From Promethearchaeia archaeon (GTDB lineage Archaea; Asgardarchaeota; Lokiarchaeia; Sigyniarchaeales; SOKP01), in the NCBI GenBank assembly GCA_029856105.1, contig JAHQWH010000002.1, forward strand, positions 1 to 64,000: 64,000 nucleotides of DNA, in the 5' to 3' direction. The notes below the pieces were generated by a model. The model made no database searches, was not told where the DNA came from, and was given only the letters and a program-made list of their open reading frames with translations. Positions 1 to 64,000 of the stretch are shown here, piece by piece. Numbering within the stretch: position 1 is the first letter of the stretch; every line of letters starts with the position of its first letter. The position numbers were made by a program, and so were the translations under genes.

Positions 1-2
1 GA

Positions 3-1187
3 GAATTATCTAATCGATTGGGGGTTACTGAATCCAGTATAGAAGAAAATCTAGCTCAATTAATTGGGAGGGGCGAGATTGATGGTTACATTGACATGCA
101 CAAGAGAATTTTTATGGCTTATAGCGTTCCACGAACAGAAGCAGGATCAACTCGTACAAAACAGAAAAAGCCCCAATCAGTTGCTGAGGGTAAAATTGAG
201 GTTGTAAGGGATTACGATTTTGAAGGTGGACAGTTACATTTCAAAGTAGCCGTTAGGAATAAGAGCAGTATGGCAATAAATAATGTTAAAGTTCTATTGG
301 ATGCACCCTCAAGTTATAAGATAAAACAGTCATTAATCAACATTCCAGTAATCGAGTCCAAGAACTCTAGGGGAGTAGATTTTTATCTTGAACCAAAACA
401 ATGCGGGACATCTTCGATCGGGGGTGATGTTATCTATAAGGACGCCCAAGGCACCAAGCACACTCTATATATTAAAAAAAGAGATGTAGAAATCAAATGT
501 CCTTTGGTTTGCACTTCTATGAGTACAATAGAAGATTGTCAAGTCGCTATACAAACGCTTGGAAATGACGCACGAGCGTTTTTAATCGCCGATTTAGACC
601 CACGATTAGCTTTTAGAGGTGCCATTAGAACCCTGAAAAACTTTGATACGAGCGCTGTTACTTCCCATGAAGGTTCAGATGCTAAAGGAAATTACGAAGG
701 AGAAGCGTGGTTTTGTTCGGAAGCAAAAACTACTGGAGGGAGAATTATAACGAGAATTTACGTTTCCGAGACGAGTCAATCGTTAGAAGTGAGAGTCTGG
801 TGTGGAAACCCAGGACAACTTACAGGATTTTTAGCAAAAATTATCGAAATTCTCTTTGAGGAAATTAATATTATTCGGAAGATTAAGTCTGAAGAAAGGG
901 AGAAAACCATTGATGTTATGGCAATCACTCAAAACTTAGCGGAAGTCAGCGATTATTGTATGCTTAGATGGAAAGCACAGAATATAAGAAATAAACTACA
1001 CGATACTTTTATTCGATTGCGTAAAGTAATAGGAGAAAAAGAAGCGATTTTAGGTAGAATTGAATTTTGGCTGACGCAGTTGAATAAGTACGGCAAAGAC
1101 GATAAAATTAGCGATGAGGACGCCGATAAACTTGTGAACGATGTAGAAAAATTCAAAAATGTCATTGCTCGAGCCATAAAATTGTGA
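3..1187 (+). CDS. 5'-truncated protein: PCI-like winged helix, Ig-like (adaptin-ear-like) domain, platform-like domain and helical tail
   Basis: The frame is open from position 3 (ELSNRLGVTESSIEENLAQLIGRGEIDGYID, a PCI-type WH end). A beta-rich segment follows (IEVVRDYDFEGGQLHFKVAVRN), then an alpha/beta segment (AWFCSEAK...IITRIYV...LEVRVW) and helices. Confidence 0.55.
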   Translation, partial: ELSNRLGVTESSIEENLAQLIGRGEIDGYIDMHKRIFMAYSVPRTEAGSTRTKQKKPQSVAEGKIEVVRDYDFEGGQLHFKVAVRNKSSMAINNVKVLLDAPSSYKIKQSLINIPVIESKNSRGVDFYLEPKQCGTSSIGGDVIYKDAQGTKHTLYIKKRDVEIKCPLVCTSMSTIEDCQVAIQTLGNDARAFLIADLDPRLAFRGAIRTLKNFDTSAVTSHEGSDAKGNYEGEAWFCSEAKTTGGRIITRIYVSETSQSLEVRVWCGNPGQLTGFLAKIIEILFEEINIIRKIKSEEREKTIDVMAITQNLAEVSDYCMLRWKAQNIRNKLHDTFIRLRKVIGEKEAILGRIEFWLTQLNKYGKDDKISDEDADKLVNDVEKFKNVIARAIKL

Positions 1188-1274
1188 TTATTTTTTTCTA
1201 AAAACATTTATAAGTGTTATGGCGAATTTATATTATTAAGATAGAAGAAAAGAGAAAATAATAAGTGGAAAAAT

Positions 1275-1700
1275 ATGCCAATAATTTCATTCTCAATTAA
1301 TGAGAGCCTGAAGCAATTTATTAATAAACTAGTATCCAAAAATCAATACGAAAACAAATCTAAATTAATAAGAGATGCCTTATTAAGGCTAATGTCAGAT
1401 ATTGAGTTCTCAAATTTAGAGTCGCACGGAGATTCTTACGGAGAAACAATTCCAATTACTAAAAAAATTGTTGGAAATATGATAGTTGTAACTCCTCACG
1501 ATCCAAATATTCAGAGAAAATTAAATAAGATAGAGAGTAAATATAACGAACAAATAGTAAATAAGAATCAACACTTTCAAGGAGAAAATCTAATAATTTT
1601 TATGATTTTTGAAGGAACTGTACAAGATTTTCAAAATATTGTAGTTGATGTAAATGGAATTAAAGAAATTAAGAATTTCCGTTATTTGATTATAAATTAG
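1275..1700 (+). CDS. NikR-like regulator (CopG/RHH DNA-binding domain plus ACT-like C-terminal domain)
   Basis: MPIISFSINESL...YENKSKLIRDAL ribbon-helix-helix, and a C-terminal ferredoxin-like fold. Confidence 0.75.
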   Translation: MPIISFSINESLKQFINKLVSKNQYENKSKLIRDALLRLMSDIEFSNLESHGDSYGETIPITKKIVGNMIVVTPHDPNIQRKLNKIESKYNEQIVNKNQHFQGENLIIFMIFEGTVQDFQNIVVDVNGIKEIKNFRYLIIN

Positions 1701-1885
1701 ACTAAAATAAATCATTTATTATTATTCTCCTTTTCAATATTACTTTCTCCTATTTTTACAATTACACTACAACATTCCTCTAACTTTATTTAAAACTTAT
1801 CAAGGTGTAGGCGTAACTTTAATAAATATATCTAATTTAATTCAGTAATTTTATGTTTTATTTTAGTAGAATTTAAAAGAGAAAA

Positions 1886-3004
1886 ATGATTGAAAAAGAA
1901 GATAATATATATCGAAAGCTGCAACAGCAATTAGATACATTACCAATAGGCTTTCCTGCGACTAAATCAGGCGTAGAAATTCGATTGTTAAAATTTTTCT
2001 TTAATCTTGAAGAAGCAGAAATAGCAATTAACATGCGATTTATCCCCGAACCTGTGAAAAAGATTTATCGCAGGGTTAAAAAAAAAGTAAAATCCATAGA
2101 GGAACTTGAGCTCATCTTAGACAGAATGTATCACAAGGGTGCTATTAATTTAAAGAGGGTGATGGATGAAAATGGAGAAGAGATACGATATCATCTCGCC
2201 TTTTTAGCAGTAGGTATGTATGAATATCAAGTAAAGTCGATTACAAAAGAGTTTTATGAAGACATCGAGCAATACTTTGAAGAGGAATACCGAGATGAAA
2301 TCGTAAGCACTAAAATCAACCAATTACGAACAATTCCAGTTGAAGAAAGCATCACGCCAGAACATAATATTGCCACATACGACGAACTAAGAACAATAAT
2401 TGAAAGTGCTGAGAAAATTTCCATAATGTATTGCATATGCCAAAAAGGGAAAGATCTAATCGGCGAGTCGTGTACACAGACAAATATGCGCGAGCACTGT
2501 TTCGTACTAAATAATTCTGCTCAACATGTTGTAGACATAGATAACGGAAGATTTATAACAAAGGATGAAGCTTTAAATATACTTAAAAAAGCACAAGAAG
2601 AAGGTTTAATTCTTCAACCTGGAAACGCTCAAGATCCCAATTTCATTTGTTGTTGTTGTGGATGTTGTTGCGATCTTATAACAAATTTAAAGAAACTTGA
2701 GCGTCCTTGGGAAATGTTTTATTCTAATTATTACGCTAATGTTGATTCGAACTCTTGTATCGGCTGTGAAACATGTTTAAATCGATGTCAGATGGATGTT
2801 ATTTCTATGGTTGAGAGTATAGCCGTTGTTGAGCAAAAATTATGTATCGGGTGTGGTAATTGCGTAACAACTTGTCCAGAACAAGCAATAACGCTCAAAA
2901 AGAAAGATAAGGAGATGCTACCACCCAAAACTACAACAGATTTATACTTAAAAATGATGGTCAAAAAAGCAGAATTAAGGCGCGCTGAAAAAGGCACAAC
3001 ATAA
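1886..3004 (+). CDS. 4Fe-4S dicluster protein with N-terminal winged helix and Cys-rich central motif
   Basis: CICQ..., ICCCCGCCC, and two CxxCxxCxxxC motifs (CIGCETCLNRC, CIGCGNCVTTCP). Confidence 0.8.
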   Translation: MIEKEDNIYRKLQQQLDTLPIGFPATKSGVEIRLLKFFFNLEEAEIAINMRFIPEPVKKIYRRVKKKVKSIEELELILDRMYHKGAINLKRVMDENGEEIRYHLAFLAVGMYEYQVKSITKEFYEDIEQYFEEEYRDEIVSTKINQLRTIPVEESITPEHNIATYDELRTIIESAEKISIMYCICQKGKDLIGESCTQTNMREHCFVLNNSAQHVVDIDNGRFITKDEALNILKKAQEEGLILQPGNAQDPNFICCCCGCCCDLITNLKKLERPWEMFYSNYYANVDSNSCIGCETCLNRCQMDVISMVESIAVVEQKLCIGCGNCVTTCPEQAITLKKKDKEMLPPKTTTDLYLKMMVKKAELRRAEKGTT

Positions 3005-3029
3005 AATATTTGATAGAGGTGAAAAAATA

Positions 3030-3395
3030 ATGGGAAAGGGTGGTAAGTATGGAAAGGGATATCAAAAAAAAGATCAAAGTTCGAAAGGTTCAGGAAAAGG
3101 TGCTGGAGGAGCACCCATTCGCGGAGGAAAAATCAAGGCAAGTCATATTTTGGTTGACAAATTTAGTAGAGCCCAAGAATTACGCGAAGACATACAAGCA
3201 GGAGAGAAATTTGAAAGTCTGGCGCAAAAATTTTCTATTTGTCCAAGTAAAAAAAAGAGTGGCAATCTAGGAGATTTCTCTAAGGGTGATATGGTCCCAG
3301 AGTTCTGGAACACGTGTACGAAGCTAAAAATTGGCGAAATTTCTCAGCCAGTTAAAACTAAATATGGATATCATATAATAAAAAGATCGGGTTAA
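3030..3395 (+). CDS. Parvulin-type peptidyl-prolyl isomerase with G/K-rich N-terminal tail
   Basis: IKASHILV, FESLAQKFSICPS, GNLG.F..GDMVPEF, PVKTKYGYHII. Confidence 0.92.
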   Translation: MGKGGKYGKGYQKKDQSSKGSGKGAGGAPIRGGKIKASHILVDKFSRAQELREDIQAGEKFESLAQKFSICPSKKKSGNLGDFSKGDMVPEFWNTCTKLKIGEISQPVKTKYGYHIIKRSG

Positions 3396-3406
3396 AAAAG
3401 AATAAA

Positions 3407-3508
3407 TAGCCCAGCACGGAATTCCGATACACGAGAACTTCGTTAATTTTTCGAACCGTGGTCGCAGGGTTCAGGGCCCCAAATGCTTGACCTCTACACC
3501 ACTGGGCT
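3407..3508 (-). tRNA. tRNA-Gln(CTG) with 29-nt intron at position 59/60 (intron 3421-3449)
   Basis: The reverse complement folds as a cloverleaf: acceptor AGCCCAG/CTGGGCT (A1-U72, typical of archaeal tRNA-Gln), anticodon loop CC-CTG-AA, T-stem CACGG/CCGTG. The T-loop is interrupted by an insertion flanked by a bulge-helix-bulge motif. Confidence 0.9.
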
Positions 3509-3570
3509 TTAATAAAATAAAGGTTTGATTAATTATAATATATTTTCTGTAAAAAATATTATTATTCTGA

Positions 3571-3590
3571 ATAAAGATAGATTTAAATAA
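3571..3590 (+). promoter_or_regulatory. Putative BRE/TATA promoter for the 3612-3755 structured RNA
   Basis: Purine-rich ATAAAGATAG followed by TTTAAATA (3582-3589), ending ~22 nt before the first paired base of the element. Confidence 0.4.
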
Positions 3591-3611
3591 GATTATAGAT
3601 GTGTAATTTAT

Positions 3612-3755
3612 TGGATTACACAGTCTTTATTGGAGGATGCTAAAAAAAACTTGTTTTTCTTAATACTCTTCTAACTGAGGGTATTAAACCCCGTGACTGA
3701 AAAAAACAAAACCCGTATAAACTTAAAAAAAAATTGCTCCTCCATGTGTAATCCA
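3612..3755 (+). ncRNA. Putative structured non-coding RNA (unknown family)
   Basis: Terminal 11-bp stem TGGATTACACA/TGTGTAATCCA; second helix TGGAGGA/TCCTCCA; TTGTTTTT/AAAAACAA; hairpin TTAATACTCT/AGGGTATTAA; no ORF-track hit. Confidence 0.55.
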
Positions 3756-3838
3756 CTTAATGTGATATCTTGGTAATTTTTGTAAGGTTAAATTAAGAAT
3801 TAGGGATTAGTTGAAACTTCTTAATAGTTAAGCAATTA

Positions 3839-5050
3839 TTAATGCTTAAGATTGTATTTTCTAAAAATCTCGTTGAAATACTTATCGCTCATTCCGGAAA
3901 TATAATCTCGCACGACTAAAGTTAACTTATTTTGATCTTTAAGAGGTTTAAAGTAAGTAGAATAGTTTTTGTCATCGATATATTCTATGTGATCTTTAAA
4001 AATTGGGGCGTCGAAGTTATCTTCCTCCAAATCCTTCAAAGATTTTTCAAATATTAATTCAAACTGATAAGTTAAGTTTTCTATGTAAGATATTTTTGAG
4101 CTTTCACTTTTGTAAAGATCTCTTCGACTGTATATTTGTTCATAATTAAATTCCTTCAATCTTTTTAGCGCTTCAAAAATCTCCTCACTATAACCAATTA
4201 TATCACTATCAAGGCTATTATTTAAGAGGTCCATAATAAGAGTTTTCATTATTTTTCGGTTAGTATCGCCAAGTACATTTGTACAACTTCTAGGTAAGTC
4301 AGACCTTTTAATGAATTTAATTAAAATCGCATCTTCGATATCTCTTCCGATGTATGCTATGGTGTCTGCTATCCGAACTCCTACTCCCTCATAAGACATT
4401 GGGATTCTTTTTATCTTATTTTCGTGAAATGCGTCGTTATATTCATTTAAATGGTCTTCCCAAGATTTTCCATTCACTTCAATTGGTTTTAACCCTTGCT
4501 CGTAAACTTCACCATCGTGACAAAGAATTCCGTCTAATACTTGTAGCGTTAAATTTAATCCTTTCGCAGGTTTATTTGGAAACCTTTTTTCTAAGTAAGA
4601 CAACCAACGGCAGCCTTGAGCATTATGATTAAATGTACCCATTTTATACTTTTTACTTATGTCATTAAGTATTTTTTCGCCCAGATGCCCCCTTGGACTA
4701 TGGCCTATGTCGTGTGCTAAACTTATAGCTTCCATTAAATCAGTATTTAGTTTTAATATTCGCCCGATTTGACAAGCAATTCTTGAGACTAATAAAACAT
4801 GTAAAGAGCGATGGGTGATATTTGCGTTGTTAACACCAAAAAAGACTTGTGTTTTGTCAATATAACGCGCATATGCTTTGCTATGAACAATGCGGTCAAC
4901 ATCTCTGAAAAAAGCAGGTCTAATATCGATTTTAGACTCAACATCTTCTTCGTACAATCTTACTGCTTGAGAATCGGATATGGCCTTAAATCCAATATCA
5001 GAATCTCTACGCATATGTAACCGGTATATTTTCAGGTTTTTAGGATCCAT
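3839..5050 (-). CDS. dgt: HD-domain deoxyguanosinetriphosphate triphosphohydrolase-like protein
   Basis: RPAFFRDVDRIVHSKAYARYIDKTQVF, HDIGHSP.GH.GE, ADTIAY..RDIED, DYISGMSD. Confidence 0.88.
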   Translation of the reverse strand: MDPKNLKIYRLHMRRDSDIGFKAISDSQAVRLYEEDVESKIDIRPAFFRDVDRIVHSKAYARYIDKTQVFFGVNNANITHRSLHVLLVSRIACQIGRILKLNTDLMEAISLAHDIGHSPRGHLGEKILNDISKKYKMGTFNHNAQGCRWLSYLEKRFPNKPAKGLNLTLQVLDGILCHDGEVYEQGLKPIEVNGKSWEDHLNEYNDAFHENKIKRIPMSYEGVGVRIADTIAYIGRDIEDAILIKFIKRSDLPRSCTNVLGDTNRKIMKTLIMDLLNNSLDSDIIGYSEEIFEALKRLKEFNYEQIYSRRDLYKSESSKISYIENLTYQFELIFEKSLKDLEEDNFDAPIFKDHIEYIDDKNYSTYFKPLKDQNKLTLVVRDYISGMSDKYFNEIFRKYNLKH

Positions 5051-5095
5051 TATTGCTTATTATAGATCTTTTATTCAGAATTTTATCAAATTACC

Positions 5096-6046
5096 CTACA
5101 CATTTCCAAATTTTATTAGTATCGCATCATGAGGACACTTCTCTTTACACTCCAAACAAAAATTACACTCACCTTTACCCGTGAAAAATTCAAACGGCTC
5201 ATCTAAGATTCTAATCTGTTTTGGACAAATGTCTTCACAGATTCCACATTCAGATCTACCTACACATTTAACAGGATTTCTGGATAATTTTAAAAAAGAA
5301 TATTCGGTTACGGCTGAAGAAACTGCAGCAAAAGGGCAAATGTACCTACAGTATATTCGCGGATACCACACCGAAAGAACAAGGATTAAAGTGTAGAAAC
5401 CTATTATAATGTATCCTCCGGGTTCTAAAGCATCGAATTTTACCGGTATAAAGACATTCAGTATTATGTCTGGAAGAAACACAAAAATAAATTCAGACAA
5501 AGAAAAAAATCCTATTGGTCGTTGAGCAAAAACACCTATCTGGGTTTTAAAATCAAGATAAAATAGAACATTCGTATTTTTTGTAATTCCTAATGGGAAT
5601 ATGATTAATGTGATAATAACTATAAAAACATATTTTATGTTGAGAAGATTCTTATGTGTTTCAAGTTTTATTTTCTTTTTTTTAGTAGGTATCGCGGCAC
5701 ACACATCTTGGATCGCCCCAATCGGACATATCCATCCACAAAAAAACCGATTTGAAAATAATAATATTATAATTAACACTGCAATAAGAAAAAATGGGAA
5801 TATGCCTTCTGCCATGGAGAAGAAGATATATTCTAATATTCCTGCTCCATTAGAAAGAGGATTTCTTGGCGAGTTTAAAACAGGTAGAACCTTCATAATT
5901 CCTTCTAGACTTAATAGGTTAATAGGTAAAATTACCTCAATAATTACGTAATTTATCATTAAAAACGCAAAAATCTGAATTATTCTTCTAGTGATTGTAA
6001 TTAAGTTTGTTCTAATCTTTAACCTTTTAAATCTCAAAGATATCAC
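5096..6046 (-). CDS. NapH/MauN-type membrane polyferredoxin
   Basis: TM helices, RFFCGWICPIG and YCRYICP motifs, C-terminal 2x[4Fe-4S]. Confidence 0.85.
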   Translation of the reverse strand: MISLRFKRLKIRTNLITITRRIIQIFAFLMINYVIIEVILPINLLSLEGIMKVLPVLNSPRNPLSNGAGILEYIFFSMAEGIFPFFLIAVLIIILLFSNRFFCGWICPIGAIQDVCAAIPTKKKKIKLETHKNLLNIKYVFIVIITLIIFPLGITKNTNVLFYLDFKTQIGVFAQRPIGFFSLSEFIFVFLPDIILNVFIPVKFDALEPGGYIIIGFYTLILVLSVWYPRIYCRYICPFAAVSSAVTEYSFLKLSRNPVKCVGRSECGICEDICPKQIRILDEPFEFFTGKGECNFCLECKEKCPHDAILIKFGNV

Positions 6047-6159
6047 TTGCTAAATTTTAAATTAATAAATAATTGCTGGTTAAAAAAATTTCTTCTAAAA
6101 AGGTATGTATGTTTTAGAATTGAAAAAAGAGAAATAAAAAAAATTAAAAAGTAATTTTT

Positions 6160-6594
6160 TTATGCTTTTTTAATTTTACTAAAGGACTTTTTATAGTCTT
6201 CTGGATCTCCACCCGCTACAAGGTAATCCATATAAACTTTTAAACTTTTTAAAAATAAATCTCCAGCCATTTCCATAATCATTCTTTGGTCTTCTAAATC
6301 AAATTCAGACCAAAGCGTCACTTCAGTTACAGCCCCTTTCGGTTCGAAAATGTAACCAATTTTTTTCATAGGGCTTCCCTCTTGGATTGATGTCATCTTC
6401 TCGTTAGGTATGTTCTCAATTTCTGTGTTTGTTACATCCCCTACATTAGTTTTTAAAAAATACTTTTTGGCTTCGAGTTGTTCAATTTCAGTTACAACGA
6501 TATTCCATCTTGGTAAACCCATGTAATCGTTTAATATCTCATAAACTTTTTCTACGGAAGCTTGAATTTCCATTTTTTTTTCTACTATTGGCAA
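6160..6594 (-). CDS. SRPBCC/START (polyketide cyclase-like) family protein
   Basis: EIQASVEKVYEILNDYMGLPRWN N-terminal signature; 144 aa. Confidence 0.8.
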   Translation of the reverse strand: MPIVEKKMEIQASVEKVYEILNDYMGLPRWNIVVTEIEQLEAKKYFLKTNVGDVTNTEIENIPNEKMTSIQEGSPMKKIGYIFEPKGAVTEVTLWSEFDLEDQRMIMEMAGDLFLKSLKVYMDYLVAGGDPEDYKKSFSKIKKA

Positions 6595-6719
6595 AAAATC
6601 AACTCCTTTAAAATTAATAATCTTTAGTTAATTATAAATTATAAATTTTTAAAAATTACAGTAAAACATTTAGCTTTAATTCAAACCATTTAAGATAATA
6701 GAATAGGGAAGTGAATGGA

Positions 6720-8630
6720 TTACTTGAGCGAAATAGACTCTCTGTTTCTCGGAGCTTTAGTGGCTTTTCTTAGTTTTTTATGTATCATCGTCGATAAGCT
6801 TACACATTTGCTTTCTTCGCCGTGGTTGATTATAACTAATTTTGGTCTGGGTTGAATTCTACGCAAGAATTGTGAGATTTGACTACGCGACGAATGACCG
6901 CTGAATCCCTCTAAAGTAAAGATATTTATGTTTAATCTTATAAGCTGTGTCCTTCCTTTCTCATTGGTGTATTGAATCTCGCGAAAACCACGCTGAACTC
7001 TGCTTCCCAAAGTTCCATTTACTTGGTAGGATACGAATATAAGAGAATTTTTTTTATCTTCGGCTAACCTTCTTAAATATTGAACTGAGGGTCCTCCGAT
7101 TAACATACCGCTCGTAGCTAAGATAATGCAAGGTCCACCCATAATAATATCGTTCCTTTCTTCTTGACTAGAGACAGTCGTGAAAAAGTCGCTTAAAAAC
7201 GGGTTTTTGCCTTGATGTAATATTTTTTCTCTTAAGTCAGAGCTAAGAAAATCGGGGTTTGCTGTATGTATAGCTGTTGCTTCTGAGATTAACCCGTCCA
7301 AAAAGATTGGGACGTGATCAATAATACCCTTTGAAATAAACTCTTCTAACACTATTATTAGCTCTTGAGCTCGTCCTACTGCTAATACAGGAATAAGAAT
7401 TTTGCCCCCTCTTTTGATCGTCGAATTTAATATTTGCCTAAGGTCTCTTTCAGAATCTTGTCTACTTGGGATTCGATCTTGAGGACCTCCATATGTTGAT
7501 TCAATAAGTAGGGCTTCAACTCTCGGAAATTTTACAGCCGCTTGTTCTAGAAGTCTAGTTTTTTGATATTTAAAATCTCCTGTGTAAATAAAATTGAATC
7601 CGCCCTTTCCGAAGTGTAAATGAACTATTGAAGAGCCTAATATGTGACCAGAATTGTGAAGTGTTAGCTTAATATCGGGAGCAATATCTGTAACTTTCCC
7701 CCATGAGAGAGGTATCGTATGGAGTACAGCGCTTTTTACATCCCTTTTCGAATAAGGGCCAGGTGTACCCTCTTTTTCGCAAATCTGAACGAAATCTAAT
7801 TGTAACATGGTAGAAAGGTTTCTTGTAGGGAGCGTACAATATACGGGACCTTTATACCCATACTTAAATAAAAAGGGTACCATTCCACAATGATCTAAGT
7901 GAGCATGAGAGACTATTACGGCGTCTAAATCCCTTATTGAAAACTCGGGAATATCAAAATTTGGAAATGGATCTTTTTTATTGCCGACATTTAACCCTAC
8001 ATCGAGAAGAATGTTACTATCTCTTGTTTGCATTAAGATACACGATCTACCGACTTCTCTAAAACCACCTAAGGAAATTAGGCGAATATTTAAATCTTTA
8101 AAAACGGTAGGGCGGTGAATTCTCTTTCCAATATTCAAGAGTATGTCTTTTTGGTTTTGTCTTTCTTTGCTCAACATCCCTCTAATTAATTCAATGGTTC
8201 TCGAGGCCAACGGTGGCGTTCTTATTGTTTTAGGTTGCCAAAAAGTGTTCATCCGTATTTCCTTTAAATTCACACCTTTTTTTCCAATAACTAACCCTGG
8301 TTTTACCGATTCTATAATAACTTCTCCACGAGTGTGATCAAATTCAATATTGGAGATTCCAGCGCCTTCAACTATTAGATTTCTTATGTAATCTTCTGTT
8401 TCAGATGGATCCTTGCGCTTCTCGGGGTTCCAGCGAAAAACCACTCTTTTACGCATAGTTTTTGCTAATTCTTTTAAAATGTCTGAACTTTCAATAAGAT
8501 CCAAATTTTCATTTTCAGAATAAACAGCTATTTCAGGACCCTCAAATTCTATTTTTTTAACCTTAATCTCGGGAGGGAGATGTGAAATGATTTGATCCTT
8601 AATTCTTTGTAGTTCTCCTTCGAAACTCAT
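6720..8630 (-). CDS. fttA: Beta-CASP ribonuclease aCPSF1 / transcription termination factor FttA
   Basis: Two N-terminal KH domains (IEFEGPEI, KPGLVIGKKG), LGGFREVGRS, SHAHLDH, GHILGS, ESTYG, FSGHS, HGE. Confidence 0.97.
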   Translation of the reverse strand: MSFEGELQRIKDQIISHLPPEIKVKKIEFEGPEIAVYSENENLDLIESSDILKELAKTMRKRVVFRWNPEKRKDPSETEDYIRNLIVEGAGISNIEFDHTRGEVIIESVKPGLVIGKKGVNLKEIRMNTFWQPKTIRTPPLASRTIELIRGMLSKERQNQKDILLNIGKRIHRPTVFKDLNIRLISLGGFREVGRSCILMQTRDSNILLDVGLNVGNKKDPFPNFDIPEFSIRDLDAVIVSHAHLDHCGMVPFLFKYGYKGPVYCTLPTRNLSTMLQLDFVQICEKEGTPGPYSKRDVKSAVLHTIPLSWGKVTDIAPDIKLTLHNSGHILGSSIVHLHFGKGGFNFIYTGDFKYQKTRLLEQAAVKFPRVEALLIESTYGGPQDRIPSRQDSERDLRQILNSTIKRGGKILIPVLAVGRAQELIIVLEEFISKGIIDHVPIFLDGLISEATAIHTANPDFLSSDLREKILHQGKNPFLSDFFTTVSSQEERNDIIMGGPCIILATSGMLIGGPSVQYLRRLAEDKKNSLIFVSYQVNGTLGSRVQRGFREIQYTNEKGRTQLIRLNINIFTLEGFSGHSSRSQISQFLRRIQPRPKLVIINHGEESKCVSLSTMIHKKLRKATKAPRNRESISLK

Positions 8631-8966
8631 ATATCCTCAATCTTTTAATATATTTCTTATTTAGTTTTAAAAATGTAAAAGTTATTGATTCTCTTATTAT
8701 TTAGAATAATCCTTTCTTTAAATTGAAATATTTTTATAACCTATTTATAATCTCCTTTAAAAATATATGTACAGTTAATTTGGTTTTTTAAACGATGTTT
8801 ATAAACAAATAGAACAATTCTTAGATATTAATACTAATACCAGAGATTATATTTAGCAACGAATTAATTCTAATTTCTAATTAATATATGAGTTAATAGA
8901 ATAAAAATATTGTCATTATGGATTTTATCCAAAAATAGCACTAATGGATTAATGATATGCTGCAAA

Positions 8967-8998
8967 TGTCATCCCTCACCTAAAGGAGGGGTGTTTTC
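8967..8998. mobile_element. Solo hairpin resembling an IS200/IS605-family end (no transposase)
   Basis: GC-rich imperfect palindrome CATCCCTCACCTAAAGGAGGGGTG in an otherwise very AT-rich spacer; the minus strand reads CCCCTCCTTTAGGTGAGGGATGAC. Confidence 0.35.
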
Positions 8999-9047
8999 TT
9001 TTGATTCAATGATAAACTTTTTTTAAAAGAGAAAATTAGAACGAACT

Positions 9048-9683
9048 ATGTCAAAAGTAAAAATAGGTGCGATCGCCTCTGGTTCTGGGAGTAATTTCGA
9101 AGCTATAATTAAAGCATGCGAGGAAGGCATTTTAAAACATAAGGCGGGCGTAAAAGTACTTATTTGTAACAAAGCTGAAGCATTTTGCATGGAACGAGCG
9201 AAAAACCATAACATTCCGTATGAATTAATTGAATCTAATAAGTTTCTTCATCTCCCCAGAGAAGAATTCGATAAAAAGATGATAGATGCACTAAAAAAAT
9301 ACGATTGTGAATTAGTTGTTTTAGTCGGTTATATGAGATTAGTAAGTCAAAGTTTTATTGATGCTTTCAATGGGAATGTTATGAACATACATCCTGCCCT
9401 TTTGCCTTCTTTCAAAGGTATGCACGCTCACAAAGATGTTTTAGAATATGGCGTAAAGGTTTCTGGTACTACAGTTCATTTTGTGGATCCCCAATCGGAT
9501 CATGGACCTATCATCCTCCAAAAATGCGTTCCTGTGTACGATACCGACACAGAAAAAACTTTAGGACCAAGAGTTTTAGAATGGGAACACAAAATCTTTC
9601 CTAAAGCGATAGAATTATATTGCGATAAACGGTTGCATGTCGATGGAAGAATTGTAAGAATCGATGGTGATGTTGTCTTATAA
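9048..9683 (+). CDS. purN: Phosphoribosylglycinamide formyltransferase
   Basis: ASGSGSNFEAI, GYMRL, NIHPALLPSFKG, GTTVHFV...DHGPII. Confidence 0.97.
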   Translation: MSKVKIGAIASGSGSNFEAIIKACEEGILKHKAGVKVLICNKAEAFCMERAKNHNIPYELIESNKFLHLPREEFDKKMIDALKKYDCELVVLVGYMRLVSQSFIDAFNGNVMNIHPALLPSFKGMHAHKDVLEYGVKVSGTTVHFVDPQSDHGPIILQKCVPVYDTDTEKTLGPRVLEWEHKIFPKAIELYCDKRLHVDGRIVRIDGDVVL

Positions 9684-9701
9684 TTGTAATTACTTAAATA
9701 T

Positions 9702-9804
9702 GCGGGAAATGATTTCGTTGAAAACTCTGACCCAACTGAAAGTTTTGGTATTTTCCATAACTTAATGAAGAAGATCTTGAGTAATGAGATTATTCATTTC
9801 CCGC
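9702..9804 (+). ncRNA. Putative structured RNA between purN and the EF-2 paralog
   Basis: 11-bp terminal stem GCGGGAAATGA/TCATTTCCCGC, inner helix TTTCGTTG/TAATGAGA with G-U pairs, hairpins AAAACT/AGTTTT and ACTTAA/TTGAGT, followed by CCTTTT. Confidence 0.5.
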
Positions 9805-9896
9805 TCCTTTTACATTTAAATAAACCTAAAATTTTAATCAAATCAATCATGGATTAATAATATATTATTAAAAATTAACAAGAGAACAAAGTAAGG

Positions 9897-12086
9897 ATGC
9901 CTCGTCGGAAGGAGATTTCTGAGATTCTAAATATGATGGAAAAAACTCAAAATATTAGAAATATTGGGTTTGTGGGCCATATAGACCATGGTAAAACAAC
10001 GCTAAGCGATTCTTTATTGAGTGAAGCGGGTTTACTTTCACCTGATCTAGCAGGGGAAGCACGTGCCTTAGATTATTTAGAAGAAGAACAAAGACGTGGA
10101 ATCACCATGAAATCTACTAATATTTCATTATACTATGAAAAATCTCTTAAAGACCACGACCCCTTTCTAATAAATCTTGTTGATACACCCGGCCACTTAG
10201 ATTTTAGCGGTAAAGTAACTCGTGCTTTAAGGTTAATAGATGGAGTCGTTGTAGTTGTCGATGCTGTTGAGGAAATAATAACTCAATCTGAAACGGTTAT
10301 TAAACAAGCCCTACAGGAAGGTGTGAAACCTGTACTTTATATTAATAAAGTAGATCGCCTCATTCGAGAGTTAAAGCTAACAGATGAACAAATAAGAAAA
10401 AAATATACAAGAATTATTAAAGATTTTAATACTCTTATTAAAAGATACGCAGATAAACCCTTCAAAAAAGAGTGGCAAGTATCTCCTGCCGATGGGAACG
10501 TTGCATTCGGCTCAGCGCTCCACAAATGGGGTTTTACATTAAACATTTTAGAAAATAACGAGTTAAAGTTTTTGGATATTAGATCGCGGTATCAAAAAGA
10601 AACATACACTAAAGAAACATACGCTGATTTAGCTGTTTATTTTCCAATACACAACGCAATACTAGAAATGGTTGTCGATCACCTCCCTAATCCGATTGAA
10701 GCTCAGAAATACAGAATAGGCAAGATTTGGGGTGGAGATTTGACATCTGAAGTTGGAAAAGCTATGACTAATTGCGATCCAAATGGACCTTTAATAATAT
10801 GTTTGAGTAAAGTGCAAGCAGATAAGCACAATTTGGTCGCAACTGGAAGAATATTTTCTGGAAATTGTTTCAATAAAGAGGAAGTATTTTTATTAAAAGA
10901 AAATGCTTTCGAGACAATTCGAAAAACCGCAATTTTCATGGGTCAAAGAAGAGAACAAGTTGAAGAAATACCTGTTGGAAACATTGTTGCTATAGAAGGT
11001 TTAAAACAAGTAAAAAGTGGCGAGACTTTAATTAATAAGAATTATATTGATAAAATGGTTCCATTTGAAAATGTAAAATATGTTTCTACTCCCGTCGTAA
11101 CAGTATCAATCGAACCAGAATATTTAAGAGATTTAGATAAAATGAAAGAGCTCATCGAAAACATACTAATCGAAGATCCTAATTTGTTATTTGAAATAAA
11201 TGAGGAAAACGGCGAATTCCTCCTCTCAGGTATGGGACCTTTACATCTTGAAATTACCGCAAATGAAATTGAAAAACGAGGTGTTGAGATTTCAACATCA
11301 GAACCAAGAGCGGTCTTTAAAGAATCTTGCAAATACGGTTCTTCTACTATCTCTGTAGAATCACCAAACCACCAAAGTTCGCTAAAAATTAGATTAGAAC
11401 TATTAAATGATAAAACAAGCAGGTTTTTCCAGACTCATGATTTTAAGTCTATAAAACCAGTAGCAAGATTGAAAGAATTGTTAGAAGAATTTACAGATTT
11501 AACAACGGAAGAAATCCAAGACTTTTGGACATATTACGATACTAATAATGTTTTAATTTATAATTTAAAAGATGATTTAAACCAATTCTTGAAAGATACA
11601 ATTTTAGAAATTGTTGATAAAATTCAATTAAATGGTCCACTATGTGGCGAAAAATTAACAAATCTAAAAGTTATAATTGAAGAACTCGTCGTAAATAAGC
11701 TTGACGAAGAAGATGCATTTACAGAATTATCCGCAATGTTTTACGATGCCATTAAAAAGGCTTTAAACGAATCTGAACTCATCCTACTTGAACCAATTTA
11801 CCATACAATTATTCAATTGCCCCCAGATTACATAAAAAATTCACTTTCTTTGCTTTCTAAGTATTCTGCAAAAATAAAAAATATCAACCAAGAAAAAGAT
11901 TATCAAGCAATCATAGAACTACTCTTACCAGTAAGAAATTCTATTAAATTCGCTGAGGATATTCGATCTATAACGTCTGGAAAAGCGTTCTGGCAAAATG
12001 AATTTTACGCCTTCATGGAAGTCCCTAATCATGAAGCCAAAAGATTAATTAGTGATTTAAGATTTATTAAAGGGCTTTCTTGGTAG
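9897..12086 (+). CDS. Elongation factor 2 paralog (aEF-2p type, lacks diphthamide His loop)
   Basis: GHIDHGKT, RGIT, DTPGH, NKVD G-motifs; domain IV has KLDEEDAFTELS in place of H...HRG.Q. Confidence 0.9.
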   Translation: MPRRKEISEILNMMEKTQNIRNIGFVGHIDHGKTTLSDSLLSEAGLLSPDLAGEARALDYLEEEQRRGITMKSTNISLYYEKSLKDHDPFLINLVDTPGHLDFSGKVTRALRLIDGVVVVVDAVEEIITQSETVIKQALQEGVKPVLYINKVDRLIRELKLTDEQIRKKYTRIIKDFNTLIKRYADKPFKKEWQVSPADGNVAFGSALHKWGFTLNILENNELKFLDIRSRYQKETYTKETYADLAVYFPIHNAILEMVVDHLPNPIEAQKYRIGKIWGGDLTSEVGKAMTNCDPNGPLIICLSKVQADKHNLVATGRIFSGNCFNKEEVFLLKENAFETIRKTAIFMGQRREQVEEIPVGNIVAIEGLKQVKSGETLINKNYIDKMVPFENVKYVSTPVVTVSIEPEYLRDLDKMKELIENILIEDPNLLFEINEENGEFLLSGMGPLHLEITANEIEKRGVEISTSEPRAVFKESCKYGSSTISVESPNHQSSLKIRLELLNDKTSRFFQTHDFKSIKPVARLKELLEEFTDLTTEEIQDFWTYYDTNNVLIYNLKDDLNQFLKDTILEIVDKIQLNGPLCGEKLTNLKVIIEELVVNKLDEEDAFTELSAMFYDAIKKALNESELILLEPIYHTIIQLPPDYIKNSLSLLSKYSAKIKNINQEKDYQAIIELLLPVRNSIKFAEDIRSITSGKAFWQNEFYAFMEVPNHEAKRLISDLRFIKGLSW

Positions 12087-12100
12087 AGATAAAGATTAAA

Positions 12101-12171
12101 TGCGCCTGCCGGGAATTGAACCCGGGACGCTGACTTGGGAAGCCAGCATATTACCACTATACTACAAGCGC
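12101..12171 (-). tRNA. tRNA-Gly(CCC)
   Basis: GCGCTTG...CTGGC-TTCCCAA-GTCAG...CCGGGTTCAATTCCCGG-CAGGCGC-A cloverleaf; no intron; CCA not encoded. Confidence 0.96.
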
Positions 12172-12272
12172 AAAAATATAGAAAATTAATAATATAAATG
12201 AGATTTTATAAATAAATTTTTTTACAAGTTGTGGTTTATTAATAATTAAATTTCAAATTAGGTAGTAGTACC

Positions 12273-12947
12273 ATGAATATTGAGAATTTAACTTTTCAAA
12301 AAAAAATTGCGATTAACAACAACGATTCGCTACTCATAATTGATATGCAGTATGATTTTATGCCAGGGGGTGCTTTACCTGTCGAAGAAGGCGATCAGAT
12401 TATAGATGACATTAATTTAGTCGCTGAAATTTTTAAGAGTAGCAATGGGATAGTTGTATTAACACAAGATTGGCATCCAAAAAATCATAAGTCATTTGCA
12501 AGCAGCTATCCGGGTAAAAATCCTGGAGATGAGTTTCAATCAGAAGGAATTGGTCCAATTATTTGGCCAGATCATTGCGTTCAAAATACTTATGGATCAA
12601 AATTTCATGAGGATTTGAAAAAAGAATATGCTCATGCTATAATTCGAAAGGGTTATCATCCTAAAATTGATAGTTATTCGGGTTTTATTGAGAACGATAA
12701 GAAATCTGAAACAGGATTAGCAGGATTTCTTAATTCCCTTAAAATCAAAAGAATCTTTATTTGTGGATTAGCGTTAGACTATTGTTGCTATTTTACTGCG
12801 ATTGATGGTATCGATTTTGGTTTTGAGGTTTATTTTTTAGTAAATTTAACCAAAGGTATAGATTTACCTCCAGGAAACATCTCTAACTCTTTAGAGGATA
12901 TGAAAAATAAAGGAATTAAATTTACTATTAAGGACAATTTTGTATGA
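12273..12947 (+). CDS. pncA: Nicotinamidase/pyrazinamidase
   Basis: IDMQYDFMPGGAL, TQDWHP, WPDHCVQ, IRKG...DSYS, GLALDYCC. Confidence 0.95.
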   Translation: MNIENLTFQKKIAINNNDSLLIIDMQYDFMPGGALPVEEGDQIIDDINLVAEIFKSSNGIVVLTQDWHPKNHKSFASSYPGKNPGDEFQSEGIGPIIWPDHCVQNTYGSKFHEDLKKEYAHAIIRKGYHPKIDSYSGFIENDKKSETGLAGFLNSLKIKRIFICGLALDYCCYFTAIDGIDFGFEVYFLVNLTKGIDLPPGNISNSLEDMKNKGIKFTIKDNFV

Positions 12948-13064
12948 GGTGTGAAATTGGGATGTCTTCTTTAAATTACTTTAGCTTTTTAAAAGTTTTA
13001 AAATTCCCTATCATTCTAAAAATTAATAATTAAAACAAGGTAATTTATTATATCTAAAAAGTAC

Positions 13065-13541
13065 ATGTCAAATCAATTTCCATATACCAAAATATTAGTA
13101 GCTTGTAGTGTTAACGTTGCAAGAAGTCCCATGACTCAAGGTTTTCTCAAAGACTTTTTTATATGTAACAATATGAATGTTGAAGTCTATTCTGGTGGAA
13201 TTTCTTCAAATGCTCGAGATGGAATGCTTATTTCTCTTGACGCGAAATTAGTGATGAAAGAAATTGGTATAGATTTACCGGAAGATTCCCTCTCAATTGA
13301 TTTAAAGAAACGCCCTGAATTAATAGAAAAAGCAAATCTTATTCTCACTCTGACTGATAAACATAAAAAAGAAATTATTGAGTTTATTAATTTAAATAAT
13401 AAAAAGATTTACACATTAAGAGAATTTGCTGGTGAAAATGGTGATATTGAAGATCCTTCGATGAAAGGAGTTGAAGGATTTCGTAAAGCTCGAGACGAGA
13501 TTAAAAGATGCTTAGATAAAGGTTTAAAAATAAATATGTGA
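13065..13541 (+). CDS. Low-molecular-weight phosphotyrosine phosphatase / ArsC-like protein
   Basis: P-loop CSVNVARS (CX5R), IEDP general-acid motif. Confidence 0.85.
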   Translation: MSNQFPYTKILVACSVNVARSPMTQGFLKDFFICNNMNVEVYSGGISSNARDGMLISLDAKLVMKEIGIDLPEDSLSIDLKKRPELIEKANLILTLTDKHKKEIIEFINLNNKKIYTLREFAGENGDIEDPSMKGVEGFRKARDEIKRCLDKGLKINM

Positions 13542-14392
13542 GAATCATGATTGAATATATAATTATTGCGATTTTACAAGGCTTGTTTGAGTGGTTGCCC
13601 ATATCTTCTTCAGGACAGGTTATGATTGTTGCAGTTAATTTTTTTGGTATCCCTCCAGAAGAAGCATATAGTCTTTCAATTTGGTTACATCTTGGAACGA
13701 TGTTCGCAGTTCTATTAAAATTCAAGAAGGATTATATTAGAATTGTAAAGAGTTTTTTACCTATGAAATTTAATGTAATAGAAACTGATATAAAGAAGAG
13801 AAATTGGCTAATAGTGGGAACAATTGGAACGGCTATTACTGCCTTACCACTATACTTTATCTTTAAATTTATAATTGTTGGAGAATTTACGGCAATTCAC
13901 GGAGATTTGCTCACGCTTATTATTGCTGGTATGCTTATCATAACTGGAATAATTCTATTATTAATAAAAAAGAAATTTGGAGTAAAAACAATCGAAAGCG
14001 TTGAAAAACAAAATGTAATAAAAGATAGTTTTATTATTGGATTAATTCAGGGTGTTGCAGTATTACCTGGAATTTCTCGATCTGCCATCACAGTATCTAC
14101 AACCCTTATTGAAAATTATGAACAAGATAGTGCATTAAGATTAAGTTTTTTAATGTCCGTTCCCGTTGTAATCGCTTCAATCGCAGTTGATATTATCTTC
14201 GGAGAGGGCTCAGTGTTTAGAATTTTAGATCCGATTACTATTATCATAATTACATTATCTAGTTTTATTGTAGGATATGCGTCTATCGAAATCCTGTTAA
14301 AAATAGCTAAAAGGATTCAGTTCGGATATTTCTGCTTACTTTACGGAATAATAGCATATGCTATCATCCTACCCTTTTTCATTATCCATTAA
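13538..14392 (+). CDS. uppP: Undecaprenyl/polyprenyl-diphosphate phosphatase (BacA/UppP family)
   Basis: QGLFEWLPISSSG, LHLGT, PGISRS, SFLMSVP; start may be the ATG at 13548. Confidence 0.93.
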   Translation: MRIMIEYIIIAILQGLFEWLPISSSGQVMIVAVNFFGIPPEEAYSLSIWLHLGTMFAVLLKFKKDYIRIVKSFLPMKFNVIETDIKKRNWLIVGTIGTAITALPLYFIFKFIIVGEFTAIHGDLLTLIIAGMLIITGIILLLIKKKFGVKTIESVEKQNVIKDSFIIGLIQGVAVLPGISRSAITVSTTLIENYEQDSALRLSFLMSVPVVIASIAVDIIFGEGSVFRILDPITIIIITLSSFIVGYASIEILLKIAKRIQFGYFCLLYGIIAYAIILPFFIIH

Positions 14393-15280
14393 ATCATTGA
14401 TATAATTAATGATAAAATCTGCCAGAATTCTCTCAATACCTTTAATTCCTCTAAATCCCGGAAAATCGTTAAGATCTATGAAATAATACTTATTGCTATT
14501 GATAGGCTGAACCAAGTCGAACCCAAATATTTTTAAATTCATTTCTTTTGAAAGTGTTTGGGCTAGATTATGAATTTCTTTAGTTATTTTAAATTCTTTT
14601 CTTTCGATTATGTCAACATCGATATTATCGGGCTTATTTTTCAAATATATATAAATCGGATTTTCTCTTATAATTCCAAACGTTTTGTCTCCTATTACGT
14701 AAATCTTTCTTTCAAAACCATCACACTCAATAAATTTTTGAATGTAGATGTCGTAGTATAATAAATGCTTATACCTTTCGCAAAATATATCTACTTCTTC
14801 TATTTTTCGAACTAAGAAATTGAATCTATTGTATTTATCATGCTGATAATGACTTTTAAGCACAATAGGTAATTTTGGAGTTGCCCATTTCTTAAATTTT
14901 TTAATATCTGCAATATTATTATTCCAAGAGCTTGGTAGAACGAAATTCTTCCTAATTTGAGGGTTATTTTTAAAAACTCTTCTTAAAGCATAATCAAGAG
15001 CGATCTTGTTTTTACAAGTTAAAACAGCATCAACACTATGGAAAGTTGGAATTTTATTAATCTTAGCATAATGAAGTAGATCGATTGAACAATCGTTCCT
15101 TACTTTAACAATAATTAAATCTGCTTCTTTAATCGCTTTAGGCATTCTAGAAAGGTTAAAAAAGTTTTTTGTGGGATCATGACAGTATAAATTGACATCT
15201 GAAACAGTTTTAAGCTTATTTATAACTCTTTTAATAATCTCATGATCTTCCCTAAAAGAAAAAACTACATTTTTAACCAT
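14369..15280 (-). CDS. ATP-grasp enzyme, ITPK1 (inositol phosphate kinase)-like
   Basis: YIQKFIECDGFERKIYVIGD ... IFGFDLV ... YFIDLNDFPGF matches the ITPK1 pattern QxFIxHxG..KVYVxG / LFGxD / IDINxFPG. Confidence 0.7.
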   Translation of the reverse strand: MVKNVVFSFREDHEIIKRVINKLKTVSDVNLYCHDPTKNFFNLSRMPKAIKEADLIIVKVRNDCSIDLLHYAKINKIPTFHSVDAVLTCKNKIALDYALRRVFKNNPQIRKNFVLPSSWNNNIADIKKFKKWATPKLPIVLKSHYQHDKYNRFNFLVRKIEEVDIFCERYKHLLYYDIYIQKFIECDGFERKIYVIGDKTFGIIRENPIYIYLKNKPDNIDVDIIERKEFKITKEIHNLAQTLSKEMNLKIFGFDLVQPINSNKYYFIDLNDFPGFRGIKGIERILADFIINYINDLMDNEKG

Positions 15281-15430
15281 AATTAAGGAAAAGAAAGTGA
15301 GATATATTCTTAAATTTTCCTTCTTAGGTATTTTTTGGAATTTAGAAAAATTTCATATTGCTATACTTCAGCCATTATACTTTTAAATGATGAATACAAA
15401 ATCTAATTAATATTTTTAGGAGATATTAAG

Positions 15431-16747
15431 ATGAAAGAAAAGGCTTTTTCAAAATTTTTACGAAATCAAGTATTGATAATTGGAGCGCTTTTTGCCGGTG
15501 ATCAAATATTTGGTTTCTTTGAACAGAATTATCTGAACACATATTTAGACCAAGTTTTGGGATTGACTCCATTATTCATTTCACTAATGGTAAGCTTATC
15601 TGCAGTAATGGGGCTAATTATGAATATTACATGGGGAATAATTAGCGATAATACACGAAGCAAATACGGCAGAAGACGTCCATTTTTACTATTTGGGATT
15701 ATAGCGGGAATTTCGATGATTATATTTGCATTTTCAATTGATATTGCTGGAGGAAACATCATGACGGCCTATATAATTTGCATTATTCTAGATGTAGTAA
15801 TAATTGGTATTTCTTCTAATGCTTATTATGTTTGTGAAAGATCATTAATTCCTGACACTGTCGATTTAGAAAAAAGGGGAAGAGCAAATGGGATAATAAA
15901 TAATATTGGTTACATTGGATTATTAATAGCAATCGCTGCATTTTTGGTATCAGATCTAATTTTTGGTCAAGAGACTCCTGAAGGAACAGTTATTGGCCAA
16001 ATGGGACACATTTTTGCACTCAGCATTGGAGGATTGAGTTTCTTAATTACAGGATTAATAGGTTTCTTCTTTATAAAAGAAAAACCTATCTCAGAATTAC
16101 CACCTAAGAAAAAATTTTTAGTAGAGTTAAAAGAAATAATAAATATTGAGCAATTTAAAGCTAATAAAGATTTTTTCAAAATTGTGTTAGCATTAACAAT
16201 ATTTAGAACTGGTATCTCCACAGTAATGCCCTTTTTATTTATTTGGATATTCGCTTTAGGATTATCTACTGTTGAATTGCTTGTTGCTGTTTTAGTGGGA
16301 TTTGTAATTTTATTTCTAATAACATCGTTGCTAGGGTATTTAGCAGATAAACATGGTAGAAGGAAATTTATACCCATTTCAATTGTAATAGTATCAATTG
16401 GTATTATTTTTGCTCCATTAGTGAAGATAGGGAACACAACAAATTATCCTTTGGTAGTATTTATTCTACCATTCATGCTTGTAGCAGTTTTAGGTTTGGC
16501 TACGCCGATGAATGCTTGGAGTCAGGATTTAATACCTGAAGACAAGAGGGGTAAATATTTTGGGTTTTTAAATATAATATTTACTATTTCTCAAATAATA
16601 GGATCTATTATTGGCGGATTGGTAGCAACTTATTTTTTAATTGGTGGATTAGTACCTGAATCCTTTGTTTTTGTGTTCGCACCAATTTTCTTTCTTGGAT
16701 CAATTCCCCTATTTCTAAGAGTAAAAGAAACTTTAGTAAGAGAATAA
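15431..16747 (+). CDS. MFS transporter (GPH/sugar-cation symporter-like)
   Basis: 12 TM; GIISDNTRSKYGRRRPF and GYLADKHGRR motif A repeats. Confidence 0.9.
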   Translation: MKEKAFSKFLRNQVLIIGALFAGDQIFGFFEQNYLNTYLDQVLGLTPLFISLMVSLSAVMGLIMNITWGIISDNTRSKYGRRRPFLLFGIIAGISMIIFAFSIDIAGGNIMTAYIICIILDVVIIGISSNAYYVCERSLIPDTVDLEKRGRANGIINNIGYIGLLIAIAAFLVSDLIFGQETPEGTVIGQMGHIFALSIGGLSFLITGLIGFFFIKEKPISELPPKKKFLVELKEIINIEQFKANKDFFKIVLALTIFRTGISTVMPFLFIWIFALGLSTVELLVAVLVGFVILFLITSLLGYLADKHGRRKFIPISIVIVSIGIIFAPLVKIGNTTNYPLVVFILPFMLVAVLGLATPMNAWSQDLIPEDKRGKYFGFLNIIFTISQIIGSIIGGLVATYFLIGGLVPESFVFVFAPIFFLGSIPLFLRVKETLVRE

Positions 16748-16763
16748 ATAACTTAAGTTTTAC

Positions 16764-16781
16764 TTTTTTTTTTAATTTTTT
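16764..16781 (+). terminator. Oligo-T tract, probable archaeal terminator
   Basis: T10-AA-T6 just after the MFS stop, between convergent genes. Confidence 0.45.
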
Positions 16782-16804
16782 GACTTTGAAATTTATAAGA
16801 GATA

Positions 16805-17818
16805 CTATCTTCTTTGAGGTTCAACAATAATTTTTATCCACTTTTCACGATCGTAATACTCGAACGCATCTACAGCTTCTTCTAGTGTTATTCTTTTAGT
16901 AACTAATTTATCTAAATCTAAGGATTTAGTCGCAATTAAATCTAAAGCTTCCTTCCAATAATCCTTATCTGATTTTGAATTTACCATCGCTTCGGGATAG
17001 ACTAATTCTACGCCTTTTTTTCTACAGCTTACATATGGAATATATTGCATTTTTTGAGCTCCAAATACAATAACTCGAAAACCAGGTTTCACTAAGTCTA
17101 TAGCATCAAGAAGAATGTCGTTATATCCAACCATTTCAAATACAGCGTCGGCTTCACCAAAATCCTTTTTAATCCCATCAACGACGGTTTCCTTTCCATG
17201 AGTAGATCTCGAATATTCGCTTGGACTAAAAACTTTTGCCCCCCAATGCTTCGCTAACTCTCTTCTATGGTGATAAGGTTCTGAAGTTGCAACTTCAATT
17301 CCATTTTTTAATAATATTTGAGTAAGAATTAACCCAATAGGGCCCAAACCTAATACAATCGCTTTTTTCTCACCTTCGATTCTTTCGAATTCTGCCCTCT
17401 CGTAACAATTGATCGCACAACCAACAGCATCTGCAAAAGAAATTTCATCCATTGAAAGATCATTTCTAACGATTGGAAGTGCTCCATAAACCTCATCCTT
17501 GCCATGTCCAATGACATTTACATGAGTAGAATACTCTGCATATCCTTGCCCCATACGGGCTAAATGATCACCAATAAAAATTCCTTCAATATCTTTTCCA
17601 ACCTCAACAGCGATGGCGCCAGTTTCATGCCCGTGTCCACCAGGCTCATGAGCTGTAATCCAATGACCTCCTTCAAATATCCCAACATCGCTGCCACAGA
17701 TTCCAACAGTAATTATTTGTGCTAAAATTTCCTTATGTCCAGGTTTAGGTATTTCAATGTCTATTAATTTAACAACCCATGGTTCCGGAAATAATAAAGC
17801 ACGCATCTTATTCTCCAT
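16805..17818 (-). CDS. Zn-dependent MDR dehydrogenase (sugar alcohol/cyclitol dehydrogenase-like)
   Basis: GICGSD, GHE, GLGPIG; lacks the four-Cys structural Zn loop. Confidence 0.85.
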   Translation of the reverse strand: MENKMRALLFPEPWVVKLIDIEIPKPGHKEILAQIITVGICGSDVGIFEGGHWITAHEPGGHGHETGAIAVEVGKDIEGIFIGDHLARMGQGYAEYSTHVNVIGHGKDEVYGALPIVRNDLSMDEISFADAVGCAINCYERAEFERIEGEKKAIVLGLGPIGLILTQILLKNGIEVATSEPYHHRRELAKHWGAKVFSPSEYSRSTHGKETVVDGIKKDFGEADAVFEMVGYNDILLDAIDLVKPGFRVIVFGAQKMQYIPYVSCRKKGVELVYPEAMVNSKSDKDYWKEALDLIATKSLDLDKLVTKRITLEEAVDAFEYYDREKWIKIIVEPQRR

Positions 17819-17863
17819 TTTAATTTCACGATTATTTTTTAATATTAGTTTAGATCTTTATAT

Positions 17864-20689
17864 CTATCTTCCTTTAATTCCATCAAATAAAAGCCTTAAT
17901 ATGATTCCAAGAGGAACTCCCAATCCTTTAGAAGAACTCGCTTTAGAAATGGATGGATCATAATTTTTATTCACTTTTTTTACCCAATCAATGTATGACA
18001 TATTCATTACTTCTTTTAATTCAAAATCTTGTTTTATCCTTTCTGCGTGATTAGCATATTTTTTAAGGTTATTATTAACTTTAAGGTCTCCATTTTTTTG
18101 CATTAATATCAATGGTTTAAACGAAAAATGATCAGCAAATGATTGTATTACCTTAGGAGGAGAATCACCAATATAAGGTGATAATAATAAATTAAATGAG
18201 ATTGTTTTACCACTAAAAGTGGGGGCTGTAGATTCATTTGTTCCTATTAAATTTGCAGTAATTCTTTGAGCATGACCATTCCCTTCTGTCCAATAATGAA
18301 AAACCTCACCATAATATGTACCAAAAGGATTTATTCTGATCTGTTGTCCTTTCATTTTAATGTCACCAAATCCTTTATCCATAAGTTTTAATGGAGAGAA
18401 TGCGAAGTTTGCTGCTTCTAAAGAATCGAAACCAATAAGAAGGCCTTTTTCTTGATTAGATAAAGCCATCCATCCATCTGATATATTAGCAACTAAACAA
18501 TCAATATCTGCATTTTTAGGATCTACTTCTTTCATATCAAGGTTAAAGTAATCTATATTACCCAGAAAATTCTTTTTCCAAATTCTTAGTGTTTTATTTG
18601 TTCCTAGAATATTGGATCTTATTTCACATGGCATAACCTCTTTCCATTTCTTATTGTACTTTTCTTCAACGAAATAAGATGTTCCATCACTTTTTCCTAT
18701 GTTCGTAGTTTCGCCTTTAATTTCAGGAACATGCATTAGTACATCTACAAATAAGTATGGCAGCTCTGAATATAATTTAATGGTCTTTTCAGAATAGACT
18801 CGATAATTTTTTTCAATTTCAAATTCGCTTTTAATTTTAATGGAAGCAGAAAAACCGTCACTTCCATCTCTTTGAATAATGATCTCATCTGTATCTGAAT
18901 TATATATTTTCCCTTTGTTTGATTTATCAAAATTAACTGATGACTCTAAAAATTTTGGGCAACCAAACTCAACATTATTGAATTTAAAGGAATTTATTTT
19001 ACCATTATTGTTAAACTCCAGAGTAATATATTTATTTTTCATGATAGTTTTGGTTGCTATCAATTTTTGATTGTTGATTTGAGGTTTGGATTCTGAAAAA
19101 TTTATTGAAAAAATAGCAGTTTTCATATCATTTTGAGAGAAAGCTGAATTTGGTATAATTGCTTCTAATTTTAGACCAGATTCGTTATTATAAACGGAAA
19201 AGGATTTTAAGAATTCTTTTGAGTCTAGATTTAACAATTTTATAATTTTTCCTTGTTTTATTAACTGATCGTTAAAATTTGATGGTAGCTCTAATTGAAT
19301 CAATATTGAGCTATTCAGGGGAATTTTCTCTTTTTCTGAAGTTCCTCTATTTGTTATTGGGGTAATTGAAATAATAGATTTAAATTCACTGTAATCATTA
19401 GTAATTGTTTTTACCATTTCTCGCGTTGCCAAATTTACAGCTTTTTCTGATGCAATAAAAGACTTTAGTACATAACTCATAGCGGTTTTACGTCTATCTG
19501 AATGAAGAAATGGCATTGCCATACCAAAATTAGTTGTTGAGGCAAAAAGAATTTTATTTTTTAGGTATGAGTCAGCAGAATCGTTAGTGTTCCTTAAAAA
19601 ATTATTAATTTCAGATTTAGAATTCTTAACTAAGCCTTCAGAGATTAAGGTATCTGATATACATTTTAACCACCTAGCACTTTGCCCTATAGTCCAGAAT
19701 TTTGTATTATTAAATTTTTGAGCCCAATTATAATATCCATTAAACATCCCATCAGCAACATCTTCTCTTAATAAAGTTTCACCTTGTACTTTCAATTTTG
19801 GTATAATTTCTAAAAGGTTAGTAAATTCAGCATAATCGTATTGGTCTACTGCTTCAGCAAACTCCATTAAACCTCTTGAGTTTGGCATCCAGTTTAGAAA
19901 TTTAGGTAATTTTAAACCAATCCAATTTTCATAATCCATATCAAAATTTAGGAATATAAGAGCATGCCCACTTATTACTCCGCTCTTTTGTTTTTGTCTA
20001 ATGATTTCAAACCATCTCTTTATCGAACAATAGTCAAGAATGTCACCAAATCCATACATTGGTATCATTAAGCAAGAAGCATCTGTAATAGTTGAGTTAA
20101 ATTTAACTACACCATATCTCTGATTCCAGTCTAATCGGGGATTAATGAAAGGTCGTGCTACATCAAATCCATACATAGAGTAATAAATACATATCCCCTC
20201 TACACCCAATTTATTATACAATTCTATCATACCTTGTGTAAACATCGTCTCTTGTGTGCGGGCATATGGAGCTACCCTTCCTGGAAATAATTGATTTAGA
20301 CCGATACCCATTGAATTTTCTAAGAACCATTTATGCTGTTGGATAAATTCTTCCGTATCTAAAATTGGTTGAGCGACGTTACCCCAAGAACCAATTAGAA
20401 CTTCATCTTTTCCCTTTTTACACCTTTCAATAACTCTATCAAGTACATCTTGTTGAAATTCTTTTTGTAATTGTATAGACCAAAATGTATCACCATAATC
20501 CCAAGTAATTCGCGTATTTCCAAATTTAAAACCTACATCTTCAATTCTATCTAATTCATCAAGAATGCCTCTCATCATTTTGAGATCTTTACCAAAACCG
20601 GCGTCCCCTCTTGAATCTCCTCTATAGGAATGATAATAATTAATATGAGGTGATAAAACTAAATAGATTTTTTTTTGTTCGATATTCAA
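17864..20689 (-). CDS. Large glycoside hydrolase-like protein (GH38/GH57-type N-terminal barrel plus beta-sandwich)
   Basis: N-terminal SPHINYYHS, central NFDMDYE, C-terminal mutarotase-like beta-rich region (MKNKYITLEF...); TTG start. Confidence 0.5.
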   Translation of the reverse strand: MNIEQKKIYLVLSPHINYYHSYRGDSRGDAGFGKDLKMMRGILDELDRIEDVGFKFGNTRITWDYGDTFWSIQLQKEFQQDVLDRVIERCKKGKDEVLIGSWGNVAQPILDTEEFIQQHKWFLENSMGIGLNQLFPGRVAPYARTQETMFTQGMIELYNKLGVEGICIYYSMYGFDVARPFINPRLDWNQRYGVVKFNSTITDASCLMIPMYGFGDILDYCSIKRWFEIIRQKQKSGVISGHALIFLNFDMDYENWIGLKLPKFLNWMPNSRGLMEFAEAVDQYDYAEFTNLLEIIPKLKVQGETLLREDVADGMFNGYYNWAQKFNNTKFWTIGQSARWLKCISDTLISEGLVKNSKSEINNFLRNTNDSADSYLKNKILFASTTNFGMAMPFLHSDRRKTAMSYVLKSFIASEKAVNLATREMVKTITNDYSEFKSIISITPITNRGTSEKEKIPLNSSILIQLELPSNFNDQLIKQGKIIKLLNLDSKEFLKSFSVYNNESGLKLEAIIPNSAFSQNDMKTAIFSINFSESKPQINNQKLIATKTIMKNKYITLEFNNNGKINSFKFNNVEFGCPKFLESSVNFDKSNKGKIYNSDTDEIIIQRDGSDGFSASIKIKSEFEIEKNYRVYSEKTIKLYSELPYLFVDVLMHVPEIKGETTNIGKSDGTSYFVEEKYNKKWKEVMPCEIRSNILGTNKTLRIWKKNFLGNIDYFNLDMKEVDPKNADIDCLVANISDGWMALSNQEKGLLIGFDSLEAANFAFSPLKLMDKGFGDIKMKGQQIRINPFGTYYGEVFHYWTEGNGHAQRITANLIGTNESTAPTFSGKTISFNLLLSPYIGDSPPKVIQSFADHFSFKPLILMQKNGDLKVNNNLKKYANHAERIKQDFELKEVMNMSYIDWVKKVNKNYDPSISKASSSKGLGVPLGIILRLLFDGIKGR

Positions 20690-20898
20690 AATTATTTAAC
20701 TCTTTGTTATGGTTTAAGACTGAATAAATCTATATTAAAGAATTTAATAATATTATCAAAATTTTCAAATCATTCACTATTTTACCCTTTAACACATCAA
20801 TCATAGAAGATGGTCATATCCTTAATAATTTGGCTTGGAAATAATTCTCAAAAATTTTAAAATGTTTTAAATAGTATTATTTAATTATAGAAAATATC

Positions 20899-21990
20899 AT
20901 GACAAACAAAATTAATGTATGCATAATTGGCTGTGGTGATGTTTGTTCTGCTTTAGTACAAGGAGTACAAAATTACAAGAAAAATCCAGATAATATCATA
21001 GGGTTATTACCTGAGATTACTCAATATAGCGTTAATGACATAAACTTTGTACTAGGGATCGATGTTAATTCAAATAAGGTAGGAAAGGACCTAAGTGAAG
21101 CTATTTTTATTGAACCAAATTGCAACATCAGATTATTTGAACCCGGATTTTTAGATGCTCCTGTAATAAAAGGACCTGTTATGGATGGATTAAATAGTAA
21201 CATAAAAAAGTTCATTCCCATAGATGATAATCAACTTGATCCAGATGTTTCAAAAGCGATAAAAAATAAAGATATTGATGTTGCAGTAATTTTACTTCCT
21301 ACTGGAAGTCACAACGCAGTGAGGTTTTATGCCATGGCCGCTCTTGACGCAGGTGCATGTGTTGTTAATGGAATGCCGTCATATGTAGCTAAGGACCCTG
21401 AGATCGTAAAAAAAGCCGAAGAACTAAATCTTTCATTAATTGGTGACGATATAAAATCTCAGATAGGCGCTACTATTATTCATCGCTCATTAGCAAATCT
21501 CTTTCCTATGAGAGGAGCAATTCTCGATCGCACGATTCAATTAGATTGGGGAGGGTCATCAGATTTTTGTAATTTATTAACTCCAAGAGCTAATGGGAAG
21601 TTAGTTTATGAAGAAGGGAAACGACAAGCTAAAACTGAAGCAGTTGTAGCAAATCTTCCAAATAAAGACACTATAGAATGTCAAATCTCAGCTGTAGACT
21701 ATATTCCTTTCTTAAAGAATCAAAAGGAAGCTTATATGAGATTAGAAGGTCGTATTTTTGGAGGTGCTCCAGTTAGGGTTGACATTACGATGTTTGTAGA
21801 AGATGGAAATAATTCAGCGGGTGTAATAGCAGATTGTATCAGAGTTTCAAAAATCGCTAAAGATCGCAAAATTGGAGGTGTTCTACACTCAGCTTGCTCT
21901 TTCTTTAATAAACATCCCCCAGAACAATTAGATGATTACATAGCAAAAAGTCACCTTTTAGAGTTTATAGAAAACAAAAGGGAAAGGTAA
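20899..21990 (+). CDS. ino1: myo-inositol-1-phosphate synthase (divergent)
   Basis: DVNSNKVGKDLSEAIF, LPTGS, GDDIKSQIGATIIHR, DYIPFL, NSAG, KHPP. Confidence 0.9.
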   Translation: MTNKINVCIIGCGDVCSALVQGVQNYKKNPDNIIGLLPEITQYSVNDINFVLGIDVNSNKVGKDLSEAIFIEPNCNIRLFEPGFLDAPVIKGPVMDGLNSNIKKFIPIDDNQLDPDVSKAIKNKDIDVAVILLPTGSHNAVRFYAMAALDAGACVVNGMPSYVAKDPEIVKKAEELNLSLIGDDIKSQIGATIIHRSLANLFPMRGAILDRTIQLDWGGSSDFCNLLTPRANGKLVYEEGKRQAKTEAVVANLPNKDTIECQISAVDYIPFLKNQKEAYMRLEGRIFGGAPVRVDITMFVEDGNNSAGVIADCIRVSKIAKDRKIGGVLHSACSFFNKHPPEQLDDYIAKSHLLEFIENKRER

Positions 21991-22020
21991 ACTCAAGGAA
22001 CTTTTTCTTCACTTACATAT

Positions 22021-22932
22021 TTAACTTTTCGCTTTGATAAATGAATTTTGATAAGTTTCTCTCATATTTATCAAGTTATAAATGTGATCTGAAACCAGAC
22101 TCACTCCTTCGGGTATACTCCTAAAACTTGGGAAGTCGTTTATGTCTACAATGTAAGGGCCTTTTTCAGTCATAATGTAATCTAATCCAAAAATAGACAT
22201 TCCAAACTTTCGTCCTAATCTTATAATCCTTCTTTTAAATTGCTCGTCGACAGGAACTCTAATATGGATTAATTCTAACGGAGATAAATTTTTGTTTTTT
22301 TGTAAGCGATTATGCGAAGTAATTGAAACAACCCAATTACCAATAACATATACCTTATAGATAATTTCGTGCTCACCTAAATATTCTTGTAAAAATAACT
22401 CACTTTCGTCATAGGTTTGTGTCAATTCAACTAAATCATTCGAGTTCTTAACAATTCCAATAATTCTATCGTTTTTAGGTAACTCCGGTATGTTATGTGA
22501 GTTCAACTTAACGATAATATTAGTACCTTTCTGGCACGCTTTCCAAGCGTCTTGTTTGGTATTATAAGTGAGTGGTATTTGGATTTTCTTACAACTACTC
22601 TTGATTAATTCAAAAGTGTTTGTTCTACTCTCACAAATTTGGACAGAATTTAACGAATTTAGAATTGGAATATTTGGAGAAACATTTCTAACAACTTTGT
22701 AGATACTTTCGTTAGATTTTTGGGTAGTAAGCTTAACAATCACAAAGGAAATAGGGTATTTTTTCAATCTTTTTTCCAAATATTTTTCATTAAAATTTTC
22801 ATGTCCATTTTTCATTAAATTGACTACGTAAATATTGTAATTCTTTAATAGGAATTTCTTGATATGTTCTAAAACCTCAAGATCCCTATTACAAATGGCT
22901 CCTACATATTTCCTTTTTATATTACTCGCCAT
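22021..22932 (-). CDS. ATP-grasp enzyme, ITPK1-like
   Basis: FLQEYLGEHEIIYKVYVIG ... IFGLDYI ... YIVDINDFPSF. Confidence 0.7.
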   Translation of the reverse strand: MASNIKRKYVGAICNRDLEVLEHIKKFLLKNYNIYVVNLMKNGHENFNEKYLEKRLKKYPISFVIVKLTTQKSNESIYKVVRNVSPNIPILNSLNSVQICESRTNTFELIKSSCKKIQIPLTYNTKQDAWKACQKGTNIIVKLNSHNIPELPKNDRIIGIVKNSNDLVELTQTYDESELFLQEYLGEHEIIYKVYVIGNWVVSITSHNRLQKNKNLSPLELIHIRVPVDEQFKRRIIRLGRKFGMSIFGLDYIMTEKGPYIVDINDFPSFRSIPEGVSLVSDHIYNLINMRETYQNSFIKAKS

Positions 22933-23143
22933 TTAAAAAACTCTATTAATTTGATTTTTTAAAAGCAAACCATAGTATATAAATGTATTGTTTGAGCGTA
23001 TTTTCAGTCATTAAGTAATTTAATTGAAATTATATTTTTTTTTTAACTTAGAAAAGCTTAAAAGAATATAGCTCAAAATTAATTTATACAATATTCTTAA
23101 AAAATTTTATAATATTTGATAATAATAGAGATGAAATAATAAA

Positions 23144-24403
23144 ATGTCAAAATTGGATGCCTTAGCTAAAGATAAGGATGAAAAAGCAGAGAAATTATCT
23201 CAAAGATCAAAAGGATACATGCTCTATCTTGTAGTATTTATGGGATTAGTAGGTTTAATGGATAATTTTCTATCTCAAATTGAATCGGTCGCAGTACCTT
23301 ATTTACTTGCAGATTTTGGTATAACCCCAGAAACCTTTGCTTTTTGGCAAGGAATCTACGGAATTATCTCATTTGCTGTATTTTTTATTGCTTGGATTTC
23401 AGACGCTTTCGGTAGAAAAAAGGGAATTCTTTTGTTAGTTCTTGTATTGGGTGTTCCTGCACTTTTTATTGGAATAACGGCCTTTACATTTCACTTATTT
23501 ATGATATTATACGCAATTATCATAACAGCGACACTTTCGAATATGTGGGAACTGCCTATTGTCGAGGAATCACAACCAAAGAAACGTGGGCTTTATGGAG
23601 GGCTTACTTTTCTTATCGGTTTAATTCCGGTATTTGCATTTGTGGGAGTGCCTATTGCTGAGGCTTTTGGATGGCGATGGACTTACGGTGTAATGTTTTT
23701 TTTAATGCTTTTAGTTATAATACTATGGTTCTTTATGAAAGAACCTCAGAGATGGCTTGAGGCTCATGAAGAGAGGGGACATGAATATCTAAAAATAAAG
23801 ACCGCATTTAAATCGTTAAAAAGAAAAGATTTAAAATATATCTTAATTGCTTCGTTAGTTTATGGTGTGTGGACTGTCTCATTTAAGATGGGGACAACAT
23901 GGGGAGGTCATTACTATATGGATGTCATTGGATTAACTCCTGGAGGATATAGATCAATATTGACGATTGGCGGATTACTTACAATGGTCGGTGCATTATT
24001 AGGGGGGATATTAATGGATAAATTAGGAAGAAACATAACACTATTAGTTGGATGTGGGGGATCTATTATTGGTTTTGTATTTTTAGGAATTTCCACATTA
24101 CCAATCTTCTTTTGGATGGTATATTTATTTATGCCTATGATTTTAGCGTATATTATGGTATATTTCAGTGAAATCTTCCCTACTCATATTAGGAGCACTT
24201 GTACAGGTATTACTGCTACAGCAGCACGTCTTTCGTATGTTCTAGGTCCTTTACTTGCTTCTACCTTATTAATCGCATTCCCAGATATGGGTGGATTTTG
24301 GATTGTAGCTGGATTCCTCATGATCATACCAATATTTTCCCTATTCGTAAAACCATATGAAACTAAAGGTAAAACTCTGGAAGAAATTCAAGAAGAAAGA
24401 TAA
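23144..24403 (+). CDS. MFS transporter (sugar porter-like)
   Basis: SDAFGRK, MDKLGR, SEIFPTHIRS, ETKGKTLEEI (sugar/inositol porter-type C-terminal motif). Confidence 0.9.
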   Translation: MSKLDALAKDKDEKAEKLSQRSKGYMLYLVVFMGLVGLMDNFLSQIESVAVPYLLADFGITPETFAFWQGIYGIISFAVFFIAWISDAFGRKKGILLLVLVLGVPALFIGITAFTFHLFMILYAIIITATLSNMWELPIVEESQPKKRGLYGGLTFLIGLIPVFAFVGVPIAEAFGWRWTYGVMFFLMLLVIILWFFMKEPQRWLEAHEERGHEYLKIKTAFKSLKRKDLKYILIASLVYGVWTVSFKMGTTWGGHYYMDVIGLTPGGYRSILTIGGLLTMVGALLGGILMDKLGRNITLLVGCGGSIIGFVFLGISTLPIFFWMVYLFMPMILAYIMVYFSEIFPTHIRSTCTGITATAARLSYVLGPLLASTLLIAFPDMGGFWIVAGFLMIIPIFSLFVKPYETKGKTLEEIQEER

Positions 24404-24557
24404 ATTATTAATTTTTTTTTTTTTTCATTAATGAAGATTTAGATTATAATAATAAATTCAAGAAAAATTCAAAATAGTATAAAAGTATGAATATTATTAG
24501 TTCATTAGCAAAGAATCTTTTTAGAATTTAAAGTAATTGAATTAAAAGGTTAAATTT

Positions 24558-25376
24558 TTGATAAAAATTGGTATTATTATCGATAAGTACCATTTGCAGA
24601 AAAAAGCCTTAAAACTTATTGATTATCTATCCACAGTAGCAAAAATTTCTCTATATCTTGAAGAAGATTATCTAATAGATTATTCCAAATTTGATTTTAA
24701 TGAGGATATCTTTTTTGTCAAAGCTAAAGGTGATTTAATCTTAAATCTAATAAAGTTGATTGAAAGAGAAACAGATATTCCTGTAATTAATTCATCAAGA
24801 GGAATATGGTTAGCAATTAATAGATTTTTAAATAGTACTTTGCTAAGACAATCAGGGATACGAGTCCCTAATTTTACTCTAAACGCTAAAGGATTAATTC
24901 CACCTTTTAATGATTATATTATAAAAAATATCATAGATCAAAAGAACTATGCTTTTAGCCCCAAAATTCAAAGAATGAATGGATACTTAACTATTTCCGA
25001 TCAAAGGGCATTAGACGAAGTAAACGGAGAGAAAGCAAAATATACCTATCTCTACTACCAAGAATTTATTAAAAGTAAATGGGAATATAAAGTATATTGC
25101 ATTGGTGATGACCTGTTTTATTACAAACAAATCCCTATTTTAATTGATCCAGATAAGATGAAATCTAGAAGAAAGATCAAGGAAATACCAGAACTGAGAG
25201 AGATGGCCTTCAAGGCAATAAAAGCTGTGGGTTTAAAAATTGCATCGATGGATTTTCTTCAATCTGAAAGTGGAGATTTCTATCTTACTGATATCAATTC
25301 GTCGCCCAATTTTAATTACATAAAAAATGGGCCAAAAATTATTGGCGATTATTTAATTAAACAAGCTAAAAATTAA
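24558..25376 (+). CDS. ATP-grasp enzyme, ITPK1/RimK-like
   Basis: YYQEFIKSKWEYKVYCIGD ... IASMDFL ... YLTDINSSPNF; TTG start. Confidence 0.7.
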   Translation: MIKIGIIIDKYHLQKKALKLIDYLSTVAKISLYLEEDYLIDYSKFDFNEDIFFVKAKGDLILNLIKLIERETDIPVINSSRGIWLAINRFLNSTLLRQSGIRVPNFTLNAKGLIPPFNDYIIKNIIDQKNYAFSPKIQRMNGYLTISDQRALDEVNGEKAKYTYLYYQEFIKSKWEYKVYCIGDDLFYYKQIPILIDPDKMKSRRKIKEIPELREMAFKAIKAVGLKIASMDFLQSESGDFYLTDINSSPNFNYIKNGPKIIGDYLIKQAKN

Positions 25377-25378
25377 GT

Positions 25379-26182
25379 TTGACAAATGAAATGAAAATTG
25401 GAATACTATCAAAAAGAACAGGAAACTTCACTGGTAAAATCAAGCTTTACTTAGAAAAGAAAGGACATTCAGTGAATATTTATACTGCTAGCAATCTATG
25501 CGTTAATGATGCTCTCTTAATAAACGATTTTTACATATTAAAATCTAAACATCTATTTTATCTCTATGCAGGTTATTTTTTAGAAGCTAATAATGTTCCC
25601 GTTATCCCAAGTACAGATATTAGTTATCGACATAAAAATCGAATTGAATCTTACTTTTCTATTAAAAATACTAATCTCTTACTTCCAAATGTTTTTATGG
25701 GAACTATTGATACTTTAAAAAGTCAATTAAAAAAAATTGATTTACCGCTTATTTCAAAACCAATTTTAGGCTCTGGAAGTAAGGGGGTTAAAGTTATTAA
25801 TTCTTTTCAAGATTTTAATACTATTACCGAAGAGAGTTTTTATTTAGAAAAATTTATTGAAGGCATTCACTACTTAGCATACTTTATAGATGAAGAGATC
25901 TGTATCTGTGAAAAAAAACCTTTAGCAAACGAACACGACAAAGTAAAAATAATTGTTTCCGATGGTGAGATAGAAGAATATATAATTAAATGGAAGAATA
26001 ACTATAATCTCTTATTTGGCCACCTAGATCTTGTAAGAGATAACAACACTGATAAATTATTCGTGGTAGATGCGGGAACCTTTCCTGAATTTTCAAATTG
26101 GAAGCATAATAGTGATCCCGTTTCGAAAGTATGTAACTTAATTTTGGATAGATATCAACAAATATTAAACAAAACGGAGTAA
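25379..26182 (+). CDS. ATP-grasp enzyme, RimK-like with degenerate DxN motif
   Basis: KPILGSGSKGV, YLEKFI, FGHLDL, VVDAGTFPEF; starts 2 nt after the previous stop. Confidence 0.7.
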   Translation: MTNEMKIGILSKRTGNFTGKIKLYLEKKGHSVNIYTASNLCVNDALLINDFYILKSKHLFYLYAGYFLEANNVPVIPSTDISYRHKNRIESYFSIKNTNLLLPNVFMGTIDTLKSQLKKIDLPLISKPILGSGSKGVKVINSFQDFNTITEESFYLEKFIEGIHYLAYFIDEEICICEKKPLANEHDKVKIIVSDGEIEEYIIKWKNNYNLLFGHLDLVRDNNTDKLFVVDAGTFPEFSNWKHNSDPVSKVCNLILDRYQQILNKTE

Positions 26183-26220
26183 AAGTTTACAAAAAGAGGT
26201 ATAGAATTTTTACATTAAAT

Positions 26221-27234
26221 ATGAATTCGCCCAATAACTTTCCTAGTTCAGACGAAAATGAATACGCGACATCTTCAATATTCAAAAAACAAAAGGTTAA
26301 ACTATATGAGATTAAGCACTTTCTTTTTGATTTTGGAGGAGTATTAATAGAAAAGTCATTTGTATTAGATAATTTATTTGATTTTATTGAGCATGATCTA
26401 AATATTAAAATTCCATCAAAAGAAATTGATCCATATCTCAAAAAATTAAGACGAAGGTTATCGTCTGGAAGGATTTCTGCTAGAACATTTTTAGAATCGA
26501 TATTTGAGACTTATTATGTACCTTTCCAAAAAAAAAATGAAGCGTTACCGCCAAAAAAAGTTAATATCGAGTATTACTTGGAGCTTTGGTTTAACCTTTA
26601 TTCTCAAGTTACTCACATATCGTCTGATATGGCAGAGATTATCGATCTTTTACATTTAGCGGGGTATACTGTAAGTCTTTTGTCAAATACTTATGACATT
26701 CATGCGAAATCAAATGAATTAAGGGGTTTTTACGATAATTTTGATAACGTGTTTTTATCGAACGAAATTGGATTAATTAAACCCGATATGGATAAATACA
26801 TATATGTATTAAAAAAATTAGGTTCCAAACCAAAAAGATGTATTTTTGTTGATGATAAAATAAGTAATCTTATTCCTGCACATGAATTAGGAATAATCGT
26901 TATAAAATTCGAATCTTTCGAGAAGTTTAAACAGCAATTAAACGATATAGGCATAATAGAAATAAGCCCAAATTTAAGGAAAGAAATCAAGAAAAAGTAT
27001 GAATCATATAAAAAAAAGAAAAAGGAATATAACAAAATAAAAAGGGAATACAAGAAGGCTAAAAAAAAGTATCTAAATAAAAGATATAGAAAGAAAAAAT
27101 CATTAAAGAGAAGGCTTGATTTTCAAAAAAAGCGAGCAGAATACCAAAAGAAAAAGATTGAATATCAAAATGAAAGGGATAAGAAAAAGGAAGAACTAAT
27201 ATCAAAAGTTAAATTAAATTTTTATAGTAATTAA
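26221..27234 (+). CDS. HAD-family phosphatase with Lys-rich C-terminal extension
   Basis: FDFGGVL, LLSNT, SNEIGLIKPD, FVDD..NL motifs; ~85-aa polybasic tail. Confidence 0.88.
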   Translation: MNSPNNFPSSDENEYATSSIFKKQKVKLYEIKHFLFDFGGVLIEKSFVLDNLFDFIEHDLNIKIPSKEIDPYLKKLRRRLSSGRISARTFLESIFETYYVPFQKKNEALPPKKVNIEYYLELWFNLYSQVTHISSDMAEIIDLLHLAGYTVSLLSNTYDIHAKSNELRGFYDNFDNVFLSNEIGLIKPDMDKYIYVLKKLGSKPKRCIFVDDKISNLIPAHELGIIVIKFESFEKFKQQLNDIGIIEISPNLRKEIKKKYESYKKKKKEYNKIKREYKKAKKKYLNKRYRKKKSLKRRLDFQKKRAEYQKKKIEYQNERDKKKEELISKVKLNFYSN

Positions 27235-27237
27235 CCA

Positions 27238-28368
27238 TTATTTATTTTCTTCTGTTTCGGTATCGCTTTCTTTATTGTAAGCTTCTAGCTTTTCCATAAC
27301 GGATTCTGCGGGTGATGCCGCAGGAATTGGTATTTTTTCGTAAATTTCAATAAATTTTACATCATTTATATCTTCGCTCATATGAGTCTGAAGGTCCATG
27401 GCAAACCCAAATTTAAAGTAAGTGAGATTTTGGAACAGAAACATTTTAGGAACTGTAATTTCTAGAGTCTTATCCTCCGCATGGTTTATGATAAATTCAG
27501 CAGCACTCTCTTTAGGAATCCCCTTTGTAATCATGAAATATTCAATTTTTTCGTTAAAATCTTCTATTTTATCGATAATCTCTAGGTTGTAGTCGATTGG
27601 TTGACCCGCTAAAGGATGGTTATAGTCGATAATGACTTTTCCTTGCATAATATTAGAAACTACGCCTCTTTGGCCTTTTTTATTGGTAAAATCTTGACCA
27701 AATTCGGGGTTCTTGCCTTCATTTAATTTTCTAAACTTAGCGATACCAATTCTTTCGATTTTTTGAGGGTCTCTTTTACCAAATGCTTTAGTTGGGGGTA
27801 TTCTTACAGATTTCTTTTCAAAGTAATTCATTTCTTTAATTGTTTCAGTTAATCCCTCGTTTAAGAATCCTGGCTTTCCAACAATAATGAATTCTGGAGT
27901 GTAATGACCTTGTTTAGCCTTTTCTTCATCGTAAATTCCCGATTTTCTTGCGTCCTCCTCGGTAGAAACTCTAAAAACTTTTCCTTTTTGGGTTCTTGCT
28001 GTCATTTTTAAGAGTACAAAATCACCCTCTTCAACTTTTTTTCCTTGTAATTTGTTTTTCTTTTCTTCTAATTTCTTAGCTTCTTCTTGAATTCTTTTTT
28101 CTTCCTTTGCATCTGTTTCCACTTCTGCGGATACTTTATCGTTTTCTACTGTACTACCCTCTGATGTAGCCTTATTTGAGCCACCTAACAAATCTTTTGC
28201 ATTGCTTACGAATTTTTCAGCAGTAGCCTTTCCAATACCTTTAAGTTGTGTTAACTCATCCACATTCGCATCTGCTAATTTCTCAACTGTGTCAATCCCA
28301 GCTTCTATTAGAACTTCTTGCTTTTTGCCAACACCTTTCACATCTTCTAAATTCATTCCTAAAACCAT
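27238..28368 (-). CDS. Long-type archaeal FKBP PPIase fused to an N-terminal helix-hairpin-helix domain
   Basis: LEDVKGVG...LKGIGKATAEK (HhH x2); IPPTKAFGKRD, IDYNHPLAG (SlyD/FKBP). Confidence 0.88.
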   Translation of the reverse strand: MVLGMNLEDVKGVGKKQEVLIEAGIDTVEKLADANVDELTQLKGIGKATAEKFVSNAKDLLGGSNKATSEGSTVENDKVSAEVETDAKEEKRIQEEAKKLEEKKNKLQGKKVEEGDFVLLKMTARTQKGKVFRVSTEEDARKSGIYDEEKAKQGHYTPEFIIVGKPGFLNEGLTETIKEMNYFEKKSVRIPPTKAFGKRDPQKIERIGIAKFRKLNEGKNPEFGQDFTNKKGQRGVVSNIMQGKVIIDYNHPLAGQPIDYNLEIIDKIEDFNEKIEYFMITKGIPKESAAEFIINHAEDKTLEITVPKMFLFQNLTYFKFGFAMDLQTHMSEDINDVKFIEIYEKIPIPAASPAESVMEKLEAYNKESDTETEENK

Positions 28369-28437
28369 TAAATAATGTTAGTTAAGTTATACCAGTTAGA
28401 TATTAAAATTTTTCATTACTTATTACTTTTTCCAAAC

Positions 28438-29550
28438 TTAAGATACTGGCTCATACAAAATTCCTAAGTCGTCAGCATAATTCTTAACAGCGTGCATTTC
28501 TTCTATTGAAGGTCTTCTGTTTATTTCTTTATATTTATGAGCCAAATATTCTGGGTGATATTGACCCATCAAATTTACAACACAATTCGGAATCTCTTTT
28601 GCCATATAATCTAATATTGGCTTAGAACAGCATTCCACATGATTAGGCATAACCAAATGTCGAATTATTATTTCCCCGCTTCCAAAATCGTGAATTCTTT
28701 TAAGATTACGAGTTATGACATCGTAATAACCTTTTATTCCGGAGTATTTTTCTCCACATTCGTTGTTGCCGTATTTAAAATCAGGTAACCAAAAATCTAT
28801 AAAATCTATAATGAGAGACAATGATTTGTTAGTAAGATAAAAGTTTGAATTCCAGAGTTGCGTAATGTTTGAAATTTGATGGTGAAAACTACCTACAATA
28901 GTATGAAGGTTCGGGATAGGATCACCTCCTACATAATTGATATTAATAGCACCTTTCCCAACTAATTTTTCTGCAAGAGCAGCTAATTGTAAAACATCAA
29001 CTTTTTGAGCTATGTCTTCAATATTTCTTCGACCTTTCCAAGCTTGAGAAATGTCGTAATTCTGACAAAAGACGCAACCAAAATTACAACCTTGGAAAAA
29101 GATAGTACCGCTTGGTATCAGCGGAGCTTCTTCGCCCATATGTAAAAAAGCAGAGGAAACAAACGAATCTTTCGATATCAGACAAAATCCTTTTTCACCA
29201 TCTATACGGTTAACCTTACATTGCCTTTCGCAAAAAATGCAGCTCTCAAGATATTTATTTGCTAATTCTTCAGCTAGAGTAATATAATTTTTTGAAGCTA
29301 TGCTACGATTTTTAAGATCTTCAGTTGGATTTTTCAACAACTCATTAAATTCTACAGATTTTTTCTTTAACAAATTCTCTAAATGTTCTATAGTATCTTT
29401 TGTATCGTATTCACATTTTATACTTTTTGCGATAATATACCTAGCAACGTCCTTATTGTCAATGATCCCTCGATACCTAGGAAATCTTTTGAGCAGTTCT
29501 TCGTTTTTCCACACCGAAATTGAGTCTGGTCGAAGAATTCTAAAAACCAT
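28438..29550 (-). CDS. pflX: Radical SAM protein, PflX family
   Basis: CIFCERQC, HMGEE..L.PSGTIFF.GCNFGCVFCQN, PDFKYGN, IIRHLVMP. Confidence 0.9.
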   Translation of the reverse strand: MVFRILRPDSISVWKNEELLKRFPRYRGIIDNKDVARYIIAKSIKCEYDTKDTIEHLENLLKKKSVEFNELLKNPTEDLKNRSIASKNYITLAEELANKYLESCIFCERQCKVNRIDGEKGFCLISKDSFVSSAFLHMGEEAPLIPSGTIFFQGCNFGCVFCQNYDISQAWKGRRNIEDIAQKVDVLQLAALAEKLVGKGAININYVGGDPIPNLHTIVGSFHHQISNITQLWNSNFYLTNKSLSLIIDFIDFWLPDFKYGNNECGEKYSGIKGYYDVITRNLKRIHDFGSGEIIIRHLVMPNHVECCSKPILDYMAKEIPNCVVNLMGQYHPEYLAHKYKEINRRPSIEEMHAVKNYADDLGILYEPVS

Positions 29551-29643
29551 AATTAATATATTAGAAACATTTTTTAATATGATTTTCGCTAAATTTATTT
29601 TTAAATGTAAGAATGAGAAATGGACGAGGATAGAGTTAAAGAA

Positions 29644-30372
29644 TTAGGTTTCAAATGCTAACCATTTGATGATGTTTGAAAGAAATTTAATATTATCACC
29701 AGCATCTAATCCAAAATCATCTTCAATAAGCCAATCTGATGAACCTATAGTTACACATCTCCCGCTAAAAAACTCAGATACACTACAAATAGGCACTATG
29801 CCAACTGCTTCTATGTCGTCGTCAACTGTATATTTAAATTCTGCTTTTTCGGAAGTAACGATTATGTCCTCAACATCCTCTTCCGTTAGTGTAAAAAAAG
29901 TACAGTTTGGTAGGACTACTTCAGTAATTCCTTCAGTTATCGGATGGTTAAATAAGAGGTTTATTAGTACGTTTTGTTTGTTGACTAAAAAATGTGAATG
30001 TGATTCTTGAATTACGCCGTTCCAAAATCGTCGTACTCCCGTCATTTTATACAACACCCGAATAGAACCTTGCTTCATAGGAATGTCTTTATCGCCCCCG
30101 CTTCCGCTAGTTAAGAAAAGGCCTCCTCCATCCCCAACATAACGCTTAATTGCTAATAGTTCGTCCTTAGTAAATTTATCTGCCTTTCCGTCTTTAGTAT
30201 GCTGAATATTTCCCATAAATAGAATATCATAATCTTCAAGTGTATCAAAATCTATAGGTCCTTCATTTTTGTCAATATAATCCACTTCTAATTCGTCTTC
30301 GCTCAATGAAAAATCGGGAAATTCCTCTATCTTTTCTTTGTGAGATAAATCAACTATTATACTAAATGGCAT
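29644..30372 (-). CDS. GATase-like/GIFT-domain protein (DUF4350/IFT52-N-like)
   Basis: IIVDLSHKE, KFTKDELLAIKRYVGDGGGLFL, HPITEGI, GRCVTIGS, DNIKFLSNIIKWL. Confidence 0.65.
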   Translation of the reverse strand: MPFSIIVDLSHKEKIEEFPDFSLSEDELEVDYIDKNEGPIDFDTLEDYDILFMGNIQHTKDGKADKFTKDELLAIKRYVGDGGGLFLTSGSGGDKDIPMKQGSIRVLYKMTGVRRFWNGVIQESHSHFLVNKQNVLINLLFNHPITEGITEVVLPNCTFFTLTEEDVEDIIVTSEKAEFKYTVDDDIEAVGIVPICSVSEFFSGRCVTIGSSDWLIEDDFGLDAGDNIKFLSNIIKWLAFET

Positions 30373-30583
30373 CTTAATGCTACTCCACGATCTAATTTGC
30401 GTTAATTTTTGATAAAGTGTATTTGTTTATCCTTGTTTATCCTAAGTTGTTAAAAGTGTTAATTCTTCTAACTAAAATAATATAATTTTTATTTTTAAAG
30501 ATATGGTATTATTATTAAAGGTTTCTAAAAAAAAGGGGCTATTTAAACTTTATCCTTGTGTAATGTTTAAATATCTAAAGGCG

Positions 30584-30613
30584 AAAAGATAAAAGATAAA
30601 AGATAGAAAAGAT
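30584..30613. repeat. Short tandem repeat (AAAAGAT) x4, one 2-nt interruption
   Basis: Copies at 30584, 30591, 30598, 30607; reads as repeated U4 tracts on the minus strand downstream of psmB. Confidence 0.7.
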
Positions 30614-30630
30614 AAAAATAGGCTTATTGC

Positions 30631-31326
30631 TTATCCCTTTATGGAAATGAAGTCTCTTTTTGCTTCTCCTTCTTTTTTGATGATGGCAATATCAATCCCA
30701 TTTCCGGATGCCATATCTCTTATGATACTAGAGGAGATTGCTTTAATTAAAATTTGCTTTCCTTCTTTAATTGTTAAATCGTCTTTATATTTAGCCTCGA
30801 GAACGCCGTACGAAAAATTTTGACCGCTCCCCACTGCGCAAAACTTCTCGGGCAAAATTGACCCATACGCACCAATATCCAAAAGAGTAGGACCTTCTTC
30901 TTCGGTTACTCCCCCAAGTATGAGTCCAACTTGAAAAGGATACATTTTATTCTGGTACAAAATGTTGGCCAACAATTTCCCAGCGCTTTTAACTTTAATT
31001 GATTTTTCTCTTTTTAATTGATATAACGAAGTTTCAGCCCGCATAACATCTATGAGATATTGTGCGTCTGCTACGCCTCCAGCAATAGTCATATACAAGT
31101 GGTCTTGAATCATATGCAATTTCTCAGCAGTTTTACTAGCAACAAAATAACCCATTGACGCTCTTTTATCTGTTCCTAAGATAACTGCGTCTTTAACAAC
31201 TAAACCGACTGTAGTAGTCCCAGTTTTGAAGGTTTGGGTTTTAAAATTTTGAGAATTACTAGCAATAATATCAGAATCTCTTGAAAAAACCGACTTAGAT
31301 GGAATAATTAAATCTTCTTTTCTCAT
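30631..31326 (-). CDS. psmB: 20S proteasome beta subunit
   Basis: Propeptide ending KTG|TTTVG, DKRAS, AGGVADAQ, GSG, RDMASG. Confidence 0.96.
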   Translation of the reverse strand: MRKEDLIIPSKSVFSRDSDIIASNSQNFKTQTFKTGTTTVGLVVKDAVILGTDKRASMGYFVASKTAEKLHMIQDHLYMTIAGGVADAQYLIDVMRAETSLYQLKREKSIKVKSAGKLLANILYQNKMYPFQVGLILGGVTEEEGPTLLDIGAYGSILPEKFCAVGSGQNFSYGVLEAKYKDDLTIKEGKQILIKAISSSIIRDMASGNGIDIAIIKKEGEAKRDFISIKG

Positions 31327-31431
31327 AATTTCTTTAAAGGTCTCTTGTTTTAATAATTTTTTTTAATTTTTTATAAATCGCTGTACCCTAAAACTGATTA
31401 TAAATAAGATCGGTTAAAATTTAGATCTCTT

Positions 31432-31854
31432 TTATTCAATTTTTCTTGAAATTCTTGAGAGGGGGTGCCCTTTTGCCTTGAGTTCAAGCTCACTGAACCA
31501 CCCAAAAGGAGGCCTAAGCACATTGAATCCATTCTCAACTAGTTTTCTCTCAAGATTCTTTAACGCTTTCAGGCCAAATTCAGGATTACTTAATTCGCCA
31601 AACAGATGGGCGAAGGAAAGTAGAATTATGTTCGACACTTTGAGTTGAGTGGCAATTTTTTCGATTTCTTTTATAGCGTTAGGAATGAATTCTGTACTAC
31701 CCTCATCTCGCTTTTCTACGCTTATGTATAATGCAATTACATTTTCAAATCCATTTTCTCTATTTTCTTCTGTCAATTCTTCAAATATTTTTGAACGGCT
31801 TCTTTTTGTCGCCTTATATCTAAAGTAATCGCAATGAAAAGAAAGAAATCTCAT
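31432..31854 (-). CDS. Free-standing archaeal threonyl-tRNA synthetase editing domain
   Basis: MRFLSFHCDY, FAHL, RPPFGWF, KGHPLSR.SR. Confidence 0.9.
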   Translation of the reverse strand: MRFLSFHCDYFRYKATKRSRSKIFEELTEENRENGFENVIALYISVEKRDEGSTEFIPNAIKEIEKIATQLKVSNIILLSFAHLFGELSNPEFGLKALKNLERKLVENGFNVLRPPFGWFSELELKAKGHPLSRISRKIE

Positions 31855-31928
31855 AATTTTAATAATATTTTAATATTTTAATGTCTATTTTTTTTTTAAG
31901 TCAGAAATTAACATTCTTAACTAGGAAC

Positions 31929-32264
31929 TCATAAATGCTCAATAGAATCAATTTCCCAGAGAAATTTTTTAAGATCAATCTTGTAGCTATCTCTAAACAC
32001 AACACCTTCTTTTTCTAACAAATGTTTTTGATAATTTCGATCATCAAAAGATTTCATGGATATTTTTCCTTGTGAATTTATAACTCGATGCCAAGGTAGT
32101 TTGTATTTCTTTGTTGAGGAATGTAATAGCCACGAAACTTGTCTTGCAGCTTGCGGGTTACCAGCTAATTTTGCGATTCTTCCATAAGTTAGGACCTTCC
32201 CGCTAGGTATATTCTTAATTATTTTGATAACATCTTGAGTGAAATCACTTGTAATACAAATCAC
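31929..32264 (-). CDS. Alkyltransferase-like protein (ATL, MGMT family with Trp at the Cys site)
   Basis: IPSGKVLTYGRIA...ARQV, PWHRV. Confidence 0.9.
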   Translation of the reverse strand: MICITSDFTQDVIKIIKNIPSGKVLTYGRIAKLAGNPQAARQVSWLLHSSTKKYKLPWHRVINSQGKISMKSFDDRNYQKHLLEKEGVVFRDSYKIDLKKFLWEIDSIEHL

Positions 32265-32441
32265 CTTTATTTATTTAGAATAAACTTTTAACAACCTTAG
32301 CCATTTTTCTCAAACTTAGACATGTTACAAAATTAATTAATTTAAGAATAATTATTAATTCTTGATTAAATATCGTTCTATAAATTAGATTTACATCATA
32401 AACAATAATTTATAACTAAAAAACATTCATAGTGACTCTGA

Positions 32442-35579
<3,138 letters not shown>

Positions 35580-35598
35580 AAAGAGTAGTAATTTAATT

Positions 35599-36735
35599 TT
35601 ACTCTGAAAATTTTTTAATTTTTATAGGTTTTCCTCCAGAACGAGCCGACTTAGACGCAGCAATTCCCGATAAACAGAAATTAGCAGCTGTTTTTGCGTG
35701 GATGATCGGTTTTACTTTATTATTGATGGCTTGTAACCAATCCTCCATAATACGAACTGAAGAACCGTAATGTAAACCTTCAACTGGAGGTATTACTGTT
35801 GATAACTCGTTATTATCAATAATTTTTGATTTTCCTTTTCGATGACGACTCTTACTAATTCTATGTCCATCAGTTAGAAATAAACGCCCTGGTTTCCCTA
35901 TTTGATAACATTCATATGTCCCTAAACGCCCCGTAACTTGAATAATAAGGCGGGAAGGTTCTCTGGCAAAAATATAGGCGTTAGCGCATTTTGCAATTGC
36001 TCCAGTTTCTGTTTTAAATAAACCTACTTGAAACGCTTTAGCGGGATGGCAGATTGGATTTGCTTGGTAACCTCCAATATCATTTGCGTAGCTTACAACT
36101 TCAACGAATGGCACAGGTTTTTTAATTCCACCTAACGCAACTTGAGTAGAACCAATCGTGTGGGCATACATTAAAGGATCAAATAACTGGTACCAAGAAT
36201 CTATGCGGGGCGTGTCAACATCGCCAAAATTCCCTTCTCTCCACCTATATGTTACATCGTGCAAATATTCAGATTCCGAATAAACGATTGGACCAATCTT
36301 GCCAGAAGATGCAAGGTGTCCCGCAAATAAAACTTCTGAGTAAAAACAGTAATTTTCTCCAAGTTGATAAACTTTTCCTGAATTCTCTTCAGCATTTATA
36401 ATTTTTTTAATATCTTTTTCATTAATTGCCATAGGTACTTCAGAAAATACATGTAACCCCGCTTCTAGTGCCGCAACAGCTTGGTCTGCGTGATATTGAG
36501 GGGGACTACTAATTATAATGGCATCAAGTTCACCTGTATCTAAAAGATCTTCAAAAGATTTAGCTACTTTTATATCTTTAATTTTATTAAGCATCTGATT
36601 CGCATTAGGATCTGGATCGAACCCAACTATCCATCTTGTACGCCCTATTAACCTTGGATGATTTTTTAGCTCTGATATGTGACCTAATGCATTGAGACCA
36701 TAACCTACTAAGCCATACCGTAATGCTTCTACCAT
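35599..36735 (-). CDS. Gfo/Idh/MocA family oxidoreductase
   Basis: GLVGYG, SSPPQYHADQAVAALEAGLHVFSEVP. Confidence 0.88.
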   Translation of the reverse strand: MVEALRYGLVGYGLNALGHISELKNHPRLIGRTRWIVGFDPDPNANQMLNKIKDIKVAKSFEDLLDTGELDAIIISSPPQYHADQAVAALEAGLHVFSEVPMAINEKDIKKIINAEENSGKVYQLGENYCFYSEVLFAGHLASSGKIGPIVYSESEYLHDVTYRWREGNFGDVDTPRIDSWYQLFDPLMYAHTIGSTQVALGGIKKPVPFVEVVSYANDIGGYQANPICHPAKAFQVGLFKTETGAIAKCANAYIFAREPSRLIIQVTGRLGTYECYQIGKPGRLFLTDGHRISKSRHRKGKSKIIDNNELSTVIPPVEGLHYGSSVRIMEDWLQAINNKVKPIIHAKTAANFCLSGIAASKSARSGGKPIKIKKFSE

Positions 36736-36812
36736 ATTCTATTATATTATAAGGTAAGTGACATTTATCTAATTTGCGATATTTTCCTATCAAAATTAAT
36801 GTTGGTTGAATC

Positions 36813-37202
36813 ATGGAAAAAAGAATAGTATTAATTGGAGCCGGGATCGCTTCATTTGGCCCTGCTACATTGATGGATCTTAATCTTAGTTCAGTTTTAT
36901 CTGGATCAACTGTTGTTCTTCATGATATTGACGAAGAAAAGCTATAAATGGTTTATCAAATTGTTGTAAAAGACAATAAAAAGCTTGGTAATAAGTTCAA
37001 TATCGAGCAAACAACAATTAGATCGAAGGCATTAAAAGATGCGGATTTTGTTATTTCTTCCATTGAAAAAGGAGATCGGTTCGAATTGCGTTGGCAAGAC
37101 AATACAATACCAAGAAAACATGGTTCTACGGAAAGGATGGCTGAGAATGGAGGTCCTGGTGGGTTTTTTCATAGCGTACGACAATTTTTTTTAAAAAATT
37201 AG
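36813..37202 (+). pseudogene. GH4 (alpha-galactosidase/MelA-like) pseudogene
   Basis: ATG 36813 MEKRIVLIGAG...VLHDIDEEKL, then in-frame TAA (36945-36947); it continues ALKDADFVISSI...ENGGPGGFF and truncates after ~130 codons. Confidence 0.85.
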
Positions 37203-37259
37203 GTAAAAATAATCTTCTATAAACATTAGAACTTAATCAATAGGATTTGAAAATTAAAC

Positions 37260-38152
37260 ATGAAAAATCTTACACTTGTTGAAAATCTTGGGTTTGAAGC
37301 TTTAGATAAAGTTGTTATTTCCATATTGACGATATAGGTTTCTCTCATGCCTCAAATTTAGCTTCATTTAAATGTTTAGACTTAGGAGTAGCGAGCTGTG
37401 GCTCTATTATTACTCCTGCACCTTGGTTTTTAGAAGCCGCATCTATTTGTAAAAATAATCCGAAATATGATGTTGGTGTGCATTTAACTCTTACATGTGA
37501 ATACGAATTATATCGTTGGCGGGCATTGAGTAGCGTTGATCCTAAAACTGGCTTATTGGATTCAGAAAGATCGCTCTGGTGTACATCGGAGGACGCAATT
37601 GCAAATGTATCTGTTACAGCAGCAGAAATTGAAATGCGTTCACAAATTCAAATGGCTCTAGATAATGGTATTGATGTTACCCACATAGATTCGCATATGG
37701 GCACTGTTTTGAATCCCAAATTCCTTACATCTTATTTAGAGCTAGCTCAAGAATTCAATATTGTTGCTTTTTTACCAAAATTAAATAGAGAAGAATTAAC
37801 CGCCTTGGGATTAGGAGAGCATGCCGATGTTTACCTAAAAATGTTTGCAAATTTAGAAGAAAAAGGCACTCCTCTTATAAACCATGTTATTCTTGACACA
37901 ATGGGGGCGCATCCTAACAAACTAGAATATTATTGCAATAGGTTTGCAGAAATTAAACCCGGTCTAACGCATTTCTTATTTCACCCCGCTAAAGTGAGCC
38001 CTGAATTGAAAGCTATAACCCCGGATTCAGCAAGTTGGCGAGATTTAGATTTTGGAGCATTCACTAATCCGCACATTAAAGAGTGTGTTGAGAAGTACGA
38101 TTTAAAAATAATTGGATATAAAGAAATTCGTGATTATATTAGAAATCAATAA
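37260..38152 (+). pseudogene. YdjC/ChbG-family carbohydrate deacetylase, frameshifted near 37320
   Basis: ATG 37260 MKNLTLVENLGF...KVVI. A one-base shift gives HIDDIGFSHASN...DVGVHLTL, continuous with the 37478 ORF (THIDSHMG, FLFHP). Could be a sequencing error. Confidence 0.8.
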
Positions 38153-38156
38153 TTAT

Positions 38157-39785
38157 TCAATTCTTATATAAAGATCTTCTTTTTGGTTCTTTTAGTATGC
38201 TAAAAAATCCAAATATCTTTTTGAATAAGTGGGGTTCGTATTCGTCTTTCTGGGCATAGCAAACTCCGAACATATCTAACCGTTTAAGAATAATTTCAAG
38301 GCATTTTTTAAAATTTTCGAAGTTTTTTTGTTCTCTCAATGTCCAACCGGTTTCCGCTAATGCTATTAGGCGAGGAAAGGTTTGCCAATCTAACTCATTT
38401 ACATTTCTAACCCATTCTGTCCACATAGGGGCTTCTATTCCTAAGATATTGCAATAGTATTCCTTTATTAATTTTTTAGGAATAGGTTCGTATCGATAGG
38501 CTTTTCTTAGAGAAGTAAAAGAATAGGAATAATCAAGGTAAGTGTAGCCAAATTTCGACATTACAATATTTCCCCCTCTTTTTAGGTGTTTCATAACTTT
38601 TTTTTTACCAAAAATCCAATATTGTCCAATAACATCTTCAGTTAACTTATCGCTTAGAATTTGATTCCATCCCATTACCCTACAATCGCGAGAGGTTAGA
38701 AATGTTATTATCCTATTTGTAAAATAAATTTGGAGCTCCTTTTCATCATTAAGGCCCTCTGATTTTATTCTCTTTTGACATTCAAGACATTCTTTCCATC
38801 TTTTTTTAAGGACTTCATCGCCTCCAATATGAATAATATATGAGGGAAATAATTGAATTATCTCATCTAACACATTTTGTATAAATTCAAATACTACATC
38901 TTTACCAATACAAAAAACATCCTTTTTAATTCCAAATTTAATTGGTACTTCAAATGGGCCTCCAGTGCAACTTAATTCAGGATAAGCTGCTAATACCGCT
39001 TTCAAATGACCAGGCATATCTATCTCTGGAATTATTTTAATAAAAAGTTTATCTGCATAAGCAACTATCTCTTGTACATCTTTTTGGGTGTAAAATCCTT
39101 CGTGAGGGGTGTTATCTGTTTTTCTACTTATAAAACCTCCAATTTGGGTTTCCTTCCTTTTTGAGCCAATTTCTATTAGGAGGGGATAATTCTTAATTTC
39201 AATTCTCCAACCTTGATCATCTGTAAGATGCCAATGAAAAACATTCATCTTAAAGAATGCCATCATATCTAGGATGCGTTTAACAACTTCTTTACCAAGG
39301 AAATGTCTACTTTCGTCAAGCATGTATCCTCGCCAAGAGAATCGAGGGTAATCTTTAATTACTACAGAAGGAACAGACCATTCAATATGACTCTTATTAG
39401 TAATGCTTTCTATTTCAACTGGAAGTAATTGACGAAGAGTTTGAATACCATAAAAAACACCAGCAGGACTGGGAGCAGATATTATGATGCGTTCTTGATT
39501 GATGTCGAGAAAATACCCTTCTTCACCCAAATTATTAAATTCTTTATCGATTTTTAAAACGATTGTATTATATTTATTTATTTCAGATTTAGAATTCACT
39601 ATTAACAAATCAAAACCGGTCGCTGGTTTTAATAAACGCTTAAAAAATTTAGCAACTTCAATTAATTTCGGATCGGATTCTATAATAGTTTTGTTTGTTA
39701 TAATGAACTTTCCTTTTCCTAGAACCATACTTACAGGTTTAGGTATGATACAAATTTTATTTCTTAACATTAATTCTTTTTCCAT
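38157..39785 (-). CDS. Beta-N-acetylhexosaminidase, GH20
   Basis: DYPRFSWRGYMLDESRHF, HWHLTDDQGWR, PEIDMPGH, HIGGDE, WTE. Confidence 0.95.
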   Translation of the reverse strand: MEKELMLRNKICIIPKPVSMVLGKGKFIITNKTIIESDPKLIEVAKFFKRLLKPATGFDLLIVNSKSEINKYNTIVLKIDKEFNNLGEEGYFLDINQERIIISAPSPAGVFYGIQTLRQLLPVEIESITNKSHIEWSVPSVVIKDYPRFSWRGYMLDESRHFLGKEVVKRILDMMAFFKMNVFHWHLTDDQGWRIEIKNYPLLIEIGSKRKETQIGGFISRKTDNTPHEGFYTQKDVQEIVAYADKLFIKIIPEIDMPGHLKAVLAAYPELSCTGGPFEVPIKFGIKKDVFCIGKDVVFEFIQNVLDEIIQLFPSYIIHIGGDEVLKKRWKECLECQKRIKSEGLNDEKELQIYFTNRIITFLTSRDCRVMGWNQILSDKLTEDVIGQYWIFGKKKVMKHLKRGGNIVMSKFGYTYLDYSYSFTSLRKAYRYEPIPKKLIKEYYCNILGIEAPMWTEWVRNVNELDWQTFPRLIALAETGWTLREQKNFENFKKCLEIILKRLDMFGVCYAQKDEYEPHLFKKIFGFFSILKEPKRRSLYKN

Positions 39786-40003
39786 GGATATTAATTAGGT
39801 AAAACTGCTATTAAATGTTAAATAAAGTTTAAATTTTAATAAGAGTTATTCATTTTAATATAAATCTAAAGAGATCACTTTAATTGAGATTTGCGAATTA
39901 CAAATCAGTTAAAAAACATTAAGTGCCAGATCTAAAAATAACCCCTATGCTGAATCTTATCTCACTTCTTTAAGAATTAGATTAAATTGGAAGTTTATCA
40001 TTA

Positions 40004-41122
40004 ATGATAACTGAAAAAGAATTAAATCCTTACGATAAAATCTTGAATAACATGCGAGAGTACCCAAACGATATACCCCTAGTCGATGGGGAGATTTCAG
40101 AGGCTTTTAGAGAGTTTATTAAATTATTGTTCACTCCAAACGAAGCTGAAGTAGCTCAATATTTAACAAATAAACCACAATCGCTTAATAGAATTGCAAG
40201 GAAAATAGGTAAAACTAAGGAAGAAACCAAGAGAATTTTAGAAGACATGACTGAAAACGGCATAATTCAAGATATTGGTGGCTTTTCTTATTTCTTAGCG
40301 ATGGCACATCTTTTGAACATGGGCTTTAAAAACTCACAAACCTTTAAAAGACTTGGAAAAAAAGGTGCGGAACTATATCAACAGTTTTTTATTAAGGAGA
40401 AGTTTTATAAACGGTACGAGTCTTCTGATGAGGGGACTCCCTTAACAAGGATAGTTCCCATAAATACAGCAATAGATCATAAATCAGCAATTTCAAATGC
40501 TGAAGAAATACACGGAATAATAGATACGTGCATCGGACCAATAGTAATTACTGATTGTCCATGCCGTAATAGAACAGAAACTCTAGGAATAAGAGAATGT
40601 AAAGATAAATTTCCAATTTCAGAATCTTGTTTTCAGGTGGGTTTGTTTGGTCAATATTTCTTGCGAAGAGGGGAAGGAAGAGAATTATCTCGTGGAGAAG
40701 CGCATGAACTAATAAATAAACTAGCAAAAAAAGGATTAGTATTTACAGTTGCTAATTCTAAGAGTCCAGTTCATCAAGTAATTTGTAGTTGTTGTGCATG
40801 TTGTTGTGCCATGTTAAGAGGATTAACGCGTTTCGAGGATAAAAATGAAAATTGTGTAGCAAAATCAAATTATGTATCTAAAGTTAACTTTGATTTATGT
40901 GAAGGATGTGCACTGTGTGCAGAAAGATGTCCATTTAAAGCGATTAAAATCACCGATGAAAAAGCTATTGTTGATCCTAAAAAATGTTATGGTTGCGGAA
41001 TTTGTGCGGTAACTTGCCCTGTAGAAGCAATCAAACTTAATCGAATAGAACAATCTTACATTTACTCTGATACTGCCAAATTATTTGAAAAAATCTATCA
41101 AGAGAATCGAAGAAAAGAATAA
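40004..41122 (+). CDS. 4Fe-4S dicluster protein, paralog of 1886-3004
   Basis: CPCR, ICSCCACCC, CEGCALCAERCP, CYGCGICAVTCP. Confidence 0.8.
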   Translation: MITEKELNPYDKILNNMREYPNDIPLVDGEISEAFREFIKLLFTPNEAEVAQYLTNKPQSLNRIARKIGKTKEETKRILEDMTENGIIQDIGGFSYFLAMAHLLNMGFKNSQTFKRLGKKGAELYQQFFIKEKFYKRYESSDEGTPLTRIVPINTAIDHKSAISNAEEIHGIIDTCIGPIVITDCPCRNRTETLGIRECKDKFPISESCFQVGLFGQYFLRRGEGRELSRGEAHELINKLAKKGLVFTVANSKSPVHQVICSCCACCCAMLRGLTRFEDKNENCVAKSNYVSKVNFDLCEGCALCAERCPFKAIKITDEKAIVDPKKCYGCGICAVTCPVEAIKLNRIEQSYIYSDTAKLFEKIYQENRRKE

Positions 41123-41142
41123 GCTCATAAAAATCCTCTAGA

Positions 41143-41997
41143 TTATTGTATGGATTTCTCTTCATTTAATTTCTTATCTATTAATTCACGCATGTACACG
41201 AATCCAGGAGTTATCTTTTCGCTTAACTCAAGGGGAATTAACTGTCTTAACGGAAATTTTAAACCTTGATTTTTTCCGGATTTAAATAAATTATCATGTA
41301 GATAAAATACATAATTCGCTGGCATGCCGATTGCCAGTTCATGATCTTGAATACCCGCAAAAGACCTATCACCCGCACCAGGGAGGACTATTTGAGTTTT
41401 GTTTAGTATGAACGGTATGAACCCTCCCTTTCCACATGATTCCCCGAATCCCTCAAAAGAAGAGTTAATTACATATTTTTTCTTATGTTCAAAAGTTAAC
41501 GCATGTATAATGTAAGTTAGTTGTGTTCCATTTGCATATATTAATATCGTATCTGGAACGATTGCAGTTTCAGTTAAAGGTGAACAGACTAGTCCACGAT
41601 ATCCTAAAGCCATTGCATTCTTAAAATTTTTATCATATATCCGTTCTGCTCTCCGTGTTTCAGATTGGACATCTTTGTGCCACCCTTGACGTACCTGGCT
41701 TTCAATAAACTCCTCTTTAGAGATATTGACCCATCCATGGCCTACAGTTGCGGGAGTGCAGAAATTATCTGCTGCGGTGATACATAACTTTTCTCCAAAA
41801 CGACGAGCTTGCGTAAAAGCTTGACAAATTGACATCTTTTTTCCAGAAGCTATCGGTCTTCTATATCCCTCAGGAATTTCTGTATTAATATCTTTTATAT
41901 ACTTTATTGCAACTGGATACGTAGCAAGATGTAGCTTGTGGAATATATCTTCCCCTACTTTTTGATAATCTTCTATACTTCTTACCATTTTTTTCAC
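41143..41997 (-). CDS. DUF169 family protein
   Basis: PVAIK, SICQA...AR, C, PD.ILIY, ESC, PGAGDR.FAG. Confidence 0.8.
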   Translation of the reverse strand: MKKMVRSIEDYQKVGEDIFHKLHLATYPVAIKYIKDINTEIPEGYRRPIASGKKMSICQAFTQARRFGEKLCITAADNFCTPATVGHGWVNISKEEFIESQVRQGWHKDVQSETRRAERIYDKNFKNAMALGYRGLVCSPLTETAIVPDTILIYANGTQLTYIIHALTFEHKKKYVINSSFEGFGESCGKGGFIPFILNKTQIVLPGAGDRSFAGIQDHELAIGMPANYVFYLHDNLFKSGKNQGLKFPLRQLIPLELSEKITPGFVYMRELIDKKLNEEKSIQ

Positions 41998-42011
41998 TTT
42001 ATTTTATTTTT

Positions 42012-43157
42012 TTATTTATTTATTTTTTCTGCGATACAACCAGAACTAACGATTTTATTATAGCTTTCTTTCTTATCTTTCATAGTTGCACCACAAACAA
42101 GTTGACAAAAACCGCAGCTTGGTCTAAAATCTTCTGCATGTTTATTATTACGTCCTATAAAGCTATTCTCAACTAATCTATATACATTTTCAGCTTCCAA
42201 CCCCCCTTTCTCAACTCCTTTAGCAAACATATTTTGAACGCACTCTATAACAGTATCATCAAGAGGGAGTTTCTCTATGTCATCAAAACGAAAAGGTGAC
42301 CATGTTGACCAATCTTTGAATTTATTCTGCCCCGCCATACCACTACATATCGCAATACAATAGGCGTAATTATTTCTTTTAGCGATGGTTTCTTCGATTC
42401 CAGCAATAACTATAGTTTGCTCTTCGTCTTTTGCAAAAAGCCCTCCCTGGCACGATTTTTCACATAATTTACACATGACGCAAGGATTTTTTTCTAGCGG
42501 TTTATCAGGTTTTAGTTTGATGTCCGTGATAATTGAATTTAACAAGATTCTTGCACCAAATTTTTCAGTTATTAGGTTTCCGCTCCATCCAATTCTTCCC
42601 AATCCGGCTGCCTCAGCAACGCATCTATGAGATAACGAAGGCATTAAATTCATGGGAGTTTTTCTTAAACCGGGGATTAGCGCATTTTTTAAAAACTTTA
42701 ACGATTTTTCTTCTTGTTTGTTTAGCTCAATGTTCTCGTCCTTTTGTTTATTTATTAAATCAATTAACGTTCTTAAAGAAGATACGATAGTTGTTTTACT
42801 TTTCTTATTGACGTTTCTATAATCGTAATTGCAGTCACAGTTTACGGCTTTAAAACCTTTCTCTTCAAGGAATATTTTTATTATCTCAGCAATCCTTTTT
42901 AGGTTTTTAGTTGTAACACCTTCTTCAAGACATAATGCCATTTGGTCTTCTTTCGAAAGATATTTTTCAACTACTTCGTCGTTAAAATTTATTGCGATAC
43001 TGATTACTGAATTGGCACCAGGCAATAAAAAGTTGGGATTTGAAAACTCCTTATCGCTTATACTTTCTGCAGAACAAATGCCTACTAAGGCGGCACCTTC
43101 ACTTAATGCTAATTTTTTAAGTTGCTCTTCAATAGAAGAATTTCCTGTTTCGATCAT
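42012..43157 (-). CDS. QueG/reductive-dehalogenase-like Fe-S (cobalamin-type) reductase
   Basis: GAALVGI, SHRCVAEAAGLGRIGWSG, FGARI.L.SIITD, CVMCKLCEKSC, CGFCQLVC. Confidence 0.75.
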   Translation of the reverse strand: MIETGNSSIEEQLKKLALSEGAALVGICSAESISDKEFSNPNFLLPGANSVISIAINFNDEVVEKYLSKEDQMALCLEEGVTTKNLKRIAEIIKIFLEEKGFKAVNCDCNYDYRNVNKKSKTTIVSSLRTLIDLINKQKDENIELNKQEEKSLKFLKNALIPGLRKTPMNLMPSLSHRCVAEAAGLGRIGWSGNLITEKFGARILLNSIITDIKLKPDKPLEKNPCVMCKLCEKSCQGGLFAKDEEQTIVIAGIEETIAKRNNYAYCIAICSGMAGQNKFKDWSTWSPFRFDDIEKLPLDDTVIECVQNMFAKGVEKGGLEAENVYRLVENSFIGRNNKHAEDFRPSCGFCQLVCGATMKDKKESYNKIVSSGCIAEKINK

Positions 43158-43198
43158 TGTTAACCATTGTGTATTTTCTTTATTTATTTATTTTTTAA

Positions 43199-44737
43199 TT
43201 AAGACAAAGCTTCTCTTTTAGGATAACGACTTTGTGCTTTAAGATTTTCAAATAATAACTGTTCGATTAATTGATAACGTAAATCTTTATATTTTTCGTC
43301 ATACCATAAATTGGTTAATTCCCACGGATCGTTTTTTCGATCGTATAAATCTCCGTATCCCGGGACGCTTTCGTCAATCGATAATTTATAATCATCAGTG
43401 ACGAGATGCCTTACTCTTATCTTTATATTAAAATTATCTAATTCTTCGTCATGTTCGATGAAACAACACTCCCTCACTTTAGCGTTAGGGGCTCTTAGGA
43501 CGGGAGTAATATCTACACCTAACATGTCTGGCGGGTGCTTTTTTTTATTGATTTTCAAAAGGGTCAAAATTGTTTTAGAAATATCAAGCGAACTCACGAG
43601 AGAATCAGATACACCCGTTTCTGTAACGCCTGGCACTTTCCAAATCATGGGAACATTTAATGGGCCCTTGCAAGGAGAAGGACCTTTTAAAATTAACCCG
43701 TGCTCCCCCATATTTTCCCCATGATCTGCCGTATAAATAACAATCGTGTTATCTGCCAGCCCTAACTTTTCTAGCATGTTTAAGATTTGACCGATTCCGT
43801 CATCAATCATGGCAATAGAACCATAAGTTCCAGCTGTGAATTTTCTAACTTCTTCTTCATCTGCAATTTTTAATATCATTGCTCGGAAAAACGGGATATT
43901 TAACCGCGGTCCTAACGATGGATGGTTCTTTAAATTCTCCAAATTGTTAAAATTTCCAGGAAGTTCAATATCTTCGGGTTTGTAAAGGTCTTTATACTTA
44001 CCTGGAGGGCAGACAGGGTGGTGTGGGTCAGGATAAGAAACATTTAAGAAAAACGGCTTTTCACCATAATCTCCGTTCGCATACCTCTCAAGAAAGGCAA
44101 TGGATCTTTCTGTAATGTAAGATGTAGGATAATACTTTTCAGGTATGTCTGTATCGTACATAGGTTTAGTATACATTCTCGTTTTAGATTTCTTTCTTAT
44201 TGCTTCAATACATTCAGGTGCGTTTTCCTCCAACCAATCGAAATAATGTCCAGTGCACACATCTCCATGACCAATTACCAATTCTACTTCTTGAAACCCA
44301 TAATAAGGTATTGGAAGTTCCTTTTTCATTTTCGCGCGACCTTCGTCAGTACGCATCCAATGACTTGCGCTTTCAAAAGATTTAGCACCTTTAACTAGGT
44401 TTTTGAGCATAAATTGCAAATGAATCTTTCCTATTTGGACGGTATGATAACCGCTATTTAATAATGTTTCGGTAAAAGTAGGGACATTCATTGGCAAATT
44501 AATTCCAGCAGTACGAGCACCATGCATGTTGGGATATAATCCCGTAAATATACTAGATCTATTCGGCATGCAGATAGGATTCGCAACAAACGCAGAAGTA
44601 AATCGAACGCCCTTATTTGCTAACTTATCAAGGTTAGGGGTTTTTAATATAGGATTTCCAGCACAACTCATGTGATCTGCCCTATGCTGATCACAAATGA
44701 TAAATAAGACATTCATTCTTTCATTCATAACAATCAA
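43199..44737 (-). CDS. Formylglycine-dependent sulfatase
   Basis: IICDQHR, CMPNRSSIFTG (CxPxR), GKIH, PDPHHP, ADHG. Confidence 0.93.
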   Translation of the reverse strand: MIVMNERMNVLFIICDQHRADHMSCAGNPILKTPNLDKLANKGVRFTSAFVANPICMPNRSSIFTGLYPNMHGARTAGINLPMNVPTFTETLLNSGYHTVQIGKIHLQFMLKNLVKGAKSFESASHWMRTDEGRAKMKKELPIPYYGFQEVELVIGHGDVCTGHYFDWLEENAPECIEAIRKKSKTRMYTKPMYDTDIPEKYYPTSYITERSIAFLERYANGDYGEKPFFLNVSYPDPHHPVCPPGKYKDLYKPEDIELPGNFNNLENLKNHPSLGPRLNIPFFRAMILKIADEEEVRKFTAGTYGSIAMIDDGIGQILNMLEKLGLADNTIVIYTADHGENMGEHGLILKGPSPCKGPLNVPMIWKVPGVTETGVSDSLVSSLDISKTILTLLKINKKKHPPDMLGVDITPVLRAPNAKVRECCFIEHDEELDNFNIKIRVRHLVTDDYKLSIDESVPGYGDLYDRKNDPWELTNLWYDEKYKDLRYQLIEQLLFENLKAQSRYPKREALS

Positions 44738-44963
44738 ATAACAGAAGTAATATACAATTTAAAAAACTAATTAGGGTGATATTTTCATTACGGCATCGTC
44801 TGATAAATATTCGCTTTTTTCCTTACATTCTTCTTGTAATTTTTATAGAACAAATGTTTATGTTTAGGATTCATTTTATCGAATTCTTAAAAAGATATTG
44901 TATGGTTCAAGTATTTATACTTTTTTTCTTTATGTCGTCTTTTTAATTTTTAATGGAACACAT

Positions 44964-45050
44964 ATGAGAGTAATGCCTTCAAATGAACCTCATGCACTCA
45001 AGACCATTGAGAAGTTTAAAATAATGCTCAACATGATAAAATCTGATTAA
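44964..45050 (+). pseudogene. Possible remnant of a small cupin gene (C-terminal 28 aa)
   Basis: MRVMPSNEPHALKTIEKFKIMLNMIKSD* resembles cupin motif 2 (MPANxPHAL...FKMLL). Confidence 0.4.
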
Positions 45051-45151
45051 ATGTTAAAATAATTATTCTTTATTTTTATAATTGTCAACTTTACATAGGA
45101 AATACTATTTACTTAGTCATTATATATGAAAATTTACTATGTGATTGATTT

Positions 45152-45988
45152 ATGAGAATGAAAAATGAAATAGCAATTATAACTGGTTCCACTAGTGGTA
45201 TAGGGAAAAAGTTAGCAGAATTATTTCTCAAGGAAGGTGCCAAAGTTGCTATTTGCTCAAGAAGTGAGGATAAAGTTAACAAAACTTTAGCTGAATTTAA
45301 AGAAAAATTTGGAAATAACGTTATTGGTGCTGTGTGCGATGTTTCAGACCCTATAGCAGTTAAAAATATTGTTGATAAAACGATTGAAGCATTTGGTGGA
45401 GTTCGCATCTTAGTAGCGTGTGCGGGACTCAATCTTACTTACGGACCTTTTGAATATCTTTCTTTAGAAAGAGTTAATCAAGATGCTAATAAAGTAATCG
45501 GTGCTAACTTGATTGGAACTATTAATTCAATCTCTGCGGTAATCCCCCAAATGAAAAAACAAGGATATGGAAGGATTATCTCATTAGGAGGAGGGGGCGC
45601 AGATCGCCCATTAGAACACATGACGATATATTCCGCTTCAAAAGGAGGTGTGATCGCATTTTCAAAATGCCTTGCAGAAGAATTTAAGCAAAATCCATAT
45701 GATGTTAAAATAAACATTTTCATGCCTGGTATGATAAATACAAATTTAATGAGAAATTCGCAAGTAATTAAAGAATGGAAAGATGAAGATGAATTTCAAA
45801 AAGAATTAGACTTAATTATGAAACATGTGGCAACTGACATAGAAGAGAGTTGTAGCAATGTCATCCCTTTTGTTTTACACAGTTGTAAATCTAATGGAAA
45901 AGTATTCAGAGGATTTTCGATAATTAAACTTATAAAAGGGTTTCGCAAGGTTGCTAAAGTCAGGAAAAAGATGGAAAAATCTCAATAA
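45152..45988 (+). CDS. Short-chain dehydrogenase/reductase
   Basis: ITGSTSGIG, YSASK, PGMINT. Confidence 0.92.
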   Translation: MRMKNEIAIITGSTSGIGKKLAELFLKEGAKVAICSRSEDKVNKTLAEFKEKFGNNVIGAVCDVSDPIAVKNIVDKTIEAFGGVRILVACAGLNLTYGPFEYLSLERVNQDANKVIGANLIGTINSISAVIPQMKKQGYGRIISLGGGGADRPLEHMTIYSASKGGVIAFSKCLAEEFKQNPYDVKINIFMPGMINTNLMRNSQVIKEWKDEDEFQKELDLIMKHVATDIEESCSNVIPFVLHSCKSNGKVFRGFSIIKLIKGFRKVAKVRKKMEKSQ

Positions 45989-46016
45989 TTTTATGAGAGA
46001 GCAAAATTTCGCTAAC

Positions 46017-46775
46017 TTAGCTTGTCTTTTTGAAAGCTAAAATCCCTCCAAATTGATTAAAACGATCCACTGCAGGATTTTCTATTGATATTGTCTTTGT
46101 TATAATTCCCTTATTTTTCGCGATTTGTATGAGGCGATGGATACGATTCTTATTTTTTTGGTTGTTAATGAAATCTTCCGTTACGATTAAGAAATCTAGC
46201 TTTTCTGCTGCGGACTTGTCTTTTTTGCCCCTTCCATAAATGAGAGCTTCAATATCTACCAAACTATACAACAGTAATCTGTTAGGATCACCGATGTTGA
46301 TTATTTTTTCTAGCTGTTTAGCTAATAGATTTATTTCGTCAGATGTAGTTTCGTGAATAATATGTAGTGATTTCTCCTGAGAAATTAAAAATTTAGCACT
46401 TTCTATATTATTAGCATTTCCAACAATCTCACCAAAACTTACTCGATTATATCCCTTAGTGCGAACTAACCACTGATGATGTTTATTAATATGATTTAAA
46501 AAGATGGTTGAATAATCCTTTTTCTGTGGGCTTGCTAATAAAATGCTCTTTAATCCATCTCTAATAACAAGTCGAATGAGATTTACTAATTCTTCAAGTA
46601 CATGATATATTTGCTTATCATCCAAGTATTTCCATTTGCGAGTTAATTTGATAGTTTTATAAACTCTTAAAGAATGACTATACGCTTTCCAAGTATGAAT
46701 TTCTTTTTCGTCAAAACCAATTAATAGTGCCACTAAAAATCCACGTTTTGGTCTTTTTTTCATTTTTTTTTCCAT
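46017..46775 (-). CDS. Divergent pelota/eRF1 domain 2-3-like protein
   Basis: ILLASP, FLIVTE, C-terminal ENPAVDRFNQFGGILAF resembles the eRF1/pelota domain-3 end. Confidence 0.55.
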   Translation of the reverse strand: MEKKMKKRPKRGFLVALLIGFDEKEIHTWKAYSHSLRVYKTIKLTRKWKYLDDKQIYHVLEELVNLIRLVIRDGLKSILLASPQKKDYSTIFLNHINKHHQWLVRTKGYNRVSFGEIVGNANNIESAKFLISQEKSLHIIHETTSDEINLLAKQLEKIINIGDPNRLLLYSLVDIEALIYGRGKKDKSAAEKLDFLIVTEDFINNQKNKNRIHRLIQIAKNKGIITKTISIENPAVDRFNQFGGILAFKKTS

Positions 46776-46954
46776 TTCATGATTAATTCAACTAATATCA
46801 TTTTAGTTAGTGGTTCTTCTTGTTTAAAATTATGAGATTGAAATTAAGACATTTTTATTAAATCCTAAAAAATGTGATCATTTAAACTTCTACTTTAAGA
46901 TTATTTGGAATTATCTCGCTCTTTTTAAAATGATTTAAATTATATCTCGTTTTA

Positions 46955-47509
46955 TTGAGATTAAGTCTAAACCAAATCCAGTTAGAATATATAATGACTT
47001 TATTTGATAAACTTGATAAACTTGAGTTAAAAGAACTTCTTGTTAAATGTTGGATGACTCATGATGGCGCGTGGTTTTATAACACGGTAAAAGAATATGG
47101 AATCGATGCAGCAAACAAGCTAAATAAAGGAGCTATTAGAAATTTATCTGTCTTGGAAATGAAAAGAATTCGGAAAGCGTTGGGAATGGAAAATGTTAAG
47201 ATCACTACTTTCGAGCAACTTAAAAAATTCATTGATGATGGTTTTAGCATTTTAAAAGGAGGCTTCATGAAGTTTCAATATACTTTCCCCGAAACTAACC
47301 GAATGCATTGGGAAATGGATAAATGTTTCGCGTTTGAAGGTATGAAAATGATCGGAATAAAGCAAGGTTATGAATGTGGCGTCATCTATCGTGTTTGCTG
47401 TTGGTTAGATGCATTAGAAATTAAATATGAATTAAAACCTAAGATTAATGAATGTTCATTATACTCCCAAGAAAAATGTGTTGGAGATATCATAGTTATA
47501 TTAGATTAA
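46955..47509 (+). CDS. DUF6125-like protein
   Basis: KCWMTHDGAWF...GIDAANKLN, conserved Cys; the true start is probably the internal ATG (MTLFDK). Confidence 0.6.
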   Translation: MRLSLNQIQLEYIMTLFDKLDKLELKELLVKCWMTHDGAWFYNTVKEYGIDAANKLNKGAIRNLSVLEMKRIRKALGMENVKITTFEQLKKFIDDGFSILKGGFMKFQYTFPETNRMHWEMDKCFAFEGMKMIGIKQGYECGVIYRVCCWLDALEIKYELKPKINECSLYSQEKCVGDIIVILD

Positions 47510-47647
47510 AAAATACACTTAGATTTATTTACTCTCTTGAGATATATTTTCTCTTGTTTCTCTTATAGAAAATTAAAAAAAGAAAGGTTGAAATGCTGAT
47601 TTATTTTTCATAATAAATTTAATAAATAAAAAAAATATAAAAAAATC

Positions 47648-48610
47648 TTAATTTACTCCTAAAGGATCATCTAACTGGCCCCTAATATTGAATTTTTCTG
47701 CCCATTTTAGCGTAAATCTTTTTCTTCTTTCATATGTTAAATCCTGAATTATATTGACTGGGATCATGAAAAGAGTAATTACGAATGGAATTATTGGCCA
47801 TACCATGACATTTATGATATAAATAGCTAAACTTAACCCTTCAAGCATAGAGAAAAAAGATATTATCAGTTTAACCAGACTAATTATAACCGAAATACCA
47901 GCATACCCTTTCAGATAGTATAAATAGAAACCACCCATTGACTTGAGTTCGGTAGGAAAGGAACCACGAAGTACTTTTTTCTGGTTCTTATTAGTGTATT
48001 CAATTCCCGAATCAAGTAAAAAATAAGTTGCTGAAAACACACCAATTCCTATTCCAGATGCAATTGGAAAAAGAAATAATAATGTAAGAATTTGAAGTAG
48101 AGCGTTTTCAGCAAGCATAAAAGTATCCGCAAAAATAAACTCTTGAATAATGATCTCATCACTGAGAAGAATCCCGATATTAAATGCTAATAATGCAGGA
48201 AATAAGGAACTTAGAAAAGCACCCTTAAACTCTTTAGGTCTACGCATTTCCTTAATACCATATACTAGATTTCGACCTAAAATCTTTTTATGGATAAACA
48301 TGAATAGAGGTGTGAAAAGATAACCCCCTATAATAAATCCTATAATACATGCGATTGGAATCGATAAAAATATTATTGCTGTATCAATAGCAAGGTTATT
48401 GGTTAATACATCATATACTTCCAATGTTCCCAAAAGGCCTGCATTAATGACTAACATCGTGCAAAATAAAACTATAAAAATAATCCAGATTATCAGCCAT
48501 TTCTTATATCTTAATAATGAACTAAAAAATTTACTCTCCATTAATACACTCATCCTGTAATATAGTATAGGGAGAAATATTCGGGAATATATATATATGT
48601 TATATGGCAT
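47648..48610 (-). CDS. Multi-pass membrane protein, unknown function
   Basis: About 6 hydrophobic segments; LLDSGI and GYAGIS motifs. Confidence 0.6.
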   Translation of the reverse strand: MPYNIYIYSRIFLPILYYRMSVLMESKFFSSLLRYKKWLIIWIIFIVLFCTMLVINAGLLGTLEVYDVLTNNLAIDTAIIFLSIPIACIIGFIIGGYLFTPLFMFIHKKILGRNLVYGIKEMRRPKEFKGAFLSSLFPALLAFNIGILLSDEIIIQEFIFADTFMLAENALLQILTLLFLFPIASGIGIGVFSATYFLLDSGIEYTNKNQKKVLRGSFPTELKSMGGFYLYYLKGYAGISVIISLVKLIISFFSMLEGLSLAIYIINVMVWPIIPFVITLFMIPVNIIQDLTYERRKRFTLKWAEKFNIRGQLDDPLGVN

Positions 48611-48692
48611 TCATTTGAAAAAATTATATTCTCTTAGATAAAATAAAAAATAATTGAATATATTGTTGAAATTTACTACAAATAGCATCGAT

Positions 48693-49907
48693 CTAAGCTT
48701 GTTTTAGAAGTGAAGAGATGTAATCCCATTTTTTGTTAATCTTATCGGAAGTTCTTAATCGATTAAATATTTTATATTCGAAAGCCCCAATAAGATTATA
48801 CATAGATTTCACTTGTTTATATACTTCAAATTCTTCAAAGCTGTTTTTGTAATAATCTATATTTTCAGAGCTCCATACAATTTCCTCCTCTTTCATTTTC
48901 TTTGTTAAATTTTCAACCCAGAAGTCTGACATCGCCATTGAATAGTACAACCCTGAAGATCCAAACGGATTAATAAATCCTGCACTATCTCCAATAAGAA
49001 CAACACCGGGACATGGAATCAAATTTTCGACCATTTTAGCGTTTGATATATATGTTAATTCCTCGTAATCAATTTTAGCCTCCTTAAAAAACTCACTAAA
49101 TCCTGGAAAATCTTTCTTCAAATTTTCCCAAACCATCAAGATTTCGTCATGATCAGGTATTTTAACGGTTTTCATTTGAGGTACTTGTGCCATTCGCAAC
49201 ATTAAACCCACTTCTGCTCTTTTATTCTCTAATGGAAATACATACGCAATACTTTGAGGAAAGTTAGGGGCGTAATCCAAATCACCGTTCCCTATGAAAA
49301 AGAATTGTAAATCTGGAGTTTCGCTAATATCTATGTTAGCTTTGCTAATTAAGCATTTCATTATGGGACAATTTATCTCTTCGTCGTAAGGAACTCCATA
49401 ATGGCTTCCAATAACGCCAGAATATCCACTGCAATCTAAAATTGCGTTTCCATATACTTCATTAAGATCTCCATTCTTATCTTTAAATTTTACACCAATA
49501 ATAAAACCCTTTTTCTCAATCGGTTTTGTAACCTCAGCGTTTAAAAGGATGTCAACTCCTAACTCGCTTGCAATTTCTACAAATCTATCGATAAATTTTC
49601 TCCATTCGAAAAAATAATGGTCGTATTCGCGGTAGGTCGTTGTTGTTTGTAAATTTCCAGGAGAATGCCAAACTCTTCCTCCGTTGGATTTAATTCCTAT
49701 AGAAGGTAAGAAGTTCTTTCCTAGAATAATATCAACAATAGGATAGTGGCCCATTCCTTCACCACGAGGTTTTGGTCCAGCGAGTTCACCTTTTTCTAAA
49801 ATAACAGCTTTAAATCCTTTCCTTGCTGCCACGATGCCCGCAGTTAATCCAGCTGGTCCAGCTCCAACGATTACAAAATCGTAATTCTTTGAATTTTTTA
49901 TACTCAT
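48693..49907 (-). CDS. Geranylgeranyl reductase-family FAD oxidoreductase
   Basis: VGAGPAG, YVFP, IGDSAGFINPFGSSG. Confidence 0.85.
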   Translation of the reverse strand: MSIKNSKNYDFVIVGAGPAGLTAGIVAARKGFKAVILEKGELAGPKPRGEGMGHYPIVDIILGKNFLPSIGIKSNGGRVWHSPGNLQTTTTYREYDHYFFEWRKFIDRFVEIASELGVDILLNAEVTKPIEKKGFIIGVKFKDKNGDLNEVYGNAILDCSGYSGVIGSHYGVPYDEEINCPIMKCLISKANIDISETPDLQFFFIGNGDLDYAPNFPQSIAYVFPLENKRAEVGLMLRMAQVPQMKTVKIPDHDEILMVWENLKKDFPGFSEFFKEAKIDYEELTYISNAKMVENLIPCPGVVLIGDSAGFINPFGSSGLYYSMAMSDFWVENLTKKMKEEEIVWSSENIDYYKNSFEEFEVYKQVKSMYNLIGAFEYKIFNRLRTSDKINKKWDYISSLLKQA

Positions 49908-50023
49908 AATTTAAAAATATGAATAGAATAAATTAATCATTTTTGATGCAGATGCAAAGAACGATAAACAAATAGAAATTTCTTTTTATGAGGAAAATAT
50001 AATTTTTAATACTTTAACCATTA

Positions 50024-51232
50024 ATGTATATATTTATAATAAAAAAACTGATAATGAAAATGTTTGACGTTGTTATATCGGGGGCGGGACCCGCCGGCTC
50101 TAAATCTGCTCAAATATTAGCTGAAGGTGGGTTTGAGGTCGCTTTAATCGAAAAAGATATTAACTGGCGAAAACCTTGCGGTGGTGCTGTTAGCTCAAGA
50201 ATCTTTAAATATTACCCTCAACTGCGAAAGTTAAATTATCCACCTAATACTGGAGTAACTATATATTCTGGGGATTATCGTAAGATTAAATACTCGTGGA
50301 AAAATATTAGAGATTATTCGATAAATGTAGATCGCTTAGAATTTGATAATTTTGTAAGGAATATCGCTATAGAAGCTGGAGCTCAATTGTTTAACAAAAA
50401 TATATCTTACGACTTTGTAACTAAAAATAGTCGCAGAGTTGGGATCAAAACAAAAACCCCCTCGGGGACAAAGGAATATCTTGGAAAAATTTTAATTATA
50501 GCGGACGGTATGAGCTCTAAATTAGCGCCCAAATCGGGTTTGAAAGGAAAGTGGAAAATTGACGAAATAGGACTATGCAAGTGTGCTATAATGGAAGGGG
50601 AAAATTTATTAGATAAGGATTCAATTTCCTTATTTTTTAGAGCGTATAAAGGCTATGGCTGGATATTCCCTATAGATGACAAACGCTTTAACATTGGATG
50701 TGGCACGTGGTTAGACGAAAATTTGAATTCTAATCTAAATCAAATATATACGGAATTTTTAAACGACCCTCACATTAAGAAGTTTTTTCCTAAATCACAT
50801 TATAAAGAGATATGGAATGGTGCTTATCCAATTCCCGCATTAGGCGTGAAAGAGAAAAGTTTATACGGAGATAATATTATGATTATTGGAGATGCAGCAG
50901 GTTTTGTTTCTCCTATAAGCGGCGAAGGGATTCATCCTAGCATAGTATCTGGAAAATGTGCTGCTGAAACCGCTATTGAAGCCTTGAAGAACGACGATAT
51001 ATCTAAACAAAGCTTGAAAAAGTACAAACAACATCCTAACATTAAAAAAATAATTAGAAATTTTAAAATGAAAGTTTCTATGGTTGAATTTCTTTTCGAA
51101 AATAAAGGTCAGAATCTTTCAAAAATGTTTGAACTAGCAGACACAGACGATAAAATAAGAGAAGAAGTCATTAATATGTTCTTATTTTCCATACCACCAT
51201 CTAAAGAATTGCTTTTAAAAATCCAATCTTAA
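50024..51232 (+). CDS. Geranylgeranyl reductase-family FAD oxidoreductase
   Basis: GAGPAG, KPCGG, GYGWIFP, GDAAGFVSPISGEGI. Confidence 0.9.
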   Translation: MYIFIIKKLIMKMFDVVISGAGPAGSKSAQILAEGGFEVALIEKDINWRKPCGGAVSSRIFKYYPQLRKLNYPPNTGVTIYSGDYRKIKYSWKNIRDYSINVDRLEFDNFVRNIAIEAGAQLFNKNISYDFVTKNSRRVGIKTKTPSGTKEYLGKILIIADGMSSKLAPKSGLKGKWKIDEIGLCKCAIMEGENLLDKDSISLFFRAYKGYGWIFPIDDKRFNIGCGTWLDENLNSNLNQIYTEFLNDPHIKKFFPKSHYKEIWNGAYPIPALGVKEKSLYGDNIMIIGDAAGFVSPISGEGIHPSIVSGKCAAETAIEALKNDDISKQSLKKYKQHPNIKKIIRNFKMKVSMVEFLFENKGQNLSKMFELADTDDKIREEVINMFLFSIPPSKELLLKIQS

Positions 51233-51367
51233 TTTTATAGCATTTGTTACTTCGCAATTTTTTCTTAGATTTTTTTTGAAAAAGAATTTATTAATGATGG
51301 AGAATAGTTATATATACATTTTTGGCAATAATTCAAAAATGTGAAATCTATTTAGAGGTGAAATTAA

Positions 51368-51688
51368 ATGGTAATAGTTATTATGAAATTAATTCAAAGA
51401 GTAGCAAATGGTAAATGGGATGATTTAGAAGAGATTGATAAAAAATGCACTGAACTTGAGGAAAAATTAGGTTATCCTCCAAAAAAGCGATACCGTAGTC
51501 TATTCGGGGCTTACGATAATAACGTAATTATTATTGAAAGAGAGTGGCAAAGCTTATCAAAAATGGAAAAAGTTATGACTAAAGGTTTCTTAGACCCTGA
51601 ATTAACAAAATTATATGAAAAAGTAGATTCAATTATTGAATGGACAAAAACAGAATTGTATGTGCCTCATCCACCATTTCCTGAATAA
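51368..51688 (+). CDS. Small hypothetical protein (NIPSNAP/dimeric alpha-beta barrel-like)
   Basis: GAGGTGA SD upstream; IIIEREWQSLSKME pattern. Confidence 0.5.
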   Translation: MVIVIMKLIQRVANGKWDDLEEIDKKCTELEEKLGYPPKKRYRSLFGAYDNNVIIIEREWQSLSKMEKVMTKGFLDPELTKLYEKVDSIIEWTKTELYVPHPPFPE

Positions 51689-51786
51689 AGAATATTTCTA
51701 GAACTTCAATTCTCCTTCTTTTTTTTTTTTATATTGCGATGAAATAATGTTTAAAGGGTTTATTATCTTTATCCAATTAAAGAACT

Positions 51787-52401
51787 ATGGAAAAACTAAA
51801 GATAAATATCCTTAAAATATTGAATTTTATACCACGTCCGTTTTACGGACTGTTATCAGCAATAGTAGGTATAGCTGGAGATATCATAGCTATATCGCTT
51901 TCTCCTTATTTTAATTTAAGCTACATGATAAGTGATTTAGGAACGGGTCCTGGCGCAATATATTTCAACATCGGGGCCTTTTTATCTGGTATTTTTGCAT
52001 TATTGACGTATTTACACATAGTAGAAATTCTTGAGAAGGAAAAGATCAACCATCCAAAAGTACTCAGAATCGGAAAAGTGTTTGCGATTAATTCGTGCGT
52101 TTTTTTTGCTTTAATCGGTGTTATTCCTTCGGTTAGAAGTAATATAATACTTTTTGCTATTCACGGAGCGGTTGCTTTAATTAGTTTACTAAGTGGAGTT
52201 ATTTATTTAAGCGCTTTTAGCTATCTTTTCTTTAAAAGTGAGAAGTTTTCAGGGTTTGTTGGGTATCTACCTTTAATAGCAGTAAGCTGTATTCTCCCAT
52301 TTTTGTTCTCATGGCATCCAATAACAGAGTGGATTTTGACGTTTGGCATTACATTCTGGATTGTTGCTATTTCAATTTACATGCTTTATCAAAAAATGTA
52401 A
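51787..52401 (+). CDS. DUF998 / Frag1-DRAM-Sfk1-like membrane protein
   Basis: ISDLG, FN.G, H..A, EW motifs; ~6 TM. Confidence 0.7.
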   Translation: MEKLKINILKILNFIPRPFYGLLSAIVGIAGDIIAISLSPYFNLSYMISDLGTGPGAIYFNIGAFLSGIFALLTYLHIVEILEKEKINHPKVLRIGKVFAINSCVFFALIGVIPSVRSNIILFAIHGAVALISLLSGVIYLSAFSYLFFKSEKFSGFVGYLPLIAVSCILPFLFSWHPITEWILTFGITFWIVAISIYMLYQKM

Positions 52402-52478
52402 TTCTTTTTCTCAAGACTACTTTTTCTCTTTTTAATTTTTAAAATAGTATTAAAACGATATTTAATAATTTTAAGTTA

Positions 52479-53414
52479 ATGCCCGAATTAATTGGATACA
52501 TTTTAACGCTCGATGCGTTATTGACTTGGGGAATTGCATCTTTAGTATATAAATATGGATTAGGAAAAACAAAGCCGAAAGCGACTTTATTTTTCAGAAT
52601 TTTAATTGTTACACTTGGTACGTTTATTTTCGCGCTAATTTTTGGAGATTTCTCCTTTTTTGCATCGTTTACATCGCAAGAACTTGTTGGTTTTTTAATT
52701 GTAAGTATATTATCAGGTGTTTCCGTGACAATCGGAGATTTATTCTACTTTAAAGCGCTCAAAAAGATTGATGCTTCGCGAGCTTATCCACTAACACAAC
52801 TATCTTTAGTCTTCGTATATCCTTTAGCTTTCATATTCTTCGGTGAGCAAGTTACGGTGTCAATTCTTATTGGAGGGGCTTTTATTCTATTAAGCGTCTT
52901 CATTTTAACCACCAAAGACAAACCTAACAGAGACATAAGTAATAGCGATGTTATTCAAAAAGCCAATAAAAATTTAATCGTTGGAGTTTTATTGTCAATT
53001 GGAACCGCCCTTTTATGGGCAATATCTTATGTTTCATTTAATCAAGCACGAATTATTTCAAATGAGGTATTTGCCTCAAATTTCCTAAGAATAGCACTTG
53101 CTTCAATATTTGTTGCGACTTTAGGATTTTTTAAGCGCGATTATTATGAGGCCTTCAAGAAAGAAAATAGACCGATTTTGAGATATTATCTTTACATCGG
53201 AATCGCAGGTGCTTTATCATTAGGTTTAGCAGATTCATTTTTTATAATGGCAGCAGAAGTTAACGGGCTAATATTGACCGCAACAATTACTGCAAATACG
53301 CCGATGGTCCAACAAATCTTATCAATTCTAATTTTAAAAGAGAAATTCCGAAAACGATTTCTAATTGCAGTTTTATTATTGATTTTAGGTAATTACATAA
53401 TTTTATTTTTTTAA
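52479..53414 (+). CDS. EamA/DMT family transporter
   Basis: 10 TM in two repeats; YFKALK.IDASRA, FFGE, LKEK. Confidence 0.9.
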   Translation: MPELIGYILTLDALLTWGIASLVYKYGLGKTKPKATLFFRILIVTLGTFIFALIFGDFSFFASFTSQELVGFLIVSILSGVSVTIGDLFYFKALKKIDASRAYPLTQLSLVFVYPLAFIFFGEQVTVSILIGGAFILLSVFILTTKDKPNRDISNSDVIQKANKNLIVGVLLSIGTALLWAISYVSFNQARIISNEVFASNFLRIALASIFVATLGFFKRDYYEAFKKENRPILRYYLYIGIAGALSLGLADSFFIMAAEVNGLILTATITANTPMVQQILSILILKEKFRKRFLIAVLLLILGNYIILFF

Positions 53415-53436
53415 CAACATATTAGTTCTTGATATT

Positions 53437-54459
53437 ATGATTCAAGTAGAAATTATTTTATTAACCAACAATATTGTTTTACCTTTTCAGCAACTCAAAC
53501 AAGATTATCAATTGGATTTTATCGAACTAAATAAATTATTTGCTACTAAATCTTTAGCGGAACACGGGTTAGGATTTTTGATAAATGTTTACGAAGTTCA
53601 AGATTCTAATAATTTTACTAACTTAAAATTATTAAAAAAAATAATTTTTGATACTGGGGGACCAAACTTAACCTTTATACACAATTCAGATTTAAGGGGG
53701 TACCAATTTTACAATACTGATATTTTAATATTATCACATTGGCATTATGATCATAGTGGTGGATTACTAAAAATATTAGAAAGAATAGAAAAAGAAGTAC
53801 CCGTTATTTGCCATGAGAGTGCTACTTTCGAAAGGTTTTTCAGACGAGAGAGGAATTTAAAAATTGAAGATTTAGAAGGAAAGTCAAGAGAAGAAATTCT
53901 ACCTTTACTCTCGTCTTCAAAGATTGTCAATCAAGAACCCATAGATTTAAAAAAAATAAAGACTCTAAATGGACAGGTCCAGTTCACGAGAGATATTTAC
54001 GAAATCCTAAATCTTGATGGACTCAAAATTACCGTAAGCGGAGAGATTCCAAGAATTCATATTGAAGAAGATTTCAATAACTTCTTTTCACTTCAAGAAA
54101 ACATTCTTAGGATTGATAATATTTTAGATGATAAATTTATGATGATTGAGTTTGATGAAAACATCGTCTTATTAAATGGTTGTTGTCATTCAGGCTTAAT
54201 GAATACTTTAGATTATATAAAAAATTATTCAGATAAACCTATCAGTCATATAATAGGTGGATTTCACATGGCAAGGGCATCTGAAAAAAGGATAAGAGCT
54301 ACGATAGACTACTTAAACACATTGGATCTATTTAATAATACATTGTATCTATTTCCCATTCATTGCAGCGGTGAAAGATTTATTAAAATGGTTAATGATA
54401 TTAGTAGTAGTGGAATTAAGGCGTTTAACACAAGTGTAGGGACAACCTTCAATTTTTAA
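53437..54459 (+). CDS. Metallo-beta-lactamase-fold protein (MJ0301/MJ0448-like)
   Basis: AEHGLG, FDTG, LSHWHYDHSGG, DD, GCCHSG, IGGFH, HCSG. Confidence 0.85.
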   Translation: MIQVEIILLTNNIVLPFQQLKQDYQLDFIELNKLFATKSLAEHGLGFLINVYEVQDSNNFTNLKLLKKIIFDTGGPNLTFIHNSDLRGYQFYNTDILILSHWHYDHSGGLLKILERIEKEVPVICHESATFERFFRRERNLKIEDLEGKSREEILPLLSSSKIVNQEPIDLKKIKTLNGQVQFTRDIYEILNLDGLKITVSGEIPRIHIEEDFNNFFSLQENILRIDNILDDKFMMIEFDENIVLLNGCCHSGLMNTLDYIKNYSDKPISHIIGGFHMARASEKRIRATIDYLNTLDLFNNTLYLFPIHCSGERFIKMVNDISSSGIKAFNTSVGTTFNF

Positions 54460-54595
54460 TAAGAGTATATTTCTAAATTACTTCACAGATTTGTAAATTT
54501 GAAATAGAAAATTAACGCTTTTCTTAAAATCCACAAAATTAAAAAGTTATTTAATATTTTCTCAAATTATATAAATTCTACTAATATTCTATACA

Positions 54596-55129
54596 ATGAT
54601 TAAGTTAAAAGAAGGCATAACAATTAATCCACGATCGATTGCTTTTGTTGCAGTTATGAGCGTTTATATCATATTAGCATTTTTTGATTTTTTAAATCTT
54701 GTGTCAATGATAGGAATTTTTGTTTTTTTATCATTTTTCAGTTCTTCACTAGTAACAATAATTTATTATACCTTTTTAAGAAGCATTGGTATTGCAGAAA
54801 AAGTTGTAAATACTTTTTATTCAATTGTCGTAATTATGTTTTCTCTAAATTCAATACCTCATATAATGGAAAGTTCTATTTGTAATCTAGAAGTAATAGG
54901 TGATTTAGTAGCACTTACTTTATTAATTATAGGCTGTCCATATATCGTGTTTGCATTGATTAATACCGGTTTTCCAATTTGGTATCGTAAGTTCAATATT
55001 TTCGTTGGTAGTATTACATTACTCATTTCATTAATTTCTCTCGCTGCTCCTATATTCGGATATGTGTCTCTTGCTATTTTATTATGTTTAATTAATATAA
55101 TGAATAAAGTCTTAGAAGGAACCTTTTAA
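54596..55129 (+). CDS. Membrane protein, unknown function
   Basis: About 6 TM; C-terminal half resembles the next gene. Confidence 0.55.
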   Translation: MIKLKEGITINPRSIAFVAVMSVYIILAFFDFLNLVSMIGIFVFLSFFSSSLVTIIYYTFLRSIGIAEKVVNTFYSIVVIMFSLNSIPHIMESSICNLEVIGDLVALTLLIIGCPYIVFALINTGFPIWYRKFNIFVGSITLLISLISLAAPIFGYVSLAILLCLINIMNKVLEGTF

Positions 55130-55258
55130 TTAAATTAGATATTTTGATTAAGCGTTATCGATAAGATTTTTAATCTTTTTCAAAGAATCAGTAATTAAAC
55201 AATAAAAGTTATAAAGTTAGGTATCAAAATAAATCATAAAAACACGGATGATGGTATT

Positions 55259-55903
55259 ATGAGTATTCGGTCTTTAATGAATAAAGAGAAATTAATAGTT
55301 GACGATATTATCTCTGTTGTCCTGATAGGATTATTTGGATTTTTAGTTATGTTTTTTGTATTAATTGCAATTATGGCAATTACAGTATATCCTATGTCTA
55401 CATTGTTATTATATGGAATATATAAAATACATAAAGATATAATTAATAAGGAATTGAATGCTACACGTAAGGTAGTAGGTTTACTATTAGGAATAGGGTA
55501 TATTTCTTTTGCGATACTTATTTTAAGCATAATTTTTTCACAACCTCATATACCTGTGAGTTTTATTATTTATTTCTTAGCTATGCCAATATTTCTTATA
55601 GGCCTTGCGGGATTTTTAAAAGGGTTTATTATTACAGTATATTCTCCTCTTTTTCGAAGATTAAACATGCTAATGGGAGCAAGTACCATTATATTGACTA
55701 TTATATCTATTACATTTGCTGAATCAGGTTTTATATATTTTCTTTTTTCTTTTTTAATAGTGCTAATTCTTAATGGTATTTTAAGATCGGCATTATATCT
55801 GAGCGAATTTGGATTAACCCTAAACAGAATTAGAAATTTAAAACTTGTCTTTCTTATTATGAATTCCATTGATATGAAAAATCCAGAGATTAATCAATTT
55901 TAA
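55259..55903 (+). CDS. Membrane protein, unknown function (probable paralog of 54596-55129)
   Basis: YSPLFRRLNMLMGASTIIL vs FPIWYRKFNIFVGSITLLI. Confidence 0.55.
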   Translation: MSIRSLMNKEKLIVDDIISVVLIGLFGFLVMFFVLIAIMAITVYPMSTLLLYGIYKIHKDIINKELNATRKVVGLLLGIGYISFAILILSIIFSQPHIPVSFIIYFLAMPIFLIGLAGFLKGFIITVYSPLFRRLNMLMGASTIILTIISITFAESGFIYFLFSFLIVLILNGILRSALYLSEFGLTLNRIRNLKLVFLIMNSIDMKNPEINQF

Positions 55904-56039
55904 TATTATCATAATATATGTTAAATTTTAATGCTTATACTGAATGATTTAGTAATAAAAAATATTAAATCATAATCTTTCATTAATATTTATTATAAAA
56001 ATTTAATATTATCAATAATTCAAGATTTTTGATTTAAAT

Positions 56040-57161
56040 ATGTCTGAAATCCACTTTAATAAAGAAAAAGGTTCTCAAATAAAATTATTCACACCTGGAC
56101 CCGTTTACATTCCAGAAAGAATATTAACTGAAATGTCAAAGCCCAACGACACGCATAGGTCTAATCCTTATGCAGAAATGCATCAACTTGTAGAAGAAGG
56201 GCTTAAAAAGCTTTTATACACCTCCAATAATTGCTTGATCTCTACATCGAGCGCCACTGGACTAATGGAAGCTTGTGTAAGAAATTTAGTTAAAAAAGAC
56301 GAGAAGGCTCTATTTTTTTCGATTGGAGCATTTGGAGATCGTTGGTACAAAATTGGAGTTACTAATGGGAAGGTCTCAGTAAAAGAGGGCGTTGAATGGG
56401 GTAAACCAATAACACCCGAATTTGCCCAAGAAGCATTGAATAAAGATAAATATGCTGTAGTTTTTATCCAATCAAATGAAACTTCCACAGGAGTTTATAA
56501 CCCAATTAATGAAGTAATTCCTGTTATTAAAGATTTTGGCGCTTTAGTGTGCGTTGACGCAACATCATCAATGGCGGGAATTAAAGTTGAGGTTGATAAA
56601 TTAGGGATCGATGTGTGTTTAGCCTCAGTTCAAAAGTGTTTTACATTACCGCCAGGGCTGGCAGTATGTTCAATATCCGAAGCAGCAATCGAAAAGACTT
56701 CTCAGGTTAAAAACAGAGGGCTTTACTTTGACTTTCTTGATTTAGTCAAAAGATCTGAAAAACATCAAACGCCAGCAACGCCACCAATACCGCAAATTAG
56801 AGCTTTAGCGGCTCAGTTGGATTATATCCTGAATCACGAGGGATTAGAAAAAAGGTTTGAAAGACATGAACGATTAGGGAAACGAACGAGAATGTGGGCA
56901 CGAGATATTAATTTTGAGATGTTTCCAGAGAAAGGATACGAATCAAATACAGTTTCTACTATGGATAATTCGTTGAATATCGACATTGGGAAGATGGTGG
57001 GCCTACTACTTGAAAAAGGATATCGTATTGTTAACGGCTATGGAGATTTGAAAAATAAGACCTTCCGGATTGGCCATATGGGTGAAGTGACAGTAAAAGA
57101 TCTCGAAAATATGTTAAAGATCTTGACAGATATCGTTTCTGATTTAAGATTGAACCAGTGA
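56040..57161 (+). CDS. Class-V PLP aminotransferase (serine-pyruvate / phosphoserine aminotransferase-like)
   Basis: LFTPGP, NETSTG, VDATSS, SVQKCF.LPPG, FRIGHMG. Confidence 0.9.
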   Translation: MSEIHFNKEKGSQIKLFTPGPVYIPERILTEMSKPNDTHRSNPYAEMHQLVEEGLKKLLYTSNNCLISTSSATGLMEACVRNLVKKDEKALFFSIGAFGDRWYKIGVTNGKVSVKEGVEWGKPITPEFAQEALNKDKYAVVFIQSNETSTGVYNPINEVIPVIKDFGALVCVDATSSMAGIKVEVDKLGIDVCLASVQKCFTLPPGLAVCSISEAAIEKTSQVKNRGLYFDFLDLVKRSEKHQTPATPPIPQIRALAAQLDYILNHEGLEKRFERHERLGKRTRMWARDINFEMFPEKGYESNTVSTMDNSLNIDIGKMVGLLLEKGYRIVNGYGDLKNKTFRIGHMGEVTVKDLENMLKILTDIVSDLRLNQ

Positions 57162-57203
57162 AATTATTAAATCTAATCTTTTATTTTCTTTTATTGAATT
57201 CTA

Positions 57204-57470
57204 ATGGATAAAGAAAAGAGCGAGAGCAAAAGTAAAAGAGGAAAGAACAAAAAAATGGAAAGCAAAAAAGAATTTAAAACTCTTATCTTTGAAATAGTAA
57301 TTATTGAAGTTATATTGATTCCTTTTTTCATTATATTCTTGTTACTTTGGTTGTCAAGTATGTTGTTTCTTTTCTTTTTTATTTCTTTAGGAACTTTGAT
57401 ACTTTTCAGTGTATTAGGCATACTTCTGATTACGAATAAGATTTCGATTATTAAGTCAAAATCGAGATAG
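57204..57470 (+). CDS. Small 2-TM membrane protein
   Basis: Basic N-terminus followed by two hydrophobic helices; co-oriented with neighbours. Confidence 0.4.
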   Translation: MDKEKSESKSKRGKNKKMESKKEFKTLIFEIVIIEVILIPFFIIFLLLWLSSMLFLFFFISLGTLILFSVLGILLITNKISIIKSKSR

Positions 57471-57587
57471 AATATCGAACGGTACAATAAATTACGATAT
57501 TTATAGGGATATAATTAGATCAAGCAAAAATTCTTTTAAACATTAGTTTACTAAAAATATTATCCATTTATTTAAAATTATTAAAAA

Positions 57588-58529
57588 TTGATGTTTATGA
57601 AAATTTTAATTAGCGACAAACTTCAAGAAGAAGGAGTGAAAATTTTTCAAGAAAACGGTTTTGAAGTAGTGAAAAACTTTAAAATAACTAACGATGAACT
57701 AAAAGAAGAGATTGGAAATTACGACGGAATCGTTATACGTTCTCGAACCAAACTAACAGCAGAGGTATTAGAAAGAGCGAAAAGCCTTAAGGTTATTGGA
57801 AGGGCTGGAGTAGGCTTGGATAACGTCGATAAGAAAAAAGCAGCGGAGTTAAACATTGAAGTATTAAACACACCAGAAGCGCCATCAGTTTCAGTAGCAG
57901 AATTGGCCCTTGGATTAATGTTTACGTTAGCTAGACATATCTCAAACGCGGATCGAACGATGCATTGTGGAGAATGGAATAAAAGCCAGTATTTGGGCTA
58001 CACTTTGAAAGGTAAGAAATTAGGTTTAATCGGATTTGGAAACATAGCTAAACAACTAGCGAAGAAAGCCTTGGCGTTAGAAATGGAAGTTGGCGTTTAT
58101 TCTAGATTTAGTAAAGGTCCTAAAGCAATAGAAGAAGCCAAAAACATAGGATGCAAATTATATTCTTCTATTGGCGAATTACTCCAAGATGCTCAAATTA
58201 TATCTTTACATCTCCCTGCTACACCTCAAACAGAAAATACTATCAATGAAACAAACCTTAAATTAATGAAAAAAAACTCTATCGTAATTAATACCGCTAG
58301 AGGAAGTCTCATTGACGAAAAAGCTTTATTAAAAGCCTTAGCAAACGAAGAGATTGGTGGAGCTGCGTTAGATGTTTACAGGAAAGAACCGTTGAAAGAT
58401 ATGGAGTTATGTAATTTCAAAGGGAATTTAATTCTTACGCCTCATATAGGAGCTCAGACCATAGAAACACAAGTACACGCAGCTACTAAAATCGCCGAAA
58501 AAATGTCAGATTTCTTAAAAAAATTATGA
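57588..58529 (+). CDS. serA: D-3-phosphoglycerate dehydrogenase (short form)
   Basis: RSRTK, RAGVGLDNVD, GFGNI, NTARG, ALDV..EP, TPHIGAQT. Confidence 0.88.
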   Translation: MMFMKILISDKLQEEGVKIFQENGFEVVKNFKITNDELKEEIGNYDGIVIRSRTKLTAEVLERAKSLKVIGRAGVGLDNVDKKKAAELNIEVLNTPEAPSVSVAELALGLMFTLARHISNADRTMHCGEWNKSQYLGYTLKGKKLGLIGFGNIAKQLAKKALALEMEVGVYSRFSKGPKAIEEAKNIGCKLYSSIGELLQDAQIISLHLPATPQTENTINETNLKLMKKNSIVINTARGSLIDEKALLKALANEEIGGAALDVYRKEPLKDMELCNFKGNLILTPHIGAQTIETQVHAATKIAEKMSDFLKKL

Positions 58530-58585
58530 AATAATCAGATTTAGATGTTTCTAAATTAATTAAAAAACAATTTTTTTCGAATGAT

Positions 58586-60634
58586 TTAAATTTTGGAAAT
58601 TTTCACGACTGTAGAAAAGTATGCTCCTGAATTTTCTGATTCTTCAGGTTTATCTGGAGTAAAGATATTAACGTTCTCATATTCATTATTAACAAAAGGC
58701 GCCCCAGAATAAATTAAAGCTGTGCCCGATTTTAAAGCGATATTTTGATCTAAGATATATCTCGCTTTAGCAAACTTGTTAGAAACTAGTACTTCTTGTG
58801 GCGGCTTTATTCCGAGTGATTCAATATCAATAGGATTTAAGAATATTTTACTAAAGATTTTCCTGTAGTCTTCATGAATTTCACCGAATTGGGAGTGTAT
58901 AAAATATTTATGAGATGGCGAGAGTAAATAAAATTCATTCTTACCTCGCCGTAGCAAAACATCTAATTCTTGGTCAAATAAACTAATATGGGAGTTGTGG
59001 ATTTGAATTTTACCATTAGAGGTTGGAAAGTTTAAATCGTTAAAAGGGATATCATTAGTTCCGAACGGAATGTGGTACCCATTGTCTCTTAGATTTTGTT
59101 GAATCTCCTCTGGTAGTAATCTAACACATTGTTCAACTATTTCTTCTTGACTTTCTTGAAGAAAATTATCATCAGTCCATCCAATTCTTTTAGCTAATAA
59201 TTGAAAAAACTCATAATTCGATAAACAATCTGAATATGGACAAGGACCGCCTTGAATTATAGATATACCGGGAATAAAATAAGGCGTGATTAAATCATCA
59301 CATTCTAGGTCAAATTTTGCGGGGATAACAATATCTGCAAACTTGATCGTCTCGTTTAAAAACATGTCTAATACTACTATATACAAATCGTCCCGGGATA
59401 ATGATTTTCTAAGAACGTTCTGGTTAGGGAGAGAACTAGCTGGATTAAAATTATAGACAAATAACATTTTGAAATTATTTGAGCTTAAGGAAGTTCCGAG
59501 ATTTACAAGCGGAATAGTATCGTATGGTACATATGTTTTTGGTATAGTAATATAATCAATAAGTGGTTTCAGAAATTCTTTATTAAAGTCACTCTGAGAA
59601 AATAAAAAGCCTGTTCCTGGTTTGCCAAAATTCCCAAGTAGGATTTGAATTAGAGCTATTGTATTTAGAAGTTTTCCACCATAAAAATACTTCTGGGGGC
59701 CAAATCCTACGATAAAAAGAGTTTTATGGTTATATTTAAGGAGTAGGGTTATGAATTCTTGCAGAGTTTTACGATCTAAACCTGTTTGACGATATATTTT
59801 ATTTTCATCAATTTTTTCAACTTCTGTAAAAAGGTTCTTGTAGTTGTCAACATGTTGATCGATAAAATCTTTATCGTATTTTTCAGATGTTATAATTTTA
59901 TTCGAAATTAATTTGACTATAAGATGATCGGTACCAGGGAAAGGTTGTACAAACATATTAGCATCTTTTACTAATTGAGTCTTAATCGGATTCACTACAA
60001 CAACAACTGAGCCATTTTTAATTGCTTTTTTAACCAAGAAATAGGCGTGATTATTTCGATCGGATAGATTACTTCCCCACACGACAATTAAGCGATTATT
60101 GGGATTAACTATTTGGAACGTATTCGTAGTAGAATATGTACCAAACAATTCTTCTAAAGCCGTACATCCTGCTTCGTTACATATGCCTTTATTTGTAATT
60201 GTAGCACCAAGATTACCGAGGAATCTAATAGGGGCGTATTTTGAGATTAAACCGTTGTTCCCTGCATAGTAAGCCGCAACGATAGATGAAGGGTTAAATT
60301 CATTCTTGACTTGTAGTAATTTTTCAGCAATAAGTTTTAATGCATTTTTAAGAGTAGTCGATTTAAAGGAATTACTACCTTTAGGACCCGTCCGAATTAA
60401 TGCGGTTTTTATTCTTTGAGGATGGTATAGTAACTTTTCTCTCTGATTTAATTTCGCACAAAAGAATCCATTGGTGAAAGGGTGGTCTTTTAAAGGTTTT
60501 GCAAATAAGAGTTTCCTCTCAGGAGCTTGGTCGTTCCATTCTCCCATAAATACACATGAACCGTAGCAATCTTTGGAGCAAGTTCCATATCTTTTTGTAT
60601 GCTCTATCTTTTTACCCAATCTTCTAAACTCCAA
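58586..60634 (-). CDS. Molybdopterin-dependent oxidoreductase
   Basis: CSKDCYGSC, HPFTNGFFCAK, VWGSN, PGTD, ADIVIPA, TSNGKI. Confidence 0.85.
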   Translation of the reverse strand: MEFRRLGKKIEHTKRYGTCSKDCYGSCVFMGEWNDQAPERKLLFAKPLKDHPFTNGFFCAKLNQREKLLYHPQRIKTALIRTGPKGSNSFKSTTLKNALKLIAEKLLQVKNEFNPSSIVAAYYAGNNGLISKYAPIRFLGNLGATITNKGICNEAGCTALEELFGTYSTTNTFQIVNPNNRLIVVWGSNLSDRNNHAYFLVKKAIKNGSVVVVVNPIKTQLVKDANMFVQPFPGTDHLIVKLISNKIITSEKYDKDFIDQHVDNYKNLFTEVEKIDENKIYRQTGLDRKTLQEFITLLLKYNHKTLFIVGFGPQKYFYGGKLLNTIALIQILLGNFGKPGTGFLFSQSDFNKEFLKPLIDYITIPKTYVPYDTIPLVNLGTSLSSNNFKMLFVYNFNPASSLPNQNVLRKSLSRDDLYIVVLDMFLNETIKFADIVIPAKFDLECDDLITPYFIPGISIIQGGPCPYSDCLSNYEFFQLLAKRIGWTDDNFLQESQEEIVEQCVRLLPEEIQQNLRDNGYHIPFGTNDIPFNDLNFPTSNGKIQIHNSHISLFDQELDVLLRRGKNEFYLLSPSHKYFIHSQFGEIHEDYRKIFSKIFLNPIDIESLGIKPPQEVLVSNKFAKARYILDQNIALKSGTALIYSGAPFVNNEYENVNIFTPDKPEESENSGAYFSTVVKISKI

Positions 60635-60649
60635 ATTTAAATGATACTT

Positions 60650-61852
60650 CTATTTTTCAGCCAAATCGTGAAGAACTAACCCAGACAGAAGCTTAGGATC
60701 AAACCACGTAGATTTCGGTGGCATCACACCCCCTGCATCAGAAATAGCCTCCAAATCCCTTATGTCTACGGGATATAGGTTGAAAAATACATCATTTCCT
60801 TTTTCTGACACGTATTTTTCCATGTTGTTTGGATCTTGAATACCTCCTACAAAAAAGATGTTTTCGTCGGCGCGAATGTCGTAAATTCCTAGAATAGGGC
60901 CTAAAACTTTATCTTGAAGTATAGCAACGTCTAAGCTATCTCGTTTTGAGCTAAACCTTTTTTCTTTTACTATTAAATTGTACCATTTTCCTTTGATACA
61001 CATGGCGAGTTGATGTTTTTTTTTCGGATTAAAGGCTTTTTTAACTTGTTTGACCTTATAAATTTCTTCCATTTTTTTTAAAAAATCGTCTACATTATCT
61101 GACAGCCTTTTTATGACCCGATTGTAAGGCAAGATCAAAATCTGGTCGTCTGAAGCAACATAAGACAATAAATATTGCCACGAAGCATTGGATTTATCAG
61201 CTTCAGCGGCTTTTCTCAACTGAGTTTTTCTGTATTCAGCAGCGCTCGCTGCGCGGTGATGTCCATCTGCTATGTAGACTTTTTTATCTTTAAAGAGATT
61301 TGATAATTGATTAATAATATTTGGGTCTGTATCTTGCCAGATTAAGTGGCGATAACCGTATTTTTCAAAGTCAAATTTGGGTTTTTTTTGTTTGATTTGC
61401 TCTATTAATTTATTTATCTCACGATCGGCTCGAAAAACTGACCAAACGAGACCAGCTGCGACATTAGTCGCTACAATATGTTTAGTTCGGTCTAAAAGAG
61501 GTTTTTCGCGAGTATGTTCGTGCTTTACTATATTGCCATCTTCGTAATCTTGAAGTGCGATTCCCATAATTAACCCTTGTTGGCTAAATTGAGAGGACTC
61601 TTGGCGATAAACATATATGCTTGGAGTTTCCTCGTGTAAAATAAGGTTAGTAGTTTTAAATTTTTCATAAGCCATCGAAGCATTGTTATAAATTTCCTCG
61701 CCTTCACCATCGGGTAGTATAAGTTGAATTAACGAATTGGGGTTCTTTTTCAATTGATATTCTTCTTCTTTTCCAATAACATCGTACGGATTCGTACTAA
61801 ATTCGCTTGGGTTAATTGGATTATAGGGTCGTAGAGCTGAGATTCTAACCAT
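60650..61852 (-). CDS. DUF1015 family protein
   Basis: PYDVI, KHEHT, YIADGHHR, MPPKSTWFDPKL.SGL. Confidence 0.92.
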   Translation of the reverse strand: MVRISALRPYNPINPSEFSTNPYDVIGKEEEYQLKKNPNSLIQLILPDGEGEEIYNNASMAYEKFKTTNLILHEETPSIYVYRQESSQFSQQGLIMGIALQDYEDGNIVKHEHTREKPLLDRTKHIVATNVAAGLVWSVFRADREINKLIEQIKQKKPKFDFEKYGYRHLIWQDTDPNIINQLSNLFKDKKVYIADGHHRAASAAEYRKTQLRKAAEADKSNASWQYLLSYVASDDQILILPYNRVIKRLSDNVDDFLKKMEEIYKVKQVKKAFNPKKKHQLAMCIKGKWYNLIVKEKRFSSKRDSLDVAILQDKVLGPILGIYDIRADENIFFVGGIQDPNNMEKYVSEKGNDVFFNLYPVDIRDLEAISDAGGVMPPKSTWFDPKLLSGLVLHDLAEK

Positions 61853-61906
61853 AATATGATTTAAAAGTAATTAAATTTTAAATTAGTTTCCATTATTTTA
61901 TAGAGA

Positions 61907-62353
61907 TTAAATCATAAAACCTTCAATTCGAAGTAAACTTCTTTTAAGATTAATTTGCCAATCTTCATCCATTTTTCCCATGAAACCTCCTATTTTTCCA
62001 TCCTTTTTTATAACTCGATGACATGGAATAATCAGAGGCAGCGGGTTATTTCTTAGAACGCTTCCTACGGCTCTATACGCTTTTGAATTTACCTTTTTTG
62101 CTAGATCAGAGTAAGTGGTCGATTCACCGGGTCTAATTTTTATAAGAGAGTTTATTACTTTTTGGGAAAAATCCGTTTTAAACTTATTTTTAAGATCTAA
62201 CAAGACATTAATACTTTTCATCTCCTCGAATAAATCTATTTTGGTACCCGTTAGATAATCGTTAATCGCATTTTCCAACTGAAGCAGTATACTACGTTCT
62301 TTAGCATCTTTATGATTAGATATTTCAAATTTGTTTATTTTAATATACTCCAA
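61907..62353 (-). CDS. ogt: Methylated-DNA-protein-cysteine methyltransferase
   Basis: YRAVG...NPLPLIIPCHRV; the frame stays open 44 codons upstream (to 62485). Confidence 0.9.
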   Translation of the reverse strand: MEYIKINKFEISNHKDAKERSILLQLENAINDYLTGTKIDLFEEMKSINVLLDLKNKFKTDFSQKVINSLIKIRPGESTTYSDLAKKVNSKAYRAVGSVLRNNPLPLIIPCHRVIKKDGKIGGFMGKMDEDWQINLKRSLLRIEGFMI

Positions 62354-62677
62354 TATATCCGATTCGCTTTTAAAAAAGTTGATCTCAGTTAAGTTGATTT
62401 TTTTCTGGTTCTTTAGATAATCATAAGATACGATTATAAACGGTTCAATAATATTCGGTTTAAAATAAAATACAGAAATTTCAACTTACCTCCACATCTT
62501 TAAATATCACAATTTCAGTACTAGGCACAATATATATATCAATTCGATAAATATATAAATTGAATCTATTATCTCAATATTAATATTATTGGTCTTAATA
62601 GATAAATAATAAATATAGTTTATAATTATCAAAAAAATTAAACTATACTTACAATTAAAGAATCGAGTAAATAAAAT

Positions 62678-63709
62678 ATGCCTAAAGATTTAAAAAACGT
62701 ATTAGATAATATCGAATCGAGCGAAAAAGAAAGCGCTATTCTCCTATCTAAAATGGATAGGTTAAAAGAAATGATAGAAAAACAGAAGACGGTTCTGACA
62801 GAGCATGAAACTATTATTGCAGAACAAAAAATAAAAATAGCAAGAATGTATGACATTCCTGAAGATGTCTTAGAACTAAAAGAATTAGTTGGAACTCAAA
62901 GAGCAATGCTAAATCAAAGAGAAAGAGAGATTGAACTCGCAAAAGGTGAAGTTCTGGCTATTCAAAAAGAGTTTGAATTTGCAAAGAAACAAAACATTCC
63001 CACTCAACGAAAATTAGATGAAGGTTTTGAATTAATCGGAAATTTAAAAACAGAAATAGCGGAAAAAAAATCAGAACTTTTATTGAAAGAAGAAACGATT
63101 AAATCTTTAGAAATTAAAACACAAGAAATTCGAGCTTTCGCTGATAAATTACAAGACGAGCAAGTTAGATTGTTGACTGATATGGATCAAAAGTGGAAAA
63201 AAGAACTCGAGAAATTAAGGTTGGAACATATAGAAGAGAAAAAGGATTTAGTTGGAAAAATTTCCGATTTAGATACTTTTTTACTTGATTCTAAACTGAC
63301 ATCTACTGAAGCTTCCTCAGAAGCTAAAGACTTAAAATCGCGGTTTCAAGAGATTCGCGACAGCCAGGAAAATATGATTAATAAATTAGAGGAGGCACTA
63401 GATAAAAAACGTGAAGCAGATGAAGAGGTCAGAAAACTTAATAAAGAAATGGAAGAACTTAGAATTTTCAAACAAAATAACGTTAAAAAGATTACCTATT
63501 TCGATAAATTAACCGAATTAATGGAACGTGAAGCACAGTTTAAAGCATTCTTAATAGTAGAACAAGTAGGTTCAATGACATTAGAGGATTTAAGAAATGC
63601 CTTAGGATCTCCCATCGTATTAGTAAAAAAATTGGTACAAAATTTACAGGAAATCGATCTATTCGAAATTAACGAGGCTGGTAAGATTTCTGTTAAAAAA
63701 ATAGAATAA
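62678..63709 (+). CDS. Long coiled-coil protein with C-terminal winged helix
   Basis: ~280 aa of E/K/L heptads, then GSMTLEDLRNALG...LVQNLQEIDLFEI. Confidence 0.7.
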   Translation: MPKDLKNVLDNIESSEKESAILLSKMDRLKEMIEKQKTVLTEHETIIAEQKIKIARMYDIPEDVLELKELVGTQRAMLNQREREIELAKGEVLAIQKEFEFAKKQNIPTQRKLDEGFELIGNLKTEIAEKKSELLLKEETIKSLEIKTQEIRAFADKLQDEQVRLLTDMDQKWKKELEKLRLEHIEEKKDLVGKISDLDTFLLDSKLTSTEASSEAKDLKSRFQEIRDSQENMINKLEEALDKKREADEEVRKLNKEMEELRIFKQNNVKKITYFDKLTELMEREAQFKAFLIVEQVGSMTLEDLRNALGSPIVLVKKLVQNLQEIDLFEINEAGKISVKKIE

Positions 63710-63820
63710 CCCTAATTTATCAGAATTTTATCCTTATTTTTTATAAAATATTGAATTTAGATTTAACAAACCTTTATTAGAAGTATAGTTAGTTGGTTTT
63801 TAAAAATTATAATTTGAGAT

Positions 63821-64000
63821 TCAAATCCTTGCTAAATCTTTATATAAATCAGGTAAACGTTTCATAAAATTTCCATCTTGTACCTGATCGAGTATTTCTG
63901 CTGCTATCGTTTTTAAAATTTCTCGATATTTATTAGGTTTCTCATCTCTACGCAATAACAACGCAACTACGTAATTCTCCACGCTAATGTAGTCATCCCC
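63821..64000 (-). CDS. 3' end of a gene entering from the right edge (longin-like alpha/beta protein, tentative)
   Basis: Not in the ORF track; 59 open codons GDDYISVENYVVALLLRRDEKPNKYREILKTIAAEIL...LPDLYKDLARI*. Confidence 0.55.
   Translation of the reverse strand, partial: GDDYISVENYVVALLLRRDEKPNKYREILKTIAAEILDQVQDGNFMKRLPDLYKDLARI

What the first reader, a model, noticed from the sequence alone, without database searches (positions are those of the whole stretch)
3612..3755. Unannotated ~144-nt structured RNA with its own TATA box, divergent from tRNA-Gln
Seen: perfect 11-bp closing stem (3612-3622/3745-3755); 8-nt bulge; 7-bp helix TGGAGGA/TCCTCCA extended by GC/GC; A-rich linkers; 8-bp TTGTTTTT/AAAAACAA; 10-bp hairpin with a U-G pair that favours the + strand. 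CAGTC (3621-3625) is also complementary to GACTG (3695-3699), allowing a pseudoknot or alternative fold. A TATA-like box sits at the expected archaeal distance upstream. It does not resemble tRNA, 5S, SRP or RNase P RNA. Inference: an independently transcribed ncRNA of an unknown class.
Basis: partly seen in the sequence, partly recalled or inferred. Interest (0 to 1): 0.75.

Follow-up and report, generated by a model that had tools for sequence, protein, structure and literature searches.

The report
New small folded RNA, Loki archaea
The flagged stretch is a real, separately transcribed gene for a folded non-coding RNA of about 145 bases that one family of Loki-type Asgard archaea keeps as a single copy next to a glutamine tRNA gene; it matches no catalogued RNA family and its job is still unknown.

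Summary
Window 3612-3755 (+) folds as described (MFE -35.2 kcal/mol, z -5.6). It is a single-copy gene, not a MITE.

A covariance model finds exactly one full-length copy in 94 of 135 genomes of the same family. It finds none in 25-27 genomes of six other Lokiarchaeia families. No Rfam family matches it.

The two closing helices covary (15 of 17 pairs have double changes; 92% of cells paired against 39-54% when slid). A BRE/TATA box sits 25-37 nt upstream in all genera, and an oligo-T run usually follows. A small metatranscriptome holds a 106-nt contig over this RNA only.

The invariant parts are a U-tract and two copies of an ACCCCGU...ACUGA module.

New here: the module AACCCCGUGAC equals nt 37-47 of tRNA-Gln(UUG). 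About a third of relatives (not this copy) carry a tRNA-type (BHB) insert at that spot, and tRNA-Gln genes of the family carry one at the same spot.

The function is not shown. My best guess is a protein-binding RNP scaffold.

The scan has found this family before on other genomes.

The parts
3575..3590 (+). Promoter block: AGATAGATT followed by the TATA box TTTAAATA (3583-3590)
   Evidence: Consensus aaGatAgAtTTTTat lies at -37..-25 from the first G of P1 in 69 copies from 9 genera (alignment). The full block occurs only here in the own genome.
3600..3611 (+). AT-rich promoter-proximal stretch and probable transcription start region (TTATAATTTA-like consensus, -12..-3)
   Evidence: Conserved in the 69-copy consensus. 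The start site itself is inferred from the TATA distance and has not been mapped.
3612..3755 (+). The RNA as folded (about 144 nt). The true 3' end may lie further on, at the T5 run
   Evidence: Fold. Covariance-model hit at window 3609-3756 with 150 bits. RNA-library contig over 3625-3714.
3612..3622 (+). P1, 5' strand (pairs with 3745-3755)
   Evidence: Eight of 10 pairs show double changes across 69 copies, and 95.9% of cells are paired.
3745..3755 (+). P1, 3' strand
3623..3630 (+). One-sided internal loop J1/2. Its sequence varies. It is 8-14 nt on the 5' side against 0-4 nt on the 3' side in all genera
3631..3640 (+). P2, 5' strand (UGGAGGA, a bulged U, then GC)
   Evidence: Seven of 7 core pairs show double changes, for example GGAGGAU/AUCCUCC becoming GAAGAU/AUCUUC.
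3736..3744 (+). P2, 3' strand
3642..3658 (+). A-run, CUUG, then the U5 tract. This is either a weak A/U hairpin or a single-stranded U-tract. Family consensus: ACUWRUUYUUUAA
   Evidence: TTT is invariant in the genus alignment and present in every genus.
3660..3687 (+). Genus-specific hairpin, 11 bp with a U-G pair
   Evidence: Four of 9 pairs show double changes, and there are 11 U-G and 2 G-U cells within the genus. It is replaced by other sequences or absent in some species.
3687..3700 (+). Module 1: AACCCCGUGACUGA, nearly invariant in the family. The site of the BHB-type insert in relatives lies between 3695 and 3696. There is no insert in this copy
   Evidence: Invariant columns. Inserts in 22 of 69 copies. 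The 11-mer at 3687-3697 is identical to nt 37-47 of tRNA-Gln(UUG).
3708..3722 (+). Module 2: AAAACCCGUAUAAAC. This is a second copy of the C-rich motif, with CCC here and CCCC in most copies
3777..3781 (+). First T5 run downstream, a candidate terminator for this copy
   Evidence: Read. In 42 of 69 copies a run of four or more T lies in or within 25 nt past the last bases of P1, mostly within 4 nt of the end. This copy is an exception.
3407..3508 (-). Neighbouring, divergently placed tRNA-Gln(CUG) with a 29-nt insert at 3421-3449
   Evidence: ARAGORN calls a 73-nt tRNA-Gln only after the insert is removed. The same tRNA neighbours the RNA in other genera.

Best explanation
Window 3612-3755 (+) is a stand-alone gene for a stable, structured small RNA of a family that has not been catalogued. 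I put the odds that this part is right at about 0.95.

Shown:
- It is transcribed from its own BRE/TATA promoter.
- Its 5' and 3' ends are clamped by two covarying helices (P1, P2) separated by a one-sided loop.
- These helices close an A-rich, G-poor interior. The interior displays a U-tract and two copies of an invariant C-rich module (AAACCCCGU, followed in module 1 by ACUGA).
- Hairpins between these elements come and go between species.

Inferred, with odds of about 0.35-0.4: the RNA works in trans as the RNA part of a ribonucleoprotein. The clamp protects the ends and sets the geometry. The two single-stranded C-rich modules are sequence-specific docking sites for a protein, or for two copies of one protein. 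The U-tract may hold an Sm-like (SmAP) ring. On this reading the RNA scaffolds or titrates a protein and does not act as an antisense regulator.

Module 1 has the sequence of tRNA-Gln nt 37-47. In relatives it accepts the same tRNA-type insert as tRNA-Gln genes do. The partner may therefore be a factor that also reads tRNA-Gln.

The confidence figure given for this entry (0.4) is for the whole statement including the inferred mechanism.
For: Gene reality:
- One full-length hit per genome in 94 of 135 genomes of the family and 8 of 13 genera. A rebuilt model gives 91 of 126.
- In the window's genus every negative genome also lacks the neighbouring locus or has it cut by a contig end.
- Synteny of parvulin gene, tRNA-Gln(CUG), RNA and HD gene.
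- P1 and P2 covary: 15 of 17 pairs with double changes, 92.4% of cells paired against 39-54% for slid controls, and 0 of 500 shuffles reach the score.
- P3/P4 in the largest genus are predicted by RNAalifold. P4 changes from UUCAGUUA/UAACUGAA to UUUGGCUA/UAGCCGAA within one genus.
- The promoter block is conserved at a fixed distance, and an oligo-T run follows in 42 of 69 copies.
- There is no conserved ORF: 15 of 69 copies have no ATG ORF at all.
- The RNA library X20 holds a 106-nt contig at depth 12.9 that lies only on 3625-3714, with nothing on the flanking tRNA or protein genes.

Plus strand:
- The promoter lies on that side.
- The minus strand would carry 2.1 runs of six or more U per copy.
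- The genus-specific hairpin has 11 U-G and 2 G-U cells.
- The geometry of the insert in relatives fits a BHB motif only on the plus strand.

Protein docking rather than pairing:
- The modules are invariant while everything around them changes.
- Their spacing and order vary between genera.
- In insert-bearing precursors CCCG of module 1 is paired in cis.
- No complementary site was found in the own genome or in rRNA beyond chance.
- Four LSM-domain genes are present.
Against: No protein partner has been identified, and no binding has been tested. Two sites are few for a sponge. The U-tract can pair with the A-run just upstream and lacks the G of a canonical Sm site.

The transcript evidence is a single assembled contig in one small library. 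It gives no strand and no ends. Its last 16 nt are those of a variant copy.

G-U against A-C counts in P1 and P2 (20 against 16) do not decide the strand by themselves.

A T5 run inside the RNA (3654-3658) could terminate some transcripts.

One genus with two 100%-complete genomes (0 of 5) lacks the RNA, so it is not essential to the family.

Seed pairing of 6-8 nt to mRNAs cannot be excluded with these tools.
Confidence: 0.4

Rival explanations
1. It is a trans-acting antisense RNA. The two exposed C-rich modules pair with G-rich sites (ACGGGGU) in mRNAs or in another small RNA and control translation or stability. C-rich loops of some bacterial sRNAs work this way.
For: The modules are predicted to be single-stranded and are invariant. 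C-rich motifs are well suited to G-rich partners. In most genera ACUGA already pairs in cis with UCAGU, which shows that the module can pair.
Against: There is no site complementary to the 12-14-nt modules in the 92%-complete genome beyond one chance-level hit. There are only four non-ORF sites for [CT]ACGGGGT. They are the element itself, antisense rDNA, antisense tRNA-Gln and a contig end. The best duplexes with 16S and 23S rRNA are no better than shuffles (fraction 0.31 and 0.14). In insert-bearing precursors part of module 1 is paired in cis.
Confidence: 0.2
2. It is a tRNA-Gln-linked RNA. Either module 1 is descended from the anticodon-arm and variable-loop part of a tRNA-Gln gene, or it mimics that part. 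The RNA would then act as decoy, cofactor or regulator for a factor that reads tRNA-Gln. It is handled by the tRNA-splicing machinery.
For: AACCCCGTGAC occurs twice in the genome (0.26 expected): here and as nt 37-47 of tRNA-Gln(UUG). tRNA-Gln(UUG) is the best local match among 24 tRNA sequences of the genome once a 1.26-kb false tRNA-Phe call by ARAGORN is set aside (mean 11.0 against 9.1 or less; shuffles 6.6 +/- 1.2). The gene sits next to tRNA-Gln(CUG) wherever ARAGORN could name the neighbouring tRNA: genera g1, g27 and g28, and g19 once its insert is removed. The 29-32-nt insert in 22 of 69 copies lies after CCCCGUG, ends in GGGAA and is followed by AC. The same is true of the insert in the neighbouring tRNA-Gln(CUG) of another genus, where its removal gives a 73-nt tRNA-Gln, and of tRNA-Gln(UUG) in three genomes.
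Against: The identity is only 11 nt, and I noticed it after the fact. A global alignment of the P4-enclosed core with tRNA-Gln is no better than shuffles (z 1.4 or less). No tRNA model matches the element. The partner strand of the anticodon stem is absent, so this is not a structural mimic of the arm. The shared context could simply be what let a mobile BHB insert land in both genes.
Confidence: 0.12
3. It is not a plus-strand RNA gene. It would instead be a DNA-level palindrome (a protein-binding inverted repeat or origin-like element), or the minus-strand 3' UTR and terminator region of the HD-domain gene.
For: P1 and P2 are nearly invariant in sequence within the genus, as binding sites would be. 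The element lies 80 nt past the 3' end of a convergent gene and carries long T-runs on the minus strand. G-U against A-C counts in P1 and P2 are balanced.
Against: Across genera P1 and P2 change by compensatory pairs. Internal hairpins covary, with G-U pairs on the plus strand only. The distance between the arms varies from 104 to 208 nt. The conserved promoter is on the plus side. The orientation relative to the HD gene flips in some genera, and the HD gene does not co-occur with the element.
Confidence: 0.03
4. It is a diverged member of a known class (C/D or H/ACA guide RNA, Y RNA, RNase P or SRP RNA fragment, 6S-like RNA) that the models miss in this AT-rich lineage.
For: CUGA tetramers occur (3675-3678, 3697-3700). 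The ends pair as in Y RNAs. RNase P RNA was not found in the own genome with RF00373.
Against: There is no Rfam hit for 21 diverse copies at permissive E-values. There is no RUGAUGA box, no conserved ANA box after P1, and no strand able to form a P4 helix with CCCCGUAU. There is no TROVE/Ro60 gene. The SRP RNA lies elsewhere.
Confidence: 0.03
5. It is a MITE or other mobile-element relic with terminal inverted repeats.
For: It has 11-bp perfect terminal inverted repeats and lies beside a tRNA gene.
Against: It is single-copy in the own genome and in every positive genome, always at the same syntenic place. There is no target duplication in the flanks. Nothing similar was found in phage records or viral contigs.
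Confidence: 0.01

Closest known systems
Y RNAs (Ro60-bound small RNAs of eukaryotes and some bacteria)
   Same: About 100-150 nt. The 5' and 3' ends pair into a long stem interrupted by an asymmetric loop. The interior is large, weakly structured and variable. Most copies have an oligo-U tail. Low copy number.
   Different: There is no sequence or model match and no TROVE/Ro60 gene in the genome. The conserved part here is the interior (C-rich modules), whereas in Y RNAs (from memory) the conserved part is the stem.
Protein-titrating sRNAs with repeated single-stranded motifs (CsrB/RsmZ with GGA, CrcZ with A-rich motifs)
   Same: Repeated short invariant motifs are displayed in unpaired regions between variable hairpins. 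This is the kind of mechanism I favour.
   Different: There are only two motif copies, the motif is different, those RNAs are bacterial, and no partner is known here. This is an analogy in how it may work and carries no claim of membership.
Sm-class snRNAs and SmAP/Lsm-bound archaeal RNAs
   Same: A conserved U5-type tract flanked by A residues lies between structured parts. LSM-domain genes are present.
   Different: The tract lacks the 3' G of the Sm consensus (recalled from memory) and can pair with the upstream A-run. No binding has been tested.
tRNA-Gln and BHB-intron-bearing archaeal genes
   Same: Module 1 equals tRNA-Gln(UUG) nt 37-47. In relatives the RNA carries a 29-32-nt insert with a CCCG/CGGG central helix at the equivalent of tRNA position 45/46. 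tRNA-Gln genes of the family carry a like insert at the same place.
   Different: There is no cloverleaf and no tRNA-model hit, and the global similarity is not significant. The window's copy has no insert. Splicing of the insert has not been shown.

Membership tests
Any Rfam 15 family (4227 models) | Covariance-model score at or near the family's gathering score | tested here: not met
   Nothing lies on the element at E up to 10 in window 3000-4300, or at E up to 5 in 20 divergent homologous loci, where only neighbouring tRNAs are found.
tRNA | Cloverleaf recognised by ARAGORN or the Rfam tRNA model | tested here: not met
   There is only an 11-nt local identity to tRNA-Gln(UUG). Global alignment gives z 1.4 or less.
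C/D box sRNA | C box RUGAUGA near the 5' end and D box CUGA near the 3' end, forming a K-turn next to the terminal stem | tested here: not met
   CUGA is present, but there is no RUGAUGA or UGAUGA in the window copy or in the family consensus. No C/D family of Rfam hits it. The box definitions are recalled from memory.
H/ACA sRNA | ANA box directly 3' of the lower stem, and a two-sided pseudouridylation pocket | tested here: not met
   The bases after P1 vary (AC, TT, AA, AT, TC). The internal loop is one-sided, 8-14 nt against 0-4 nt.
Y RNA | A Ro60 (TROVE) protein in the same genome | tested here: not met
   PF05731 was not found in the own genome, which is 92% complete. The positive controls did give hits.
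RNase P RNA | Match to RF00373, and a P4 helix formed by two distant conserved strands | tested here: not met
   There is no hit on the element. No strand is complementary to CCCCGUAU anywhere in the RNA (reading).
MITE | Many dispersed copies with target-site duplications | tested here: not met
   One copy in the own genome. One per genome at a syntenic site in 94 genomes.
Sm-site RNA | A single-stranded RAU(4-6)GR site bound by an Sm/Lsm ring | tested here: inconclusive
   The U-tract is conserved and LSM genes are present. However, the tract lacks the G, it can pair with the A-run (centroid), and binding cannot be tested here.
Independent archaeal RNA gene | BRE/TATA at about -25 to -37, and an oligo-T run after the 3' end | tested here: met
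   The promoter consensus is conserved in 69 copies. A run of four or more T follows in 42 of 69 copies, and in the window a T5 run lies 22 nt downstream. The transcript ends have not been mapped.
BHB (tRNA-type) intron, in relatives only | A 4-bp central helix flanked by 3-nt bulges, with cuts two bases into each bulge restoring the uninterrupted sequence | tested here: met
   Twenty-two of 69 copies have CCCG/CGGG (CCC/GGG in the window's genus), a 5' bulge UGA, a 3' AAN, and a covarying inner helix. The predicted junction gives exactly the intronless consensus. The outer helix is absent, so this is the relaxed form. Splicing has not been shown. The window copy has no insert.

The most novel reading that the evidence does not exclude
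The RNA is a tRNA-Gln-related ribonucleoprotein RNA. Its invariant module is the anticodon-arm and variable-loop segment of tRNA-Gln, kept as a docking site for a factor that also reads tRNA-Gln. The same mobile tRNA-type intron has moved between tRNA-Gln genes and this non-tRNA gene. That would make it a rare traceable case of BHB-intron transposition outside tRNA/rRNA, in the closest archaeal relatives of eukaryotes.
Probability: 0.15. Interest if true: 0.8.

Novelty: categorically new. Interest (0 to 1): 0.62.

Why it matters
Asgard archaea are the closest known relatives of eukaryotes, yet I found no description of lineage-specific non-coding RNAs for them in three full-text searches. This is a well-supported, single-copy, strongly constrained RNA that fits none of the known classes, so it probably marks an undescribed ribonucleoprotein.

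Its link to tRNA-Gln has two parts: a shared 11-mer, and the same tRNA-type insert at the same site. That link gives a concrete handle for finding the partner and for studying how archaeal introns spread to non-tRNA genes. The covariance model built here can be used to annotate the family in about 90 genomes and in sediment metagenomes.

Tried and rejected
- Promoter regulon: the block AGATAGATTTWWAT occurs only at this gene in the own genome. The 109 hits to GATAGATTT are scattered and mostly lie inside genes.
- Targets: I searched for sites complementary to the modules with up to 1-2 mismatches, and for 8-mers in non-ORF DNA. Nothing beyond chance turned up.
- rRNA pairing: the best duplexes of the core with 16S (from a genus relative) and the own 23S are within the shuffle range.
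- Functional link to the neighbouring HD/dGTPase-like gene: rejected. The gene is present in the genus that lacks the RNA (5 of 5) and was not found in 3 of 4 genomes of a genus that has it. Its orientation also flips.
- Neighbour domains are housekeeping types: Fe-S, parvulin, HD.
- Y RNA: no TROVE gene.
- RNase P and SRP: no match on the element.
- K-turn: I read CCCCGUG/ACUGA as a K-turn in both the insert-free and insert-bearing forms. The non-bulged strand lacks the required GA, so I rejected it. The K-turn rules are recalled from memory.
- Pseudoknot: pairing between J1/2 and the 3' linker (GGUUUAC/GUAAUACC) is seen in one subgroup only and is not conserved.
- Telomerase-template likeness of AAAACCCC: recalled from memory. 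No supporting evidence was sought or seen, so I dropped it.
- Whole-core derivation from tRNA-Gln: not significant.
- Mobile or viral origin: no match in phage records or viral contigs.
- Sister family, including three single-contig genomes: 0 of 14 at E up to 0.1.
- The syntenic spot after the parvulin gene, in one genome of the RNA-less genus and in one sister-family genome, holds no such element.
- Run X19 is labelled metatranscriptomic but is probably DNA, so I did not use it as expression evidence.
- Literature: three full-text searches found no description of this RNA. A preprint on Asgard tRNA introns has no occurrence of 'small RNA', 'ncRNA' or 'non-tRNA' in its main text.

Full report
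**Observation**

As RNA, the plus strand folds into four features:
- an 11-bp closing stem (3612-3622/3745-3755);
- an 8-nt one-sided loop;
- a 7-bp helix UGGAGGA/UCCUCCA, extended by two G-C pairs;
- an 11-bp hairpin with a U-G pair.

The MFE is -35.2 kcal/mol, and none of 200 dinucleotide-preserving shuffles folds as well (z -5.6). The reverse strand is less exceptional (z -3.7). ARAGORN and a permissive Rfam scan find nothing on the element.

**Not a repeat, and conserved**

The own genome (3.66 Mb, 92% complete) holds one copy. BLAST against relatives found homologues in 32 of 36 genomes of the genus. The alignment showed conservation that starts a few bases before the closing stem and ends just after it. 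It also showed a conserved upstream block.

A covariance model built from 20 genus copies found exactly one full-length hit in 94 of 135 genomes of the family, in 8 of 13 genera. A second model built from 69 copies gave these results:
- 91 of 126 genomes of the family, and 0 of 25 genomes from six other families of the class;
- 0 of 14 in the sister family under laxer filters;
- 0 of 5 in one genus of the same family, two of whose genomes are 100% complete.

Seven of the nine negative genomes in the window's own genus also lack the HD-domain neighbour. In the other two the HD gene is cut by a contig end. The two negatives also tested for the parvulin gene lack it as well. These negatives are therefore gaps in the locus. 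They do not show loss of the RNA alone.

A scan of public metagenome contigs for a 17-nt core motif found 88 stretches. Of the 80 fetched as loci, 34 carry a full-length copy. Phage records and viral contigs hold nothing similar.

**Structure**

On the 69-copy alignment, 8 of 10 pairs of P1 and 7 of 7 pairs of P2 show changes on both sides that keep the pair. In all, 92.4% of cells are paired, against 39-54% when the partner column is slid by 1-3. None of 500 shuffles reaches the observed covariation. That alignment was fitted to the model, which favours the structure. Even so, the exchanges can be read directly in the sequences:
- GGAUUACAC/GUGUAAUCC becomes GGUGGAUG/CAUCCACC or GGAUUACGCAC/GUGCGUAGUCC;
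- GGAGGAU/AUCCUCC becomes GAAGAU/AUCUUC.

In the largest genus, RNAalifold adds two more helices, AAAAAG/CUUUUU and UCAGUUU/AAACUGA. Within another genus the latter changes to UUUGGCUA/UAGCCGAA. The window's genus has lost the 5' strands of these two helices and instead has its own hairpin (3660-3687). That hairpin covaries and carries 11 U-G and 2 G-U cells.

The CAGUC/GACUG pairing is limited to the nearest relatives.

What never changes is:
- a U-tract motif (ACUWRUUYUUUAA);
- module 1, AAACCCCGUG-ACUGAAA;
- an A-run;
- module 2, AAAACCCCGUA.

**An independent gene on the plus strand**

The consensus of 69 upstream regions has aaGatAgAtTTTTat at -37 to -25 from the first G of P1, and a second AT-rich block at -12 to -3. 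A run of four or more T begins in or within 25 nt past the last bases of P1 in 42 of 69 copies, mostly within 4 nt of the end. In the window the first T5 run lies 22 nt downstream.

The minus strand would contain on average 2.1 runs of six or more U per copy. No ORF is conserved. G-U against A-C counts in P1 and P2 alone are balanced (20 against 16). The strand call therefore rests on the promoter, the T-runs, the hairpin G-U pairs, and the geometry of the insert described below.

**Expression**

Of 23 public runs listed, 20 hold the stretch or a part of it, and two of these are labelled as RNA libraries. In the small RNA-Seq run X20 (41 million letters), the only contig on the 801-nt stretch is 106 nt long, at depth 12.9. 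It lies on 3625-3714 without a mismatch and then continues as a variant copy of the same RNA. The flanking tRNA and protein genes are not covered.

This is a hint of an abundant small transcript. It gives no ends and no strand.

**The insert in relatives**

Earlier notes of this scan on other genomes (e1-5574702, e1-5649589) read a 30-nt insertion in this RNA as a tRNA-type intron. I had first set this idea aside because I had the motif geometry the wrong way round. I then tested it.

Twenty-two of 69 copies carry 29-32 extra bases at one site, after CCCCGUG. In these copies:
- CCCG pairs with CGGG at the end of the insert (CCC/GGG in the window's genus);
- a 3-nt bulge (UGA) and a covarying inner helix follow on the 5' side;
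- AAN follows on the 3' side;
- cuts two bases past the central helix on each strand give exactly the insert-free consensus, including the genus-specific UG variant.

The outer helix is missing, so this is the relaxed form of the motif. The window's copy has no insert; the site would lie between 3695 and 3696.

**Link to tRNA-Gln (found here)**

While looking for partners of the modules, I found that AACCCCGTGAC occurs only twice in the genome, where 0.26 occurrences are expected. One is in this RNA. The other is nt 37-47 of tRNA-Gln(UUG), which covers the last two loop bases, the 3' strand of the anticodon stem, and the variable loop.

ARAGORN called 23 tRNAs in the genome, one of which is a 1.26-kb false call. 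With that one set aside and the two spliced tRNA-Gln sequences added, tRNA-Gln(UUG) is the best local match of the 69 RNAs among the 24. Its mean score is 11.0, against 9.1 or less for the others and 6.6 +/- 1.2 for shuffles.

The gene next to the RNA is tRNA-Gln(CUG) in the window and wherever ARAGORN can call it in other genera.

The insert site of the RNA corresponds to tRNA position 45/46, and tRNA-Gln genes of the family carry inserts there:
- In one genus the neighbouring tRNA-Gln(CUG) has a 30-nt insert after CCCCGAG that ends in GGGAA and is followed by AC. Removing it gives a 73-nt tRNA-Gln.
- tRNA-Gln(UUG) of three genomes has the same arrangement, with CCCG/CGGG.
- 27 further genomes have an insert two bases further on.

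Against common descent of the whole RNA from a tRNA: a global alignment of the P4-enclosed core with tRNA-Gln is no better than shuffles, and no tRNA model sees the element.

The shared 11-mer could therefore be any of three things: a remnant of descent, the landing context that let one kind of insert enter both genes, or a shared recognition site. I cannot decide between these.

**Function**

Function is not shown. I tested and found no support for the following:
- a shared promoter regulon;
- complementary targets in the genome;
- pairing with rRNA;
- a link to the HD-domain neighbour, which does not co-occur with the RNA;
- a Ro60 partner.

Several features fit a protein-binding scaffold better than an antisense RNA. 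The single-stranded modules are invariant while the hairpins, the spacing and even the module order vary. There are two copies of the module. The G-poor interior is clamped by two helices. Part of module 1 is paired in cis in the insert-bearing precursors.

A U-tract and four LSM genes make an Sm-like ring a possible second partner.

I put about 0.95 on a real plus-strand ncRNA gene of an uncatalogued family. For the RNP-scaffold mechanism I put about 0.35-0.4. For antisense action the figure is about 0.2, and for a tRNA-Gln-linked role about 0.12.

**Novelty**

The RNA fails every membership test I could run (Rfam, tRNA, C/D, H/ACA, Y RNA, RNase P, MITE). I found no description of it in three full-text searches. 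The scan has met the same family before in other genomes. Those notes agree that it is real and of unknown function.

Noticed in passing
window 3407-3508 (-), insert 3421-3449: tRNA-Gln(CUG) is interrupted by a 29-nt insert in the T-loop. ARAGORN and the Rfam tRNA model both miss the gene as it stands. ARAGORN calls a 73-nt tRNA-Gln once the insert is removed.
   Followed up: yes
G000:C219:11780-11885 (L115:131-235): tRNA-Gln(UUG) of the same genome also has a T-loop insert of about 27 nt. In 30 of 135 family genomes this tRNA instead, or in addition, carries a 30-nt insert in the variable region, at two positions 2 nt apart.
   Followed up: partly
L120 and L121 (G088, G090), tRNA-Gln(UUG): The variable-region insert of these tRNA-Gln genes contains a second copy of CUUGAACCCCG, the anticodon loop and stem segment of the tRNA itself. 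After removing this insert alone, ARAGORN still does not call the tRNA, so further inserts are likely.
   Followed up: no
own genome, whole: The archaeal RNase P RNA model (RF00373) finds nothing at E up to 0.001 in this 92%-complete genome. The SRP RNA at C8:45383-45695 scores only 55.5 bits against a gathering score of 96.5. Either the universal RNAs of this lineage are strongly diverged or some are unassembled.
   Followed up: no
G000:C34: The 3' end of a 16S rRNA gene lies at the start of contig C34 (about 1-310). The 23S gene lies 45 kb away on the same contig (45014-48345). The rRNA genes therefore appear unlinked.
   Followed up: no
G000:C19:72679-73942: ARAGORN, with intron search on, reports a 1264-nt 'tRNA-Phe(aaa)'. 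This is almost certainly a false call in AT-rich DNA. It distorted a tRNA comparison until I set it aside.
   Followed up: partly
loci of genus g28, 10-18 nt past the end of the RNA (e.g. L083, L084, L087): A semi-conserved TTAAATA follows the oligo-T run downstream of the RNA in many species of the largest genus. It could belong to the RNA's 3' extension or be a minus-strand signal. It is unexplained.
   Followed up: no
G021, G148, G029, G024, G147, G001, G011 (same genus): These assemblies, several 95-99% complete, lack the RNA and its HD-domain neighbour together, and the two tested (G021, G148) also lack the parvulin gene. The whole locus is either unassembled or deleted in them.
   Followed up: partly
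I did not examine it here.
   Followed up: no

Follow-up and report, generated by a model that had tools for sequence, protein, structure and literature searches.

A stretch of ~13 kb (positions 14369–27234) within the window, the whole 64-kb stretch of DNA that was analysed, is not one island and most likely consists of two units that adjoin at one inherited site (Table 1). [quoted passage not shown] The ten open reading frames listed in the first-pass annotation were all found at their given positions, and Pfam and NCBIfam profile matches agree with its assignments of the MIPS, both MFS transporters, the zinc-type MDR dehydrogenase and the HAD protein. Its term 'island' did not survive: GC content across the ten genes (28–33%) is that of the rest of the window, ruling out a compositional island, and throughout the family the core sits at one constant site flanked by UppP and FKBP. 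A single operon or shared signals were also rejected, with strands alternating across the ten genes (~6 transcription units) and a promoter scan at chance level (85 matches vs 82 in shuffles, using a bacterial consensus that is uninformative for archaea).

Table 1 Genes of the two adjoining units, with coordinates in the window.
Gene	Position	Strand	Evidence
AG1, ITPK1-like ATP-grasp kinase, 303 aa	14369..15280	-	PF05770 47.4 bits
MFS1, GPH-like (glycoside/melibiose-type) MFS transporter, variable accessory	15431..16747	+	MFS_1/MFS_2; TIGR00792 below cut-off
Zn-MDR sugar/polyol-type dehydrogenase, variable accessory	16805..17818	-	ADH_N/ADH_zinc_N
941-aa GH57-like glycoside hydrolase, GH38-like overall architecture, variable accessory	17864..20689	-	AF2 model, fold search
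MIPS/IPS, myo-inositol-1-phosphate synthase, core	20899..21990	+	PF01658
AG2, ITPK1-like ATP-grasp kinase, 303 aa, core	22021..22932	-	PF05770 34 bits
MFS2, sugar-porter-like MFS transporter, rare insertion	23144..24403	+	MFS_1/Sugar_tr
AG3, divergent ATP-grasp protein with ITPK catalytic signature, core	24558..25376	+	conserved residues
AG4, atypical ATP-grasp protein without catalytic Lys and Asn, core	25379..26182	+	residues, fold, synteny
HAD-IA phosphatase, Lys-rich C-terminal tail, usual but dispensable neighbour	26221..27234	+	PF00702; TIGR02247 below cut-off

The core is clustered far beyond chance, being kept in ~80 genomes and recurring in other lineages at 26–64% identity. Core synteny counts were 80/80, 75/75 and 69/71 loci; AG4 lies directly after AG3 at all 80 loci, and AG2 adjoins MIPS at 69 of 71. 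AG1 was found in 89 and AG2 in 77 of the 121 genomes, with AG1 occurring alone, without MIPS and AG2–AG4, in genera g3, g4, g5 and g8; AG1 occupies the site family-wide and has been there longer than the core. MIPS, AG2, AG3 and AG4 are also present, in changed gene order and without AG1, HAD, MFS1, MDR, glycosidase or MFS2, in Thermoplasmatota and on high-GC contigs that look bacterial (65–69% GC, with neighbours such as AraC, TctC and CsoR). In the Asgard archaea, AG4 (with this query) was confined to one family (98 of 128 genomes, and 0 of 250 others); because of this distribution and the presence of the unit outside Asgard, the case that it makes for descent from an Asgard ancestor is weak. 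The same spread, with no known receptor or product, lends no support to the earlier label of 'eukaryote-type signalling'.

The association of MIPS with ITPK1-like kinases, made in the first-pass annotation, is real, conserved and, for Lokiarchaeum, already published, together with partial yeast complementation: in the main text of Desfougères 2019 (PNAS, PMC6900528), the ITPK1-like genes LcIKA–LcIKD of Lokiarchaeum GC14_75 flank IPS, LcIKC acts in yeast on soluble myo-inositol phosphates and restores InsP6 only partly, and recombinant ITPK1s leave free inositol unphosphorylated. The yeast background of the LcIKC test contributes other kinases. GC14 contigs from Loki's Castle (L091, L092, L258 and L278) carry orthologues of AG1, MIPS, AG2, AG3, AG4 and HAD in identical order at 51–80% identity and, unlike the locus described here, lack the MFS, MDR and glycosidase genes. 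R156 is invariant in AG2, and LcIKC is described with Arg156 (PMC6900528); AG2 is the probable orthologue of the yeast-tested kinase, and where the paper speaks of 'two pairs flanking two IPS genes', AG1 and AG2 in two strain copies are probably meant. The main text (PMC6900528) is silent on AG3, AG4, HAD, the accessory cassette and non-Asgard copies, and a literature search, with most subscription papers outside its reach, returned no paper on AG3/AG4 or non-Asgard copies.

The four ATP-grasp proteins are remote paralogues (22–27% identity, some pairs barely detectable by BLAST). That they are stand-alone ATP-grasps, as first annotated, was borne out, but 'kinase-like' does not extend to all four: only AG1 and AG2 pass the Ins134_P3_kin model (PF05770, cut-off 23 bits), for which 14 control genomes gave no match, and AG4 lacks two catalytic residues. 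The best PDB profile matches of AG1 and AG2 are ITPKs (E 1e-11 for AG1). AG3 and AG4 have no PF05770 match, and among their homologues only 1 of 98 and 7 of 87, respectively, match at E<1e-3. Residues are invariant among homologues in AG1 (K59/K192/R205/D255/D269/N271) and AG2 (K67/K193/D251/D263/N265), and K55, K178, D232, D245 and N247 of AG3 are kept in 95–98 of 98; AG1–AG3 share with eukaryotic ITPK1 the ATP-grasp fold and equivalents of human K199, D281, D295 and N297 (mapped via the 2q7d alignment). AG4 retains both Asp, has Leu, Asn or Thr at the K199 position and Gly for Asn in 87 of 87 homologues, and conserves H164/K179/D217/D231. An equivalent of the inositol-phosphate contact K59 is present in all four proteins; at the R212 contact, AG1 has Arg (R205), AG4 Lys, AG2 Ser and AG3 Gln, and at H167, AG1 and AG2 appear to have Arg, placed by eye within a poorly aligned loop. 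Similarity to ITPK is mostly confined to the C-terminal part, and the ITPK N-terminal domain model (PF17927), which also matched no control genome, gave no match. Searches of the genome (92% complete) with IPK, IP5 2-kinase and PF17927 models found none, two of the three models having matched no control. AG1 and AG2 fit the ITPK1 family by profile and by catalytic residues, and AG3 by catalytic residues only.

AG3 and AG4 are predicted to form a two-part complex, a difference from eukaryotic ITPK1 along with their missing PF05770 match. The complex score was 0.90, against 0.00 for the best control, a score mark reached by 58 of 80 solved pairs and by 2 of 110 that were mismatched; runs shared at least 96% of contacts, with partner pLDDT of at least 86. 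They constitute an obligate pair that has apparently not been described before. Likeness to solved LysX/RimK oligomers may be an alternative source of the score. In the most probable of the rival readings, itself quite unlikely, AG1 and AG2 are inositol-phosphate kinases and AG3–AG4 is a RimK/LysX-like ligase heterodimer, which would activate a carboxylate and couple it to an amine or to a hydroxyl group, perhaps of an inositol derivative. Consistent with such a ligase, RimK/LysX/ArgX/MptN-type enzymes (which are oligomeric) provide the closest solved folds and weak sequence matches: the best PDB profile matches of AG3 and AG4 are ArgX/LysX/RimK, the AG4 fold is nearest LysX/ArgX (Z 25.5) with no ITPK in the top 50, AG4 retains a GSGS phosphate loop, and AG3–AG4 pairs occur without MIPS or AG2 at three loci (L175, L186 and L187). 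However, the ligases carry Asp-x-Arg and Glu-x-Asn motifs, and at the Arg and Glu-x-Asn positions AG3 has Lys and Asp-x-Asn. No AG protein reaches a RimK/LysX/MptN NCBIfam cut-off (best 49 bits vs 143–350), and all four fall outside a 15-row RimK/LysX-type clade (SH-like 99), which includes the genome's own RimK-like gene, in a FastTree phylogeny whose rows were chosen with an AG-based profile, with motif columns kept and eukaryotic ITPK not included. Other Asgard proteins matching the joint profile (E 1e-20 to 1e-27) were rejected as AG relatives; the ones examined have ligase motifs and cluster with the ligases.

MIPS-family enzymes convert glucose-6-P to Ins(3)P. The MIPS of this locus, the sole copy found in the genome, passes its family test (PF01658, 72.7 bits vs a cut-off of 27), and by alignment its NAD-binding and active-site-type residues are conserved (G11/G13, D183, D184, K241, K245, D267, D302 and K338 are common to this and other MIPS). 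As only one MIPS copy was found and the genome has five CDP-alcohol phosphotransferases, Ins(3)P also goes into lipids. MIPS proteins of core units form a single module-specific clade (support 100/100). Its branch is long (1.21 substitutions per site), and eight differences that set it apart from other lokiarchaeal MIPS are fixed. This divergence could fit a core product that is some other phosphorylated cyclitol (a lipid head group, compatible solute or other inositol isomer), as could the extra xylose-isomerase-like TIM-barrel gene of the Thermoplasmatota copies, a fold used by inosose isomerases, and the breadth of the family marked by the residue signature (102 of 154 rows). We nevertheless regard such a product as improbable: the cluster has no nucleotidyltransferase or CDP-alcohol transferase, the active-site-type residues of MIPS are unchanged, and the substrates described for LcIKC in the main text of PMC6900528 were soluble myo-inositol phosphates.

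The accessory genes follow a different pattern, and the expectation that the neighbourhood would be syntenic held for the core and not for these patchily distributed genes. The first-pass annotation had proposed a single ten-gene synthesise–phosphorylate–dephosphorylate–transport system; spelled out, the glycosidase would free a cyclitol from a glycoside such as galactinol, MDR would interconvert it and the transporters would move it. This is the least probable of the readings considered: 21 of the 54 slots between AG1 and MIPS are empty and just 4 hold MFS1, MDR and glycosidase together; the glycosidase occurs in 25 of the 121 genomes (two copies truncated) against the 77 with AG2; the trio is also found without MIPS and AG2–AG4, in genomes or at sites that lack any kinase, in one case next to a DHDPS-family aldolase and an SDR; MFS2 is present at 4 of 80 loci (in 3 of 75 AG2–AG3 intervals and once after AG4); HAD follows AG4 at 56 of 74 loci; non-Asgard cores lack all of these genes; and, according to the main text of PMC6900528, recombinant ITPK1s do not phosphorylate the free inositol that would be released. 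On the other side, MFS1 (20 of 54 slots) and a glycosidase recur in the AG1–MIPS slot across genera, replacement genes in the slot likewise encode glycosidases (an 811-aa GH36/raffinose-synthase-like protein, from an Atlas lead, in 11 of 54, or GH2), and genus g5 has AG1 with the trio and no MIPS. The trio lies at the AG1–MIPS site in several genera and is therefore not a random visitor. MFS1 shares only 57–58% identity with its counterpart in the closest genomes, compared with ~90% for their other genes. MDR, which lacks the structural-zinc lobe and co-occurs with the glycosidase, has threonine and sorbitol dehydrogenases as nearest PDB entries (E 1e-18 to 1e-14); identification as the scyllo-inosose dehydrogenase IolM was rejected (71 bits vs a cut-off of 450). 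MFS1, MDR and the glycosidase probably have a job separate from the kinase core, and would form a glycoside uptake and breakdown cassette, with MFS2 a putative rare insertion.

For the core, we favour a route that most likely turns Ins(3)P into soluble inositol polyphosphates: MIPS would supply Ins(3)P from glucose-6-P, and AG2 and AG1 would phosphorylate it and its products with no lipid step, by analogy with the yeast result for the Lokiarchaeum orthologue. AG3 would contribute the ITPK-type two-metal phosphotransfer site of the predicted heterodimer, and AG4 would be a partner subunit, either non-catalytic or with a different catalysis, to which nucleotide or substrate binds. Together the two would most likely phosphorylate the inositol phosphate further, and trimming by HAD may follow, the end product being a putative soluble inositol polyphosphate. 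Weighing against this reading are the partial rescue by LcIKC, the ArgX/LysX/RimK matches of AG3 and AG4, the loss of the R212 contact in AG2 and AG3, the diversion of Ins(3)P into lipids, the persistence of AG1 in genera where no MIPS adjoins it and the recurrence of the accessory trio at this site. A stronger version, which we hold to be unlikely as it stands, is that MIPS–AG2–AG3–AG4 constitutes a self-sufficient, horizontally moved prokaryotic route from glucose-6-P to InsP5/InsP6 or pyrophosphates, with a kinase/pseudokinase-like AG3–AG4 filling the positions of IPMK, IP5 2-kinase or PPIP5K. If true, some Lokiarchaeia, Thermoplasmatota and bacteria would produce inositol polyphosphates, which could then no longer count as a hallmark of eukaryotes or of Asgard archaea. 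This locus underlies the argument, made in 2019, that inositol polyphosphates are older than eukaryotes, and our analysis refines the conserved unit to three ATP-grasp genes and MIPS, including the apparently undescribed AG3–AG4 pair: a compact, reconstitutable four-gene set for addressing whether inositol polyphosphates are produced by prokaryotes at all.

Two further proteins merit description. The 941-aa protein, which has ~140 relatives, mostly from Asgard archaea where a name is given, has no Pfam, NCBIfam or PDB sequence match even with a 94-sequence profile; the earlier term 'glycosidase-like' holds because its AlphaFold model (AF2, pLDDT 91) resembles GH57 and GH38, aligning by VIA with a GH57 amylopullulanase (Z 23.6, rmsd 3.2, 326 residues) and with GH38 (Z 19.8, rmsd 5.5, 676 residues). 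GH57 enzymes are defined by a (beta/alpha)7 barrel with a Glu nucleophile at strand 4 and an Asp donor at strand 7 (PMC6037648). The model combines a (beta/alpha)7 barrel (strands including 139–144 and 243–250) with a helical bundle, and, matched by strand order and not superposition, E147 follows strand 4 in at least 90% of homologues and D250 is invariant at strand 7; it differs from GH57 in its low identity (10–14%) and large GH38-like C-terminal beta region. The 811-aa slot protein was rejected as a homologue (hhalign probability 0.1%). HAD has intact motifs I–IV (D37, S155, K187 and D211 invariant), its nearest models, of epoxide-hydrolase N-domain and glucose-1-phosphatase types, fall below cut-off save for generic HAD-IA, and its conserved C-terminal tail has 31 Lys among the last 87 residues.

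The cluster between positions 14369 and 27234 of the window, which holds ten ORFs whose orientations suggest approximately six transcription units, is a known system; its AG3–AG4 enzyme pair is apparently undescribed and its range is wider than known. GC content equals that of the rest of the window, named homologues of the cluster proteins belong to the Promethearchaeota/Lokiarchaeia, and the inositol-3-phosphate synthase (MIPS) is the sole copy found in the source genome (92% complete). An FKBP-type PPIase gene forms the fixed right border of the locus, and the UppP/BacA-family gene is the most constant neighbour of AG1, yet is absent from the two closest genomes. The HAD protein has a conserved C-terminal tail with 31 Lys among 87 residues (several invariant among 16 orthologues) that could bind polyanions (InsPn, polyphosphate) or membranes.

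Features of the cluster and its surroundings (window positions)
Feature	Position	Strand	Assignment
Elongation factor 2 homologue	9897-12086		729 aa; divergent in appearance; may be the Asgard EF-2 paralogue
UppP/BacA-family phosphatase	13538-14392		overlaps AG1 3' end by 24 bp
AG1	14369-15280	-	ATP-grasp; passes Ins134_P3_kin
MFS1	15431-16747	+	MFS by Pfam; GPH-like transporter
MDR	16805-17818	-	Zn-MDR dehydrogenase, Pfam-confirmed; polyol-type
941-aa protein	17864-20689	-	no sequence match; placed by predicted fold
MIPS	20899-21990	+	Pfam-confirmed
AG2	22021-22932	-	ATP-grasp; passes Ins134_P3_kin
MFS2	23144-24403	+	MFS by Pfam
AG3	24558-25376	+	ATP-grasp
AG4	25379-26182	+	ATP-grasp
HAD	26221-27234	+	Pfam-confirmed
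HAD C-terminal tail	26971-27234		Lys-rich
FKBP-type PPIase	27238-28368		N-terminal helix-hairpin-helix domain
LacZ-like GH2 beta-galactosidase	32445-35579		1044 aa; by sequence motifs; 5 kb from locus

The first-pass annotation had described four ATP-grasp kinase-like enzymes, and ITPK membership held for two of them: AG1 and AG2 alone passed the Pfam model Ins134_P3_kin, were its only matches in a whole-genome search (no match in 14 control genomes) and had family profiles that matched ITPK structures first, before RimK (E 1e-11 and 1e-6, respectively). AG3 and AG4 did not pass the model, and their family profiles weakly matched ArgX/LysX/RimK. At positions mapped through the human ITPK1 alignment, AG1, AG2 and AG3 all have the equivalents of K199, D281, D295 and N297, plus K59; among 98 AG3 homologues, conservation of this set is 97–100%. 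In RimK-type ligases, Arg replaces K199 and Glu replaces D295. AG4 keeps both Asp and K59 but lacks the Lys equivalent to K199, has Gly instead of Asn at the N297 position (87 of 87) and possesses its own conserved His164 and Lys179; its model (pLDDT 92) is closest in fold to LysX/ArgX (Z 25.5, rmsd 2.5, 249 aligned). Clustering with RimK/LysX/MptN ligases was looked for and not found: in a FastTree phylogeny of 143 rows (picked by an AG-based profile, with motif columns retained and eukaryotic ITPK left out), all four proteins fell outside a ligase clade (SH-like 99) containing the source genome's own RimK-like gene, with AG1 joining AG2 (95) and AG3 joining AG4 (86). A ligase function for AG3–AG4, towards which the profile matches and AG4 fold point and against which the tree and AG3 residues stand, is unlikely.

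AG4 lies immediately 3' of AG3 in 80 of 80 loci, nearly always no more than 20 bp away, and the adjacency recurs in distant copies whether or not MIPS is present. The predicted AG3–AG4 complex scored 0.90 in three runs versus 0.00 for the best control (the score mark is reached by 58 of 80 solved pairs and 2 of 110 mismatched pairs), with at least 96% contact agreement between runs, partner pLDDT of at least 86 and a pseudo-symmetric interface (residues ~35–43 of each chain against 104–110 of the other). LysX and RimK are homo-oligomers in solved structures, and likeness to these may account for the score; the modelling supports a putative AG3–AG4 dimer. Elsewhere, an Asgard contig (L175:7020-10759) carries two tandem AG3/AG4-like pairs, in one of which AG4 has a fused HD hydrolase domain of SpoT type; their neighbours are genes for a xylose-isomerase-like protein, a purple acid phosphatase, GH127 and a GPH transporter. 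On two further contigs (L177:10001-11239 and L182:749-1876; one named Pseudomonadota), C-terminally extended AG4-like proteins adjoin a radical SAM/SPASM gene, with no AG3 detected beside them.

The chemistry of MIPS and the activity of ITPK1 on InsP1 are established, and the core (MIPS–AG2–AG3–AG4) would probably make soluble inositol polyphosphates. No IPK or IP5 2-kinase was found in the source genome with the models used; the IPK model (PF03770) scored above its cut-off in Methanosarcina acetivorans, from the control set. That the core product is instead a cyclitol of another kind or the head group of a lipid is unlikely, slightly more so than a ligase role for AG3–AG4.

Least likely is that all ten genes form one system, as first annotated. 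Across 80 loci chosen by AG3 (from related, not independent, genomes), AG2 lay at most three genes upstream in 75 of 75, MIPS adjoined AG2 in 69 of 71 and HAD followed AG4 in 56 of 74. The AG1–MIPS interval was empty in 21 of 54 loci and otherwise held MFS1 alone (10), the full MFS1–MDR–glycosidase trio (4), an 811-aa GH36/raffinose-synthase-like protein unrelated to the 941-aa protein (11), or GH2 and other genes; MFS2 separated AG2 and AG3 in 3 of 75. Of 121 genomes of the class, 89 had AG1, 77 had AG2 and 25 had the glycosidase (truncated in two), and the trio was also found elsewhere. The 811-aa protein (L039:10974-13409 and ten other loci), assigned by Atlas features and with no Pfam match, occupies the AG1–MIPS interval of many g2 genomes and was detected in 31 of 129 family genomes.

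The 941-aa protein had no sequence match in Pfam, NCBIfam or PDB. Its model (pLDDT 91) shares its overall architecture with GH38 mannosidases (TM ~0.5), its catalytic barrel matches GH57 (Z 23.6), and E147, conserved after strand 4, and D250, invariant at strand 7, are consistent with the catalytic pair of GH57. With the GPH-like transporter and polyol-type MDR, it reads as a cassette for glycoside uptake and breakdown; a tie to inositol via galactinol-type glycosides would be speculative.

In genera g3, g4, g5 and g8, AG1 occupies this site while the core is missing; g5 has the trio along with AG1. Because AG1-only g4 branches first in a tree of four flanking genes and the sister family has an AG1-like gene beside FKBP, AG1 is the older resident, and the MIPS block may have been acquired in a single gain. 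With the query used, AG4 was found in 98 of 128 genomes of the family and in none of 250 Asgard genomes outside it. Searches for the cluster genes had no match in two single-contig genomes from the sister family. One locus (L046:7080-10555) has three tandem MIPS paralogues, from three different clades, ahead of AG2.

Four Lokiarchaeum ITPK1 homologues, LcIKA-D, have been described, with two pairs flanking two IPS genes and LcIKC partly rescuing InsP6 in plc1-delta yeast (Desfougères et al. 2019, PMC6900528). Loki's Castle GC14 contigs carry AG1, MIPS, AG2, AG3, AG4 and HAD in the same order as the window, in at least three strain versions without transporter, dehydrogenase or glycosidase. The two pairs described there are probably AG1 and AG2 in two strain copies and, because R156 is invariant in AG2 and LcIKC has Arg156, LcIKC is a putative AG2 orthologue.

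When 1.84 billion representatives were searched with a profile, many of the proteins retrieved shared the Lys/Asp/Asn signature, and the AG2-, AG3- and AG4-like ones were followed up. AG2 divergent from AG3, AG4 and MIPS occurred in archaea (L179, L183, L184, L198 and L203; MIPS cluster named Thermoplasmatota), and the same AG2/AG3–AG4–MIPS arrangement on contigs of 67–69% GC with bacterial-type neighbours (L200 and L201). HAD and the accessory genes are absent from the non-Asgard copies, a search of five non-Asgard module genomes turned up no AG1 orthologue, and the Thermoplasmatota copies carry an extra TIM-barrel AP_endonuc_2 gene. The MIPS of all these modules group in a single clade (100/100, stem 1.21) that excludes 24 further lokiarchaeal MIPS, and this phylogeny fits movement of MIPS, AG2, AG3 and AG4 as one unit.
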